From the NCBI RefSeq assembly GCF_003334335.1, contig NZ_QOWQ01000053.1: a DNA stretch of 20,311 nt. One strand, written 5' to 3'. Source of the DNA: Escherichia coli. GTDB taxonomy: Bacteria > Pseudomonadota > Gammaproteobacteria > Enterobacterales > Enterobacteriaceae. Positions 1-20,311 of the stretch are shown here, piece after piece (within the stretch, counting starts at the first letter, position 1; each line of letters starts with the position of its first letter). The notes under the pieces are model-generated. The model worked only from the letters and a program-made list of their open reading frames with translations. It ran no database searches and had not been told where the DNA came from. The translations under genes and the position numbers were made by a program.

Positions 1-126
1 AGTTATCGTGAGAGTAATTCATCGGCACGTTAAATCATATCAGGCGTAATACCACAACCCTTAAGTTAGCGCTTATGAGTAGTCTCCCCTCCCTGGCTTT
101 CGAAAAAGAAAAAATCGCCGATTCCG

Positions 127-2352
127 GTGCTGGATTTAGCGCCATTAGGCATTGAGCCAATCTGTTATCTGACAGAAGAAATCAGTAATCAACTTTTGGC
201 GAAATATATCTGGTATTCAAAACACATCACGGTTAGCCATGAAGAAAGTACTACCAACCTGTTGGCAAGGATGGGTTTTCAACGACGGATCGCTGGTACA
301 TGTATTAAAGCTCCCGAAGCGGTAGTTGAGGCATGGCTAAATGAAGATTATTCAACCTTACTAAGTGAATTTAAGGTGTTTCATTCACCTACCGGGCATT
401 ATTGGCAGTTGGGGATTTTGACAACATTGCCGCTGGAGAAAGCAGTAAAAGCATGGAATGCCCTTACCCTATCTCCACATACCGATACCGAATACGCCAT
501 GTTACATTTTGGACTCAAAGGGTTACCTGGGTTAGTAAACTCACTTGCACGCTATCCACAAGAAGCCTTGCCCATCACGAATTACTTCGCAGCGAGTGAG
601 CTGGCTCCTGCCGTCGCCCGTGCCTTCAACAAACTGAAAACGCTACGCGAAAACGCCCGTAGCTGGCTGTTGAAATACCCGGAACATGCCCTTACCGGCC
701 TGCTGCCTGCGGCGCTCGGCAAAGCCGGTGAAGCACAGGATAACGCCCGCGCTGCCTTGCGTATGCTTACCGAAAACGGTCATCAGCCATTACTGCAAGA
801 AATCGCCCGACGTTATAACCAGCCGGAAGTAACCGATGCGGTGAACGCTCTGCTTGCGCTCGATCCCTTAGATAATCACCCGACAAAAATCCCCACTCTT
901 CCGGCCTTTTATCAGCCATCGCTCTGGACGCGCCCGGTATTAAAAGCAAATGCCCAATCACTGCCAGATAGCGCCCTCCTCCACCTCGGTGAAATGCTCC
1001 GCTTCCCTCAGGAAGAGGCTCTGTATCCGGGATTATTGCAGGTGAAAGACGTCTGTTCCGCCGACTCACTGGCGGGATTTGCCTGGGATCTGTTTACCGC
1101 CTGGCAGACCGCTGGCGCGCCGTCGAAAGAGAGTTGGGCGTTCACTGCGTTAGGCGTTCTCGGTAACGATGACACCGCCCGCAAACTGACGCCATTAATA
1201 CGCGCCTGGCCTGGTGAATCCCAGCATAAACGCGCCACCGTTGGGTTGGATATTCTCGCTGCTATCGGTAGTGATATCGCCCTTATGCAGCTTAACGGCA
1301 TCGCCCAGAAACTGAAATTCAAAGCATTACAGGAGCGGGCAAAAGAAAAAATTGCCGACATTGCCGAGAGCCGCGAACTCACGGTGGCGGAGCTTGAAGA
1401 TCGGTTAGCACCGGATCTCGGTCTGGATGATAACGGTTCGCTGCTGCTGGATTTTGGCCCACGGCAGTTCACCGTCAGCTTTGATGAAACCTTAAAACCG
1501 TTTGTGCGTGATGTTTCCGGCAGCCGCCTGAAAGACCTGCCCAAACCGAACAAAAGCGATGATGAAACGCGGGCGAACGATGCGGTTAACCGCTACAAAT
1601 TGCTGAAAAAAGATGCGCGTACCATCGCCGCCCAGCAGGTAGCAAGGCTGGAATCCGCCATGTGCCTGCGCCGCCGCTGGTCGCTGGAAAACTTCCAGCT
1701 CTTCCTGGTTGAGCATCCGCTGGTTCGTCACTTAACCCGCCGTCTGATTTGGGGCGTTTATAGCGCCGAAAACCAGCTACTGGCTTGCTTTCGCGTAGCA
1801 GAAGATAACAGCTACAGCACCGCTGACGATGATCTTTTCACCCTGCCGGAAGGCGATATCTCTATCGGCACTCCTCACGTTCTGGAAATATCACCAACGG
1901 ATGCTGCCGCCTTTGGTCAGCTTTTTGCCGACTACGAACTGCTACCACCGTTCCGCCAGCTCGACCGTAACAGCTACGCCCTGACAGAAGCCGAGCGCAA
2001 TGCCAGTGAACTGACCCGCTGGGCAGGCAGAAAATGCCCGAGTGGTCGGGTCATGGGGCTGGCGAATAAAGGCTGGATAAAGGGCGAACCACAGGATGGA
2101 GGCTGGATCGGATGGATGATCAAACCTTTGGGTCGCTGGTCGTTAATCATGGAAATCGACGAAGGTTTTGCGGTGGGTATGTCACCAGCCGAACTTAGCG
2201 CTGAGCAGCTCTTAAGCAAGCTGTGGTTATGGGAAGGCAAAGCGGAAAGCTATGGCTGGGGGAGTAATTCAACACAGGAAGCGCAGTTCTCCGTACTCGA
2301 TGCCATCACCGCCAGCGAGCTAATTAACGATATTGAAGCCCTGTTTGAATAA
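127..2352 (+). CDS. molR: Large DUF4132-family protein, tandem paralog of YehI (MolR/YehH-like); possibly the 3' part of a disrupted longer gene
   Basis: Open 741-codon frame from GTG at 127 to TAA at 2350-2352. Its C-terminal half aligns motif for motif with the C-terminal half of the next ORF (GEMLRF, FAWDLFTAWQ.AGAP, DFGPRQFTV.FDE, RRWSL, FADYE..PPFRQL). All three plus-strand frames contain stops within positions 1-80, so no longer upstream frame is continuous here. Gene symbol is from recall of K-12 gene order. Confidence 0.65.
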   Translation: MLDLAPLGIEPICYLTEEISNQLLAKYIWYSKHITVSHEESTTNLLARMGFQRRIAGTCIKAPEAVVEAWLNEDYSTLLSEFKVFHSPTGHYWQLGILTTLPLEKAVKAWNALTLSPHTDTEYAMLHFGLKGLPGLVNSLARYPQEALPITNYFAASELAPAVARAFNKLKTLRENARSWLLKYPEHALTGLLPAALGKAGEAQDNARAALRMLTENGHQPLLQEIARRYNQPEVTDAVNALLALDPLDNHPTKIPTLPAFYQPSLWTRPVLKANAQSLPDSALLHLGEMLRFPQEEALYPGLLQVKDVCSADSLAGFAWDLFTAWQTAGAPSKESWAFTALGVLGNDDTARKLTPLIRAWPGESQHKRATVGLDILAAIGSDIALMQLNGIAQKLKFKALQERAKEKIADIAESRELTVAELEDRLAPDLGLDDNGSLLLDFGPRQFTVSFDETLKPFVRDVSGSRLKDLPKPNKSDDETRANDAVNRYKLLKKDARTIAAQQVARLESAMCLRRRWSLENFQLFLVEHPLVRHLTRRLIWGVYSAENQLLACFRVAEDNSYSTADDDLFTLPEGDISIGTPHVLEISPTDAAAFGQLFADYELLPPFRQLDRNSYALTEAERNASELTRWAGRKCPSGRVMGLANKGWIKGEPQDGGWIGWMIKPLGRWSLIMEIDEGFAVGMSPAELSAEQLLSKLWLWEGKAESYGWGSNSTQEAQFSVLDAITASELINDIEALFE

Positions 2353-2361
2353 GGAAAGAGC

Positions 2362-5300
2362 ATGGACAAGGAATTACCGTGGCTGGCGGATAACGCCCAA
2401 CTGGAACTGAAATATAAAAAAGGCAAAACACCACTCAGTCATCGCAAATGGCCGGGCGAACCGGTGCCTGTTATCACTGAAAGCATCATTCAGACACTGG
2501 GTGATAAATTGCTACAAAAAGCTGAGAAGAAAAAAAACATTGTCTGGCGTTATGAAAATTTTTCACTGGAGTGGCAGTCCGCCATCACGCAGGCCATCAA
2601 CTTGATCGGCGAACACAAACCCTCAATCCCGGCCCGGACAATGGCGGCGCTAGTCTGTATCGCGCAAAATGACAGCCAACAGTTGCTCGACGAAATCGTC
2701 CAACAAGAGGGACTGGAATATGCGACTGAGGTGGTGATTGCACGCCAGTTTATTACACGATGTTATGAGAGTGATCCTCTGCTAGTGACATTGCAGTATC
2801 AGGACGAGGATTATGGCTATGGTTATCGCTCAGAAACCTATAACGAATTCGATCTCCGACTGCGTAAGCATCTCTCTCTGGCAGAGGAAAGCAGCTGGCA
2901 GCGTTGCGCCGACAAACTCATTGCCGCACTGCCAGGAATACCCAAAATTCGCCGTCCTTTTATTGCACTACTCCTCCCGGAAAAACCTGAAATAGCCAAT
3001 GAACTCGCCAGTCTTGAAAGCTCCCGGTCAAGTCTCCATTCAAAGGAGTGGTTAAAGGTCATTGCTACTGATAATACGGCGGTAAAAAAACTCGAACGAT
3101 ACTGGGGCCTGGACGTATTTAGCGATCGCGAAGCCAGCTACATGTCACAAGAAAACCGCTTCGGCTACGCGGCCTGCGCCTCCCTTTTGCGCGAACAAGG
3201 ACTGGCAGCCGTTCCGCGCCTGGCAATGTATGCCCATAAAGAAGATTGCGGCAGTCTGCTGGTACAAATTAACCATCCGCAAGTCATCCGCACCTTGCTA
3301 CTGGTGGCTGATAAAAACAAACCCAGCCTGCAACGTGTGGCTAAATACAGTAAAAACTTCCCCCACGCGACGCTCGCCGCACTGGCAGAACTGCTGGCGT
3401 TAAAAGAACCACCAGCCCGCCCAGGTTATCCAATCATCGAAGACAAAAAGCTGCCTGCACAGCAAAAAGCACGCGATGAATACTGGCGTACGCTGTTACA
3501 AACGCTGATGGCATCGCAGCCACAACTGGCAGCAGAAGTGATGCCGTGGTTAAGTACTCAAGCCAGGGCAGTGCTGAATAGTTATTTATCGGCACCGCCA
3601 AAACCGGTTATTGATAGCACCGATAACAGCAGTCTGCCTGAAATGCTCGTTTCACCACCGTGGCGTAGTAAGAAAAAAATGACAGCTCCACGTCTTGATT
3701 TGGCACCGCTCGAATTAACTCCGCAAATTTACTGGCAACCAGGCGAACAAGAGAGGCTTGCCGCCACTGAATCTGCCCGTTATTTCAGCACGGAATCTCT
3801 TGCGGAACGCATGGAACAAAAAAGTGGACGAGTTGTATTACAGGAACTGGGTTTTGGGGATGATGTATGGCTGTTTCTGAATTATATACTCCCCGGAAAA
3901 CTGGATGCTGCACGCAATTCACTCATTGTTCAGTGGCATTACTACCAGGGGCGGGTTGAAGAGATCCTGAATGGCTGGAACTCCCCGCAAGCACAATTAG
4001 CAGAACAGGCGCTCCGCAGCGGTCACATAGAAGCGTTAATTAACATATGGGAAAATGACAACTTCTCACGTTATCGTCCGGAAAAGAGTGTCTGGAACCT
4101 GTATTTATTGGCACAGTTGCCGCGTGAGATGGCTTTGACCTTCTGGCTGCGTATCATTGAGAAAAAGCATCTGTTCGCGGGTGAGGACTATTTTCTCAGT
4201 ATCCTCGGATTGGATGCGCTACCAGGTCTGCTGTTGGCTTTTTCACATCGTCCAAAAGAAACATTTCCGTTAATTTTAAATTTTGGCGCAACAGAACTGG
4301 CGCTGCCTGTTGCCCGCGTCTGGCGACGTTTCGCGGCGCAGCGTGATCTGGCTCGCCAGTGGATTTTACAATGGCCGGAACATACGGCTAGTGCACTTAT
4401 CCCTCTTGTCTTTACCAAACCCAGCGATAATAGCGAAGCCGCATTACTTGCCCTGCGTTTACTGTACGAACAGGGACATGGCGAATTGCTACAAACCGTG
4501 GCAAACCGCTGGCAGCGTACAGATGTATGGTCTGCCCTGGAGCAGTTGCTTAAACAGGGTCCAATGGACATTTACCCGGCACGCATTCCAAAAGCCCCTG
4601 ATTTCTGGCATCCGGCAATGTGGTCCAGGCCTCGACTTATCACTAATAATCAGCCTGTTACCGGTGACGCTCTGGAAATTATCGGCGAAATGCTGCGCTT
4701 TACCCAGGGGGGACGTTTTTATAGCGGGCTGGAACAACTGAAAACGTTCTGCCAGCCACAAACGCTGGCAGCTTTTGCCTGGGATCTCTTCACTGCGTGG
4801 CAACAAGCTGGTGCCCCCGCAAAAGACAACTGGGCATTTCTGGCGTTAAGTCTCTTTGGTGACGAAAGCACGGCACGGGATCTGACGACACAGATCCTCG
4901 CCTGGCCACAAGAAGGCAAATCTGCCCGTGCTGTCAGCGGCCTGAACATCCTTACCCTGATGAATAATGATATGGCGCTGATACAGCTGCATCATATATC
5001 GCAACGGGCTAAATCCCGCCCCTTACGTGATAACGCGGCGGAATTTCTTCAGGTGGTCGCAGAAAATCGCGGGCTAAGCCAGGAAGAGCTAGCGGACAGA
5101 TTAGTCCCAACCCTGGGCCTTGATGATCCGCAGGCGTTGAGTTTTGATTTTGGTCCCCGGCAGTTTACCGTTCGCTTCGATGAAAACCTCAACCCGGTTA
5201 TCTTTGATCAGCAAAACGTTCGCCAGAAAAGCGTTCCCCGGTTGCGCGCCGATGACGATCAACTGAAAGCGCCCGAGGCACTGGCCCGACTAAAAGGGCT

Positions 5301-5985
5301 AAAAAAAGATGCTACTCAGGTGAGCAAAAACCTGCTCCCGCGTCTTGAAGCTGCCCTACGTACCACCCGACGCTGGTCGCTGGCAGATTTTCATTCTCTG
5401 TTTGTTAATCATCCCTTTACCCGTCTGGTTACCCAGCGATTAATATGGGTGGTTTATCCGGCAAATGAACCGCGTTGTTTACTCAAAGCCTTTCGTGTGG
5501 CCGCAGAGGGGGAGTTCTGCAATGCGCAAGATGAGCCAATTGACCTGCCTGCGGACGCTCTGATTGGCATTGCCCACCCGTTAGAAATGACAGTAGAAAT
5601 GCGCAGTGAATTTGCACAGCTTTTTGCCGATTACGAAATTATGCCGCCTTTTCGCCAGTTGTCGCGCCGCACGGTGCTGCTCACACCTGACGAGTCAACC
5701 AGTAACAGCCTGACTCGCTGGGAAGGTAAATCCGCTACCGTTGGGCAGCTTATGGGAATGCGATACAAAGGCTGGGAGTCAGGCTATGAGGACGCATTTG
5801 TGGGCGAGTACCGGCTGGTCCTTAAGTTTTCACCCGGTTTTAACCACTACAATGTTGATAGCAAAGCGTTAATGAGCTTCCGTTCTCTTCGAGTGTACCG
5901 TGACAATAAATCCGTCACTTTTGCCGAACTTGATGTGTTTGATTTGAGTGAGGTGTTAAGCGCACCTGACGTCATTTTCCATTAA
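2362..5985 (+). CDS. yehI: Large DUF4132-family protein YehI (1207 aa), function unknown
   Basis: ATG at 2362 lies 9 nt after the upstream stop and is preceded by AAGGAAAGAG (RBS). Long uninterrupted frame; size and sequence match my recollection of E. coli YehI; paralogous to the upstream ORF. Confidence 0.85.
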   Translation: MDKELPWLADNAQLELKYKKGKTPLSHRKWPGEPVPVITESIIQTLGDKLLQKAEKKKNIVWRYENFSLEWQSAITQAINLIGEHKPSIPARTMAALVCIAQNDSQQLLDEIVQQEGLEYATEVVIARQFITRCYESDPLLVTLQYQDEDYGYGYRSETYNEFDLRLRKHLSLAEESSWQRCADKLIAALPGIPKIRRPFIALLLPEKPEIANELASLESSRSSLHSKEWLKVIATDNTAVKKLERYWGLDVFSDREASYMSQENRFGYAACASLLREQGLAAVPRLAMYAHKEDCGSLLVQINHPQVIRTLLLVADKNKPSLQRVAKYSKNFPHATLAALAELLALKEPPARPGYPIIEDKKLPAQQKARDEYWRTLLQTLMASQPQLAAEVMPWLSTQARAVLNSYLSAPPKPVIDSTDNSSLPEMLVSPPWRSKKKMTAPRLDLAPLELTPQIYWQPGEQERLAATESARYFSTESLAERMEQKSGRVVLQELGFGDDVWLFLNYILPGKLDAARNSLIVQWHYYQGRVEEILNGWNSPQAQLAEQALRSGHIEALINIWENDNFSRYRPEKSVWNLYLLAQLPREMALTFWLRIIEKKHLFAGEDYFLSILGLDALPGLLLAFSHRPKETFPLILNFGATELALPVARVWRRFAAQRDLARQWILQWPEHTASALIPLVFTKPSDNSEAALLALRLLYEQGHGELLQTVANRWQRTDVWSALEQLLKQGPMDIYPARIPKAPDFWHPAMWSRPRLITNNQPVTGDALEIIGEMLRFTQGGRFYSGLEQLKTFCQPQTLAAFAWDLFTAWQQAGAPAKDNWAFLALSLFGDESTARDLTTQILAWPQEGKSARAVSGLNILTLMNNDMALIQLHHISQRAKSRPLRDNAAEFLQVVAENRGLSQEELADRLVPTLGLDDPQALSFDFGPRQFTVRFDENLNPVIFDQQNVRQKSVPRLRADDDQLKAPEALARLKGLKKDATQVSKNLLPRLEAALRTTRRWSLADFHSLFVNHPFTRLVTQRLIWVVYPANEPRCLLKAFRVAAEGEFCNAQDEPIDLPADALIGIAHPLEMTVEMRSEFAQLFADYEIMPPFRQLSRRTVLLTPDESTSNSLTRWEGKSATVGQLMGMRYKGWESGYEDAFVGEYRLVLKFSPGFNHYNVDSKALMSFRSLRVYRDNKSVTFAELDVFDLSEVLSAPDVIFH

Positions 5986-6046
5986 AAACACAGCGGGCAG
6001 TGATGCAACTGCCCGTTATCAACACGACTTACCAGCGGGGAAAGCG

Positions 6047-6364
6047 ATGATCGTGCAAAAAGAGCTGGTTGCTATTTACGATTATGAGGTCCCTGTACCT
6101 GAAAATCCGTTTTCCTTCAGACTTGAGATCAATAAATGCTCTGAATTATTTACAGGTTCCGTCTATCGACTGGAGCGATTCCGGCTACGTCCAACATTTC
6201 ATCAACGTGATCGAGAAGATGCTGACCCGCTAATAAATGATGCGTTGATTTATATAAGAGATGAGTGTATTGATGAGCGGAAATTACGAGGTGAATCACC
6301 TGAAACTGTAATAGCAATTTTTAATCGTGAACTACAGAATATATTCAACCAAGAAATAGAATAA
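6047..6364 (+). CDS. yehK: Small protein YehK (105 aa), function unknown
   Basis: ATG at 6047 preceded by GGGGA 6 nt upstream. 105-codon ORF that is visibly more AT-rich than its flanking genes. Followed by an intrinsic terminator. Confidence 0.7.
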   Translation: MIVQKELVAIYDYEVPVPENPFSFRLEINKCSELFTGSVYRLERFRLRPTFHQRDREDADPLINDALIYIRDECIDERKLRGESPETVIAIFNRELQNIFNQEIE

Positions 6365-6533
6365 TATACTCTAAATAATTCAAATTGGTCCGATCCGGCG
6401 CAACGTCCCAATGGCCTGGATTATAAATCTCATTATCTTAATTGCAACGGGGTCCAGCCGTGGTTATAATTCGTTCGTTGGAACACGATGTTGCACAGGC
6501 TGCGGTGTTGGGCCTGAAAATAGTAAATAAAAG

Positions 6534-6559
6534 AACCTGCCTCACCAGCAGGTTTTTTT
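6534..6559 (+). terminator. Rho-independent terminator after yehK
   Basis: Stem AACCTGC (6534-6540), loop CTCACCA, stem GCAGGTT (6548-6554), then a T-run (TTTTTTTATTT). An A-rich tract (AAATAAAAG) lies upstream, so it could act in both directions. Confidence 0.7.
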
Positions 6560-6670
6560 ATTTACTGTGATCTGCTTTCCAGATATTTTCCGCTCAAACA
6601 ACTAATGCGCCAAACATTTATTGCGCGTAAAATATCGTTTATTTCATTAATACATTTCAGGGATGAATAT

Positions 6671-7759
6671 ATGTCACCGCAGAATAATCATCTGCAGCGT
6701 CCGCCTGCTGCTGTGTTATACGCCGATGAACTGGCAAAATTAAAACAAAATGATAACGCACCTTGCCCGCCCGGTTGGCAGTTAAGTTTGCCTGCGGCCC
6801 GTGCTTTTATCCTTGGCGATAGCGCGCAAAATATTAGCCGTAAAGTGGTGATTAGTCCCTCCGCTGTCGAACGCATGTTAGTCACTCTTGCCACCGGGCG
6901 CGGTTTGATGTTGGTGGGGGAACCTGGCACCGCAAAATCTCTCCTGTCTGAATTACTGGCAACCGCTATTAGCGGCGATGCCGGGTTAACCATCCAGGGC
7001 GGCGCATCTACTACCGAAGATCAAATCAAGTACGGCTGGAACTACGCCCTGCTTATCAATCATGGTCCATCAACGGAAGCGCTGGTCCCTGCCCCGCTTT
7101 ACCAGGGAATGCGCGACGGCAAAATCGTCCGTTTTGAAGAGATAACGCGTACACCGCTGGAAGTGCAAGACTGTCTGTTAGGTATGCTTTCTGACAGGGT
7201 GATGACGGTGCCGGAACTCACTGGTGAAGCCAGTCAGCTCTATGCGCGAGAAGGCTTTAATATTATTGCCACTGCCAATACCCGCGATCGCGGCGTCAAT
7301 GAAATGAGTGCTGCGCTAAAGCGTCGCTTCGATTTTGAAACTGTCTTTCCGATTATGGATTTCGCCCAGGAGCTGGAGCTTGTCGCCAGTGCTTCGGCGC
7401 GTTTGCTGGCCCATAGCGGTATTCCGCATAAAGTGCCTGACGCGGTACTGGAGTTACTGGTCCGCACCTTCCGCGATCTGCGTGCCAACGGCGAAAAGAA
7501 AACGTCAATGGATACACTAACAGCGATTATGTCCACCGCTGAAGCCGTGAACGTGGCCCACGCCGTAGGCGTCCGCGCCTGGTTTTTAGCGAATCGCGCA
7601 GGTGAGCCAGCCGACCTGGTGGACTGCATTGCCGGAACCATCGTCAAAGATAACGAAGAAGATCGCGCTCGTCTGCGCCGTTACTTCGAACAACGAGTCG
7701 CCACACATAAAGAAGCTCACTGGCAGGCTTATTATCAAGCCCGCCACCGCCTGCCGTGA
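6671..7759 (+). CDS. yehL: MoxR-type AAA+ ATPase YehL (362 aa)
   Basis: Walker A GEPGTAKS and a Walker B-like hhhhFEE (IVRFEEITR) are present. ATG at 6671 preceded by AGGGA. The ORF-track start at 6605 has no RBS and would add 22 residues. Confidence 0.85.
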   Translation: MSPQNNHLQRPPAAVLYADELAKLKQNDNAPCPPGWQLSLPAARAFILGDSAQNISRKVVISPSAVERMLVTLATGRGLMLVGEPGTAKSLLSELLATAISGDAGLTIQGGASTTEDQIKYGWNYALLINHGPSTEALVPAPLYQGMRDGKIVRFEEITRTPLEVQDCLLGMLSDRVMTVPELTGEASQLYAREGFNIIATANTRDRGVNEMSAALKRRFDFETVFPIMDFAQELELVASASARLLAHSGIPHKVPDAVLELLVRTFRDLRANGEKKTSMDTLTAIMSTAEAVNVAHAVGVRAWFLANRAGEPADLVDCIAGTIVKDNEEDRARLRRYFEQRVATHKEAHWQAYYQARHRLP

Positions 7760-7769
7760 GGAAAGATGC

Positions 7770-10049
7770 ATGAGCGAGCCGTTAATTGTCGGCATCCGGC
7801 ATCATAGTCCGGCCTGCGCCCGGCTGGTGAAATCGTTAATCGAAAGCCAGCGGCCACGATACGTATTGATTGAAGGCCCGGCTGATTTTAATGACCGGGT
7901 AGACGAACTGTTTTTAGCCCACCAGCTTCCGGTAGCTATTTACAGTTATTGCCAGTATCAGGACGGTGCAGCCCCCGGGCGTGGTGCCTGGACGCCATTT
8001 GCTGAATTTTCGCCGGAGTGGCAGGCGCTACAAGCCGCACGTCGTATTCAGGCACAAACTTACTTCATCGATTTGCCTTGCTGGGCGCAGAGTGAAGAAG
8101 TGGACGATTCGCCTGATACGCAAGAGGAAAGCCAGGCCTTGCTGCTGCGTGCCACCTGCATGGATAACAGCGACACCCTGTGGGATCACTTGTTCGAAGA
8201 TGAAAGCCAGCAAACTGCATTACCCTCTGCACTGGCGCACTATTTTGCCCAACTGCGGGGCGACTCCCCCGGAGATGCTCTCAATCGTCTGCGCGAAGCC
8301 TTTATGGCCCGCTGGATTGGATGGGCGATGCAGCAAAATAATGGCGACGTGTTAGTTGTCTGCGGTGGCTGGCACGCTCCGGTACTGGCAAAAATGTGGC
8401 GCGAATGCCCGCAGGAAATTAACACGCCAGAATTGCCGTCGCTGGCAGATGCCGTTACAGGTTGTTATCTCACCCCCTACAGTGAAAAGCGCCTTGATGT
8501 GCTGGCAGGATACCTTTCCGGAATGCCTGCCCCGGTCTGGCAAAACTGGTGCTGGCAGTGGGGCTTACAGCAGGCGGGAGAACAACTGCTAAAAACGGTT
8601 CTCACCCGTTTGCGCCAGCACAAGTTGCCTGCTTCGACCGCGGATATGGCTGCCGCTCATCTGCATGCGATGGCACTGGCACAGTTGCGCGGTCATACAC
8701 TACCGTTACGCACTGACTGGCTGGATGCCATAGCAGGATCGCTGATTAAAGAAGCCCTGAATGCGCCGTTGCCGTGGAGCTATCGCGGCGTTATTCATCC
8801 CGACACCGATCCGATTCTGCTAACGTTGATAGACACATTAGCGGGTGACGGATTCGGTAAACTTGCCCCTTCTACGCCACAACCTCCTCTGCCAAAAGAT
8901 GTCACCTGCGAACTGGAACGTACCGCAATCTCCCTTCCGGCGGAGCTTACCTTAAATCGCTTTAACCCCAATGGACTAGCGCAAAGTCAGGTGTTACATC
9001 GGCTGGCAATACTGGAGATCCCAGGGATTGTGCGCCAGCAGGGAAGCACACTGACACTTGCAGGCAACGGTGAAGAACACTGGAAATTAACCCGCCCGCT
9101 TAGCCAGCATGCGGCATTGATTGAGGCCGCCTGCTTTGGTGCCACACTCCAGGAAGCCGCACGCCATAAATTAGAAGCCGATATGCTGGACGCGGGTGGA
9201 ATCGGCAGTATCACCACATGTCTTAGCCAGGCGGCGTTAGCGGGTCTGGCGTCCTTCAGTCAACAATTACTGGAGCAACTCACATTATTAATCGCCCAGG
9301 AAAATCAATTTGCCGAAATGGGCCAGGCGCTGGAAGTGCTATATGCCTTATGGCGGCTGGATGAAATTAGCGGTATGCAAGGCGCGCAGATATTACAAAC
9401 GACGTTATGCGCGGCTATCGATCGCACGCTGTGGCTGTGTGAATCTAACGGCAGACCGGATGAAAAGGAGTTTCACGCTCACCTGCATAGCTGGCAAGCG
9501 CTTTGCCATATTCTGCGCGATCTACATAGCGGCGTTAATTTATCCGGCGTTTCGCTTTCTGCGGCGGTAGCCTTACTGGAGCGACGCAGTCAGGCGATTC
9601 ATGCCCCGGCGCTGGATCGCGGCGCGGTTCTTGGCGCACTAATGCGTCTGGAACATCCCAACGCCAGTGCCGAAGCGGCGCTGACGATGCTGGCGCAGTT
9701 ATCCCCGGCACAATCCGGCGAGGCGCTGCACGGTTTGCTGGCATTAGCCCGTCATCAACTGGCCTGTCAGCCGGCATTTATCGCCGGTTTCAGCAGTCAT
9801 TTAAATCAACTAAGTGATGCCGATTTTACCAATGCCCTGCCCGATTTACGCGCGGCAATGGCCTGGCTACCGCCACGAGAACGCGGGACGCTGGCGCATC
9901 AGGTGCTTGAGCATTATCAACTGGCGCAACTTCCCGTTTCGGCACTGCAAATGCCGTTGCATTGTCCACCGCAAGCCATTGCACATCATCAACAACTCGA
10001 ACAGCAGGCACTGGCATCGCTGCAACACTGGGGAGTTTTCCATGTCTGA
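7770..10049 (+). CDS. yehM: YehM, large protein (759 aa) of unknown function
   Basis: ATG at 7770 is 10 nt after the yehL stop, with GAGGA immediately upstream. The ORF-track start at 7602 would overlap yehL by 158 nt. The stop overlaps the yehP start (ATGTCTGA). Confidence 0.8.
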   Translation: MSEPLIVGIRHHSPACARLVKSLIESQRPRYVLIEGPADFNDRVDELFLAHQLPVAIYSYCQYQDGAAPGRGAWTPFAEFSPEWQALQAARRIQAQTYFIDLPCWAQSEEVDDSPDTQEESQALLLRATCMDNSDTLWDHLFEDESQQTALPSALAHYFAQLRGDSPGDALNRLREAFMARWIGWAMQQNNGDVLVVCGGWHAPVLAKMWRECPQEINTPELPSLADAVTGCYLTPYSEKRLDVLAGYLSGMPAPVWQNWCWQWGLQQAGEQLLKTVLTRLRQHKLPASTADMAAAHLHAMALAQLRGHTLPLRTDWLDAIAGSLIKEALNAPLPWSYRGVIHPDTDPILLTLIDTLAGDGFGKLAPSTPQPPLPKDVTCELERTAISLPAELTLNRFNPNGLAQSQVLHRLAILEIPGIVRQQGSTLTLAGNGEEHWKLTRPLSQHAALIEAACFGATLQEAARHKLEADMLDAGGIGSITTCLSQAALAGLASFSQQLLEQLTLLIAQENQFAEMGQALEVLYALWRLDEISGMQGAQILQTTLCAAIDRTLWLCESNGRPDEKEFHAHLHSWQALCHILRDLHSGVNLSGVSLSAAVALLERRSQAIHAPALDRGAVLGALMRLEHPNASAEAALTMLAQLSPAQSGEALHGLLALARHQLACQPAFIAGFSSHLNQLSDADFTNALPDLRAAMAWLPPRERGTLAHQVLEHYQLAQLPVSALQMPLHCPPQAIAHHQQLEQQALASLQHWGVFHV

Positions 10050-11178
10050 ACTGAACGATCTTCTGACCACCCGTGAGCTACAACGCTGGCGATTAATTCT
10101 TGGCGAAGCGGCAGAAACGACGCTTTGTGGGCTGGATGACAACGCCCGGCAGATAGACCACGCGCTGGAGTGGCTGTATGGGCGCGATCCTGAACGGCTC
10201 CAGCGTGGTGAACGCTCCGGTGGATTAGGTGGCTCAAATCTCACCACCCCTGAGTGGATCAACAGTATTCACACGCTGTTTCCGCAACAGGTGATTGAGC
10301 GGCTGGAAAGCGATGCCGTACTGCGCTACGGCATTGAAGATGTGGTGACAAATCTCGACGTGCTGGAACGTATGCAGCCTTCCGAAAGCCTGCTACGCGC
10401 CGTTTTGCACACCAAACATCTGATGAATCCCGAAGTACTGGCTGCCGCCCGCCAGATAGTGCGCCAGGTTGTTGAAGAAATTATGGCGCGACTGGCAAAG
10501 GAAGTTCGCCAGGCTTTTTCTGGTGTCCGCGATCGCCGTCGCCGTTCATTTATTCCACTGGCGCGAAACTTTGATTTCAAAAGTACTCTGCGCGCCAACC
10601 TGCAACACTGGCACCCGCAACACGGCAAGTTGTATATCGAATCCCCCCGCTTTAACAGCCGCATTAAACGCCAAAGCGAACAATGGCAACTGGTCTTACT
10701 GGTTGATCAAAGCGGATCGATGGTCAATTCGGTGATCCACTCTGCGGTGATGGCGGCCTGTTTGTGGCAGTTACCCGGCATTCGTACCCATCTGGTGGCG
10801 TTTGACACAAGCGTCGTTGATCTCACGGCAGACGTTGCCGATCCGGTAGAGTTATTAATGAAAGTACAGTTGGGCGGCGGGACCAATATCGCCAGTGCCG
10901 TGGAGTATGGTCGGCAACTTATTGAACAACCAGCGAAAAGCGTCATTATCCTCGTGAGCGATTTTTACGAAGGGGGTTCATCATCATTACTGACGCATCA
11001 GGTGAAAAAGTGTGTCCAGAGCGGCATCAAAGTGCTGGGACTGGCAGCGCTCGATAGCACCGCAACACCTTGCTATGACCGCGATACGGCCCAGGCGCTG
11101 GTTAATGTCGGCGCACAAATAGCCGCCATGACGCCGGGCGAGCTGGCATCATGGCTTGCGGAGAATCTTCAGTCATGA
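10042..11178 (+). CDS. yehP: von Willebrand factor A (vWA) domain protein YehP (378 aa)
   Basis: MIDAS-like DxSxS motif (LVDQSGSM) followed by a G-G-T-N element, typical of vWA folds. Start ATG at 10042 overlaps the yehM stop by 8 nt. Confidence 0.85.
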   Translation: MSELNDLLTTRELQRWRLILGEAAETTLCGLDDNARQIDHALEWLYGRDPERLQRGERSGGLGGSNLTTPEWINSIHTLFPQQVIERLESDAVLRYGIEDVVTNLDVLERMQPSESLLRAVLHTKHLMNPEVLAAARQIVRQVVEEIMARLAKEVRQAFSGVRDRRRRSFIPLARNFDFKSTLRANLQHWHPQHGKLYIESPRFNSRIKRQSEQWQLVLLVDQSGSMVNSVIHSAVMAACLWQLPGIRTHLVAFDTSVVDLTADVADPVELLMKVQLGGGTNIASAVEYGRQLIEQPAKSVIILVSDFYEGGSSSLLTHQVKKCVQSGIKVLGLAALDSTATPCYDRDTAQALVNVGAQIAAMTPGELASWLAENLQS

Positions 11179-13178
11179 ATTCACTACGTCCGGAATTATT
11201 AGAACTGACACCACAGGCCCTGACGGCGTTAAGCAATGCCGGTTTTGTTAAGCGCAGTCTTAAGGAACTGGAAAATGGCAACGTCCCGGAGATCAGCCAT
11301 GAGAACGACGCTTTAATCGCCACCTTCAGTGACGGTGTCCGTACCCAGCTGGCGAACGGCCAGGCACTGAAAGAGGCTCAGTGCAGTTGCGGGGCCAACG
11401 GTATGTGCCGTCATCGCGTGATGCTGGTGTTAAGTTATCAACGACTTTGTGCCACCACTCAGTCTACGGAAAAAGAAGAAGAGTGGGATCCGGCAATCTG
11501 GCTGGAAGAACTGGCTACCCTTCCCGATGCTACCCGCAAACGCGCACAGGCACTGGTCGCTAAAGGCATCACCATTGAGTTGTTCTGTACGCCGGGCGAA
11601 ATTCCCTCTGCCCGCTTACCGATGAGCGATGTGCGTTTTTATTCCCGTAGCAGCATTCGTTTCGCCCGTTGTGATTGTATTGAAGGCACACTTTGCGAAC
11701 ATGTCGTACTGGCAGTACAGGCCTTTGTCCAGGCAAAAGCGCAGCAAGCGGAATTGACTCATTTAATCTGGCAGATGCGCAGCGAACACGTCACATCATC
11801 TGACGATCTGTTTGCCAGCGAAGAAGGCAAAACGTGTCGTCAATATGTTCAGCAACTAAGCCAGGCATTATGGCTGGGCGGCATCAGCCAGCCGCTTATT
11901 CACTACGAGGCCGCTTTCAGCCGCGCGCAGCAAGCAGCGGAACGCTGCAACTGGCGATGGGTGAGTGAATCGCTACGGCAACTGCGCGCCAGCGTTGATG
12001 CCTTCCACGCCCGCGCCAGCCACTATCATGCCGGAGAATGCTTACGTCAGCTTGCGGCATTAAACAGTCGATTAAATTGCGCACAAGAGATGGCGCGGCG
12101 CGACAGTGTTGGTGAAGTTCCTCCTGTGCCGTGGCGCACGGTCGTTGGCTCTGGCATTGCCGGAGAAGCAAAGCTTGATCATCTGCGGCTGGTGTCTTTA
12201 GGTATGCGTTGCTGGCAGGATATTGAGCATTATGGTTTACGCATCTGGTTTACCGATCCCGACACCGGCAGTATTTTGCACCTTTCGCGCAGTTGGCCGC
12301 GAAGTGAACAGGAAAACTCACCGGCAGCTACGCGTCGGCTGTTTAGTTTTCAGGCTGGCGCACTGGCGGGTGGGCAAATTGTTTCACAAGCAGCAAAACG
12401 CAGTGCCGATGGCGAGCTGCTGTTAGCTACCCGCAACCGCTTAAGCAGCGTTGTGCCGCTGTCGCCTGATGCCTGGCAAATGTTGAGCGCGCCGTTACGC
12501 CAGTCGGGCATTGTGGCTTTGCGGGAATATTTACGCCAGCGTCCCCCCTCCTGCATACGGCCTCTTAATCAGGTCGATAACTTATTTATTCTGCCGGTCG
12601 CTGAGTGTATTTCGCTCGGTTGGGATAGCAGCCGCCAGACGCTGGATGCGCAGGTAATCAGCGGCGAAGGTGAAGATAATCTGCTGACGTTATCACTGCC
12701 AGCCTCAGCCAGCGCGCCTTATGCCATTGAACGCATGGCGGCGCTTTTGCAACAAACAGACGACCCCGTGTGTCTGGTTTCTGGCTTTGTCAGTTTTGTT
12801 GATGGGCAATTGACACTGGAACCACAGGTAATGATGACAAAGACTCGTGCCTGGGCGCTGGACGCAGAAACTGCGCCTGTGGTGGCATCACTACCTTCTG
12901 TCAGCGTTCTGCCTGTGCCGTCTACTGCTCATCAGTTGCTGATGCGCTGCCAGGCATTACTTATTCAACTGCTCCATAACGGCTGGCGCTATCAGGAACA
13001 GAGTGCTATTGGTCAGGCAGAGTTGCTGGCGAATGACCTCACCGCGGTGGGTTTTTATCGGCTGGCACATGTATTGGGACAATTTCGTAATACAGAAAGC
13101 GAGGCACGGGTAGAAGCAATGAATAACTGCGTTTTGCTGTGCGAACAATTATTCCCCATGCTTCAGCAACAAGGATGA
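11175..13178 (+). CDS. yehQ: SWIM zinc-finger protein YehQ (667 aa as called here)
   Basis: Two CxC...CxH signatures (CSCGANGMCRHRVM and CDCIEGTLCEHVV) characteristic of SWIM zinc fingers. ATG at 11175 overlaps the yehP stop (ATGA). GGAG lies 11 nt upstream. The alternative in-frame ATG at 11151 is less well placed. Confidence 0.8.
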   Translation: MNSLRPELLELTPQALTALSNAGFVKRSLKELENGNVPEISHENDALIATFSDGVRTQLANGQALKEAQCSCGANGMCRHRVMLVLSYQRLCATTQSTEKEEEWDPAIWLEELATLPDATRKRAQALVAKGITIELFCTPGEIPSARLPMSDVRFYSRSSIRFARCDCIEGTLCEHVVLAVQAFVQAKAQQAELTHLIWQMRSEHVTSSDDLFASEEGKTCRQYVQQLSQALWLGGISQPLIHYEAAFSRAQQAAERCNWRWVSESLRQLRASVDAFHARASHYHAGECLRQLAALNSRLNCAQEMARRDSVGEVPPVPWRTVVGSGIAGEAKLDHLRLVSLGMRCWQDIEHYGLRIWFTDPDTGSILHLSRSWPRSEQENSPAATRRLFSFQAGALAGGQIVSQAAKRSADGELLLATRNRLSSVVPLSPDAWQMLSAPLRQSGIVALREYLRQRPPSCIRPLNQVDNLFILPVAECISLGWDSSRQTLDAQVISGEGEDNLLTLSLPASASAPYAIERMAALLQQTDDPVCLVSGFVSFVDGQLTLEPQVMMTKTRAWALDAETAPVVASLPSVSVLPVPSTAHQLLMRCQALLIQLLHNGWRYQEQSAIGQAELLANDLTAVGFYRLAHVLGQFRNTESEARVEAMNNCVLLCEQLFPMLQQQG

Positions 13179-13302
13179 AATAGTGCTTTTTACTAAGAGT
13201 TCTACTCCAGTTCCGGACTGCTCACACCACGGTATTAGGCATATCCTATATAGCCCCTGGTGAGAGTCACCAGTTCCTTGATTAAATAAAATGGAGTTTT
13301 AC

Positions 13303-13764
13303 ATGAAGGCTTTCAATAAGCTGTTTTCCCTTGTTGTTGCATCTGTTCTGGTTTTCTCTCTTGCTGGCTGCGGTGACAAAGAAGAATCGAAGAAATTCAG
13401 CGCCAATCTGAACGGCACTGAAATTGCCATTACCTATGTCTACAAAGGTGACAAGGTGCTTAAGCAATCTTCAGAAACCAAAATTCAATTTGCCTCTATT
13501 GGTGCAACCACCAAAGAAGACGCTGCCAAGACACTTGAGCCGTTAAGCGCCAAATACAAAAACATCGCGGGTGTTGAAGAAAAATTAACCTATACCGATA
13601 CCTACGCGCAGGAAAACGTGACTATCGATATGGAAAAAGTGGATTTTAAAGCCCTGCAGGGTATTTCAGGAATCAACGTTTCTGCTGAAGATGCCAAAAA
13701 AGGTATCACTATGGCGCAAATGGAACTGGTGATGAAAGCCGCTGGTTTTAAAGAAGTGAAATAA
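13303..13764 (+). CDS. yehR: Lipoprotein YehR (153 aa)
   Basis: Signal peptide with lipobox LAGC (MKAFNKLFSLVVASVLVFSLAGCGDK). GGAG 6 nt upstream of the ATG at 13303. The ORF-track start at 13291 overlaps the RBS. Confidence 0.85.
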   Translation: MKAFNKLFSLVVASVLVFSLAGCGDKEESKKFSANLNGTEIAITYVYKGDKVLKQSSETKIQFASIGATTKEDAAKTLEPLSAKYKNIAGVEEKLTYTDTYAQENVTIDMEKVDFKALQGISGINVSAEDAKKGITMAQMELVMKAAGFKEVK

Positions 13765-13770
13765 TCTGTC

Positions 13771-13795
13771 GGCGGCCATGTTTCGCATGGCCGCC
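13771..13795. terminator. Hairpin between convergent yehR and yehS, likely a shared terminator
   Basis: GGCGGCCATG, loop TTTCG, CATGGCCGCC: a perfect 10-bp stem between the two stop codons (13764 and 13805). The flanking U-tract is weak. Confidence 0.55.
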
Positions 13796-13804
13796 ATACC
13801 CGTC

Positions 13805-14275
13805 TTAGCTTTTCTTCACATGCTGGCGCGCTGCCAGTCCACGCAGAAAATAACGTAAAAATTGATCGCCGCATTCGCGGAAGTTTTTATGATCCGGTGC
13901 ACGCATCATCGCCGTAATTTCCGGCATCGAAACGCGGAACTGCTGTTCGGTGAGGATCGCCAGAATGTCATCGGTTTTCAGCGAAAACGCGATGCGTAAT
14001 TTTTTTAGCACGATGTTGTTATTAATGCGACGTTCCGGCTCCAGTGCCGGAGCAGACTCATCCTTGCCGCGTTTTTCATAAATCAGGCCATTGAGGAATG
14101 ACGACAAAACAATGTCCGGACAACGCTGAAAACCCTCTTCGTCTTCTTTACGTAGCCAGACGGCGATCTGTTCCGCGGTGGCTTCGACATTACCCAGCGC
14201 CAGAATACGCACCAGGTCATTATTATTGGCTTTCAAAATGTAGCGCACGCTGCGCAGAATATCGTTACTTAGCAT
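13805..14275 (-). CDS. yehS: YehS (156 aa), DUF1456-type protein of unknown function
   Basis: Minus-strand ORF. Preferred start is the ATG whose reverse complement is at 14273-14275, preceded by GAAGG (protein begins MLSNDILRS). The longer ORF-track start lacks an RBS. Confidence 0.75.
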   Translation of the reverse strand: MLSNDILRSVRYILKANNNDLVRILALGNVEATAEQIAVWLRKEDEEGFQRCPDIVLSSFLNGLIYEKRGKDESAPALEPERRINNNIVLKKLRIAFSLKTDDILAILTEQQFRVSMPEITAMMRAPDHKNFRECGDQFLRYFLRGLAARQHVKKS

Positions 14276-14321
14276 GAGGCCTTCAGGTGTTGATGAGGCA
14301 AAAAGCCATTTTAGCAGTCTT

Positions 14322-15041
14322 TTACAGGCCAATCGCCTCTTTTAAGCTTTTCAGATAACGGCGGCTGACCGGCACGGTTAAGCCATTACGCAAAATCAAC
14401 TCGGCCTGGCCGTTATCTTCCAGACGAATCTCCTGTAAATGCGCGAGGTTAACCAGATACTGACGATGGCAGCGCAGTAGTGGTGTACGACTTTCCAGGG
14501 TACGTAATGTCAATTCGGTAAAGCCCTCTTTCCCTTCGTGGCTGGTAACGTAGACACCGCTCATCCGACTGCTGACAAATGCCACATCTTTCATTTGCAG
14601 CAAATAAATCCGACTATGCCCAGTACAAGGGATAAATTTCAGCGCCTGTTGATTTTCTGGTAACAGCGAAACATCCTGCTTGCTGCGTTCCTGCCGCAAA
14701 CGCGCCAGCGTTTTCTCCAGTCGCGCTTCATCAATTGGCTTCAGCAGATAATCAAAGGCGTGTTCTTCAAAGGCTTTAATGGCGTATTCGTCAAACGCGG
14801 TGAGAAAAACAATATACGGACGATGTTCCGGGTCGAGCATCCCCACCATTTCCAGACCACTGATGCGCGGCATCTGGATATCGAGAAACAGCACATCCGG
14901 GCGCAGTTTATGCACCGCGCCGATCCCTTCCACGGCGTTTGAACACTCACCAACGATTTCAATATCGCTCTGCTCCTGCAAAAATACGCGCAGGTTCTCC
15001 CGTGCTAACGGTTCATCATCGACAATTAAGACTTTAATCAT
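14322..15041 (-). CDS. btsR: LytTR-family response regulator BtsR (YehT), 239 aa
   Basis: N-terminal receiver domain ([17 protein letters not shown] with the conserved acidic pair, plus a later phospho-acceptor Asp context) and a C-terminal LytTR-type DNA-binding region. Its start ATG overlaps the btsS stop (ATGA), indicating translational coupling. Confidence 0.85.
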
Positions 15042-16723
15042 GCCTCGTCCCTCCATGGTAGTCGTAACGTTATTCGGGTGTAACTATCAGGCTCACAGGC
15101 GACGCTTATCCCATAGTCATCGCCAAACCGTTCACGTAAACGCTTATCCACCAGATTCATCCCCAGCCCACTGGCATTGGTTACCGGTTGATACAAACCG
15201 GCATTGTCTTCGATCTCCAGCATCAAATGTTGCCCCTCACGTCGGGCGCTGATTGCCACTCGCCCTGTATCCAGCAGTTGTGATGTCCCATGTTTAATGG
15301 CGTTTTCCACTATCGGTTGCAGGGTAAACGCGGGCAATTGCTGCTGGGATAATTCTTGCGGAATAGCAATGTTGACCTGCAACCGCGACTGGAAGCGCGC
15401 CTTTTCAATTTGCAGATAAGCGTTCACATGTTCAATTTCGTCGGCGAGAGTAACAAACTCCGAAGGCCGCTTTAAGTTTTTGCGGAAAAAAGTGGAAAGA
15501 TACTGCACCAGCTGGCTGGCCTGTTCGCTGTCGCGACGGATCACCGCTTTAATGGTGTTAAGCGCATTAAACAAAAAATGGGGGTTCACCTGGGCGTGAA
15601 GCAGTTTGATCTCTGACTGGGTGAGCATCGCTTTTTGCCGCTCATATTGCCCGGCGAGGATCTGCGCCGAAAGCAGTTGCGCAATCCCCTCGCCCAGCGT
15701 GCGGTTGATTGAACTGAATAAACGGTTTTTGGCTTCATACAATTTGATGGTGCCCATCACCCGCTGATTTTCACCACGCAACGGAATTACCAGCGTCGAC
15801 CCCAGTTTGCATTGCGGATGCAAAGAGCAACGATAAGGTACTTCGTTGCCATCAGCGTAGACCACTTCACCGGTTTCAATCGCTTTTAAGGTGTAAGTCG
15901 AAGATATCGGTTTGCCGGGTAAATGGTGGTCGTCACCAATTCCGGTAAAGGCCAGCAATTTCTCTCGATCGGTAATCGCGACTGCACCAATATCCAGCTC
16001 CTGATACAGCACCTGTGCCACTTTCATGCTGTTCACTTCGTTAAACCCCTGGCGCAAAATGCCTTCCGTCGAGGCAGCCACTTTCAGCGCAGTGGCAGAA
16101 AAAGCCGAAGTGTATTTTTCAAACATCGCGCGTTTATCGAGCAATATACGCATAAACAGCGCCGCGCCGACGGTATTGGTGACCATCATTGGCGCAGCAA
16201 TATTACTCACCAGACGCACCGCATCTTCATAAGGTCGGGCGATCGCCAGGATGATCAACATTTGCACCATTTCAGCGACGAACGTGACGGCACCGGCGGT
16301 AATGGGGTTAAAGACTTTATCAGTGCGCCCGCGACGGATCAGGATGCTGTGTACCAGGCCGCCGAGCAATCCTTCAACGATGGTCGAGATCATGCAACTT
16401 AGCGCGGTCATGCCCCCCATCGAATATCGATGTAACCCGCCGGTCAGGCCAACCAGCCCACCGACGACCGGACCGCCGAGTAAGCCGCCCATTACCGCGC
16501 CTATCGCACGGGTATTGGCAATAGAATCGTCAATGTGCAACCCAAACCAGGTGCCCATGATGCAGAAGATGGAAAAGACGATGTAGCAGAGAAATTTATG
16601 CGGCAGACGAACCGTGACCTGCATTAACGGTATGAATAATGGCGTTTTACTCATTAACCATGCAATGACTAAAAAAACGCACATCTGCTGAAGCAGCAGC
16701 AACACCAGATTAAAATCGTACAT
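15038..16723 (-). CDS. btsS: LytS-type sensor histidine kinase BtsS (YehU), 561 aa
   Basis: N-terminal multi-pass hydrophobic region with glycine-rich helices, a central GAF-like region, and a C-terminal His-kinase/HATPase region ([14 protein letters not shown], then G-rich ATP-lid motifs). Start chosen at MYDFNL (16723); the GTG 5 codons upstream is an alternative. Confidence 0.85.
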
Positions 16724-16944
16724 ACCCGCAAACCACACTTCCCTTTAAAACGCGTAACATACATTGCCTGCGTTTAACTTTCTTTGAACTCTTGCAGAAA
16801 AATGAGAATTCGTGAGTACGATCACTCAAAATCGCCTGGCAAAAATAAAATCACCCTATAAATGCACAAAAAACGGGCAAAACTACCTGGTTCGCAAAAC
16901 TGCGTCTAAAGTTAAACCGGGACCTCGCGAGCAAGGGTGAGACG
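16724..16944. promoter_or_regulatory. Divergent intergenic control region between btsS (minus) and mlrA (plus)
   Basis: 221-bp AT-rich non-coding gap between two divergently oriented starts. AGGGTGAG RBS precedes the mlrA ATG. No specific promoter hexamers are asserted. Confidence 0.5.
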
Positions 16945-17013
16945 ATGGCGCTTTACACAATTGGTGAAGTGGCGTTGCTTTGTGATATTAACCCTGTCAC
17001 GTTACGCGCGTGA
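16945..17013 (+). pseudogene. mlrA: 5' remnant of mlrA (yehV): first 22 codons, then a premature stop created at an insertion junction
   Basis: Encodes MALYTIGEVALLCDINPVTLRA, the start of a MerR-type HTH, then TGA at 17011-17013. Where a MerR recognition helix should continue (W-x-RRYGLL), the downstream sequence is unrelated. Confidence 0.8.
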
Positions 17014-17177
17014 CGCAACATTTTTAAAAATCGACGAAGATCGTCCAGGAGCGCCGTTTTTCAAGGGTTGGATAGATGATTCGTTTACCATGTCGACGAA
17101 CTTCGACGAATTTCGCCGATAAAAAGTGTCCCATACATGCCCCATTGATGCCCCATAAACAATATCAGGAATTGACA

Positions 17178-17222
17178 CTGGTTATCCATACAGACAAAAA
17201 TAACACCTGTACATAACCACAG
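17178..17222 (+). promoter_or_regulatory. Two LexA-box-like palindromes (SOS operators) upstream of the dinI homolog, with an adjacent consensus -35
   Basis: CTGG-N8-ACAG at 17178-17193 and a perfect CTGT-N8-ACAG at 17207-17222. TTGACA at 17172-17177 abuts the first box. AGGAGG RBS at 17227-17232. Confidence 0.6.
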
Positions 17223-17237
17223 TTACAGGAGGGTGTT

Positions 17238-17486
17238 ATGCGTGTTGAGATCTGTATCGCTAAAGAAAAAATCAGCAAAATGCCAAAAGGTTCTGTTTCT
17301 GCCCTGCAGCAAGAAATGCTTCGACGTGTCAGTAAACGTTATGACGATGTGGACGTGATTGTCAGAGCCGCCAACAATGACAGTCTCACCATTTTAAGAG
17401 CTGTAGATAAAGAATCCGCGCACGAATTTGTTCAGGAAACACTGCAGGAAGCCTGGGAAACCGCTGACGACTGGTTTATTCGGTAA
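17238..17486 (+). CDS. DinI-family protein (82 aa), prophage-encoded homolog of the SOS protein DinI
   Basis: [10 protein letters not shown]...[10 protein letters not shown]...[17 protein letters not shown] parallels E. coli DinI as I recall it (MRIEVTIAK...AANNLSVIG...QETWESADDWFVSE). Strong RBS and LexA-like boxes upstream. Confidence 0.8.
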
Positions 17487-17497
17487 ATCTTCTTTAC

Positions 17498-17526
17498 GGG
17501 GAGTTAACTTACTCCCCATTTTTTAT
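17498..17526. terminator. Rho-independent terminator after the dinI homolog (possibly bidirectional)
   Basis: GGGGAGT, loop TAACTT, ACTCCCC, followed by ATTTTTTATT. On the minus strand the same hairpin immediately follows the stop of the small ORF at 17523. Confidence 0.7.
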
Positions 17527-17654
17527 TGCATGATAATTGCAGCAACGGCACAGAGTGTCACCACACCACCCAGCCACACAAACAGCATGAAGCACATTGC
17601 TCCCGCTGTATAACGTTTTCTCCCGTACATACGGCATTTGTCTTTATTCATCAT
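17523..17654 (-). CDS. Candidate small tail-anchored membrane protein (43 aa)
   Basis: MMNKDKCRMYGRKRYTAGAMCFMLFVWLGGVVTLCAVAAIIMQ: basic N-terminus then a single ~23-residue hydrophobic segment. AGGGG lies a few nt upstream of the ATG. The stop is followed directly by the hairpin at 17498-17517. No homology is asserted. Confidence 0.3.
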   Translation of the reverse strand: MMNKDKCRMYGRKRYTAGAMCFMLFVWLGGVVTLCAVAAIIMQ

Positions 17655-17700
17655 CTGCCCCTGAATCACATGAAGACGCTGCAGGTCCGGTAACACTGAA

Positions 17701-18174
17701 TCACTCCGCACACGCAAGATGTTTCACGCTCACACCATACAGCCCGTTTTTCGCCATTCCCGTATACAGAAAGGTATTCACCGTCTTCGTGTGAATGCCC
17801 ATTTCACTGGCAAGGCGACAGGGTCTCGACTGGCGGTAGACGTAGCCAAACATCACCACCATCTCTGACATCGTCAGCGGACGGGCAACGCTGTTATACG
17901 TCCATACACCATTGCGTATGGCATCACTTATCTGCTCACCATCACGGAGTGATTCCGCACCCAGTTGCAGAAAATGCCGTCCCTGGAACATGCAGCGCAT
18001 CAGTCTGCCCAGCAACGTATCACAGATTATCAGCCAGGATTCGTCAAAGTCCGGGATATAACGGCGGTTCTCCGGCAGGAAAAACTCCCTCGCCAGTATC
18101 ACACTGTGTTCCTTCAGTAACGCCTGCAGACCATACTCCAGATAGCGATTCCTGGTAGCCAGAATCACCTTCAT
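17701..18174 (-). CDS. LuxR/GerE-type HTH transcriptional regulator (157 aa) with an atypical N-terminal domain
   Basis: C-terminal segment LTMSEMVVMF...RLASEMGIHTKTVNTFLYTGMAKNGL fits the LuxR-family HTH pattern (compare ...EIA..LGIS.KTV..H..NI..KLG). The N-terminus (MKVILATRN) is receiver-like but lacks the acidic pocket. Start chosen at the ATG with an AGGAAGG RBS. Confidence 0.6.
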   Translation of the reverse strand: MKVILATRNRYLEYGLQALLKEHSVILAREFFLPENRRYIPDFDESWLIICDTLLGRLMRCMFQGRHFLQLGAESLRDGEQISDAIRNGVWTYNSVARPLTMSEMVVMFGYVYRQSRPCRLASEMGIHTKTVNTFLYTGMAKNGLYGVSVKHLACAE

Positions 18175-18262
18175 CGCAGCACCTTCCTGTTTTTTATGCC
18201 CCATGAAAAACGGCAGACCAGAGTCCTGCGCCTGCCGTCATGCTTCATGTCACTGTCAGCAA

Positions 18263-20311: not shown

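Follow-up and report, generated by a model that had tools for sequence, protein, structure and literature searches.

The 20,311-nt stretch of Escherichia coli DNA analyzed here (the window) opens inside an IS186/IS421 element that transposed into molR with a 10-bp target-site duplication. It continues through the 3' part of molR into an intact paralog, yehI, and then into yehK and yehLMPQ (table 1).

Table 1. Features of the molR–yehQ region, in positions of the window
Feature	Position	Strand	Basis
IS186/IS421-type end (IS4 family), terminal 77 bp	1..77		100% match to IS186B/IS421 copies
23-bp terminal inverted repeat CAACCCTTAAGTTAGCGCTTATG, end of IS186/IS421	55-77		identity to IS ends
Target-site duplication, right-hand 10-bp copy AGTAGTCTCC	78..87		comparison with loci L002–L005
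molR (yehH) 3' remnant, codons 508–1264 and stop	79..2352	+	base-for-base alignment to intact molR, L002:6002-8275
Dimorphic (allele-specific) cassette in molR, MolR residues about 531–660	148..540	+	allele comparison
DUF4132 domain (PF13569) of molR remnant	1519..2076	+	Pfam E 1.6e-50, remnant residues 481–666
yehI, intact 1207-codon molR paralog without WGR domain	2362..5985	+	own ribosome-binding site GGAAAGAG; start 9 nt past molR stop
DUF4132 domain of YehI	5221..5775	+	Pfam E 8.1e-47, YehI residues about 954–1138
yehK, 105 aa	6047..6364	+	RefSeq annotation of matching loci
yehL, MoxR-family AAA+ ATPase	6671..7759	+	RefSeq and K-12 annotation
yehM, DUF5682 protein	7770..10049	+	Pfam DUF5682, E 1.1e-97
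yehP, vWA-domain protein	10042..11178	+	RefSeq and K-12 annotation
yehQ, two SWIM zinc fingers	11175..13178	+	RefSeq annotation; marginal Pfam SWIM

Genes downstream of the paralog pair vary in how well they are characterized by sequence. YehL, which gives its name to one of seven MoxR subfamilies (PMC3893208), is 71–76% identical to beta- and gammaproteobacterial homologs; among solved structures, midasin AAA+ modules are its closest relatives by sequence, and it has weak, subthreshold NCBIfam matches to the GvpN and MadB ATPases. YehP is about 68% identical across classes and has a weak, subthreshold NCBIfam match to the vWA region of cobaltochelatase. The marginal Pfam SWIM matches of YehQ are at residues 57–89 (E 0.0013) and 161–184 (E 0.21), and a PDB sequence search yielded no match for YehI, YehM, or YehQ. 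YehK has no Pfam match, and its tblastn matches among 74 sampled loci are confined to Escherichia. In O157, the interval between yehI and yehL is occupied by the zorO-orzO type I toxin–antitoxin locus. The window has a match to the OrzO-P sRNA at 6484–6559 (101 bits) and no small hydrophobic ORF of the ZorO toxin type in 5986–6700, so this interval does not qualify as a zorO-orzO locus; K-12 likewise lacks a ZorO-type ORF there (PMC2887945).

IS186/IS421 insertion in molR

Positions 1–77 are 100% identical to the ends of IS186B/IS421 copies on many chromosomes and plasmids, and the terminal repeat directly abuts the interrupted molR, after codon 507 of 1264. At two related loci (L001 and L003), the same junction runs on into an IS of 1338–1339 bp, annotated as an "IS4-like element IS421 family transposase." The rest of the element is to the left of the window, and these genomes encode the transposase there, on the minus strand. 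The sequence AGTAGTCTCC is present on both sides of the IS in L003, L004, and L005 and as a single copy in the uninterrupted allele of L002; the two copies of the 10-bp duplication are identical in L003 and differ by one mismatch in L001.

Of 5426 complete E. coli genomes, 8 have the identical junction, and in these the element measures 1338–1339 bp and includes an annotated IS4-like transposase. In genomes with this junction, RefSeq labels the 5' molR fragment beyond the IS "WGR domain-containing protein" and the piece corresponding to the remnant [quoted passage not shown] Six further genomes of the same set have an IS at this molR site in the opposite orientation, and insertion at one exact site in both orientations indicates a hot spot. 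Sequence-specific hot spots have been reported for IS186/IS421, among them the lon promoter of E. coli B, as has a consensus target (SaiSree et al. 2001, cited in PMC3045373). The molR site has in common with such hot spots the 23-bp terminal repeats, a 10-bp duplication beside a C-rich run, and repeated insertion at a single position in both orientations, but unlike the target in the lon promoter, it lies inside a coding sequence, at codon 507. This disruption of molR is an ordinary IS186-family insertion, already annotated by RefSeq in eight complete genomes. From the eight genomes that share the junction, we infer that the source strain has a left IS junction and a 5' molR fragment outside the window; an IS-mediated deletion of the 5' half in that strain is possible.

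The original prediction described the upstream copy as 5'-disrupted, open for only 741 codons, and perhaps decayed, citing stops in all three plus frames of positions 1–80. The truncation is borne out, as the copy starts at the IS junction, without the WGR domain and the N-terminal half. The count is accurate for the ORF at 127–2352 (+), which encodes 741 aa from the first GTG, but the same frame is open from base 79, for 757 codons. A TGA at 76–78, composed of the last two IS bases and the first base of the remnant, closes it upstream. The stops in 1–80 are likewise present in all three frames, yet they are a feature of the terminal 77 bp of IS186/IS421 and not of a decaying gene. Relative to the intact L002 allele, the remnant has one amino acid difference (C75Y), and the proposed search for frameshifts or nonsense changes would find none inside the window. 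The 757 open codons and the single residue difference suggest that the insertion is recent. The molR copy is an insertional pseudogene of apparently recent origin, and point mutations have not eroded it.

In L002, the intact allele used as reference (L002:4481-8275) specifies a protein of 1264 aa, in which a WGR domain at the N-terminus (Pfam, residues 6–69, E 2e-18) is followed by a helical solenoid and then by DUF4132 at the C-terminus. The remnant is cut off from the molR promoter, the start codon, the WGR domain, and the N-terminal half. Its PF13569 match spans the full 179-position model, and its last 318 aa were modeled by AF2 with a pLDDT of 91. We looked for a close solved structural relative of this C-terminal alpha/beta region and found none. 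The fully open frame might be taken to mean that the 3' fragment still yields a DUF4132 protein without its N-terminal part, started for instance at the GTG at 127, with some function alongside YehI. Database homologs of 630–900 aa that lack the N-terminal half are consistent with such a protein, although many of these may be contig fragments. We consider its expression quite improbable. A promoter scan identified no sigma-70-like promoter in 1–2500, and no obvious Shine-Dalgarno sequence precedes the GTG. The transposase gene of the IS is directed away from the remnant, making read-through from the IS unlikely, and a recent insertion would leave an open frame too.

Paralogy and allelic variation of molR

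Pairing of molR and yehI as tandem DUF4132 paralogs, as originally predicted, is confirmed. The remnant and YehI are 38% identical over 751 aa (BLASTP, E 5e-156), the alignment includes all of the shared blocks that had been pointed out (FAWDLFTAWQxAGAP, DFGPRQFTVxFDE, RRWSL, and FADYExxPPFRQL), and both proteins have a Pfam DUF4132 (PF13569) domain near their C-terminus. The profile comparison that had been suggested for WGR (PF05406) yields no Pfam match in the remnant or in YehI and a match in the intact MolR of L002, so neither protein encoded in the window is of the MolR type that combines WGR and DUF4132. Residues 110–1204 of MolR align with residues 2–1160 of YehI (38% identity), and YehI starts at the counterpart of MolR residue 110. 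YehI, which is 95% identical to its K-12 counterpart, is MolR minus the WGR domain and never had one.

Within molR, the cassette is dimorphic: two E. coli allele classes are 28–66% identical in amino acids across it, whereas its flanks exceed 90%. In about 2000 genomes, the match to the window begins only near base 539. We rejected gene conversion from yehI as the source of the cassette because identity to YehI in this region is only about 25% for either allele. A word-indexed protein search with intact MolR returned E. coli alleles only.

Other strains have lost molR by other routes. In K-12 (NC_000913.3), where the original prediction correctly called molR a pseudogene, two pieces are annotated in place of one gene, yehF (a WGR CDS of 274 aa) and the yehH pseudogene; the lesions are a TGA (codon 275) and an extra G at gene nt 2845 that shifts the frame by +1. 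Of 5426 genomes, 707 have the codon-275 TGA allele, at least 13% of strains, and in a sublineage of ST131 molR is broken by TnMB1860 (PMC9334617). Since many E. coli strains have a broken molR, the protein is dispensable under many conditions. K-12 and the window have in common the gene order metG-molR-yehI-yehK-yehLMPQ-yehR, the paralog pair, and a nonfunctional molR, but the lesions are different events: the K-12 gene is broken by the TGA and the frameshift, and the copy in the window by an IS after codon 507, with neither frameshift nor internal stop in its remnant.

The K-12 alleles, together with the IS-bearing loci L001 and L004 that also have the codon-275 TGA upstream of the IS, could be taken to suggest long-standing decay of the upstream copy through frameshifts and nonsense changes, with the stops in 1–80 as part of that erosion. 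Given that 1–77 is IS sequence and not degraded molR, that the frame from base 79 is one residue off an intact allele, and that the site of the K-12 frameshift is intact, we give this explanation very little credence. It is contradicted inside the window and could still fit the 5' fragment if the TGA is present there; the codon-275 site is upstream of the window.

Conservation and predicted function of the molR–yehLMPQ module

Proximity to a MoxR/vWA/SWIM operon had been taken to suggest a shared role, and the association is upheld by conserved synteny. Homologs of yehL, yehM, yehP, and yehQ are all within 10 kb of the DUF4132 gene at 49 of the 74 homologous loci sampled, which come from several phyla; the sample has a bias to the closest 80 of 555 matches. 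When limited to loci with at least 7 kb of downstream flank, all four partners are present at 45 of 62. They usually begin 20–500 bp after the DUF4132 gene, and the synteny extends across Enterobacterales, Burkholderiales, Xanthomonadales, Mycolicibacterium, Holophagales, and delta-proteobacterial genomes. Partners are missing in thirteen well-flanked loci, mainly Massilia paralog arrays, Archangium, and Sandaracinus. Three distant DUF4132 representatives have no MoxR/vWA neighbors, so the synteny is a feature of the MolR-like subfamily rather than of DUF4132 proteins in general. Clustering of all ORFs from the 74 loci against one another, a crude test given spurious overlapping ORFs in GC-rich genomes, revealed no sixth conserved gene or effector beyond genus-level synteny. 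Gene order strongly supports the prediction that the DUF4132 gene and yehLMPQ are one module, from Enterobacterales to Actinobacteria and Acidobacteria. As a whole, the locus is very probably best explained as a molR gene cut by IS186/IS421 beside an intact yehI, and as part of a MolR-YehLMPQ module.

The molR-type gene would be the first of five, molR-yehL-yehM-yehP-yehQ, and its giant solenoid/DUF4132 product may serve as a scaffold or a nucleic acid-sensing subunit. WGR domains of PARP enzymes contact nucleic acid, and by extrapolation, that of MolR may do so as well. The N-terminus of MolR matches Pfam WGR, the WGR of the Bacteroides structural-genomics entry 2ra8 (E 1e-17), and, weakly, PARP3. 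MolR differs from PARP in having no PARP catalytic domain; furthermore, the WGR-encoding part in the window has been cut off by the IS, and YehI has no WGR. By analogy with MoxR–vWA pairs and midasin, the AAA+ ring of YehL could bind and remodel the giant protein, coupled via the MIDAS-containing vWA protein YehP, and YehM and the SWIM-finger protein YehQ may be further subunits of the machine. The resemblance to RavA-ViaA, NorQ-NorD, CbbQ-CbbO, and midasin lies in a predicted MoxR AAA+ protein encoded with a predicted vWA protein and in the midasin-like AAA module, but the yeh module adds three conserved large proteins (WGR-DUF4132, DUF5682, and SWIM). To our knowledge, no member of it has been studied biochemically.

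Regulation of molR offers a clue to when the module is used. The gene is among those regulated by LexA with a known SOS box (PMC6590174), a CTGG-N8-ACAG box is located 10–25 nt before the ATG of molR in L002, and BglJ-RcsB activates the molR promoter (PMC3950696). These sites at the E. coli promoter make DNA damage or envelope stress probable inducers of the intact module. No conserved LexA box was found upstream of homologs in other genera; SOS control is thus not a trait of the family and may be specific to E. coli. In the source strain, MolR is predicted to be lost, transcription from the molR promoter would no longer reach yehI and the genes beyond, and only the WGR-less YehI would be left to serve the YehLMPQ machine.

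Patterns of variation raise the possibility that molR/yehI-yehLMPQ is instead an immune system against phages or mobile elements, with DUF4132 proteins as diversifying sensors, and not a housekeeping or DNA-damage remodeling system. The DUF4132 gene has been repeatedly duplicated in tandem (in Escherichia/Klebsiella, Massilia with up to 5–6 copies, Variovorax, and Chitinibacter), E. coli MolR has a dimorphic cassette, and the genes are often lost or broken. Strains differ by 3–9% across the yeh cluster versus under 1% in the neighboring btsSR, and conservation falls from about 75% in the core ATPase to about 28% in the N-terminal half of MolR. Nevertheless, we regard an immune function as unlikely, though worth keeping in view. 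None of the eight proteins matched a PADLOC-DB v2 model at E <= 0.01, no nuclease, NADase, or pore-type effector domain was identified in the five conserved genes, and the locus is at a fixed core-chromosomal position matched in 5408 of 5426 E. coli genomes. All yeh proteins have near-full-length, very high-scoring matches to PHROG families of "unknown function," but these are probably host genes swept into prophage calls beside the prophage at the mlrA site, and we do not take them as a sign of phage origin.

Regulation of molybdate metabolism, which only the historical name of MolR, still propagated in some database entries, supports, has next to nothing to recommend it. Pfam searches found no DNA-binding regulator or molybdate-binding domain, the conserved partners are MoxR ATPase, vWA, SWIM, and DUF5682 proteins and not molybdenum genes, and K-12, where molybdate metabolism was studied, has a broken molR.

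Because both lack an intact MolR, K-12 and the source strain are unsuitable for studying the locus. The exact, recurrent IS186 site and the dimorphic cassette in molR are useful strain markers and may hint at selection on MolR. The module itself is an understudied, well-defined target for discovery. A tentative and rather speculative proposal is that it is a five-component AAA+ machine in which the WGR-solenoid-DUF4132 protein is an exchangeable and diversifying subunit that senses nucleic acid, either damaged or foreign DNA. If so, selection for what the sensor recognizes would account for the tandem paralogs, the dimorphic cassette of 130 aa, and the frequent inactivation, and the module would be a surveillance system of a new kind, for DNA damage or immunity, that in E. 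coli is inducible by the SOS response.

IS186/IS421 junction in molR

The first two genes of the window had been proposed to be paralogs, and comparison of their products bears this out. The upstream frame (79–2349, 757 aa) is 38% identical to YehI over 751 residues (BLASTP, E 5e-156), all motif blocks cited in the original prediction are present in the alignment, and Pfam places DUF4132 in both (remnant residues 481–666, E 1.6e-50; YehI residues about 954–1138, E 8e-47). Full-length MolR aligns at residues 110–1204 with YehI 2–1160 (38% identity) and has an N-terminal WGR domain (residues 6–69, E 2e-18) that also matches the one in PDB entry 2ra8. Pfam found no WGR domain in YehI, which is thus a MolR paralog without it. 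YehI of the window is only 95% identical to that of K-12.

The upstream copy is also truncated at its 5' end, as predicted, but the stops in each of the three plus-strand frames inside bases 1–80 do not reflect decay; bases 1–77 are IS186/IS421 sequence that had gone unrecognized. Megablast of bases 1–2400 against 5426 complete E. coli genomes identified the region as the yeh locus, with most genomes aligning only from base 78 on, and bases 1–77 are a 100% match to copies of "IS4-like element IS186B/IS421" in many chromosomes and plasmids. Eight genomes have an unbroken match to bases 1–300, confirmed with a 101-nt junction probe. Leftward of the junction in two of the eight (L001 and L003) is a 1338–1339-bp IS that has 23-bp inverted repeats and carries an IS421-family transposase annotated on the minus strand, followed by a 1530-nt fragment annotated as "WGR domain-containing protein ... 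missing C-terminus." At the same place, the gene is uninterrupted in strain WP3-S18-ESBL-07 (L002), with 3795 nt (1264 codons). Comparison of the junction with this allele locates the IS after molR codon 507, with AGTAGTCTCC as the 10-bp target duplication; the N-terminal half and the WGR domain are cut off at this junction. The TGA at 76–78 takes its TG from the IS terminus and its A from the first base of the remnant. The original frame then stays open from base 79 for 757 codons, with one residue differing from the intact L002 protein and no DNA differences from L002 across 500–2500. These comparisons identify the upstream copy as an insertional pseudogene fragment of molR, apparently of recent origin. 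Within the window, erosion of the frame by point mutations is contradicted by the open codons and the near-identity to L002.

Because of the IS, the 3' part of molR is detached from its promoter and start codon and from the segment coding for the WGR domain and the N-terminal half. In this orientation the transposase gene is directed away from the remnant, and promoter prediction across 1–2500 gave no sigma-70-like site, so the remnant is probably silent. Transcription from the molR promoter should be blocked before yehI and yehLMPQ; yehI has its own ribosome-binding site, 9 nt past the molR stop codon. The molR promoter is activated by BglJ-RcsB (PMC3950696), and molR has been listed as LexA-regulated, with a known SOS box (PMC6590174). 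Consistent with this listing, a LexA-box-like sequence, CTGGATAAAATTACAG, is located 10–25 nt 5' of the intact molR ATG (~4456–4471 of L002, outside the window). The regions 5' of homologs in Klebsiella, Erwinia, Serratia, and beta-proteobacteria yielded no such box.

Features of the window and their positions
Feature	Position	Strand	Details
Upstream ORF (molR remnant)	127–2352	+	741 aa counted from first GTG
Downstream ORF (yehI)	2362–5985	+	1207 aa
OrzO-P antitoxin sRNA gene	6484–6559	+	Rfam RF02083, 101 bits; intrinsic terminator; between yehK and yehL
Prophage end	~16900–20311		directly after btsS, at mlrA position
DinI-like gene	17238–17486	+	prophage end
PHROG unknown-function gene	17701–18204	-	prophage end
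Tail or adhesin-like gene	18263–19336	-	prophage end

Recurrent lesions and allelic variation

In six further genomes the IS occupies this very position and made the identical 10-bp duplication but is in the opposite orientation, for a total of 14 of 5426 genomes (0.26%). Insertions in the same orientation sit on molR haplotypes that are 3–7% apart (window or L002-like vs. L003). The ~20-nt flanks of IS186 copies elsewhere in E. coli resemble the C-rich sequence at the molR site, AGTAGTCTCCCCTCCCTGG. Together, the repeated use of one site and the similarity among flanks point to a sequence-specific IS186 hot spot in molR. In this, it would resemble the lon promoter, which is reportedly a sequence-specific hot spot for IS186 (SaiSree et al. 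2001, as cited in PMC3045373).

Other lesions affect both genes. As stated in the original prediction, molR of K-12 is a pseudogene, with the MG1655 locus annotated as yehF (a 274-aa WGR CDS) and a yehH pseudogene. The K-12 lesions are a TTA to TGA change at codon 275, which lies upstream of the window, and a one-base insertion (G) at gene nt 2845, a site that is intact in the window. Counted with exact 40-mer probes, codon 275 is TGA in 707 and TTA in 2281 of the 5426 genomes, with other sequence there in the remainder. Because the TGA is also present 5' of the IS in two IS-bearing loci (L001 and L004), molR has been hit twice in some strains. One remnant, in strain G6/7, is annotated as frameshifted, and yehI has a frameshift or truncation in L002 and in two IS-bearing loci (L004 and L005). 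In 184 isolates of an ST131 sublineage, the blaCTX-M-15 transposon TnMB1860 is inserted in this "DUF4132 region" (PMC9334617). Clearly, molR and yehI are dispensable in many lineages.

Intact sequence varies as well. A segment of ~130 aa (window ~148–540, MolR residues about 531–660) occurs in E. coli as two deeply divergent allelic forms that are 28–66% identical, whereas their flanks exceed 90%. The form of the window is present in about 3400 genomes and the alternative in about 2000, and yehI is the source of neither. In a third allele class, the divergence falls at residues about 50–300. Across the molR–yehQ cluster (window 500–13500), divergence from other E. coli strains is mosaic, at 3–9% per 500 bp, compared with <1% in the adjoining yehS-btsR-btsS (13500–17000).

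Two neighboring features were also noted. No ZorO-type toxin ORF was found beside the OrzO-P gene, and the interval is 99% identical to that of K-12, which reportedly lacks zorO (PMC2887945); the gene appears to encode an orphan antitoxin sRNA. At the mlrA spot occupied here by a prophage end, strain G6/7 has a short CDS fragment ("hypothetical protein; incomplete") and then tail-fibre and gpJ genes. The yeh proteins (79–13178) match unknown-function PHROGs (phrog_20839, 36602, 36295, 30700, 33984, 31592, and 29006) with near-maximal scores. These are probably host genes swept into prophage predictions by the prophage at the mlrA site, and their presence within PHROG families is a caveat for PHROG-based annotation.

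A conserved module and its possible function

Relatives were searched among representative proteins clustered at the 50% identity level, yielding 5979 clusters at E <= 1e-3, mainly of 1200–1400 aa proteins. Scanning one genome per species gave 74 loci with 10-kb flanks, a sample biased toward the closest relatives, that were queried with YehL, YehM, YehP, and YehQ of the window (tblastn). Homologs of all four are present in 49 of 74 loci, and in 45 of the 62 whose downstream flank is 7 kb or longer; 13 well-flanked loci had no yehLMPQ homologs. Partners are on the same strand and usually start 20–500 bp past the DUF4132 stop codon, with partner genes upstream instead in four Burkholderia loci. 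The taxa represented include Enterobacterales, Burkholderiales, Xanthomonadales, Trichlorobacter, Mycolicibacterium, Holophagales, and delta-proteobacterial genomes. Compared with E. coli, protein identity is about 75% for YehL, 68% for YehP, 51% for the C-terminal half of MolR, 46% for YehM, 34% for YehQ, and 28% for the N-terminal half of MolR. No sixth conserved gene was found across the 74 loci, and yehLMPQ-type neighbors are absent at three more distant DUF4132 proteins. The suggested shared role with the MoxR/vWA/SWIM genes is thus strongly supported by gene neighborhoods, for the MolR-like subfamily only. In a metagenome contig (L007, 146–8935), a WGR-DUF4132 homolog that is 53% identical to the remnant comes next after an HSP90/HATPase_c_3 gene and a pair of unknown genes. 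Coverage of the contig stops shortly past this homolog, short of where yehLMPQ could follow.

Among the 74 loci, a YehI-type second copy occurs only in Escherichia and Klebsiella; Erwinia and Serratia have one DUF4132 gene, directly 5' of yehL. Independent duplications occurred in Massilia, Variovorax paradoxus 110B, and Chitinibacter. Tandem arrays in six Massilia loci (L045, L059, L062, L066, L068, and L074) reach 5–6 paralogs within about 22 kb, some upstream of yehLMPQ homologs and others alone, and arose independently of the molR-yehI pair.

Tandem duplication of the DUF4132 gene, the dimorphic MolR cassette, divergence of the yeh cluster in excess of the adjoining btsSR genes, and frequent inactivation of molR and yehI are features that recall immune sensors. 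We nevertheless consider it unlikely that the module is a defense system, as PADLOC models gave no match, the locus is core-chromosomal (in 5408 of 5426 genomes), and no effector domain is evident.

YehL gives its name to a MoxR subfamily (PMC3893208). Among proteins of solved structure, the AAA modules of midasin are closest to it in sequence. The 757-aa remnant was modeled with AlphaFold2 from a 57-sequence alignment (pLDDT 92.9, pTM 0.82) in three parts, one being a small mixed subdomain (residues about 1–130) that overlaps the allelic cassette. The five module proteins showed no recognizable catalytic fold or motif. In MoxR-vWA pairs and midasin, the vWA/MIDAS partner links a client to the AAA+ ring, which remodels it at the expense of ATP, and WGR domains of PARPs contact DNA ends. 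By analogy with both, MolR or YehI would be a subunit, either scaffold or sensor, on which YehL-YehP acts, and YehM and the SWIM protein YehQ may be further subunits; we infer this mechanism as a whole. An IS186/IS421-cut molR beside an intact yehI is real, ordinary, and already annotated in public genomes, and wider interest attaches only to the function of the five-gene module.

What the first reader, a model, noticed from the sequence alone, without database searches (positions are those of the whole stretch)
5986..6570. AT-rich orphan gene yehK framed by a hairpin and a strong terminator
yehK (6047-6364) is visibly more AT-rich than yehI and yehL and encodes a small acidic protein with no recognisable motif. 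A perfect 8-bp hairpin without a U-tract (CGGGCAGT/ACTGCCCG, 5994-6015) sits between yehI and yehK, and an intrinsic terminator (6534-6559) follows about 170 bp after the yehK stop. This looks like an independently acquired insert separating the DUF4132 genes from yehLMPQ. The 170-bp gap before the terminator could hold an unannotated small RNA or regulatory element.
Basis: seen in the sequence. Interest (0 to 1): 0.3.

Follow-up and report, generated by a model that had tools for sequence, protein, structure and literature searches.

The report
Orphan antitoxin RNA beside orphan immunity-like gene
The stretch between yehI and yehL in this E. coli holds two leftovers of bacterial toxin systems. 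One is the already-described small RNA OrzP, whose toxin gene has been deleted. The other is yehK, which looks like a stand-alone copy of a protein family that elsewhere sits right behind Rhs toxin genes.

Summary
yehK (6047-6364) has GC 0.38 and GC3 0.28, against 0.50-0.57 in its neighbours, and a pI of 4.8. The 8-bp hairpin (5994-6015) and the terminator (6534-6559) are both there.

The terminator is not yehK's. It ends the orzP small-RNA gene (about 6477-6560), which matches Rfam RF02083 at 101 bits and has its own promoter. The window is an "orz-only" scar of the zor-orz type I toxin-antitoxin locus: a deletion removed the 29-aa toxin gene. The antitoxin RNA, both divergent promoters and about 30 nt of the toxin leader remain. 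This is published (Shore et al. 2024), and 34% of complete E. coli genomes carry the same junction.

The yehK result seems not to be described. yehK occurs only in Escherichia and is missing from every yeh cluster in other genera. It evolves as a coding gene (dN/dS about 0.2). It is homologous (hhalign 99.3%) to a family absent from Pfam, NCBIfam and PADLOC. In 27 of 60 loci, members of that family lie directly downstream of a small cysteine-rich Rhs C-terminal domain. yehK is therefore most likely an orphan Rhs-toxin immunity gene.

The hairpin's stem is conserved across the genus. Its function is unknown.

The parts
5994..6015 (+). Perfect 8-bp stem-loop, 8 nt after the yehI stop codon and 31 nt before the yehK start. 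It has no U-tract on the + strand. On the - strand it is followed by CTGTGTTTTT.
   Evidence: The stem is conserved in 11 Escherichia sequences spanning eight lineages (one G-U change in E. marmotae), while the 6-nt loop varies. The - strand T-run is not conserved outside E. coli and its close relatives.
6047..6364 (+). yehK, 105 aa, AT-rich and acidic. It is found only in Escherichia and is most likely an orphan Rhs-toxin immunity-like protein.
   Evidence: ORF and composition. (homologues only in Escherichia and Shigella). (dN/dS 0.15-0.27). (wider family; hhalign 99.3%, E = 1.2e-20). (AlphaFold2 model, pLDDT 92). (Rhs neighbourhood of family members).
6383..6384 (.). Deletion junction. Relative to strains with a full locus, 394-471 bp are missing here: an ERIC element, the zor terminator, the zor ORF and most of the zor 5' UTR.
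   Evidence: Alignment with strains E5 and AVS0225. A 40-nt probe across the junction matches 1839 of 5426 complete E. coli genomes, once each.
6384..6413 (-). Remnant of about 30 nt from the start of the zor toxin mRNA 5' UTR. It contains neither the toxin ORF nor the Orz pairing site.
   Evidence: Alignments. This agrees with the 27-29 nt reported for orz-only loci (PMC11264685). The start at 6413 is inferred from the -10 position.
6420..6447 (-). Relic zor promoter, still intact (TTGCAA, 16-nt spacer, TATAAT). It now points into the 3' end of yehK, antisense.
   Evidence: Both hexamers are invariant in 10 orz copies. PMC11264685 Table 3 reports 99.7-100% conservation in orz-only loci. An in-vitro run-off signal on the reverse strand of this intergenic probe set is reported in PMC3141248.
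6442..6470 (+). orzP promoter (TTGCAA, 17-nt spacer, TATAAT). Its -35 hexamer is the same palindromic 6 bp used by the divergent zor promoter.
6477..6560 (+). orzP-type small-RNA gene, an orphan type I antitoxin of about 84 nt. It differs by two SNPs from the MG1655/O157 orzP sequence.
   Evidence: Rfam RF02083 match at 6484-6559: 101.3 bits (gathering score 60), E = 2.4e-17, full model. Alignment. Fold -28.5 kcal/mol, z = -3.25. Published Term-seq 3' ends lie 111 and 150 nt upstream of yehL, which map to window 6560 and 6521 (PMC7815308). A northern blot in MG1655 is in PMC11264685. The 5' end at 6477 is inferred from the -10 position.
6534..6559 (+). Intrinsic terminator of orzP. Its extended A-tract/T-tract arms (6522-6566) make it look bidirectional. 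It would also stop read-through from yehK.
   Evidence: and the Term-seq 3' end.

Best explanation
The interval is a composite of three things.

(1) Hairpin. A genus-conserved stem-loop lies just after yehI. It most likely acts on the yehHI-yehK mRNA as a 3'-end or processing structure. It is not a terminator on the + strand.

(2) yehK. This is a real protein-coding gene found only in Escherichia. It belongs to an undescribed family of roughly 100-135-aa proteins. In other bacteria, members of this family are encoded immediately downstream of a small cysteine-rich C-terminal domain of Rhs proteins, or further along arrays of small genes behind Rhs genes. That is the position of immunity genes in polymorphic-toxin loci. 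In E. coli no toxin is attached, so yehK would be an orphan immunity gene. It would bind and neutralise an incoming Rhs effector of that type from competitors, or it is a slowly decaying relic of such a cassette.

(3) The zor-orz scar. The remaining 170 bp and the terminator are what is left of the zor-orz type I toxin-antitoxin locus after a roughly 0.4-0.5 kb deletion removed the ZorP toxin ORF and the Orz pairing site. Both divergent promoters survive, along with about 30 nt of the zor leader and a complete orzP small-RNA gene with its terminator. OrzP is transcribed from its own promoter, ends at about 6560, and has no cognate target in this window.

Shown here: the sequence anatomy, the Rfam membership, the absence of the toxin, the synteny, the YehK family homology and the Rhs association. 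Taken from the literature: OrzP expression. Inferred: the immunity function of YehK, the role of the hairpin, and activity of the relic zor promoter.

Confidence differs by part: about 0.95 for the orz-only scar, about 0.9 for yehK being an Escherichia-specific coding insert that belongs to the wider family, about 0.55 for the immunity function of E. coli YehK, and about 0.3 for the proposed role of the hairpin. The single figure given is a compromise across these.
For: OrzP:
- Rfam hit at 101.3 bits against a gathering score of 60.
- Sigma-70-like promoter 14 nt upstream of the hit.
- The 13-nt seed GTGCAACATCGTG that pairs with zorP leaders in full loci is intact in this Orz. The best complement elsewhere in the 20-kb window is only 9-10 nt.
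- The toxin ORF MDTLTQKLTVLIAVLELLVALLRLIDLLK is present in strain E5 and absent here.
- The same junction occurs in 1839 of 5426 genomes.
- Literature: about 30% of E. coli are orz-only, and OrzPmg was detected by northern blot (PMC11264685). Term-seq 3' ends lie at -111 and -150 from yehL (PMC7815308).

yehK:
- No yehK in the yeh loci of non-Escherichia species.
- dN/dS 0.15-0.27, against 0.02-0.05 for yehL and 0.08-0.17 for yehI.
- A profile search of 1.84 billion proteins gave 53 hits, including full-length proteins of roughly 100-135 aa.
- hhalign between the Escherichia profile and the toxin-adjacent subfamily: 99.3%, E = 1.2e-20, 103 columns.
- The AlphaFold2 model rises from pLDDT 54 to 92 when the family alignment is used.
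- 27 of 60 loci (26 of 55 with at least 250 nt of upstream sequence) have the Cys-rich Rhs C-terminal domain within 450 nt upstream on the same strand, usually 6-60 nt away.
- Members 42-46% identical to YehK sit in Rhs arrays. One of them (L095) lies behind a frameshifted remnant of the same toxin domain.
Against: - No toxin, and no remnant of one, is detectable next to E. coli yehK.
- The Cys-rich toxin domain was not found in any Enterobacterales protein, so the supposed threat is unidentified.
- The immunity function rests on gene neighbourhood only.
- The metagenome sample was seeded with one motif ([YF]R[LVI]QP[TS]FPQ), so it is biased towards one subfamily.
- About half of the family loci show no Rhs neighbour. 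Many of those contigs are short.
- yehK is frameshifted in some E. coli strains, E5 and AVS0225. This fits relaxed selection.
- For the hairpin, no functional data were found.
Confidence: 0.65

Rival explanations
1. One reading: yehK is a single self-contained acquired cassette. The hairpin and the terminator are its boundaries, and the 170 bp after it are its 3' UTR.
For: The AT-rich segment runs from about 6000 to 6700. The terminator would also stop yehK read-through. No consensus promoter was found for yehK itself.
Against: The 170 bp contain two complete divergent promoters and a full Rfam-scoring small-RNA gene. Other strains have 0.4-1.2 kb more sequence, with toxin genes, at exactly this point. 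Hairpins also occur after the DUF4132 gene in genera that lack yehK.
Confidence: 0.1
2. yehK is a lineage-specific accessory subunit of the yehHI / yehLMPQ (DUF4132, MoxR-type AAA, DUF5682, vWA, SWIM) system. It is not an immunity gene.
For: It sits inside the cluster on the same strand, 61 nt after yehI, with no promoter of its own detected. It is kept in all Escherichia species examined.
Against: It is absent from every other yeh cluster sampled, including Klebsiella with 90% YehL identity. Its homologues elsewhere are next to Rhs genes, not yeh genes. Its composition is foreign to the cluster.
Confidence: 0.1
3. yehK is a decaying relic with no present function. The ORF survives only because of recent descent.
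For: There are frameshifts in some E. coli strains. Many truncated variants appear in the protein database. No cognate toxin is known in enterics.
Against: The ORF is intact with dN/dS about 0.2 even at dS about 0.9 (E. coli against E. albertii), which is purifying selection over genus-level time. The C-terminal half is almost invariant.
Confidence: 0.2
4. The orphan OrzP and/or the relic zor promoter have taken on a new role. OrzP might regulate other mRNAs in trans. The zor promoter might drive an RNA antisense to yehK that reads towards the hairpin at 6015-5994.
For: Promoters and small RNA are 99-100% conserved in orz-only strains (PMC11264685). A reverse-strand in-vitro run-off signal is reported for this intergenic probe set (PMC3141248). 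The hairpin followed by CTGTGTTTTT scores as terminator-like on the - strand.
Against: High conservation may only reflect a recent single deletion, since the junction is 99-100% identical in 1828 of the 1839 genomes. No target was identified. The - strand T-run is not conserved across the genus. No - strand 3' end near yehK or yehI appears in the held Term-seq tables. The run-off ratio is modest and the probe set covers the whole 618 bp.
Confidence: 0.2

Closest known systems
OrzP / OrzPmg, the orphan antitoxin small RNA of the zor-orz type I toxin-antitoxin locus (Rfam RF02083; Fozo 2010 PMC2887945; Wen 2014 PMC3919570; Shore 2024 PMC11264685)
   Same: It lies in the same chromosomal position between yehK and yehL, with the same promoters, terminator and pairing seed. 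It has the same deletion junction as MG1655 and is 97.6% identical over the transcript.
   Different: Two SNPs inside the transcript relative to MG1655/O157 orzP: C for T, and G for A, in the middle stem region. Otherwise none.
tisB-istR1 and shoB-ohsC (type I toxin-antitoxin pairs with a divergently transcribed antitoxin RNA)
   Same: In the full zor-orz locus the small RNA is encoded divergently from the toxin and pairs with a long toxin 5' UTR. This is stated in PMC2887945.
   Different: Here the toxin half has been deleted, so no toxin-antitoxin function remains in cis.
Rhs (polymorphic toxin) immunity proteins and orphan immunity genes, for example RhsI proteins and TriX of Xenorhabdus bovienii (PDB 8s2m)
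DUF5064 and DUF3081 proteins (AlphaFold database)
   Same: They share a similar predicted fold of four antiparallel strands followed by a C-terminal helix. Foldseek gives E = 6.6e-5 and 5.5e-3, TM 0.56-0.65.
   Different: Both families are themselves uncharacterised. Sequence identity is 22-26%, and no Pfam hit was obtained with any YehK-family member.

Membership tests
Rfam RF02083 OrzO-P antitoxin RNA | Covariance-model score above the curated gathering threshold over the full model | tested here: met
   101.3 bits against 60, model positions 1-76 of 76, E = 2.4e-17
Rfam RF02083 OrzO-P antitoxin RNA | Own sigma-70 promoter and intrinsic terminator giving an RNA of about 80-85 nt | tested here: met
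   TTGCAA-17-TATAAT at 6442-6470 and terminator at 6534-6559. Published 3' end lies 111 nt upstream of yehL, which is window 6560.
Rfam RF02083 OrzO-P antitoxin RNA | The RNA is actually expressed | not testable with these tools
   A northern blot in MG1655, which has the same locus, is reported in PMC11264685. This strain has not been examined.
Complete type I toxin-antitoxin locus (zor-orz) | A small hydrophobic toxin ORF (29-aa Zor) encoded divergently from the small RNA | tested here: not met
   No Zor ORF in 5950-6680. The alignment shows it deleted relative to E5 and AVS0225.
Complete type I toxin-antitoxin locus (zor-orz) | A stretch in the toxin 5' UTR complementary to the small RNA | tested here: not met
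   The best complement in the window is 9-10 nt, against 12-13 nt contiguous in full loci.
Polymorphic-toxin (Rhs) immunity protein | Gene immediately downstream of the toxin C-terminal domain, on the same strand, and recurrently paired with the same toxin domain | tested here: met
   This holds for the family: 27 of 60 loci carry the same Cys-rich Rhs C-terminal domain, typically 6-60 nt upstream. It does NOT hold for E. coli yehK itself, which follows yehI with no toxin remnant.
Polymorphic-toxin (Rhs) immunity protein | Homology of the E. coli protein to the toxin-adjacent members | tested here: met
   hhalign 99.3%, E = 1.2e-20, 103 aligned columns. hmmsearch E-values 1e-9 to 1e-4 against 1.84 billion proteins.
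Polymorphic-toxin (Rhs) immunity protein | Binds its cognate toxin and neutralises it | not testable with these tools
   This needs co-expression or pull-down experiments.
Rho-independent terminator (for the hairpin at 5994-6015) | GC-rich stem immediately followed by a U-tract | tested here: not met
   On the + strand the stem is followed by TTATCAACAC. On the - strand it is followed by CTGTGTTTTT, which has a 5-nt spacer and is not conserved in other Escherichia species.
yehHI / yehLMPQ gene cluster | The gene co-occurs with the cluster across taxa | tested here: not met
   yehK is absent from the yeh clusters of every non-Escherichia species among the 25 yehL loci sampled.

The most novel reading that the evidence does not exclude
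YehK would be the E. coli representative of a previously undescribed immunity-protein family. Its partner would be an equally undescribed toxin: a cysteine-rich Rhs C-terminal domain of about 65 aa with consensus W.CTASCNV..G.G...AC.AAKR.ATQSAP.G.Y.RHCQC.C. Escherichia would have kept yehK for genus-level time as an orphan immunity gene against attack by foreign Rhs effectors. In a third of E. coli, the toxin-less zor promoter next to it would now read antisense into this gene.
Probability: 0.5. Interest if true: 0.55.

Novelty: new member of a known kind. Interest (0 to 1): 0.35.

Why it matters
The small-RNA part changes nothing. It confirms that the window carries the published orz-only scar, and that Rfam and Term-seq data already explain the "strong terminator".

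The yehK part is useful. It gives a K-12 gene of unknown function a concrete, testable hypothesis: orphan immunity to an Rhs effector. It also exposes a toxin/immunity domain pair that is missing from Pfam, NCBIfam and PADLOC. Orphan immunity genes bear on interbacterial competition in the gut.

The locus also shows two toxin-defence leftovers side by side inside an otherwise conserved operon. In other genera that operon has only a short spacer here, about 30-330 bp in the clusters sampled.

Tried and rejected
- tRNA/tmRNA scan of the window: nothing.
- Other Rfam matches in the gap (Thr, Trp and Phe leaders, STnc370) are all far below their gathering scores and only reflect the terminator.
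- The 39-aa + strand ORF at 6411-6530, with a hydrophobic N-terminus, was considered as a hidden toxin. It was rejected because its ATG exists only in the orz-only variant and it overlaps both promoters.
- The 53-aa and 55-aa - strand ORFs inside yehK have no support.
- The first AlphaFold2 run, with Escherichia-only sequences, gave pLDDT 54 and was not used.
- Foldseek against the PDB found nothing significant.
- Pfam, NCBIfam and PADLOC searches of YehK, of distant family members and of the Cys-rich toxin domain were all empty.
- A PDB sequence search with the toxin profile gave only a chance-level dsRBD hit, E = 1.3.
- PADLOC search of YehH, YehI, YehL, YehM, YehP and YehQ: no hits.
- A plasmid tblastn search found only E. 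coli yehK itself.
- Literature searches for yehK alone were swamped by author names. Searches for yehK with 'immunity protein'/'Rhs' or with 'polymorphic toxin' found no paper.
- The Thomason 2015 dRNA-seq paper is not held.
- No remnant of the Cys-rich toxin is detectable upstream of yehK in E. coli, E. albertii or E. whittamii.
- The exact source strain is not among the complete genomes. The best match over the full 20 kb is 97.9%.

Full report
**What the window is.** The window is the E. coli yehH-yehI-yehK-yehL-yehM-yehP-yehQ region. The 685 bases around the finding are 100% identical to strain 2013C-3264 and 99.3% identical to MG1655. No complete genome matches the whole 20 kb better than 97.9%.

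**Checking the observation.**
- ORF 6047-6364 encodes 105 aa and is annotated 'protein YehK' in RefSeq.
- Its GC is 0.381 and its GC3 is 0.283. The six neighbouring genes have GC3 0.50-0.57. Only 4.4% of 318-nt windows in the 20 kb are as AT-rich.
- The protein has pI 4.78. It matches nothing in Pfam, NCBIfam, PADLOC or PDB sequences.
- The hairpin CGGGCAGT-GATGCA-ACTGCCCG lies at 5994-6015. It is unique in the window and absent from 100 shuffles. It folds at -18.3 kcal/mol, z = -5.1.
- The terminator stem is at 6534-6554, with seven T's to 6559. Complementarity extends to 19-nt arms at 6522-6540 and 6548-6566, so an A-tract precedes it and a T-tract follows it.

**The 170-bp gap and the terminator.**
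- A scan of 5700-6900 against Rfam gives one match above threshold: RF02083, the OrzO-P antitoxin RNA. It covers 6484-6559 on the + strand, with 101.3 bits against a gathering score of 60, E = 2.4e-17, over the full model.
- A promoter-like site, TTGCAA-17-TATAAT, lies at 6442-6470. It puts the start near 6477 and predicts an RNA of about 84 nt ending in the terminator.
- A second, divergent promoter (TTGCAA-16-TATAAT, 6447 to 6420 on the - strand) uses the same palindromic -35 hexamer.
- E. coli strains E5 and AVS0225 carry 471 and 394 extra bases at window position 6383/6384. These hold an ERIC element, a terminator, the ORF MDTLTQKLTVLIAVLELLVALLRLIDLLK on the - strand, and its long leader. 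That ORF is the Zor toxin of the zor-orz type I toxin-antitoxin locus, described between yehI and yehL in O157:H7 (PMC2887945; PMC3919570).
- The window therefore keeps the antitoxin gene, both promoters and about 30 nt of the toxin leader. It has lost the toxin ORF and the pairing site.
- In full loci each Orz has 12-13 contiguous complementary bases in its own zor leader. In this window the best complement anywhere is 9-10 nt. The seed itself is intact and would still pair with zorP leaders of other strains.
- The transcript differs from MG1655/O157 orzP at two positions.

**This part is already published.**
- Shore et al. 2024 (PMC11264685) found that about 30% of E. coli genomes are 'orz-only' and retain 27-29 nt of the zor 5' UTR. 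They detected the RNA (OrzPmg) by northern blot in MG1655.
- orzP is now listed among the MG1655 small RNAs (PMC12306157).
- A 40-nt probe across the junction matches 1839 of 5426 complete genomes (34%), once each, almost always at 99-100% identity. This fits a single deletion event.
Adams et al. 2021 list + strand 3' ends 111 and 150 nt upstream of yehL, which map to window 6560 and 6521 (PMC7815308).
- The 'strong terminator' is therefore OrzP's, although it would also stop read-through from yehK.

**Is yehK an insert?**
- A search with YehL in one genome per species returned 25 loci.
- In the non-Escherichia clusters that have a DUF4132 gene upstream (Klebsiella, Intestinirhabdus, Erwinia, Serratia, Edaphovirga, Stenotrophomonas, Acidovorax, Trichlorobacter and others), that gene ends about 30-330 bp before yehL. 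None has a yehK.
- In every Escherichia species examined the gap is 0.7-1.6 kb and holds yehK plus one or two zor-orz units.
I could not decide whether yehK and zor-orz arrived together.
- Several other genera carry their own, non-homologous GC-rich hairpin in the short spacer after the DUF4132 gene. In Escherichia the stem of the 5994-6015 hairpin is conserved while its loop varies. I therefore read the hairpin as a conserved feature of the yehI 3' end rather than a boundary of the insert.
- On the - strand the hairpin scores as terminator-like, but that T-run is not conserved across the genus.

**Is yehK a real gene?**
- Across Escherichia species its dN/dS is 0.15-0.27, even at dS about 0.9. 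The corresponding values are 0.08-0.17 for yehI and 0.02-0.05 for yehL. It is coding and under moderate purifying selection.
- Frameshifts occur in some E. coli strains.
- A word-indexed search of 5.8 billion proteins found homologues only in Escherichia and Shigella.

**What YehK is related to.**
- A profile of the Escherichia sequences was searched, with no word index, against 1.84 billion cluster representatives. It found 53 proteins. Many are full-length matches of roughly 100-135 aa from other organisms.
- They share the motifs FRLE, G.VYR.E.YRLQPTFPQ, DD.L.YV.D and G.S..EV...F.
- A profile-profile comparison of the Escherichia set with the distant set gives 99.3% probability, E = 1.2e-20, over 103 columns.
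- With the family alignment, the AlphaFold2 model rises from pLDDT 54 to 92 (pTM 0.81). It shows four strands followed by a C-terminal helix.
- In the AlphaFold database the model matches uncharacterised proteins, including DUF5064 and DUF3081 members.

**Gene neighbourhood of the family.**
- In the first three long contigs examined, the YehK-like gene lies 9 nt to about 1 kb downstream of an RHS-repeat protein.
- A metagenome scan gave 52 more loci.
- Across all 60 loci, 27 have the same small cysteine-rich domain within 450 nt upstream on the same strand (26 of the 55 with at least 250 nt of upstream sequence). The domain is usually 6-60 nt away and usually follows the DPxGL end of an Rhs core.
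- The domain's consensus is W.CTASCNV...RVTG..G...AC.AAKR.ATQSAP.G.Y.RHCQC.C. It has no Pfam or PDB match.
- Members closer to E. coli YehK (42-46% identity) behave the same way. One is the last gene of an AT-rich array of small genes behind an Rhs gene (L096). Another follows an Rhs C-terminus/immunity pair and a frameshifted remnant of the Cys-rich domain (L095).
- Recurrent pairing of one small protein family with one variable Rhs C-terminal domain is the standard genomic signature of a toxin-immunity pair. That is established knowledge of polymorphic toxin systems. Here it is an inference and was not tested.

**What this means for E. coli yehK, and the caveats.**
- E. coli yehK has no toxin or toxin remnant upstream, so it would be an orphan immunity gene.
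- The toxin domain was not found in any Enterobacterales protein.
- The metagenome sample was seeded with one motif, so it is biased to one subfamily.
- About half of the loci show no Rhs neighbour, and many of those contigs are short.
- I found no paper linking YehK to immunity or Rhs.

**A loose end.** The relic zor promoter is intact and now faces the 3' end of yehK. An in-vitro run-off study reports a reverse-strand signal for the probe set covering window 5987-6604 (PMC3141248). No - strand 3' end near yehK or yehI appears in the held Term-seq tables. An antisense yehK RNA is possible but not shown.

**Verdict.**
The small RNA and its terminator are a known element, and they are not part of yehK.
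- The new result is the assignment of yehK to an undescribed Rhs-associated, immunity-like family.

Noticed in passing
L055 7790-7991, L042 6790-6991, L038 220-414 and 24 further loci (related loci, not the window): An undescribed cysteine-rich domain of about 65 aa at the C-terminus of RHS proteins. Its consensus is W.CTASCNV..G.G...AC.AAKR.ATQSAP.G.Y.RHCQC.C. It has no Pfam or PDB match. Short stand-alone homologues occur in Nocardia, cyanobacterial and alphaproteobacterial records.
   Followed up: partly
window 6442-6447: The divergent orz and zor promoters share a single palindromic -35 hexamer, TTGCAA. The two promoters are therefore back to back on the same 6 bp, and that hexamer is invariant in 10 copies from six Escherichia lineages.
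   Followed up: partly
window 127-13178 (yehH, yehI, yehL, yehM, yehP, yehQ); L009-L031: The DUF4132/WGR + MoxR-type AAA + DUF5682 + vWA + SWIM gene set recurs with 60-76% YehL identity in distant lineages (Stenotrophomonas, Acidovorax, Trichlorobacter, Holophagales, Thermoanaerobaculia). This patchy distribution looks like horizontal transfer. None of the six proteins matches a PADLOC defence model.
   Followed up: partly
L012 5965-6000, L015 and L016 5935-6000, L011 5935-6000, L030 5770-5830: Other genera have their own, non-homologous GC-rich hairpin in the short spacer between the DUF4132 gene and yehL. An intercistronic stem-loop seems to be a recurring feature of this operon.
   Followed up: no
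L006 3288-3985 (E. coli SW07091): In this strain an IS1 element sits directly before yehL. The 3' part of the DUF4132 gene, yehK and orz are all missing. This is a second, independent way of losing the whole insert.
   Followed up: no
L002 1897-2080 and L003 1897-2002: Strains with a full zor-orz unit have an ERIC-like repeat between yehK and the zor terminator. In strain E5 it carries an extra internal insertion of about 78 nt. The identification as ERIC is from memory of the consensus and was not tested.
   Followed up: no
window 5086-5985 (3' part of yehI): The window's yehI is 1207 aa and lacks 9 nt present in ten other Escherichia sequences compared. In strain 2013C-3264, whose yehK-orz segment is identical to the window, yehI is annotated as frameshifted. 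The window therefore comes from a different, mosaic strain.
   Followed up: no
window 6521: Published Term-seq lists a second + strand 3' end 150 nt upstream of yehL. It falls inside OrzP, just before the terminator hairpin, and may be a processed or degraded 3' end (PMC7815308).
   Followed up: no
P0080 and P0110 (related proteins): Two members of the YehK family are tandem fusions of two YehK-like domains (219 and 222 aa). P0075 is a 2094-aa protein reported with 28 matching stretches. It was not inspected.
   Followed up: no

Follow-up and report, generated by a model that had tools for sequence, protein, structure and literature searches.

A conserved five-component MoxR-vWA gene cassette, molR/yehI-yehLMPQ, in Escherichia coli and its possible relation to DNA

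The yeh locus and its surroundings

The window analysed in this work is a stretch of 20,311 nucleotides from Escherichia coli (contig NZ_QOWQ01000053.1), and all the features described below lie on its plus strand. At its centre are yehL (6671–7759), yehM (7770–10049), yehP (10042–11178) and yehQ (11175–13178), the same four genes that are given in the RefSeq annotation. A gap of only 10 nt (7760–7769) separates yehL from yehM, yehM and yehP overlap by 8 nt (ATGTCTGA, 10042–10049), and yehP and yehQ overlap by 4 nt (ATGA, 11175–11178). Direct reading of the sequence confirmed these coordinates and junctions, which had been proposed in an earlier sequence-only reading; yehLMPQ is a real and tightly coupled operon. 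The annotation places metG, yehR, yehS and btsSR around it in E. coli.

The window opens within molR (yehH), which encodes a giant protein with WGR and DUF4132 domains; the 3' part of the gene occupies positions 1–2352, where the reading frame ends, and its 5' end, the WGR domain and a LexA box are located upstream of the window. The full gene is present in a near-identical strain (locus L001, 550–4344), where Pfam places the WGR domain at residues 6–69 (1e-17) and DUF4132 at residues 988–1173 (3e-50). It is followed by yehI (2362–5985), a molR paralogue that encodes a DUF4132 protein of 1207 residues (8e-47 in Pfam) devoid of WGR; YehI is 38% identical to MolR across 1185 residues and starts after the position of MolR residue 110. 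Apart from WGR and DUF4132, no other Pfam domain was detected in MolR or YehI, and neither an NCBIfam nor a PDB sequence match was obtained. Next is yehK (6047–6364), which encodes a small protein of 105 residues without a match in the family search, found only in the three Escherichia loci (L001, L006 and L007) and showing a dN/dS of 0.23; its membership in the system is uncertain.

The AT-rich spacer between yehK and yehL, of 306 nt in E. coli, contains a gene for an OrzO-P-type antitoxin sRNA (6484–6559; Rfam RF02083, 101 bits, E 4e-16). A promoter-like site at 6442–6470 belongs to this sRNA gene, which ends with a terminator formed by a hairpin (6534–6554) and a T-run. The sRNA gene lies within the promoter region of yehLMPQ and is not part of the machine proposed below. 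In Shigella sonnei, zorO is listed as adjoining yehL (PMC12795559).

A gene set conserved across phyla

A gene-neighbourhood analysis of 83 loci revealed a very strong co-occurrence of the four genes, in support of the sequence-only reading; the unit itself has to be enlarged, given that in 75 of these loci, from proteobacteria, myxobacteria and actinobacteria, a DUF4132 gene of the MolR/YehI type is collinear with them. In these 75 loci the order is one to five tandem DUF4132 paralogues followed by L, M, P and Q, on one strand and with median gaps equal to or below zero. It was thus shown that the collinear genes molR/yehI and yehLMPQ form a five-component set that is maintained across phyla, with carriers ranging from E. 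coli to actinobacteria. Within the coupled operon, yehP lies two genes 3' of yehL, and it is conserved in 82 loci. The WGR domain, usually N-terminal, is attached to a MolR-like protein in 53 of the 62 loci in which this could be assessed, and was undetectable in nine actinobacterial loci.

Relatives of YehM were found by scanning in at least 537 GTDB species genomes, a patchy distribution that represents roughly 0.5% of the species, and the flanking genes differ from genus to genus (annotated flanks of E. coli, Burkholderia, Variovorax and Serratia). Of the 5426 complete E. coli genomes, 5203 (96%) carry the locus, at one conserved site. The locus is nearly absent from phages, where the search returned one weak match, and its occurrences in plasmids are restricted to megaplasmids. 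All the genes are under purifying selection, with dN/dS values of 0.03–0.09 for yehL, yehM, yehP and yehQ in the comparison with Escherichia whittamii; YehQ and MolR/YehI are the fastest-evolving components. Decay of the locus is frequent, with an IS421 insertion, a deletion in Shigella and, in K-12, a split molR and a truncated yehQ. The K-12 system looks defective, and given these two lesions, screens carried out in this strain would probably have missed a phenotype; the K-12 defects may thus explain why phenotypes are absent.

The MoxR-vWA core and its partner proteins

YehL is a MoxR-class AAA+ ATPase that, as founding member, gave its name to the YehL subfamily, which is among the seven MoxR subfamilies named in 2006 (Snider and Houry, as cited in PMC3893208). 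It matches the Pfam family AAA_5 (2.6e-34), a class that also contains CbbQ, NorQ and GvpN, and marginally bpMoxR (E 0.002). The conservation of its motifs, and of those described below, was computed over approx. 80 homologous loci (81 sequences for YehL, 83 for YehP and 77 for YehQ). The Walker A (GEPGTAKS, 6917–6940) and Walker B (VRFEEITR, 7127–7150) motifs, the sensor-1 residue N203 and R218/R219 are invariant in 79–81 of the 81 sequences, so that the motifs expected of a AAA+ domain of the MoxR/AAA_5 type, including the arginine finger, are all present in YehL. Its nearest solved sequences are the AAA modules of midasin (3e-10 to 9e-9), followed by the MoxR structure 2r44 (6e-4). YehP is a vWA protein of the CoxE type (VWA_CoxE, its best Pfam family, 5e-72) that also matches weakly a putative cobaltochelatase model; it has a complete MIDAS, formed by D222-x-S224-x-S226 (the DxSxS motif, 10705–10719), T281 and D307, which is kept in 82 of 83 sequences. 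These matches and motifs support the MoxR and vWA assignments made from the sequence.

The idea that this would be an undescribed system holds in the sense that no published function for yehLMPQ was found in the literature searched; nevertheless, its MoxR-vWA core had already been described. The yeh cassette shares with the pairs RavA-ViaA, CbbQ-CbbO, NorQ-NorD and CoxD-CoxE a MoxR ATPase with intact motifs, encoded near a vWA gene with a complete MIDAS. It differs from them in having no client enzyme gene nearby and in possessing three conserved partners that have not been reported for those pairs, i.e., a DUF5682 protein with a predicted TIKI/TraB-like domain, whose gene lies between those of the ATPase and the vWA protein, a protein with SWIM motifs and a predicted tandem OB module, and the giant WGR-DUF4132 proteins. 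The motor and MIDAS logic is also that of midasin (Rea1), the eukaryotic ribosome-assembly AAA+ protein with AAA_5 modules and a C-terminal MIDAS domain; however, midasin is a single polypeptide with six AAA modules, whereas YehL and YehP divide the motor and the MIDAS domain between two small proteins, and nothing points to a ribosomal target.

YehM had been considered to lack any recognisable motif, a view contradicted by its confident AlphaFold model. DUF5682 is the sole Pfam family matched by this protein (1e-97), and the model predicts an N-terminal alpha/beta domain resembling those of the TIKI/TraB/ChaN/erythromycin-esterase superfamily (approx. residues 1–240, 7770–8489), followed by a helical solenoid of the HEAT/ARM type. 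This superfamily is recognised by a central parallel beta-sheet flanked by helices (PMC6254334), an arrangement that is present in the modelled YehM domain. The N-terminal domain has invariant His, Glu and Asp residues, and four of the invariant positions, H11, H12, E35 and H202, are placed by the model at the ends of strands. The likeness to the TIKI/TraB/PrgY/ChaN/erythromycin-esterase proteins is thus one of predicted fold, the equivalence of catalytic residues being only putative, and Pfam gave no sequence-level match to the TraB families. Unlike the members of that superfamily, the YehM domain is fused to a HEAT-like solenoid of approx. 500 residues and is encoded within a MoxR-vWA operon.

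In YehQ, SWIM zinc-finger motifs precede two helical bundles, the second of them C-terminal, with a tandem OB-fold-like module between the bundles. The SWIM assignment (signature CxCxnCxH) was upheld in spite of weak Pfam matches (1.3e-3 and 0.21): motif 1 (C70-x-C72-x5-C78-x-H80, 11382–11414) is kept in 76 of 77 sequences, and motif 2 (C166-x-C168...C174-x-H176, 11670–11702) is present in only 40 of 77, indicating that it is lineage-specific. The predicted tandem OB-fold module (approx. residues 330–560, 12162–12854) resembles those of the DNA binders RPA70 and HIN.

A possible DNA-directed machine and its alternatives

Two lines of regulatory evidence suggest a relation of the cassette to DNA damage. 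A LexA-type box of the form CTG-N10-CAG (AACTGGATAAAATTACAGGG) is located 10 nt upstream of the molR ATG (523–542 in L001), and a published list of genes under LexA control gives molR as one whose SOS box is known (PMC6590174). In Deinococcus, a DUF4132 and a WGR protein (DRA0166 and DR2173, respectively) respond to mitomycin C with an induction that proceeds through IrrE/DdrO (PMC8533742); the system may in this way be tied to two independent DNA-damage regulons. The region upstream of yehL showed no LexA box, nor did that upstream of the cassette outside Escherichia; moreover, since the 306-nt spacer carries an sRNA terminator, SOS control of molR need not extend to yehLMPQ. The yeh promoter region is silenced by H-NS (PMC3686432).

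We favour, with a probability of roughly 40%, the view that the yeh cassette encodes a single five-component, ATP-driven machine, a MoxR-vWA remodeller guided by nucleic acids and with a possible hydrolase subunit. The predicted folds point to DNA, or proteins bound to it, as the target. The YehL ring would pull on or reshape this target, with YehP as the coupling vWA/MIDAS adaptor, as in CbbQ-CbbO, NorQ-NorD or midasin. YehQ, through its SWIM and OB regions, and MolR, through WGR, would bring in the target on nucleic acid; DNA that is damaged, single-stranded or broken, or a protein trapped on it, is the most likely candidate. YehM would serve as a scaffold and might also hydrolyse this target, as a protease or an esterase of the His/Glu type. 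In E. coli, H-NS would normally keep the unit silent, and the LexA box of molR would link it in part to the SOS response. Counted in favour of the DNA-directed reading are the conserved cassette, the catalytic motifs, the purifying selection, the WGR domain in 53 of 62 loci, the molR LexA box, the induction in Deinococcus and the kinship with midasin; counted against it are the restriction of LexA boxes to Escherichia, the nine WGR-less actinobacterial loci, the absence of SWIM motif 2 in half of the family and the 306-nt spacer.

WGR domains occur in PARP, and OB modules in RPA and in HIN sensors. A more specific version, which we regard as a long shot, is that the WGR and SWIM/OB modules would sense broken or single-stranded DNA, or proteins trapped on it, the MoxR-vWA motor would extract the trapped protein and the TIKI-like YehM domain would cleave it. 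Such a DNA-lesion-directed segregase-protease would be a prokaryotic functional analogue, built from unrelated parts, of the p97-SPRTN/Wss1 route for DNA-protein crosslinks.

An unlikely alternative, already raised by the sequence-only reading, is that of an NTP-dependent system against phages or mobile elements, in which the WGR and SWIM/OB regions would sense invading DNA and the MoxR-vWA motor would activate YehM as a hydrolase effector. Ternary systems with MoxR and vWA components form an accepted class among the predicted conflict systems (PMC10910872), and the patchy distribution with different flanking genes in each genus, the H-NS silencing, the variable number of DUF4132 paralogues, the faster evolution of YehQ and MolR/YehI and the frequent decay of the locus would all agree with such a role. 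Like the vWA-MoxR-VMAP systems of Kaur et al. 2020 (as cited in PMC10910872), the yeh cassette groups the genes of a MoxR ATPase and a vWA protein with those of additional partners. However, it differs from these systems in that a VMAP family was not detected by Pfam on YehM, in the weak bpMoxR match of YehL, in lacking effector-associated domains, and in being core in E. coli. Furthermore, none of the eight proteins searched matched a family of PADLOC-DB 2.0 at E values up to 0.01, and no recognisable toxic effector (nuclease, TIR or pore former) was found. The single conserved site in 96% of the complete E. coli genomes, unlike that of typical defence islands, the near absence from phages, the restriction to megaplasmids and the low dN/dS also argue against this proposal.

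The class I chelatases consist of a AAA+ ATPase (CobS/BchI), a vWA protein (CobT/BchD) and a giant partner of 1200–1400 residues (CobN/BchH). This three-part architecture is mirrored by the yeh ATPase, its vWA/MIDAS protein and MolR/YehI, and it is conceivable, although rather improbable, that the cassette encodes a chaperone for insertion of a cofactor or metal centre, similar to these enzymes or to CoxD-CoxE, with MolR/YehI as a giant substrate holder and a possible link to molybdenum. The VWA_CoxE and cobaltochelatase matches of YehP, the placement of YehL in AAA_5 with CbbQ, NorQ and GvpN, and the haem-binding ChaN as a structural neighbour of the modelled YehM domain are in line with this possibility, as is the name of molR, which derives from a molybdate-utilisation phenotype (Lee et al. 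1990, as cited in PMC7824862 and PMC8533742). On the other hand, no resemblance of MolR/YehI to CobN/BchH or to solved proteins was detected, the yeh system has two extra components, and the WGR, SWIM and OB modules would be left unexplained. In addition, the annotated flanks of E. coli, Burkholderia, Variovorax and Serratia contain no molybdoenzyme, CO dehydrogenase or tetrapyrrole genes, and the molybdenum genes of Deinococcus did not track those for DUF4132/WGR proteins (PMC8533742). Nor is the cassette encoded with the CO dehydrogenase (cox) structural genes that accompany the CoxD-CoxE-CoxF maturation system, as judged from the E. coli neighbours mentioned above and the lack of cox genes in the annotated Burkholderia, Variovorax and Serratia flanks.

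Equally improbable is a role like that of RavA-ViaA, as a dedicated chaperone that assembles or takes apart an ordinary cellular complex unrelated to DNA. SWIM, OB and WGR would then be protein-protein modules, and SWIM and OB folds are able to mediate protein contacts. The experiments on MoxR proteins that indicate maturation of specific complexes (PMC3893208) and the core-genome status in E. coli fit this role, but no candidate client gene is conserved beside the cassette; moreover, H-NS silences the system, and its defects in K-12 and Shigella have no obvious cost.

Few large and conserved multi-gene systems of E. coli lack an assigned function, and the yeh system is among them; it is now testable, with the unit redefined as five components that include molR/yehI. 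Two proteins previously considered blank have received fold-level assignments, YehM as a putative TIKI/TraB-like hydrolase on a HEAT scaffold and YehQ as a protein with SWIM motifs and a predicted tandem OB module. If the DNA-directed reading is true, this system would represent a new kind of bacterial ATP-driven machine for DNA damage or surveillance, and a new job for MoxR-vWA motors.

The yehLMPQ genes and the predicted folds of their products

The window carries the 3' part of molR followed by yehI, yehK, yehL, yehM, yehP, yehQ and yehR, then yehS, btsR and btsS on the opposite strand, and finally mlrA. Reading of the junctions placed yehL at 6671-7759, yehM at 7770-10049, yehP at 10042-11178 and yehQ at 11175-13178, all on the plus strand; yehL and yehM are separated by 10 nt, yehM and yehP overlap by ATGTCTGA, and yehP and yehQ share ATGA, as the sequence-only reading had described. 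The coordinates of yehL and yehQ are those of the annotated starts. An in-frame upstream ATG is present for yehL at position 6605, 22 codons before the annotated start, and another for yehQ at 11151, 8 codons before its annotated start, with which yehP and yehQ would overlap by 28 nt instead of 4.

The AAA+, vWA/MIDAS and SWIM motifs recognised in the same reading were borne out by Pfam and by their conservation over approximately 80 homologous loci. YehL matches AAA_5 (2.6e-34), YehM matches DUF5682 (1e-97) and YehP matches VWA_CoxE (5e-72); for YehQ the Pfam support for SWIM is weak (1.3e-3 and 0.21), and it is the conservation of the motifs that settles them. In YehL the Walker A (GEPGTAKS) and Walker B (VRFEEITR) motifs, the sensor-1 residue N203 and R218/R219 are invariant. 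Of 83 YehP sequences, 82 retain the MIDAS residues (D222, S224, S226, T281 and D307), and the first SWIM motif of YehQ (C70-x-C72-x5-C78-x-H80) is retained in 76 of 77; the second SWIM-like motif appears in just 40/77 and is therefore lineage-specific. YehL is the most conserved of these proteins, followed by YehP and then by YehM and YehQ at a similar level (8, 19, 42 and 44 clusters at 75% identity, respectively); dN/dS values against Escherichia whittamii are 0.034 for yehL, 0.088 for yehM, 0.049 for yehP and 0.079 for yehQ. Scans of eight proteins with PADLOC and NCBIfam returned nothing specific.

The model of YehQ predicted from 44 sequences has a pLDDT of 92.9 and a pTM of 0.90. In this model the protein is formed by one or more SWIM modules, a helical bundle, a tandem OB-like module and a C-terminal helical bundle. 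The tandem OB-like architecture is proposed because the top-ranked Foldseek matches, obtained independently, are tandem-OB DNA binders, aligned over approximately 230-260 columns with marginal E-values (1.5e-3 to 0.1); they include the HIN domains of p202/Ifi202, AIM2 and MNDA, as well as RPA70 DBD-A/B, baculovirus LEF-3, CST and POT1. YehM is predicted to have a TIKI-like domain with an invariant cluster of polar residues. Both folds are predicted, with moderate fold-match scores, and searches of the PDB by single sequence and by profile revealed no solved relative of YehM, YehQ, YehI or the MolR family. The nearest solved sequences to YehL are the AAA modules of midasin (3e-10), followed by a MoxR structure.

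Extent of the cassette and its DUF4132 partners

One genome per GTDB species was scanned with an alignment of YehM, and a relative was found in at least 537 species. The 80 best loci were kept, and they belong to gamma- and betaproteobacteria, MAGs of myxobacterial type and many actinobacteria. Phages have essentially no YehM relatives, and on the plasmid side these occur only on megaplasmids or chromids. For the cassette count, three loci from other look-ups were added to the 80, and six-frame ORFs were searched with the E. coli proteins. The sequence-only reading had proposed a unit of four genes; these do co-occur, but the unit is larger, given that one or more DUF4132 proteins, YehL, YehM, YehP and YehQ are encoded in this order on the same strand in 75 of the 83 loci. 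This count takes in four loci of Burkholderia in which the DUF4132 gene comes after yehQ, two loci flanked by such a gene on either side, and a locus of Salinispora that has an additional pair upstream; the loci outside it are mostly cut by contig ends. The median gaps at the L/M, M/P and P/Q junctions are zero or negative, and the cassette is self-contained, since the flanking genes vary between genera.

Some loci depart from this arrangement. In two MAGs of myxobacterial type (L042 and L045), where the high-GC ORF maps are noisy, L-M-P were found and profile HMMs detected no adjacent YehQ or MolR-like gene. In Salinispora cortesiana (L077) a second, divergent cassette is located at 2890-7973, immediately ahead of the canonical L-M-P-Q genes; it encodes a vWA protein, an AAA_5 protein and a weakly DUF5682-like protein, and is followed by a short DUF4132-only gene (7957-8853). 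This double cassette may reflect an older duplication within a broader family. In Variovorax (L004), an ORF of 145 residues that has no Pfam match (8387-8824) separates the MolR-like gene from the YehL homologue, taking the place that yehK has in E. coli; YehK was detected in Escherichia loci only.

The DUF4132 proteins of E. coli are MolR and YehI, whose genes lie within the window or immediately before it, ahead of the region delimited by the sequence-only reading. MolR has 1264 residues, with a WGR domain at residues 6-69 (1e-17) and DUF4132 at 988-1173; YehI is 38% identical to it over 1185 residues and does not have the WGR domain. From one to five tandem DUF4132 paralogues are present per locus (two in E. 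coli and three in Klebsiella). Variable numbers of MolR-like copies were seen upstream of YehL (about 1-8900) in L013, L017, L022, L043, L049, L052-L054, L059-L061, L066, L082 and other loci, with WGR-bearing and WGR-free copies intermixed. At least one paralogue carries WGR in 53 of 77 loci; of those in which it was not seen, 15 have the first gene cut by the end of the locus and nine are actinobacterial, with WGR undetected. The yehI gene of the window (2362-5985) encodes 1207 residues versus 1210 in the otherwise 100%-identical strain PEC1009 (L001, 4354-7986); therefore, a 9-nt in-frame indel is present in yehI and the window is not exactly strain PEC1009.

More distant cassettes have DUF5691 in place of DUF4132 and the SWIM protein moved to the front. 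A Rhizobium plasmid (L087, 5125-12451) encodes SWIM, DUF5691, AAA, DUF5682 and VWA proteins, and a Hymenobacter plasmid (L088, 4183-12422) encodes DUF5691, AAA, a hypothetical protein, DUF5682 and VWA; in the latter the DUF5691 protein has 1009 residues and no separate SWIM gene is annotated. Since these cassettes keep AAA_5, DUF5682 and VWA_CoxE, these three constitute the invariant core. The idea that DUF5691 is a diverged MolR or YehQ was discarded, as the Rhizobium and Hymenobacter proteins gave no significant profile match; the SWIM module alone aligns in register, weakly (E 0.018).

Regulation and possible mechanism

It has been reported that yehL and yehM are upregulated in an hns/stpA mutant and that an intergenic H-NS site exists (PMC3686432); the spacer between yehK and yehL is rich in A and T. 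BglJ-RcsB activates the molR promoter, on which H-NS exerts no repression (PMC3950696), and molR has been included among the genes under LexA control, its SOS box being a known one (PMC6590174). In the near-identical strain this box, AACTGGATAAAATTACAGGG, precedes the ATG of molR by 10 nt, beyond the limits of the window. When CTGT-N8-ACAG was searched in all 85 loci, and CTG-N10-CAG or the actinobacterial GAAC-N4-GTTC-type box in the 300 nt preceding each cassette, nothing other than the molR box of E. coli was found, and other genera gave none; therefore, the SOS wiring is lineage-specific, and conserved SOS control was rejected as a trait of the family. In Deinococcus radiodurans, the targets of DdrO include the DUF4132 protein DRA0166 and the WGR protein DR2173, and mitomycin C induces both of them in a manner that depends on IrrE (PMC8533742).

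The yehK-yehL spacer also contains, on the plus strand, a gene for an OrzO-P-type type I antitoxin sRNA (6484-6559; Rfam RF02083, 101 bits), with a promoter-like site at 6442-6470 and a hairpin at 6534-6554. No convincing small hydrophobic ORF for a Zor toxin was found beside it in the window strain, where the antitoxin sRNA seems to have been retained as an orphan. In other E. coli strains the spacer measures 736-814 bp versus about 306 bp, or extra copies of the sRNA are found elsewhere, and zorO has been listed beside yehL in Shigella sonnei (PMC12795559).

The conserved, co-translated gene set includes an active-looking AAA+ motor, a MIDAS adaptor and the TIKI-like domain, and the best-known relatives of three of its modules (WGR, SWIM and tandem OB) contact nucleic acid. 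By analogy, we tentatively propose, with a probability of roughly 0.4, that a YehL ring would work through the MIDAS domain of YehP, as in CbbQ-CbbO, NorQ-NorD and midasin, that YehQ and MolR/YehI would carry this motor to a DNA-associated target, and that YehM would scaffold the assembly and may hydrolyse the target. The suggested link to DNA draws on analogy between domains and on membership of two regulons; for one of the two, the member proteins do not belong to a full cassette. The conflict system envisaged in the sequence-only reading, directed against phages or other mobile elements, is unlikely, given that there was no match in PADLOC, no VMAP-type partner and no island-like distribution typical of defence genes. 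Somewhat less probable still is a chaperone that serves some ordinary cellular complex not involving DNA. A cofactor-insertion machine of chelatase or CoxDE type, perhaps tied to the old molR molybdate phenotype, is just as doubtful, since MolR and YehI show no similarity to CobN/BchH and the annotated flanks in E. coli, Burkholderia, Variovorax and Serratia include no metalloenzyme gene.

As for novelty, the YehL subfamily of MoxR proteins was named as early as 2006 (PMC3893208); the MoxR-vWA core is thus already known, and the new part is the conserved, previously undescribed accessory set. Our literature search found no paper mentioning DUF5682, linking DUF4132/MolR to yehLMPQ, or dealing with TIKI-like or OB-like folds of these proteins, and none assigning a function to the operon, in agreement with what had been stated from the sequence.

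State of the system in E. coli

Of 5426 complete E. coli genomes, 5203 contain the 7.3-kb region with a coverage of at least 80%. In some lineages the locus has decayed. In strain TUM18780 (H10, NZ_AP023197.1), the IS4-like element IS421 interrupts yehM, giving two annotated DUF5682 fragments, and among the YehM matches there are many shortened clusters with hundreds of members. Lineages 2 and 3 of S. sonnei have lost yehM, yehL and zorO (PMC12795559). The YehQ homologues of E. coli and Shigella range from about 605 to 709 residues with 87-92% identity, which suggests indel polymorphism or repeated truncation within the species.

In the K-12 MG1655 locus (L086), molR is split into yehF, which retains the WGR part, and the pseudogene yehH (2475-6270), and yehQ (15101-16945) encodes 614 residues, without the last 52 of the 667-residue protein of the window. 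Because molR is split and yehQ is shortened, K-12 is probably defective for the yehLMPQ-molR system, and the most useful practical point of this analysis is that this strain is probably a natural mutant for it.

Follow-up and report, generated by a model that had tools for sequence, protein, structure and literature searches.

The ompA and papA mRNAs are stabilised by 5'-terminal stem-loops, as summarised in a review (PMC3997798) that gives Emory, Bouvet and Belasco 1992, Arnold et al. 1998 and Bricker and Belasco 1999 as the primary work. These leaders are the closest described systems to a perfect palindrome, CTGGTGA-gag-TCACCAG, which lies just upstream of yehR in a 20,311-nt stretch of Escherichia coli DNA (contig NZ_QOWQ01000053.1, hereafter the window). 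Like the ompA and papA leaders, the yehR leader would carry a hairpin that is short and stable and lies no more than a few nucleotides from its 5' end, upstream of the ribosome-binding site and without overlapping it; it differs from them in that this 5' end is a predicted one and in that about 3–4 unpaired nucleotides precede the stem. The yehR stem is also shorter and weaker than the 5' hairpin of ompA. Two further kinds of element invite comparison, namely (i) Rho-independent terminators, which the palindrome resembles in its G+C-containing stem (7 bp, 4 of them G-C), short loop and T-rich tail, and from which it departs in the 4 T residues among the first 8 nt of its tail in the window, its low free energy and its position inside the leader of the downstream gene, and (ii) promoter-proximal operators such as lacO1 (centred at +11), which it resembles as a perfect 17-bp dyad whose centre falls near +13 of the predicted transcript, while lacking their cognate protein and other known sites and having a geometry that is not kept in orthologous promoters. 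We tentatively favour the comparison with ompA and papA, according to which the palindrome would give rise to a 7-bp RNA stem with a 3-nt loop and about −8 to −9 kcal/mol, close to the start of the yehR mRNA; this is the most probable of the readings considered here, although we hold it with somewhat less than even confidence. As such, the element is a fresh instance of a very common kind of feature.

An inverted repeat finder located the palindrome (CTGGTGAGAGTCACCAG) at 13257–13273, exactly where the earlier note had placed it, and returned two arms of 7 nt each that are 100% complementary and separated by a 3-nt spacer. On the + strand, the left arm (CTGGTGA) occupies 13257–13263, the loop (GAG) 13264–13266 and the right arm (TCACCAG) 13267–13273, followed by a T-rich tail (TTCCTTGATT) at 13274–13283; the stem stops at exactly 7 bp, since C13256 and T13274 form no pair. 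In its local sequence the element reads ...tatagcccCTGGTGAgagTCACCAGttccttgattaaataaaatggagttttacATG... and lies between two genes of the same strand: yehQ (11151–13178 including the stop codon), which is intact here and encodes a SWIM zinc finger protein, and yehR (13303–13764, with the K-12-type ATG and the start MKAFNKLF...), which encodes a lipoprotein of the DUF1307/YehR family with the lipobox LAGC. The left arm begins 78 nt after the yehQ stop codon and the right arm ends 29 nt before the yehR ATG, in agreement with the distances of about 80 and about 30 that had been reported. The neighbourhood comprises yehLMPQ, yehS, btsRS and mlrA, while outside Escherichia the upstream neighbour of yehR is metG and not yehQ. 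An identical palindrome is present in K-12 MG1655 at 2211179–2211195 of NC_000913.3, and the yehQ-yehR intergenic region was found in 5363 of 5426 complete E. coli genomes. The product of yehQ has 675 aa in the window and 614 aa in K-12 MG1655, where a GAG>TAG change at the codon corresponding to 13019–13021 (about positions 7940–7945 of the K-12 locus, L023) truncates it; the annotated yehQ-yehR gap in K-12 is consequently 280 nt.

Perfect inverted repeats with 7-bp arms and spacers of 3–8 nt are about as frequent in the window (10) as in dinucleotide shuffles of it (6.7 +/- 2.5), although only some 0.04 would be expected in the 124-nt yehQ-yehR spacer. The repeat by itself is thus unremarkable, and any functional claim must rest on its context and conservation. 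The motif search suggested in the earlier note covered the 20-kb window, in which the palindrome occurs once (0.05 expected) and no second copy exists even when up to 2 mismatches are allowed; in the motif form CTGGTGANNNTCACCAG, about 0.02 occurrences would be expected by chance in a complete E. coli genome. No match to the palindrome sequence was found in the papers searched.

The context was approached through the promoter of yehR, on whose regulation the literature is nearly absent. It is reported to be up-regulated in a cAMP-deficient background (PMC4512719), and a sigma-32 ChIP peak at yehR (Wade 2006) was not reproduced; a start site for yehR (b2123) was not found in the supplements of transcriptome, start-site or promoter-mapping papers. 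Upstream regions of yehR orthologs were collected from species-representative genomes, from the contigs of homologous proteins and, in one case, from a metagenome scan with the invariant ribosome-binding block, whose 6 loci included a single true yehR ortholog. Across the resulting set of about 14 enterobacterial lineages the intergenic regions cannot be aligned apart from a fixed layout, in which an 18-nt box, a 20-nt interval, the hexamer TATyCT, a further 7–9 nt and the trinucleotide CTG follow one another. This layout is kept in every genus examined, with either yehQ or metG upstream; the genera covered include Escherichia, Salmonella, Citrobacter, Superficieibacter, Phytobacter and others.

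In the window the box (ACTCCAGTTCCGGACTGC) lies at 13204–13221 and the predicted −10 hexamer (TATCCT) at 13242–13247, both on the + strand. The box reads ACTCCATTTCCGGACTGC across lineages and was formulated as the motif ACTCCNNNTYCGGACTGC at 20 nt from the TATyCT hexamer, while the spacer between the two is of unconserved sequence and yet has a constant length of 20 nt, the one departure being Phytobacter, which the script called at 19 nt. The TATyCT form of the hexamer is found in nearly all lineages, with T1, A2 and T6 as the key positions. A scan with the sigma-70 consensus detected no promoter here in the window, K-12, E. albertii or E. whittamii, since the −35 element (TGCTCA) is poor, and the promoter, which the earlier note does not mention, was recovered only through comparison. 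From the position of the hexamer a transcription start is expected at 13252–13254 on the + strand, with G13253, 6 nt after the hexamer, as the nearest purine. This predicted start at about 13253 is the key premise of what follows; on it, the 50-nt yehR leader would contain the palindrome at about +5 to +21, and the box would lie at about −50 to −33 with its centre near −41.5, where a site for a class II activator would be expected. Matches to the box motifs in the papers searched (Neisseria tuf) were due to chance. Compared with what we take to be the consensus sequences of BaeR, RcsB, NarL, BtsR, YpdB, sigma-E, sigma-32 and sigma-54, the box is at odds in spacing or key bases, and we know of no other consensus that fits it.

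The leader also contains a nearly invariant ribosome-binding block (ATAAAATGGAGTTTTAC) at 13286–13302 on the + strand, with the Shine-Dalgarno GGAG at 13293–13296 flanked by complementary TAAAA and TTTTA stretches. In a slightly longer form (ATAAAATGGAGTTTTACATG, 13286–13305) it hardly changes from genus to genus, even where the YehR proteins share only 64–74% identity. On paper, the Shine-Dalgarno sequence, and with it a GGA, would sit in the loop of a small A/U hairpin, and the block might be a candidate site for a translational regulator such as CsrA. A second DUF1307 paralog lies beside yehR in Salmonella enterica (L013, 3131–3661) and in one metagenomic enterobacterium (L020, 1769–2227); these paralogs have neither the box nor the ribosome-binding block, so both elements are specific to yehR orthologs. 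A short upstream reading frame (GTG at 13260, 9 codons) was also considered and rejected, as neither its frame nor its length is kept among the lineages, many of which lack a start codon at this position. The delineation of the yehR promoter and leader, comprising a box at fixed spacing, a −10 hexamer and an invariant ribosome-binding block, is a by-product of this work, and these elements are handles for finding the control of YehR, for which no published start site or regulator was found in the papers searched.

As RNA, the 17-mer is predicted to fold at −8.3 kcal/mol. Within the first 38 nt of the predicted leader the hairpin is both the minimum free energy and the centroid structure (−9.3 kcal/mol, z = −2.8, with 2 of 200 shuffles as good), that is, the stable leader hairpin expected of a 5'-terminal stem-loop is present in the fold prediction, and the Shine-Dalgarno sequence is free of it, 20 nt downstream. 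Furthermore, the folding energies of the leaders of 12 lineages lie below those of shuffled sequences (Stouffer Z = −4.6). A search of Rfam at a permissive E-value returned only a chance snoRNA match (E = 0.36) at 12826–12914, about 340 nt upstream of the palindrome.

Conservation of the arms was assessed among six Escherichia lineages (E. coli, two cryptic clades, E. whittamii, E. albertii and a divergent E. coli). All 14 arm positions are identical among them, against 12 variable positions of 22 in the flanking leader (Fisher p = 7e-4), and the right arm, which is the same in all six lineages, differs from the flanks even when taken alone (0/7 variable, p = 0.023); the loop varies between gag and gcg, the latter being found in E. 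albertii. By this comparison, whose p-values overstate independence since the lineages are phylogenetically related, both arms are under constraint within Escherichia. E. fergusonii stands outside this conservation, as it has yehQ upstream without the compact hairpin and the T run. Among E. coli records, a 35-nt query around the palindrome was identical in 2827, differed at one position in 2268 and at two in 270, so that about 2500 of the 5365 records depart from the window sequence inside the query. In four sampled variant genomes the differences fell at 13255 and 13276, beside the arms, and none fell inside them; at 13276 all four carry T for C, which lengthens the T run after the hairpin (TTTCTTGATT). 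Since no compensatory change exists inside Escherichia, constraint on the RNA and constraint on the DNA are inseparable there.

Beyond Escherichia the two arms behave differently. The left arm is partly kept everywhere, in the forms CTGGTG, CTGGTA, CTGGCA, CTGATA and CTGCTA, so that a CTG, often extended to CTGGT, stands 7–9 nt after the −10 hexamer across genera, whereas the right arm is not found in a homologous position in other genera. RNAalifold, applied to a plain MAFFT alignment, gave no consensus pair, which leaves stems with right arms in non-homologous columns as the basis of any support from other genera. Such stems are frequent: in 8 of 13 lineages the conserved CTG is part of a perfect stem of 5 bp or more, where dinucleotide shuffles of the middle of each leader yield 1.5 on average. 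None of 20000 resamplings reached 8 lineages, a figure that overstates independence because the lineages are related, and several of the right arms are homologous to each other, so the count does not amount to 13 independent trials. In E. fergusonii, CTGGCA pairs with TGCCAG and the GCC at the predicted 5' end is paired too (GCC.CUGGCA / UGCCAGGGC), with 0 of 300 shuffles as good. Further stems are CTGGC-atat-GCCAG in MGYG-HGUT-00110, TCTGG...CCAGA in Citrobacter Res13, TCTGGT...ACCAGA in C. portucalensis, CTGGT...ACCAG in C. amalonaticus and CACAG...CTGTG in Superficieibacter electus, while two Phytobacter lineages combine an altered left arm with a matching partner (CTGCT...AGCAG). The loops of the CTG stems range from 3 to 28 nt, and this variability fits an RNA stem better than an operator of fixed geometry. 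The summed pairing probability of the anchor was 10.8, compared with 8.6 +/- 0.8 in shuffles, in a test whose null is high (0.4–0.67, for a G+C-rich 5' segment) and whose result is driven by few lineages. No convincing stem was seen in Salmonella or in L016 and L025, two Citrobacter lineages with short leaders. In L025 CTGGTG is retained and has no partner, from which it follows that conservation of the left arm has, at least in part, a promoter-proximal cause other than pairing.

On the stem-loop reading, which fits most of these observations, yehR would be transcribed from its own conserved promoter into a message starting at about 13253, and the 7-bp hairpin would form in vivo about 3–4 nt from the 5' end of this message. 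By analogy with ompA and papA, it may then hinder 5'-end-dependent decay (by RppH and subsequently RNase E) and so prolong the lifetime of the message, although with 3–4 unpaired 5' nucleotides such protection would be borderline. The same hairpin and T-rich tail would also occur in read-through transcripts of yehLMPQ, a fraction of which they may terminate; the reading is thus compatible with a weak terminator. The Escherichia hairpin would be, judging from the alternative stems described above, a compact version of a 5' stem present in many relatives. The palindrome itself would matter little, being one more leader hairpin that tunes the life of an mRNA or dampens read-through.

The strongest competitor, which we regard as possible but on balance unlikely, is that the palindrome has no function of its own, the left arm being kept as part of the start-site region and the right arm having arisen by chance in the ancestor of Escherichia without having diverged since. 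The chance-level frequency of 7-bp repeats in the window, the conservation of the left arm without any right arm in L025, the lack of an RNAalifold consensus structure and the high pairing null of the G+C-rich 5' segment are all as this explanation would have them. It accounts poorly for the invariance of the right arm next to a neighbouring leader in which more than half of the positions vary, and for the excess in other genera of stems built on the conserved CTG.

Less probable again, and in our judgement rather unlikely, is a weak intrinsic terminator or insulator, in which the hairpin and its T-rich tail would partly stop read-through from yehLMPQ and would attenuate transcripts started at the yehR promoter as well. 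Its premise is that in Escherichia the yehLMPQ operon has been placed upstream of yehR without a terminator of its own. The distribution of the element agrees with this, as the compact hairpin with its T-rich tail, which is conserved in Escherichia, occurs in Escherichia lineages that have yehQ upstream, no other terminator follows yehQ, and where metG is the upstream gene a strong metG terminator precedes the box instead; E. fergusonii, with yehQ upstream and neither compact hairpin nor T run, is the exception. The stem, with 7 pairs and a 3-nt loop, lies within the range usual for terminators (at least 5 bp, G+C-rich, with a loop of 3–8 nt), and the earlier note's suggestion of a weak yehLMPQ terminator agrees with a terminator-like scan in E. 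albertii (tail TTTTGTGATT) and E. whittamii (tail TTTTCTGATC), but not in the window or K-12, whose tail (TTCCTTGA) has 4 T residues where at least 5 in 8 are needed. The common E. coli allele with T at 13276 (TTTCTTGATT) would reach this number. At −8 to −9 kcal/mol the hairpin is less stable than one would expect of a terminator, in the predicted fold of a 112-nt read-through context its left arm pairs with upstream sequence and not with the right arm, and a position after the yehR promoter is an odd place for a dedicated operon terminator. Term-seq data for K-12 (Adams et al., bioRxiv 10.1101/2020.07.18.207399) list no + strand 3' end at the palindrome, a check of low power, as expression may be too low there and the listing may be incomplete; among the entries listed, the strong minus-strand end of yehS at 2211688 is the sole 3' end from 2204446 to 2215813, and for yehR the supplement lists only this yehS terminator and an antisense site.

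A broader proposal, to which we assign a slightly lower probability than to the terminator, is that the conserved elements together form an undescribed, multi-genus YehR module, consisting of the 18-nt box as a class II site (at about −41.5) for an activator, a start-proximal CTGG that nucleates a 5' stem and an almost invariant ribosome-binding block of 17–22 nt that would present GGAG flanked by complementary A and U runs. If this were true, the hairpin, or the dyad acting as an operator, would be a real control point of yehR and not a passive structure.

Least probable of all is that a dimeric helix-turn-helix repressor binds the 17-bp dyad and, in the manner of lacO1, blocks initiation or promoter escape at yehR from a site centred near +13. 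The element does have the dyad symmetry of such a site, with perfect 7-bp arms around a 3-bp spacer, within Escherichia its arms stay unchanged next to variable flanks, and it overlaps the predicted initial transcribed region. Its size is typical for dimeric repressors of this class. No cognate regulator is known or encoded nearby (yehLMPQ, yehS, btsRS, mlrA), no other copy exists in the window, and half-sites and spacing are kept only within Escherichia other than E. fergusonii. The half-sites resemble those of CRP, but are 3 and not the 6 bp apart that we take to be its consensus spacing, and the palindrome likewise disagrees, in spacing or key bases, with the presumed consensus sequences of LexA, LacI, FadR/GntR, SlmA and UvrY. 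Some negative control of yehR may exist, given its rise in the cAMP-deficient background (PMC4512719); nevertheless, the dimeric-regulator operator put forward in the earlier note drew no support beyond the dyad, and we consider it very doubtful, as in other genera the complement of the left arm stands 3–28 nt away or, as in L025, is absent, which misfits a fixed half-site spacing; within Escherichia itself the operator keeps a low probability.

Two further observations concern the surroundings of yehR. The convergent genes yehR and yehS share a terminator hairpin at 13770–13797 (GGCGGCCATG-tttcg-CATGGCCGCC), of which K-12 carries another allele (TTGGCGGTCATG-ctctaaa-CATGACCGCCAA) in which the stem is preserved by changes on both sides. 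Additionally, in E. coli ET650 (L034, about 791–1500) an IS1 element directly abuts the palindrome, with the junction at position 13254 of the window; the region from yehF to the yehR promoter is absent from this strain, such that yehR keeps only its leader.

Follow-up and report, generated by a model that had tools for sequence, protein, structure and literature searches.

The 20,311-nt stretch of Escherichia coli DNA analyzed here (the window) carries the attL of a lambda-like temperate phage integrated in mlrA, the gene for an activator of csgD (curli, biofilm). We put the probability of this reading, in which MlrA is lost in the lysogen and excision is reversible, at about 93%. A tyrosine integrase would have recombined the phage site-specifically into a 20-bp target covering codons 17 through 23 of mlrA, using an integration module (int, xis, both att arms, and the core) that would be that of the Stx1 prophage Sp15/VT1-Sakai/CP-933V on an otherwise different phage. 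All that the native mlrA promoter would still drive is a stub of 22 codons, closed by a TGA that the junction made. For a full-length prophage, the other 221 codons would lie some 51 kb farther on, downstream of int, without a canonical start codon, helix 1, or half of the recognition helix. We infer that int, attR, and a complete prophage are present in this strain.

mlrA lies in its native setting, with yehI, yehK, yehL, yehM, yehP, yehQ, yehR, yehS, btsR, and btsS upstream (the btsS ORF ends at 16738, minus strand); no tRNA genes were found within the window. The features around the junction are as follows.

16739-16944, plus strand: btsS-mlrA intergenic region with the native mlrA promoter region and ribosome-binding site, wholly chromosomal (0 mismatches to PEC1009; K-12 annotation)
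16945-17013, plus strand: mlrA' 5' remnant, codons 1 through 22 and the junction TGA (BLAST, PEC1009 alignment, ORF list)
16993-17012: attachment-site core, attL copy, CCTGTCACGTTACGCGCGTG, the same sequence as the misc_recomb feature "attachment site of phage VT1-Sakai" that marks either end of that prophage
16995-17013: inverted repeat GTCACG-TTACGCG-CGTGAC in the core, with perfect 6-bp arms and a 7-bp spacer at 17001-17007 (sequence symmetry)
17013-17237: phage P' arm (repeat analysis on the reconstructed attP)

The ORF at 16945-17013 starts with ATG and runs for 22 codons (MALYTIGEVALLCDINPVTLRA) to a TGA stop; read by codon, it is ATG GCG CTT TAC ACA ATT GGT GAA GTG GCG TTG CTT TGT GAT ATT AAC CCT GTC ACG TTA CGC GCG TGA, with AAC at codon 16. 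BLAST aligns K-12 mlrA to 16945-17012 (68 nt) at 98.5% identity, with 22/22 amino acids the same. Several complete genomes match the chromosomal flank (6000-16990) at 100% identity, among them the near-isogenic PEC1009, which has an empty site and an uninterrupted mlrA of 243 codons. In a base-by-base alignment PEC1009 has 0 mismatches to 16301-17012, and the first mismatch falls at 17013. The TGA was therefore made by the junction, from the TG of mlrA codon 23 (TGG, Trp) and an A of the phage arm, and a point nonsense mutation is ruled out. Protein identity to MlrA stops after codon 22, DNA identity runs on through the first two bases of codon 23, and the recombination point is within the 20 to 21 bp common to phage and host (16992/16993-17012). 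In STEC2018-553, which has the same left junction, PGAP annotates the matching 66-nt fragment as an incomplete pseudogene; the VT1-Sakai record labels the equivalent mlrA 5' fragment yehV'.

The preliminary description had recognized this ORF as the start of mlrA, interrupted after codon 22 inside the MerR-type HTH, and had proposed that a foreign insertion with about 3.3 kb visible follows the stub. Both points are borne out by the 22/22 matching residues, by Pfam MerR_1 spanning residues 4-72, and by the lambdoid prophage end that occupies the DNA past 17012 (17013-20311, 3,299 bases). The crossover, which it suggested placing by alignment to an intact mlrA, is located by the end of the PEC1009 match at 17012 and divergence from 17013. 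It had also considered that the sequence after 17013 might be native mlrA with a point nonsense mutation, or that an intact copy might exist elsewhere: there is no similarity to mlrA past 17012, and BLAST with K-12 mlrA finds no other mlrA-like sequence in the window at the DNA or protein level.

Alignment of the four att sites shows that CCTGTCACGTTACGCGCGTG is common to attB, attL, attR, and the inferred attP. The core was derived from genuine attR sequences, those of STEC2018-553 and VT1-Sakai; the record ends of Escherichia phage PhiR5_1, to which the inserted DNA belongs most closely, do not reveal it alone because the depositor trimmed that record at the prophage boundaries. The attR of STEC2018-553 consists of CCCTTAATC (integrase and P arm), CCTGTCACGTTACGCGCGTG (core), and GCAGAGGCG (mlrA from codon 23), and that of VT1-Sakai likewise has the core followed by mlrA from codon 23 onward. 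With the AAC allele at mlrA codon 16 in this strain, core identity with the phage arm extends to 21 bp, from 16992. The 20-bp core is found a single time in the window and in none of 100 shuffles, even when 3 mismatches are allowed; an exact 41-mer across the junction is common to 12 fetched loci.

Lambda-type att sites combine core-type and arm-type integrase sites, which is the basis of the following comparison. The inverted repeat could provide core-type integrase binding sites around a 7-bp overlap (17001-17007), and strand exchange probably takes place within the TTACGCG between the repeats. The P' arm contains GTGTCCCAT (17126), ATGCCCCAT (17137 and 17148), and three copies of CGACGAA (17032, 17094, and 17104); a composite motif, AAAGTGTCCCAT-NN-ATGCCCCAT, is present in both phage arms, including the P arm beside int. 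By likeness to lambda-type att sites, these shared motifs could be arm-type integrase sites; as the whole P' arm is ~99% conserved relative to VT1-Sakai, that comparison singles out no candidate among them. An att-core hairpin with a T-run was considered as a terminator for the mlrA stub. The RNA fold is unexceptional (-9.8 kcal/mol, z = -1.56) and the T-run is offset, and we make no claim for it.

The inserted DNA is the end of a lambda-like phage. Positions 17013-20311 are the same as the end of PhiR5_1 (PV340545.1) at 3,299 of 3,300 positions (1 mismatch, ungapped); the match covers 100% of 17014-20311, and the PhiR5_1 record ends at most 2 bases from the junction. The lambda-like PhiR5_1 genome measures 50,981 bp; int and xis lie at the end opposite the junction match, and the gene order is int, xis; exo/bet/gam; cI/cro/cII; O/P; Q; lysis; Nu1/A terminase; lambda-type head and tail; J; lom; tail-fiber; adhesin; dinI. 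A literature search found no publication on PhiR5_1; that its name hints at an origin in the ECOR collection is a guess. Beside cI, outside the window, PhiR5_1 has a HipA-like toxin gene and a partner ("HipD"; locus L004, 7915-9488). The phage genes directly inside the junction encode a DinI-like protein, the ORF-60 and ORF-156 homologs, an Eib-like adhesin, and a tail-fiber assembly protein; the visible prophage ORFs are all intact.

17172-17222, plus strand: dinI promoter-like site TTGACA-18-AAAAAT (17172-17201) and two LexA-box-like sequences (from the sequence)
17238-17486, plus strand: prophage dinI-like gene, 82 aa (NCBIfam NF007893 DinI, E = 1.9e-18; 66.7 bits, below the equivalog cutoff of 111 bits)
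17498-17517: terminator-like hairpin 3' of the dinI-like gene
17523-17696, minus strand: homolog of ORF-60 of P-Eib prophages (67.8% identity to ORF-60A over 59 aa; hypothetical in PhiR5_1)
17701-18174, minus strand: ORF-156 homolog, 157 aa (94.2% identity to ORF-156A of P-EibA over 156 aa)
18263-19336, minus strand: Eib-like trimeric autotransporter adhesin, 357 aa, prophage cargo (Pfam YadA_anchor at residues 299-357, E = 9.8e-16)
20132-20311, minus strand: 3' end of a tail-fiber assembly gene (DUF4376), cut by the window end (PhiR5_1 annotation mapped onto the window)

One LexA-box-like sequence, CTGGTTATCCATACAG (17178-17193), overlaps the dinI promoter-like site and the other, CTGTACATAACCACAG (17207-17222), lies 3' of it. 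These sites correspond in position to the "putative promoter" and "putative SOS box" of VT1-Sakai, in whose record an SOS box is annotated only for the counterpart of CTGTACATAACCACAG. The gene that follows is annotated as DinI-like in both PhiR5_1 and STEC2018-553. The ORF-156 homolog has no NCBIfam family match; it accompanies eib-type genes in all records seen. At its C-terminus, the translated tail-fiber assembly gene shows no difference from the end of P-EibA ORF-191A.

Among complete genomes the best match is SW070917 (NZ_CM129862.1), at 99.6%. In its mlrA prophage (locus L005, 5553-6716 and 13980-46404) an ompC-like porin gene lies amid the tail genes, and a complete Mu-like prophage sits within the element. 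Another contig (GCA_022763025.1, 1-8607; L014) shares the attL junction and the block of dinI, ORF-156, and adhesin but connects them to a P22_portal/SU10_adaptor morphogenesis module in place of lambda-like tail genes; as read from the sequence, this arrangement shows modular exchange behind a constant att-proximal end. Because phages with the shared junction and cargo are mosaic, the unseen part of the prophage in this strain need not equal PhiR5_1, and it could be defective or, in principle, stx-bearing.

The attachment site and integration genes match those of the Stx1 prophage Sp15 of O157:H7 Sakai (VT1-Sakai, AP000400.1; CP-933V). In the VT1-Sakai record, exactly CCTGTCACGTTACGCGCGTG is marked as the attachment site at the two prophage ends, once in yehV' and once in 'yehV. 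The phage in the window occupies the identical 20-bp site and cuts the MlrA HTH at the same point; for at least 137 nt its attL has exactly the VT1-Sakai sequence, and only 3 positions of the 225-nt P' arm differ. In both, the first gene inside attL is dinI-like with an SOS box, and the sequences are ~86% identical from dinI onward. The PhiR5_1 integrase is 99.5% identical to that of VT1-Sakai and 100% identical to that of STEC2018-553, and its Xis is 100% identical to VT1-Sakai Xis. The identical att site, identical attL junction, and 99.5% integrase identity agree with the earlier statement that mlrA serves as an attachment site for lambdoid phages, including the Stx1 phage of O157:H7.

The resemblance does not extend to the phage as a whole: at the stringency of megablast, only 19.6 of the 51 kb of PhiR5_1 (~38%) aligns with VT1-Sakai, with conservation highest in the int-xis block (96%). 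Whereas VT1-Sakai has YkgJ-like and 933W-L0122-like ORFs near att, the phage here has ORF-60, ORF-156, and the Eib-like adhesin; PhiR5_1 is without stx1A/B, and the host is of a background other than O157:H7. Use of the Sp15-type integration module is not confined to Stx phages or to O157:H7. Since the module is here joined to apparently toxin-free Eib-like cargo on a commensal-type chromosome, an occupied mlrA is no proxy for stx1; some stx1-negative non-O157 strains also have mlrA occupied (PMC3874044).

The att-proximal cargo resembles that of the P-Eib prophages (P-EibA, C, D, and E; E. coli ECOR-9), which are lambdoid and carry immunoglobulin-binding eib genes. The order at the tail-fiber end is shared (lom, orf-401-like, orf-191 for tail-fiber assembly, eib-like, orf-156, orf-60), ORF-156 is 94% identical, and DNA identity is ~92% over parts of the block. 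Beyond orf-60, however, P-EibA has eaaA, where this phage has dinI and attL. The adhesin has the features of the Eib family, a YadA-type membrane anchor and a coiled-coil stalk homologous to Eib proteins: residues 213-357 (stalk and anchor) share 59.6% identity with EibA across 166 aligned positions, and the PDB matches are 2lme, the YadA anchor, and 2xzr, the EibD stalk (E = 7e-8). Unlike EibA (392 aa), the 357-aa protein has an unrelated N-terminal passenger (no similarity to EibA in the N-terminal two-thirds), with only the C-terminal stalk and anchor in common; immunoglobulin binding is putative. More than 23 contigs encode the exact 357-aa adhesin; in 8/8 examined, it lies next to the identical attL junction in mlrA. 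A prophage-borne Eib-like surface protein is thereby flagged in this strain.

To assess how often the site is occupied, we used a 300-nt probe centered on the K-12 site to count empty sites in 5,426 complete E. coli genomes. The site is intact in 4,944 of them, the sequence going on with GCAGAGGCG, and the attL-plus-dinI junction as in the window is present in 462 (~8.5%). Occupancy of the mlrA site is thus about 9% among complete genomes, and the occupants are almost always phages that have this integration module.

Intact MlrA comprises Pfam MerR_1 (residues 4-72, 63.5 bits), MerR (5-42, 45.2 bits), MlrA_helical (81-155), and MlrA_C (162-238). This domain set is not found in one ORF in the window, where residues 1-22 are followed by a stop. 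The distal 221 residues match MerR_1 at model positions 20-68 only (40.5 bits; 1-68 in the intact protein) and MerR marginally (16.5 bits); the break removes MerR_1 model positions 1-19, which cuts helix 1 and the initial half of the recognition helix off from the rest. At attR, int is on the same strand as 'mlrA and reads toward it, and there is no ATG, GTG, or TTG in frame between the upstream stop and 'mlrA. PGAP calls the attR-side 3' fragment a nonpseudo 228-aa "HTH-type transcriptional regulator MlrA" (WP_042101647.1) with an ATC start (L006, 11924-12610; NZ_CP075665.1, 306923-307609). This call is probably an annotation artifact, and it can hide the disruption in gene-presence surveys.

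Because mlrA is split into a stub and a distal part, the lysogen would be without functional MlrA, and MlrA-dependent activation of csgD (curli, cellulose, biofilm) should be impaired; because the core is exactly duplicated, excision by Int/Xis would rebuild an intact mlrA. In O157:H7, 53 of 55 isolates have a prophage in proximal mlrA and are without curli and biofilm, and mlrA in trans restores curli in some strains (PMC3874044). Studies of O157:H7 and non-O157 STEC also include strains that mlrA failed to complement, and truncated distal MlrA gave back some Congo-red binding. As summarized in PMC5931665 from Uhlich et al. (2013, Microbiology 159:1586; 2016, FEMS Microbiol Lett 363:fnw123), spontaneous and drug-induced excision rebuilds native mlrA in a small fraction of cells. 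The same summary has distal mlrA expressed by run-off transcription upon induction, with the DNA-binding region absent and DNA binding unlikely. By analogy with the O157:H7 and non-O157 STEC work, this strain should be impaired in curli and biofilm formation, and the phenotype is predicted to revert on prophage loss.

mlrA has been named among the cases of "regulated gene integrity" (PMC7192596). As in that class, also termed active lysogeny (comK-phi10403S in Listeria, sigK-skin in Bacillus, hlb-phiSa3 in S. aureus), a prophage inside a coding sequence inactivates the gene and precise excision restores it. In contrast to those switches, mlrA excision is described as rare and mostly tied to lytic induction, not as a programmed nonlytic switch (PMC5931665).

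Other explanations were weighed against integration of a temperate phage. That there is no insertion, the TGA being a point nonsense mutation in mlrA or the junction an assembly chimera, has practically no chance of being correct and was rejected: PEC1009 diverges at 17013, the sequence past 17012 has no similarity to mlrA, and the same junction is present in the 462 independently assembled complete genomes, in 8/8 further contigs, and in the curated VT1-Sakai record. An inserted Shiga-toxin-converting phage, like the O157:H7 Stx1 phages that use the mlrA site, would account for an attachment site and integration module the same as those of VT1-Sakai; STEC2018-553, which shares the junction, is a STEC isolate, and lambdoid phages are mosaic. 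We nevertheless regard it as very improbable, given that Stx1A and Stx1B of VT1-Sakai have no tblastn match below E = 0.1 in PhiR5_1 or the window, that the Q-to-S region of PhiR5_1 contains only small hypothetical ORFs and a 662-aa CP-933V-like ORF, and that the att-proximal cargo is unlike that of VT1-Sakai. The genomes 100% identical in the flank also speak against it; they are small (4.67-4.86 Mb), and their isolates, of wild-bird, human, and vegetable origin, bear no O157:H7 label. By sequence comparison, the prophage appears to be without Shiga toxin genes. The initial caution that toxin content could not be judged from 3.3 kb was right, and the closest full-length phage, PhiR5_1, has no stx homolog.

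A degraded remnant that has lost int, xis, or attR, leaving mlrA off permanently rather than reversibly, is unlikely. The visible part is the attL-proximal 3.3 kb only, and the closest contig of the window's lineage (1 mismatch in 11,903) likewise breaks off within the prophage. Rearrangements are seen in some related mlrA prophages, a nested Mu-like prophage in SW070917 and IS629 with a split J gene in VT1-Sakai, and truncated yehV phages occur in O157:H7 (Shaikh and Tarr 2003, as cited in PMC5931665). Against this, the prophage end is 1 base in 3,300 from PhiR5_1, whose deposition as a complete phage with E. coli C as host implies a recently active phage, and the visible ORFs are all intact. 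A more far-reaching proposal, which we consider quite improbable, is that the insertion rewires as well as knocks out, with read-through from the mlrA promoter into dinI, and that in a commensal-type background the module is consistently linked to the hitherto uncharacterized 357-aa Eib-like adhesin so that curli is traded for adhesin. The mlrA promoter is intact and on the same strand as the prophage dinI-like gene, 225 nt upstream, with only the weak att-core hairpin between. If the proposal held, stationary-phase (RpoS-dependent) host signaling would be coupled to a RecA-damping protein and lysogeny stabilized, and the lysogen could swap curli for a phage-borne surface adhesin.

Disruption of mlrA by an integrated temperate phage, the reading we prefer, has precedent: published work already covers the use of mlrA by lambdoid phages for attachment, the att core, the break in the HTH, the phenotype, and restoration by excision (PMC3874044, PMC5931665, PMC7192596). 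Added here are the exact junction, the core position, the Sp15/VT1-Sakai-type module, the PhiR5_1-like end with P-Eib-like cargo, the finding that the closest full-length relative has no stx, and the population frequencies.

Elsewhere in the window, the only Rfam match is an OrzO-P type I antitoxin sRNA at 6484-6559 (plus strand; RF02083, 101 bits) in the 306-bp yehK-yehL spacer. As this spacer contains no zor toxin ORF, OrzO-P looks like an orphan antitoxin; the yehK-yehL spacer of STEC2018-553 is 1,183 bp long and contains two ZorO/ZorP toxin ORFs.

Follow-up and report, generated by a model that had tools for sequence, protein, structure and literature searches.

A lambda-like prophage inserted in mlrA (yehV) of Escherichia coli carries, just inside its right end, a dinI-like gene with its own promoter, two predicted LexA operators and a terminator. 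We propose that this unit is probably a LexA-repressed, SOS-induced and self-contained moron cassette for a DinI-like RecA-binding protein. The proposal is supported by the anatomy of the locus, the DinI family and fold of the product, the matrix scores of the two operators, their selective conservation and the independent mobility of the cassette. The feature was correctly read in the initial annotation of this DNA, but it is common and essentially described already. As judged from the promoters compared here, the conserved upstream (distal) operator in the promoter spacer is only a modestly new detail, one that belongs to a lineage of dinI genes at prophage edges.

Prophage setting and anatomy of the cassette

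The window, by which we mean the whole stretch of DNA analysed (20,311 nt), consists of E. coli chromosome over its left 17 kb (metG ... yehR, yehS, btsR, btsS/yehU). NZ_AP045179 records the truncated mlrA gene that follows as an incomplete CDS, and AP000400 lists it as yehV'. The att core at the junction, CCTGTCACGTTACGCGCGTG, is identical to the feature named 'attachment site of VT1-Sakai' in GenBank AP000400. From position 17012, where the identity starts, the whole remainder of the window matches the right end of phage PhiR5_1 of Escherichia (PV340545) at 99.97% identity, with 1 mismatch in 3300 nt. PhiR5_1, to which the prophage essentially corresponds, is a lambda-like temperate phage whose record gives E. 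coli C as the host. Its genes run in the order int-xis ... cI-cro-cII-O-P ... Q-lysis-head-tail-J-lom-tail fibre; the genes of this window come after the tail fibre. The dinI-like gene belongs to the b-region: it lies approximately 230 bp from the prophage end, just internal to attR, with the tail-fibre region on its other side. The CI repressor of PhiR5_1 contains HTH_3 and Peptidase_S24 domains and is predicted to be of the RecA-stimulated self-cleaving type.

The features of the locus are listed in the table below. A terminator-like hairpin that covers the att core may insulate the dinI cassette from read-through. The repeats between the att core and the promoter are probably arm-type integrase sites; an inverted copy of the repeat, ATGGGGCATACATGGGACAC, is found beside int at the opposite end of the prophage, as seen in PhiR5_1.

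Table. Features of the prophage edge and the dinI-like cassette, in window coordinates
Feature	Position	Strand	Remarks
mlrA (yehV) 5' remnant	16945..17010	+	22 codons MALYTIGEVALLCDINPVTLRA, then a fortuitous stop; gene truncated by prophage insertion
att core CCTGTCACGTTACGCGCGTG	16993..17012	.	20 bp; prophage/chromosome junction; prophage extends rightwards from ~17012
Terminator-like hairpin, TGTCACG..CGTGACG + T run	16995..17025	+	Terminator scan; spans the att core
Candidate arm-type integrase binding repeats, GTGTCCCAT-ACATGCCCCAT-TGATGCCCCAT	17126..17156	+	End 15 bp before the -35
-35, TTGACA	17172..17177	+	Promoter scan: TTGACA-18-AAAAAT, 10/12 matches
LexA operator 1 (distal, predicted), CACTGGTTATCCATACAGAC	17176..17195	.	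Core CTGGTTATCCATACAG at 17178-17193; 14.4 bits; fills the -35/-10 spacer
-10, AAAAAT	17196..17201	+	Promoter scan; between the two operators
LexA operator 2 (proximal, predicted), ACCTGTACATAACCACAGTT	17205..17224	.	Core CTGTACATAACCACAG at 17207-17222; 11.9 bits
Shine-Dalgarno, AGGAGGG	17227..17233	+	Sequence
DinI-like ORF, ATG..TAA	17238..17486	+	82 aa; predicted RecA-filament binder
Intrinsic terminator, GGGGAGT-TAACTT-ACTCCCC + T6	17498..17524	+	Terminator scan; starts 12 nt past the stop codon

The positions given in the initial annotation for TTGACA, both palindromes, the ribosome-binding site and the reading frame are exact, base for base, and its placement of the gene at the edge of a prophage agrees with the lambdoid prophage found here in mlrA/yehV. 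The two palindromes had been described simply as lying between the -35 and the ribosome-binding site. The finer layout is different: box 1 occupies the spacer between -35 and -10, box 2 covers the start of transcription predicted near 17207-17209, and the -10 hexamer sits between them. Box 2 begins 4 nt past the predicted -10, stands 13 nt before the ATG and is the box to which AP000400 gives the name 'putative SOS box'. Both boxes therefore overlap the core promoter or the transcription start of a promoter that is itself predicted. The two hexamers make up a predicted sigma-70 promoter, and the ribosome-binding site behind it is strong. The -35 region is annotated as a promoter in both AP000400 and mEp460.

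Downstream of the stop codon, the intrinsic terminator has a predicted RNA folding energy of -13.6 kcal/mol (z -4.5), and none of 200 shuffled sequences was equally stable. The three genes after the terminator are encoded on the opposite strand and converge on dinI. With its own terminator and convergent neighbours, the dinI-like gene is predicted to be monocistronic. On the other side of the cassette, megablast matches from prophages integrated elsewhere begin exactly at 17172, the first base of the -35, which appears to be the left boundary of a mobile dinI module. The operator motif is shared by Stx1, Stx2 and non-Stx lambdoid phages and by Citrobacter, with different flanks and different integration sites. 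Because it has its own promoter and terminator, lies outside the core operons and is apparently mobile in its own right, we classify the cassette as a phage moron. Of 5426 complete E. coli genomes, 2005 (37%) contain the dinI module with at least ~65% nucleotide identity, in up to 8 places per genome, and all of these annotate it as 'DinI-like family protein'.

Scores and conservation of the predicted LexA operators

Eighteen published E. coli LexA boxes, taken from a table in PMC3009722, served to build a symmetrised weight matrix of 20 nt. The reference sites themselves score between 13.0 and 28.3 bits, the weakest being polB at 13.0. When the two palindromes were scored with this matrix, a check suggested in the initial annotation, they ranked first and second in the 20-kb window (14.4 and 11.9 bits); the third site reached 8.2 bits. 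Box 1 falls inside the range of the reference boxes. Box 2 lies just under polB on a matrix drawn from 18 sites only, and the orthologous boxes score 14-24 bits. The annotation had called box 2 a perfect operator core and had assigned box 1 a single deviation. This distinction does not survive the scoring: box 1 outscores box 2, and its CTGG half-site is also present in the validated boxes of ruvA, cho and dinG (PMC3009722 table). The third matrix site (19357-19376), upstream of a YadA-like gene, has the arrangement CTG-N13-CAG; its spacing is wrong, and it was rejected as a LexA box.

The plain pattern CTGT-N8-ACAG, with at most one mismatch, has 9 matches in the window where 6.2 are expected, so that it is weak evidence by itself. 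Among 1000 random windows generated with a Markov-1 model, 16% had one or more sites scoring at least 11.9 bits and 1.5% had two, but in none of the 1000 were two such sites 16-60 bp apart. In 20,000 simulated sequences of 226 bp with the local AT-rich composition of the gene's upstream region, one site was found in 0.25% and two in none. The matrix ranking and these random controls rule out a chance origin of the palindromes. A matrix scan of the remaining 50 kb of PhiR5_1 gave no other LexA-like site of at least 10.4 bits; thus, the dinI promoter is the only candidate LexA-controlled promoter of this phage.

Homologous loci were collected from IMG/VR, from a genome collection, which yielded 3 loci, and from GenBank phages, where tblastn widened the diversity, and the 150 nt upstream of each start was scanned. 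Among homologs with at least 60% identity, 33 of 34 distinct upstream sequences contain both boxes, mostly scoring 20-24 bits, at fixed distances of 41/42 nt and 13 nt from the ATG. The sole exception, from Klebsiella phage P12620-1, has only one box. The homologs with at most 46% identity comprise SPN3UB, mEp237 and pAEv1818 (nin region) and four Klebsiella phages; their six distinct upstream sequences have one strong box (25-27 bits) located 15-19 nt from the ATG. For a seventh distant homolog, that of Yersinia phage YeP1, no site was scored, the start extrapolated by tblastn being a CTG and not the real start codon. One of the loci, L017, has an internal stop in its dinI copy.

To quantify conservation, 29 distinct promoters with two boxes were aligned and the share of non-consensus cells was determined for each region. 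In the CTG/CAG triplets of both boxes (12 positions), only 1 of 348 cells departs from the consensus. The -10 hexamer is similarly constant (2 of 174 cells, 1%), followed by the -35 hexamer (3%) and the box interiors (10%). Other positions between the -35 and the ATG vary in 21% of cells, and the 37 nt upstream of the -35 in 33%. The operators are thus conserved above background in these 29 promoters, which share ancestry and do not represent independent events. Sequences 5' of the -35 fall into at least five mutually unrelated groups. The overall pattern is what would be expected if selection preserves the contacts of LexA and RNA polymerase.

Measured from start to start, the boxes are 29 bp apart in this copy. 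Most relatives have 28 bp, two have 27 bp and a Citrobacter copy has 26 bp. Because helical phasing is not conserved over this range of 26-29 bp, independent binding of two LexA dimers appears more likely than a phased cooperative complex. Compared with the 20-24 bits of most relatives, the boxes of this copy are the weakest of the whole family, and the same weakest versions are common to the yehV-integrating lineage, VT1-Sakai included. Since box 2 scores below polB, the weakest reference site, repression in this copy may be leaky. Taken at the level of sequence, the claim that the palindromes are LexA operators is supported by matrix score, promoter position and selective conservation.

We considered whether only box 2 is a working LexA site, with box 1 kept as a promoter spacer or through recent common descent. 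This would be in line with the VT1-Sakai record, in which the depositors annotated box 2 alone, and with chromosomal dinI, the nin-region phage homologs and the homolog of Klebsiella phage P12620-1, all of which manage with one box. However, box 1 is the higher-scoring of the two in the window, and at 20-24 bits in most relatives it equals strong chromosomal sites. Spacers are normally unconstrained, yet the CTG/CAG of box 1 is invariant bar one cell around a variable interior. A single functional operator is therefore quite improbable in our assessment. We also think it unlikely that the operators have decayed in this copy, leaving a largely constitutive lysogenic-conversion gene that is not under tight SOS control in the lysogen. 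Such decay could account for the family's lowest scores at both boxes, for the weaker boxes shared by the yehV-integrating lineage, and for the ACC in place of TAC and the extra C of box 2, which place it at 11.9 bits, below the 13.0 bits of polB. But polB at that score is a listed SOS box (PMC3009722), neither box has lost its CTG-N10-CAG frame and the two sites flank the -10. Moreover, the same weak variants persist in several diverged members of the lineage, suggesting that they are tolerated and functional.

Two readings in which LexA or DinI would play a different part have very little probability. The palindromes adjoin the probable integrase arm sites, and palindromic operators are common in general, which would suit a phage regulator such as the immunity repressor, Int or Xis in place of LexA. 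The motif, however, matches LexA specifically, has no further copy elsewhere in the phage and is kept from the Stx1, Stx2 and non-Stx lambdoid phages to Citrobacter despite their differing flanks and integration sites. It is likewise hardly credible that the cassette belongs to a LexA-controlled antirepressor system, as in the Gifsy operon or phage 186 Tum, and drives induction directly. Those two are the best-studied LexA-controlled phage dinI loci, and in VT1-Sakai dinI is succeeded by a co-directional gene, H0002, to which the annotation assigns the dinI promoter as well. In the window, by contrast, dinI is closed off by a strong terminator, on which the next three genes converge. An operon of the Gifsy type, with dinI and an antirepressor, was rejected for want of a downstream co-transcribed gene (the terminator begins 12 nt past the stop and the neighbours are on the opposite strand) and because CI is of the cleavable S24 type. 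A fusion of the Tum type was rejected because the protein has 82 aa without an N-terminal extension and, of the 151 positions in the PHROG profile, aligns with 71-149 only. Our preferred reading remains the LexA-repressed, SOS-induced moron cassette.

The DinI-like protein and its possible role in induction

The predicted protein matches Pfam DinI (PF06183; E 5.9e-16) over the complete model, positions 1-63 of 63, and PHROG phrog_189, 'RecA filament binding protein DinI' (E 1.3e-25), over the C-terminal part of the profile indicated above. It also matches, over its full length, the PDB entries 1GHH and 7YWA, which represent DinI alone and DinI on the RecA filament (E 1e-11). An AlphaFold2 model calculated from a 15-sequence alignment has a pLDDT of 88.2 and the order of elements E-H-H-E-E-H, and it shows the small alpha/beta fold with a long C-terminal helix that defines DinI. 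Foldseek superimposes the model with a TM score of 0.81 on 1GHH and 0.80 on 7YWA; the next PDB match has an E value of 0.03. In DinI, filament stabilisation is impaired by substitution of the pocket residues L13, L21, W71, W77 and F78 and of the acidic residues E24, E69 and D76 (PMC9926225). The aligned counterparts in the prophage protein are M15, L23, W73, W79, F80, E26, E71 and D78. Seven of these eight RecA-contact residues are identical to those of E. coli DinI, and the exception, Met at the position of L13, is conservative. The assignment to the DinI family in the initial annotation is confirmed by these matches, and the 82-aa protein is predicted to bind the RecA filament.

The prophage protein is nevertheless only 39% identical to K-12 DinI. 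Its score with the NCBIfam DinI equivalog NF007893 is 66.7 bits, under the cutoff of 111, and on this measure it is a DinI-like paralog and not the ortholog of chromosomal DinI. RefSeq names it 'DinI-like family protein'.

We envisage the following mode of action. In the undamaged cell, dimers of host LexA would sit on operator 1, between -35 and -10, and on operator 2, at the transcription start, and the promoter would be shut. Upon DNA damage, RecA filaments would trigger the self-cleavage of LexA and the promoter would fire, so that the induced cassette would deliver a RecA-filament-binding protein to the damaged host. DinI binds to the groove of the RecA filament that is also used by LexA, UmuD and lambda CI (PMC9926225). 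DinI also stabilises RecA filaments and is a reported inhibitor of RecA coprotease activity (PMC9926225; references in PMC3121763). A phage copy of DinI might delay or otherwise modulate the cleavage of the phage's own S24-type CI. That the protein tunes repressor cleavage is plausible, since CI has a Peptidase_S24 domain and DinI and lambda CI use the same groove of RecA (PMC9926225). For this cassette we infer LexA binding, SOS inducibility, RecA binding and any consequence for CI cleavage or for the timing of induction.

A broader proposal is that the two-operator cassette is a phage-owned, dosage-scalable modulator of the RecA filament that sets the threshold or timing of prophage induction and couples co-resident prophages in polylysogens such as O157. 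It would do so by stabilising the filament or by keeping CI-type repressors out of its groove through competition, and lineage-specific weakening of the operators, as in this copy, would tune the threshold. We consider this proposal unlikely. If prophage DinI copies do alter RecA-dependent repressor cleavage, they could influence the induction of Shiga-toxin phages and the shut-off of SOS in many pathogenic E. coli. [quoted passage not shown] The main value of the present analysis is that the question of what this feature is can be closed; the cassette is real but ordinary.

Relation to known systems

The closest precedent is H0001 (dinI, AP000400) of VT1-Sakai/Sp15. It shares the yehV/mlrA integration site, the att core and the position at the prophage edge, and its promoter-operator region is identical to that of the window at 64 of 66 nt, with both boxes included. 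Two features are already annotated in AP000400 before the 'DNA-damage-inducible protein I': a 'putative promoter of H0001 and H0002' and, as a binding site of 'LexA protein', a 'putative SOS box'. The novelty implied for this promoter at the outset was thus overstated. The H0001 protein, in contrast, is only 66% identical to the protein of the window, the middle of the gene being mosaic. Compared with the 64 of 66 nt in the promoter, this value indicates a mosaic gene behind a nearly fixed promoter. VT1-Sakai differs in two further respects: only the proximal box is annotated, and the small co-directional ORF H0002 follows dinI under an annotated shared promoter, where the window has a terminator and convergent genes. 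None of the public records examined annotates the distal operator, and our literature search, whose coverage was incomplete, found no paper on the distal operator in E. coli.

Chromosomal dinI of E. coli K-12 has the same fold, the conserved RecA-contact residues and a LexA-repressed promoter. It differs in sequence (39% identity) and in having a single box of 22 bits, 19 nt before the ATG; a matrix scan of its promoter found no second LexA site above 5 bits. The single-box layout of the phage homologs with at most 46% identity resembles that of chromosomal dinI and the published distance in the Gifsy prophages. A line with damped SOS showed a joint fall of sulA, umuD, recN and c0943, a prophage dinI-like gene of E. 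coli CFT073 (PMC2817434).

The more distantly related dinI homologs of Gifsy-1, -2 and -3 (Lemire et al. 2011, PMC3121763; Merida-Floriano et al. 2021, PMC8072944) are likewise prophage genes of the DinI family with a LexA box near the ATG and a terminator-like palindrome before the box. Their LexA dependence and their induction by mitomycin or nalidixate have been shown in Salmonella (PMC3121763, PMC8072944), where nalidixic acid induced prophage dinI homologs 4.6- to 23-fold (PMC8072944). The Gifsy genes, however, each head an operon that also includes an antirepressor and irsA; they are located ~1.3 kb downstream of the replication genes, and their single box stands 19 nt from the ATG (PMC3121763, PMC8072944). 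The dinI-like gene of the window, on the other hand, has two boxes, is predicted to be monocistronic and lies at the attR edge. The Tum antirepressor of phage 186 is also LexA-controlled, and its C-terminal half is DinI-like. Tum is a protein of 146 aa with an N-terminal antirepressor half, whereas the 82-aa protein of the window is DinI-only.

SOS promoters with several boxes are known: lexA has two, recN three and Salmonella dinI two (PMC8072944, Table 1). The cassette described here resembles these multi-operator promoters in having more than one LexA box; in its own arrangement, the two boxes bracket the -10 and are spaced 26-29 bp apart among relatives.

Composition of dinI and its downstream neighbours

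The dinI gene (window 17238–17486) was compared with its counterpart in VT1-Sakai (AP000400 H0001). The promoter-operator regions are 97% identical, but the proteins share only 66% identity. Near-identity extends over the initial ~90 nt of dinI and is followed by sharp divergence in its middle, a pattern that suggests a recombination breakpoint within dinI and hence mosaicism. Elsewhere, the IMG/VR locus L017 (1501–1746) carries a dinI-like copy with an internal stop codon and both LexA boxes intact, which is probably a pseudogene.

Features of the prophage end
Feature	Window position	Strand	Description
Terminator-like hairpin	16995–17025		TGTCACG-TTACGCG-CGTGACG, then T run; formed by the att core itself
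Three direct repeats	17126–17156		(G)TCCCAT / GCCCCAT / GCCCCAT; spacing 10–11 bp
Conserved phage ORF, 64 aa	17523–17717	-	phrog_9340; annotated without function; hydrophobic C-terminal half
Conserved phage ORF, 167 aa	17701–18204	-	phrog_6585; annotated without function
YadA-like protein, 357 aa	18263–19336	-	phrog_9547; NCBIfam YadA_autotrans domain
Palindrome CTGTATACAAATAAAACAG	19359–19377		CTG-N13-CAG; 22 nt before the start of the YadA-like gene

Both conserved phage ORFs run towards the dinI terminator, convergent with the gene. PhiR5_1 (L097), the phage to which this end of the prophage is identical, is annotated with a shorter version of the 64-aa ORF. Its record is also the source of a HipA toxin/HipD antitoxin annotation between kil and cI (7915–9488), beyond the window. 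On the - strand at window 17533–17561, GTGACA-17-AATTAT preceded by a TG resembles a promoter directed at the 3' end of dinI. Judged by its consensus match, it could drive an antisense transcript through the dinI terminator.

The YadA-like gene

The YadA-like protein, named YadA C-terminal domain protein in RefSeq, combines a signal peptide with a YadA-type membrane anchor at its C-terminus. Because prophage P-EibC matches the dinI region of the window at 92.6%, the gene may represent trimeric autotransporter cargo of the kind carried by Eib prophages. The left half of the palindrome upstream of this gene is identical to the proximal dinI box in relatives (CTGTATACAAA). We considered the palindrome as a LexA box and rejected it: its spacing exceeds the LexA length by 3 nt, and its score is 8.2 bits. 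The palindrome may be a leftover of such a site or may have arisen by chance.

The att core and the dinI promoter

The three direct repeats end 15 bp upstream of the dinI -35 element, and an inverted copy is found at the opposite prophage end, adjoining the 3' end of int (PhiR5_1 53–72). They resemble the arm-type sites at which integrase binds attP, which would place the dinI promoter directly against the P' arm. The att-core hairpin could halt transcription running on from the truncated mlrA. Across attP of the circular phage, int and dinI have the same orientation, and there the hairpin could stop read-through coming from int. In phage mEp460, the dinI promoter directly follows int.

Follow-up and report, generated by a model that had tools for sequence, protein, structure and literature searches.

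What might a peptide of about 40 residues, basic at its N-terminus and hydrophobic thereafter, do for the E. coli prophage that encodes it? A number of small single-pass inner-membrane regulators are known, among them MgtR (30 amino acids, encoded by the last gene of mgtCBR), MgrB, SafA, AcrZ, MgtS, and PmrR. For MgtR and AcrZ, function resides in the helix, whereas MgrB and SafA act via their periplasmic tails. The type I toxins Hok, Ldr, TisB, ShoB, Ibs, Zor, and DinQ are, like the peptide considered here, small, hydrophobic, and often encoded on mobile elements. A third kind of neighbor is represented by Cor and HK97 gp15, moron-encoded exclusion proteins found at the tail-fibre ends of lambdoid prophages. 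The gene for our peptide lies in a cassette with that for an Eib-like adhesin. The Eib and EibG adhesins confer immunoglobulin binding, serum resistance, and chain-like adherence on commensal and LEE-negative Shiga-toxin-producing E. coli, and to our knowledge the control of their expression is poorly understood.

Homologues of the peptide have been on record since 2000, when ORF-60A, ORF-60C, and ORF-60D of the ECOR-9 prophages P-EibA, P-EibC, and P-EibD were deposited (AF151091, AF151674, and AF151675). They belong to the same family, occupy the same slot after eib and orf-156 and before a hairpin, and are 74% identical to the peptide over a core of 42–43 residues. They differ from it in that the records place the start 17–18 codons earlier, at an ATG that overlaps the stop codon of orf-156; this extension is unconserved across the family, and no function was assigned. 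Literature searches on ORF-60 and ORF-156, whose coverage does not extend to the original paper of 2000, returned no paper on their function. The EibG and EibD papers (including PMC4352079) do not mention the downstream genes, and the Cla/Yal preprint is silent on what these genes do.

The window, by which we mean the whole 20,311-nucleotide stretch of E. coli DNA analyzed here, contains chromosomal sequence with btsS/yehU (positions 15038–16738) followed by a prophage inserted in mlrA/yehV, of which a remnant comprising the first 22 codons is left at 16945–17013. The features with which we are concerned lie near that end of the prophage, and are listed below in the direction in which the cassette genes are read.

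18263–19336, minus strand: gene for an Eib-like trimeric autotransporter of 357 amino acids, the first gene of the cassette (phrog_9547, E=1.5e-150; NCBIfam YadA model).
18213–18229, minus strand: hairpin resembling a terminator, with a T5 tail, located between the adhesin and regulator genes and conserved in all cassette variants through compensatory changes in its stem.
17701–18174, minus strand: gene for an ORF-156-type putative regulator of 157 amino acids, with a predicted atypical receiver-like domain and a LuxR-type HTH (phrog_6585, E=9e-97; AlphaFold2 pLDDT 85).
17655–17700, minus strand: non-coding spacer between the regulator and peptide genes, translated as an N-terminal extension in public annotations although its frame is unconserved.
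17658–17662, minus strand: Shine-Dalgarno-like AGGGG with an anti-SD duplex energy of -5.7 kcal/mol.
17652–17654, minus strand: upstream in-frame ATG that yields a 43-residue form, a possible alternative start in the window variant only.
17523–17651, minus strand: coding sequence of the putative small membrane protein, 42 amino acids and a stop codon from the second ATG (dN/dS 0.05–0.25; full-profile match to phrog_9340).
17498–17517, no strand assigned: GC-rich hairpin with a 7-bp stem followed by a T-run on the plus strand, a predicted dinI terminator of canonical form and the 3' boundary of the cassette.
17238–17486, plus strand: dinI-like gene, convergent with the peptide gene (NCBIfam PRK10597, phrog_189), which is context only and lies outside the cassette.

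The open reading frame of the peptide has its first ATG at 17654–17652, its second at 17651–17649, and a TAA stop codon at 17525–17523, and from the first ATG it encodes the 43-residue peptide MMNKDKCRMYGRKRYTAGAMCFMLFVWLGGVVTLCAVAAIIMQ. A first-pass annotation made from the letters of the window had described this frame at 17523–17654 as a Lys/Arg-rich N-terminus with one hydrophobic segment, preceded by a plausible ribosome binding site, ending at a hairpin, convergent with dinI, and placed behind a regulator gene at a prophage end. The frame is there and every sequence detail given for it is correct. The net charge of the first 15 residues is +5 (+3 to +5 across the family), the last 27 have a mean Kyte-Doolittle hydropathy of 2.1, the AGGGG element is a credible binding site for the ribosome, the hairpin begins 5 nt past the stop codon, and 46 nt separate the frame from the regulator gene. 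The location at the end of a prophage also stands.

The same description had called the frame unannotated, which is wrong for the sequence in the window. Phage PhiR5_1 (PV340545) matches the region at 100% identity and E. coli SCU-104 at 99.5%, and in both a hypothetical protein of 57 amino acids is annotated from a GTG at 17696 (RefSeq WP_021565261.1). The PHROG 9340 profile matches with E=7e-24 over all of its positions (1–43 of 43), and the match covers residues 22–64 of the longest open reading frame, that is, precisely the 43-residue frame. Both the profile and the synteny place the peptide in the ORF-60 / PHROG 9340 family, for which we found 39 protein homologues, all from E. coli. Calling of the gene is uneven: it is present but unannotated in P-EibE, and no feature is called for most of the 41-residue forms in complete RefSeq genomes. 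The gene is therefore not new to the databases but is an uncharacterised member of a family whose PHROG entry is a sequence cluster only, carrying neither functional nor structural information. Searches of the peptide against Pfam, NCBIfam, and PADLOC gave no usable match. A profile search of 1.84 billion representative proteins recovered the family itself and one chance match in a repetitive protein of 1215 amino acids; since no host protein with a similar helix occurs among them, there is no sign of mimicry.

Is the frame a gene at all? The 3 kb around it hold 52 open reading frames of at least 20 amino acids, so its length by itself is not beyond chance, and the abundance of short frames in this region is what speaks for the view that it is a chance frame, which the first-pass annotation put forward as equally plausible, or that it belongs to the regulator's 3' UTR and is not translated. 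The substitution pattern refutes that view. Conservation of the frame in relatives, a check that the first-pass annotation had suggested, holds in all intact homologues: the frame is uninterrupted in about 37 related loci representing 15 distinct core sequences. Pairwise Nei-Gojobori dN/dS over a 33-codon core is 0.05–0.25, with dS of about 1–2 or saturated, and variable sites fall at 13 of 30 first, 13 of 30 second, and 28 of 30 third codon positions. Across the stretch Y-T-x-G-A-M-C-F-M-L-F-V-W-L-G-G-V nearly all degenerate codons vary synonymously while the residues are almost fixed, and the start codon, the Shine-Dalgarno element, and the stop codon are kept across lineages in which synonymous sites are saturated. 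Judged by these patterns, the 43-codon frame is a real, strongly conserved gene under strong purifying selection, and we regard a chance frame as next to impossible.

Where does translation begin? The second ATG (17651) is the sole start common to all variants. The first ATG is present in the window and in the P-EibD groups, is AGA in variant L048, and is absent from the L018, L022, and L024 groups; in one variant group a stop codon stands two codons upstream of the shared ATG. A purine-rich Shine-Dalgarno-like element is found in the same place in every variant of the peptide gene, 5–9 nt before the shared ATG, with duplex energies of -3.8 to -7.4 kcal/mol; the AGGGG of the window is spaced 3 nt from the first ATG and 6 nt from the second. 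The sequence between the regulator and the shared ATG does not behave as coding sequence. In the L018 and L022 groups it is interrupted by in-frame stops, a stop also sets L022 apart from L023, and a 1-nt indel is present in L048. Compared with the window, the P-EibD spacer shows a 3-nt indel and numerous replacements, and the L027 regulator stop codon lies just 5 nt from the peptide ATG. Comparison of the variants thus sets the conserved start at the second ATG, giving 42 amino acids here and 39–43 across the family. The N-terminally extended proteins of the PGAP and GenBank annotations (57, 60, 62, 64, and 74 amino acids) were rejected because the frame of the extension is unconserved.

The peptide fits the picture of a tail-anchored inner-membrane protein with a single helix, predicted to lie with its N-terminus in the cytoplasm and its C-terminus outward. 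AlphaFold2 models one continuous helix over residues 5–42 (of 43), with pLDDT above 90 in the hydrophobic part, and together with the charge and hydropathy profiles this supports the small N-in, tail-anchored peptide of the first-pass annotation. At the level of prediction, its size, its helix, and the positive-inside rule are all compatible with a small inner-membrane modulator, and we infer that it inserts into the inner membrane. A lipoprotein was considered as well and rejected: there is no lipobox of the form [LVI][ASTVI][GAS]C, and the invariant Cys is preceded by G-A-M and lacks a hydrophobic h-region.

Selection on the predicted helix is distributed very unevenly along its length. The half that would lie in the inner leaflet, GAMCFMLFVWLGGV, is almost invariant. 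Among 26 distinct peptides, positions 18–30 (in the 42-residue numbering), AMCFMLFVWLGGV, are invariant or nearly so, the exceptions being one M-to-I change at position 22 and two G-to-A changes at position 29. The flanking residues Tyr14, Thr15, and Gly17 are nearly invariant and position 16 is Thr or Ala; Ala37, Ala38, and Gln42 are also nearly invariant. The selected segment can be written (K/R)(K/R)xYTxGAMCFMLFVWLGGV, and it is near-invariant on every face of the helix. In the outer-leaflet half hydrophobicity alone is kept, apart from Ala37, Ala38, and the terminal Gln. Conservation is lowest in the cytoplasmic N-terminus, a stretch of about 15 residues that stays basic while its sequence varies. 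Furthermore, the N- and C-terminal halves of different peptide types reassort between cassettes, which indicates that it is the protein that is constrained and that recent shared descent does not account for the pattern. We note separately that invariance on all faces suits an oligomeric pore or the recognition of an extended segment better than it suits a helix contact made through a single face.

The peptide gene is the last of three. An Eib-like adhesin with a YadA anchor, an ORF-156 homologue, the peptide, and a hairpin follow one another in the window, the genes being co-directional, and the order holds wherever the DNA upstream of an intact peptide gene was examined. The cassette occupies prophage tail-fibre ends and IS-flanked islands, and is also found next to a SPATE gene. 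The adhesin of the window is 39–73% identical to the Eib-like proteins of related loci, and the regulator is as little as 67–70% identical to its counterparts; the SCU-104 homologue of the adhesin is annotated in RefSeq as a YadA C-terminal domain protein, and the identical PhiR5_1 protein as a putative adhesin/invasin. The peptide family occurs in 95 of 5426 complete genomes, all E. coli, and in 13 phage records, with 217 genomic copies of the peptide gene counted in all and up to seven per genome. No relative turned up when one genome from each of 100,044 species was scanned, nor did a plasmid collection yield a match. The absence of relatives from the species representatives marks the family as an E. 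coli accessory gene.

Departures from the three-gene order are few. The sole peptide copy found without the adhesin and the regulator is that of O104:H4 2011C-3493, where it lies downstream of cor, and this copy is broken by a frameshifting 17-nt deletion in the AMCFML codons. In the L040–43 lineage an Eib-like gene and an ORF-156 homologue are present and the cassette is cut off before the peptide. Solo ORF-156 homologues, accompanied by neither peptide nor adhesin, are found in an O157 Stx1a phage, near hpa, and near kps. These cases indicate that the peptide is dispensable for both of its neighbors. On this distribution the peptide appears to be an accessory of the cassette that is kept only within it.

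How is the peptide gene expressed? The hairpin after the adhesin gene is about 25 nt from the regulator ATG and is annotated as a stem_loop in GenBank AF151675. The spacer between the regulator and the peptide measures 5–67 nt across loci, and within it we found no promoter-like or terminator-like site. With the post-adhesin terminator conserved and no room for a promoter, the regulator and the peptide are most simply expressed by partial read-through, and we infer that the two are most likely co-transcribed at a lower level than the adhesin. At the other end, the hairpin at 17498–17517 has a counterpart in the same place in the P-EibD, L018, and O104:H4 variants, and immediately beyond it the flanking sequences part; dinI itself is missing downstream of the peptide gene in the P-EibD-type and island contexts. 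The T-run of this hairpin overlaps the peptide stop codon, there is no U-tract on the peptide strand, and the hairpin is predicted to halt convergent transcripts (here those of dinI) just short of the peptide gene.

This arrangement bears on the possibility that the peptide is a membrane-active toxin, either of type I or a holin-like pore, restrained by an antitoxin RNA or by poor translation. The ShoB-type toxins are similar in size and shape, with a basic end and a hydrophobic helix, and conservation all around the helix is compatible with a homo-oligomeric bundle. The mRNA region also folds better than shuffled sequence (z=-2.9), largely through the terminal hairpin. However, the features that make a type I system out of a small hydrophobic peptide were not detected. 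The first-pass annotation, which had offered the toxin as one option, also proposed a search for an overlapping antisense RNA; a simple scan of 17100–19800 found no promoter-like site antisense to the frame, and Rfam gave no match at E up to 1. Saturation of synonymous sites across the frame makes an overlapping conserved RNA not evident, which again argues against a toxin, and with the dinI terminator in place convergent transcripts end before the frame is reached. Unlike the type I toxins listed above, the peptide has no detected sRNA gene, no leader or promoter of its own, and no Rfam or Pfam match, and its position is operonic: the gene begins 5–67 nt past a co-directional gene, lacks its own structured 5' UTR, and has a Shine-Dalgarno element that is exposed, or at least not clearly sequestered in the minimum-free-energy fold. 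The presence of up to seven copies in one genome argues against a harmful product. The gene is also outside a lysis cassette, and a holin proper was rejected on its location at the tail-fibre/attachment end between the regulator and dinI, and in non-phage islands as well. The toxin option thus finds no support in these scans, and we consider it improbable.

The neighboring regulator offers a second set of possibilities. ORF-156 has nothing significant in Pfam, NCBIfam, or PDB sequence searches, and a profile search gave weak matches (E of about 0.1) that fall on the HTH of VqmA and GerE. For the AlphaFold model, the top 45 Foldseek matches in the PDB are all NarL/FixJ-type proteins with a LuxR-type HTH, or VqmA, and include EvgA, RcsB, DesR, VraR, FixJ, LiaR, and VpsT, with a best probability of 0.99 but E values of about 1e-3 and TM scores of 0.3–0.5. 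The model and these matches, which put a C-terminal four-helix HTH of the LuxR/GerE kind behind a receiver-like alpha/beta domain, uphold the LuxR-type assignment made in the first-pass annotation, despite the lack of a Pfam match. In ORF-156, beta-1 is followed by T-R-N instead of the acidic pair D-D, while Asp52 after beta-3 is kept, and the canonical phospho-acceptor pocket is therefore incomplete. The replacement of the acidic pair suggests that ORF-156 is an atypical NarL/FixJ-like regulator that is probably independent of phosphorylation. Membership of ORF-156 in the O157 PsrA/PsrB family was rejected, because a review describes PsrA and PsrB as AraC/XylS-type.

One way to join the two proteins is to suppose that the peptide is a membrane tether or anti-regulator whose basic tail holds ORF-156 at the membrane, in the manner of an anti-sigma factor. 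A regulator gene followed by a small membrane protein gene is the order that such a device would have, the coupling is as tight as 5 nt in L027, and a given N-terminal type of peptide goes together with a given type of ORF-156. However, the cytoplasmic part available for such a contact is short and the least conserved, the conserved part is intramembrane, and ORF-156 homologues stand alone in several contexts. We hold the tether to be as improbable as the toxin.

A related and more far-reaching possibility is that the peptide and ORF-156 form a signaling pair without a kinase of its own, in which the peptide would dock, by way of its invariant inner-leaflet helix, on an envelope sensor of the host, such as a histidine kinase or a component of the Rcs or Evg pathways, whose regulators resemble ORF-156 most closely in structure. 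It is a special form of the modulator reading that we favor below, and taken alone we think it unlikely, if slightly less so than the tether. Published work describes effects of agitation, oxygen, pH, and temperature on eibG expression (PMC4352079). If true, Eib expression would be coupled to the envelope or mechanical state of the cell, which would explain the reported repression of EibG by agitation (PMC4352079), and the peptide–ORF-156 pair would represent a new family of prophage-borne intramembrane connectors.

Could the peptide instead serve the adhesin? SadB for SadA and TpgA for AtaA are precedents for a helper of biogenesis or anchoring, here placed at the inner membrane. In favor of such a role, every intact copy of the peptide gene found lies in a cassette with a YadA-anchor gene, and high conservation within the cassette extends to one further part, the C-terminal anchor of the adhesin, whose last 28 amino acids are 96% identical in L014. 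Yet the Eib-like gene occurs without the peptide in L040–43, and cloned eib genes alone confer immunoglobulin binding and chain formation. Moreover, a periplasmic domain of the SadB/TpgA type is absent, the predicted helix reaching residue 42 of 43, and with no periplasmic residues beyond the end of the helix the peptide could not chaperone a periplasmic or outer-membrane intermediate. A helper of Eib is, in our estimation, more improbable than either the tether or the toxin.

The location of the gene raises a further alternative, namely that the peptide is a superinfection-exclusion moron that binds an inner-membrane DNA-entry protein of the ManYZ/PtsG type and protects the lysogen independently of the adhesin and the regulator. 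The tail-fibre end of lambdoid prophages is a moron site, and the peptide shares this niche with Cor and HK97 gp15; in the O104:H4 phage cor lies there, just upstream of the peptide remnant. Strong conservation of the helix persists across differing phage backbones, and there are several copies per genome, one per prophage. Against these points, the peptide is equally conserved in IS-flanked islands that are not phages, and apart from the broken remnant it never occurs without the adhesin–regulator pair. PADLOC returned no match, a weak point as its library does not target exclusion morons. Cor differs in being a lipoprotein, whereas the peptide has no lipobox, is tied to the adhesin–regulator pair, and is found outside phages as well. 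We consider exclusion unlikely, though it is the alternative that we would take most seriously. As an aside, it can be seen as a special case of binding to a host membrane protein.

The reading that we favor is that of a tail-anchored small membrane modulator, an option also raised in the first-pass annotation, that would bind a conserved partner in the inner membrane, and we put its chances at about even. Points against it are the invariance of the segment on every face, the loci in which its neighbors do without the peptide, and the absence of a host protein with a similar helix from the representative proteins searched. The near-invariance of the inner-leaflet half of the helix, next to an outer half that is merely hydrophobic, makes the binding of a partner within the membrane the most likely purpose of the conserved segment. 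Because the adhesin and ORF-156 have no inner-membrane helix, that partner would be an inner-membrane protein of the host and/or the peptide itself. We propose the following sequence of events. First, read-through past the post-adhesin terminator would yield low levels of an inner-membrane protein of 42 (possibly 43) amino acids. Second, since the transmembrane helix would end the protein, nothing would be exposed in the periplasm. Third, the inner-leaflet half of the helix would bind a specific partner within the membrane, which may be a core inner-membrane protein of E. coli and/or the peptide itself as an oligomer. As a result, the peptide may tune the signaling input of ORF-156, or a membrane function of the host, in a way suited to a lysogen that displays the adhesin.

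How does such a modulator compare with the small regulators named at the outset? Like the MgtR and AcrZ type, the peptide has fewer than 50 amino acids and one predicted helix; those proteins, too, are encoded at the end of a regulated operon or beside it. The resemblance to MgtR is the closer in that both begin with a polar N-terminus and end with the helix itself, whereas the periplasmic tails of MgrB and SafA are absent from the peptide. The difference lies in sequence and in genomic residence. Pfam and NCBIfam, which hold several families of small regulators, gave no homology to a described small membrane modulator, the search of representative proteins returned only the peptide's own family, and the peptide gene is borne by prophages and islands and is not a core gene. 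It is a familiar kind of gene and introduces no new principle.

Nevertheless, the analysis changes how this part of the E. coli accessory genome is to be read. Public annotations of the peptide gene are too long or missing, and the corrected gene model applies to about 2% of complete E. coli genomes. For mutagenesis, a sharply defined functional segment is now available in the inner-leaflet half of the predicted helix. Finally, the Eib-like adhesin travels as part of a fixed three-gene unit together with a previously unrecognised, probably NarL-like regulator and a strongly constrained putative membrane peptide. A regulatory role for the peptide–ORF-156 pair, if true, would fill a gap in the control of eibG.

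How is the cassette bounded on its right-hand side? In alignment A1 of the predicted membrane peptide, the N-terminal types MNKDKC, MNKERC and MNKDRD are combined in many ways with the C-terminal types VVTLCAVAAIIMQ, VLALVATAAVVMQ, VVALFTAAAVLLQ and VVTLCVLAALITQ; these many combinations place recombination breakpoints inside the peptide's invariant core. This core serves as the right-hand junction of the cassette. A degraded copy occurs in another strain:

L033 3960-4124, minus strand: frameshifted peptide-gene remnant, E. coli O104:H4 2011C-3493 (NC_018658)

This remnant, frameshifted by a 17-nt deletion, lies with the hairpin downstream of the exclusion gene cor, and neither eib nor orf-156 is present there. 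It looks like a scar left by cassette replacement.

Two further window features bear on the cassette itself:

18263-19336, minus strand: Eib-like adhesin gene, 357 aa
18213-18229, minus strand: terminator hairpin between the adhesin and regulator genes

Across an alignment of 21 variants, this hairpin is kept through compensatory stem changes, and ~25 nt separate it from the regulator ATG, an arrangement which suggests that attenuated read-through drives expression of the distal genes (regulator and peptide). Named Eib proteins are 392-511 aa long; the window adhesin is shorter than these, and its C-terminal 209 residues (149-357) share only ~50% identity with EibD. It may bind immunoglobulin, or it may fall into the Cla/Yal groups, recently proposed as non-Ig-binding (bioRxiv 10.64898/2025.12.25.695649).

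Downstream of the cassette in the IS-flanked islands L029-L032, at a distance of ~4 kb, lies a 410-aa PAPS_reduct/DUF3440 gene. This architecture is shared by IbrA, encoded in the IbrAB island, which is known to activate eib genes in ECOR-9. Loci L040-L043 have plasmid-like surroundings (1-2015; CcdAB and PIN/MazE), and there a 1439-aa YadA-type adhesin gene is followed by a BamE/OmpA-domain gene, a TpgA-like helper layout adjoining the cassette. Next come a second, Eib-like adhesin and an ORF-156 homologue; the peptide is absent.

The prophage end meets the chromosome as follows (window):

15038-16738, minus strand: btsS, chromosomal flank near the mlrA/yehV remnant
16945-17013, plus strand: mlrA/yehV 5' remnant, open frame broken off after 22 codons, then stop (MALYTIGEVALLCDINPVTLRA*)
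17172-17201, plus strand: promoter-like site of the dinI-like gene
17207-17222, plus strand: its SOS box, CTGT-N8-ACAG pattern (CTGTACATAACCACAG)

mlrA, an activator gene for curli/csgD, is the integration site of the prophage. A prophage seated in mlrA should leave the lysogen mlrA-defective, its mlrA function lost. The SOS box lies directly downstream of the promoter-like site, and the dinI-like gene is probably under LexA control.

Finally, Pfam and NCBIfam hold no family for ORF-156 (window 17701-18174, minus strand). Its predicted fold is of the NarL/FixJ regulator type, with EvgA and RcsB as best matches and a non-canonical acid pocket. Homologues that stand alone lie close to the end of an O157 Stx1a phage and in the vicinity of hpa and of kps genes. 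Drawn from the window gene, L026 2898-3440, L036-L039 and L044-L047, ORF-156 looks like an unrecognised family of E. coli regulators moving horizontally.
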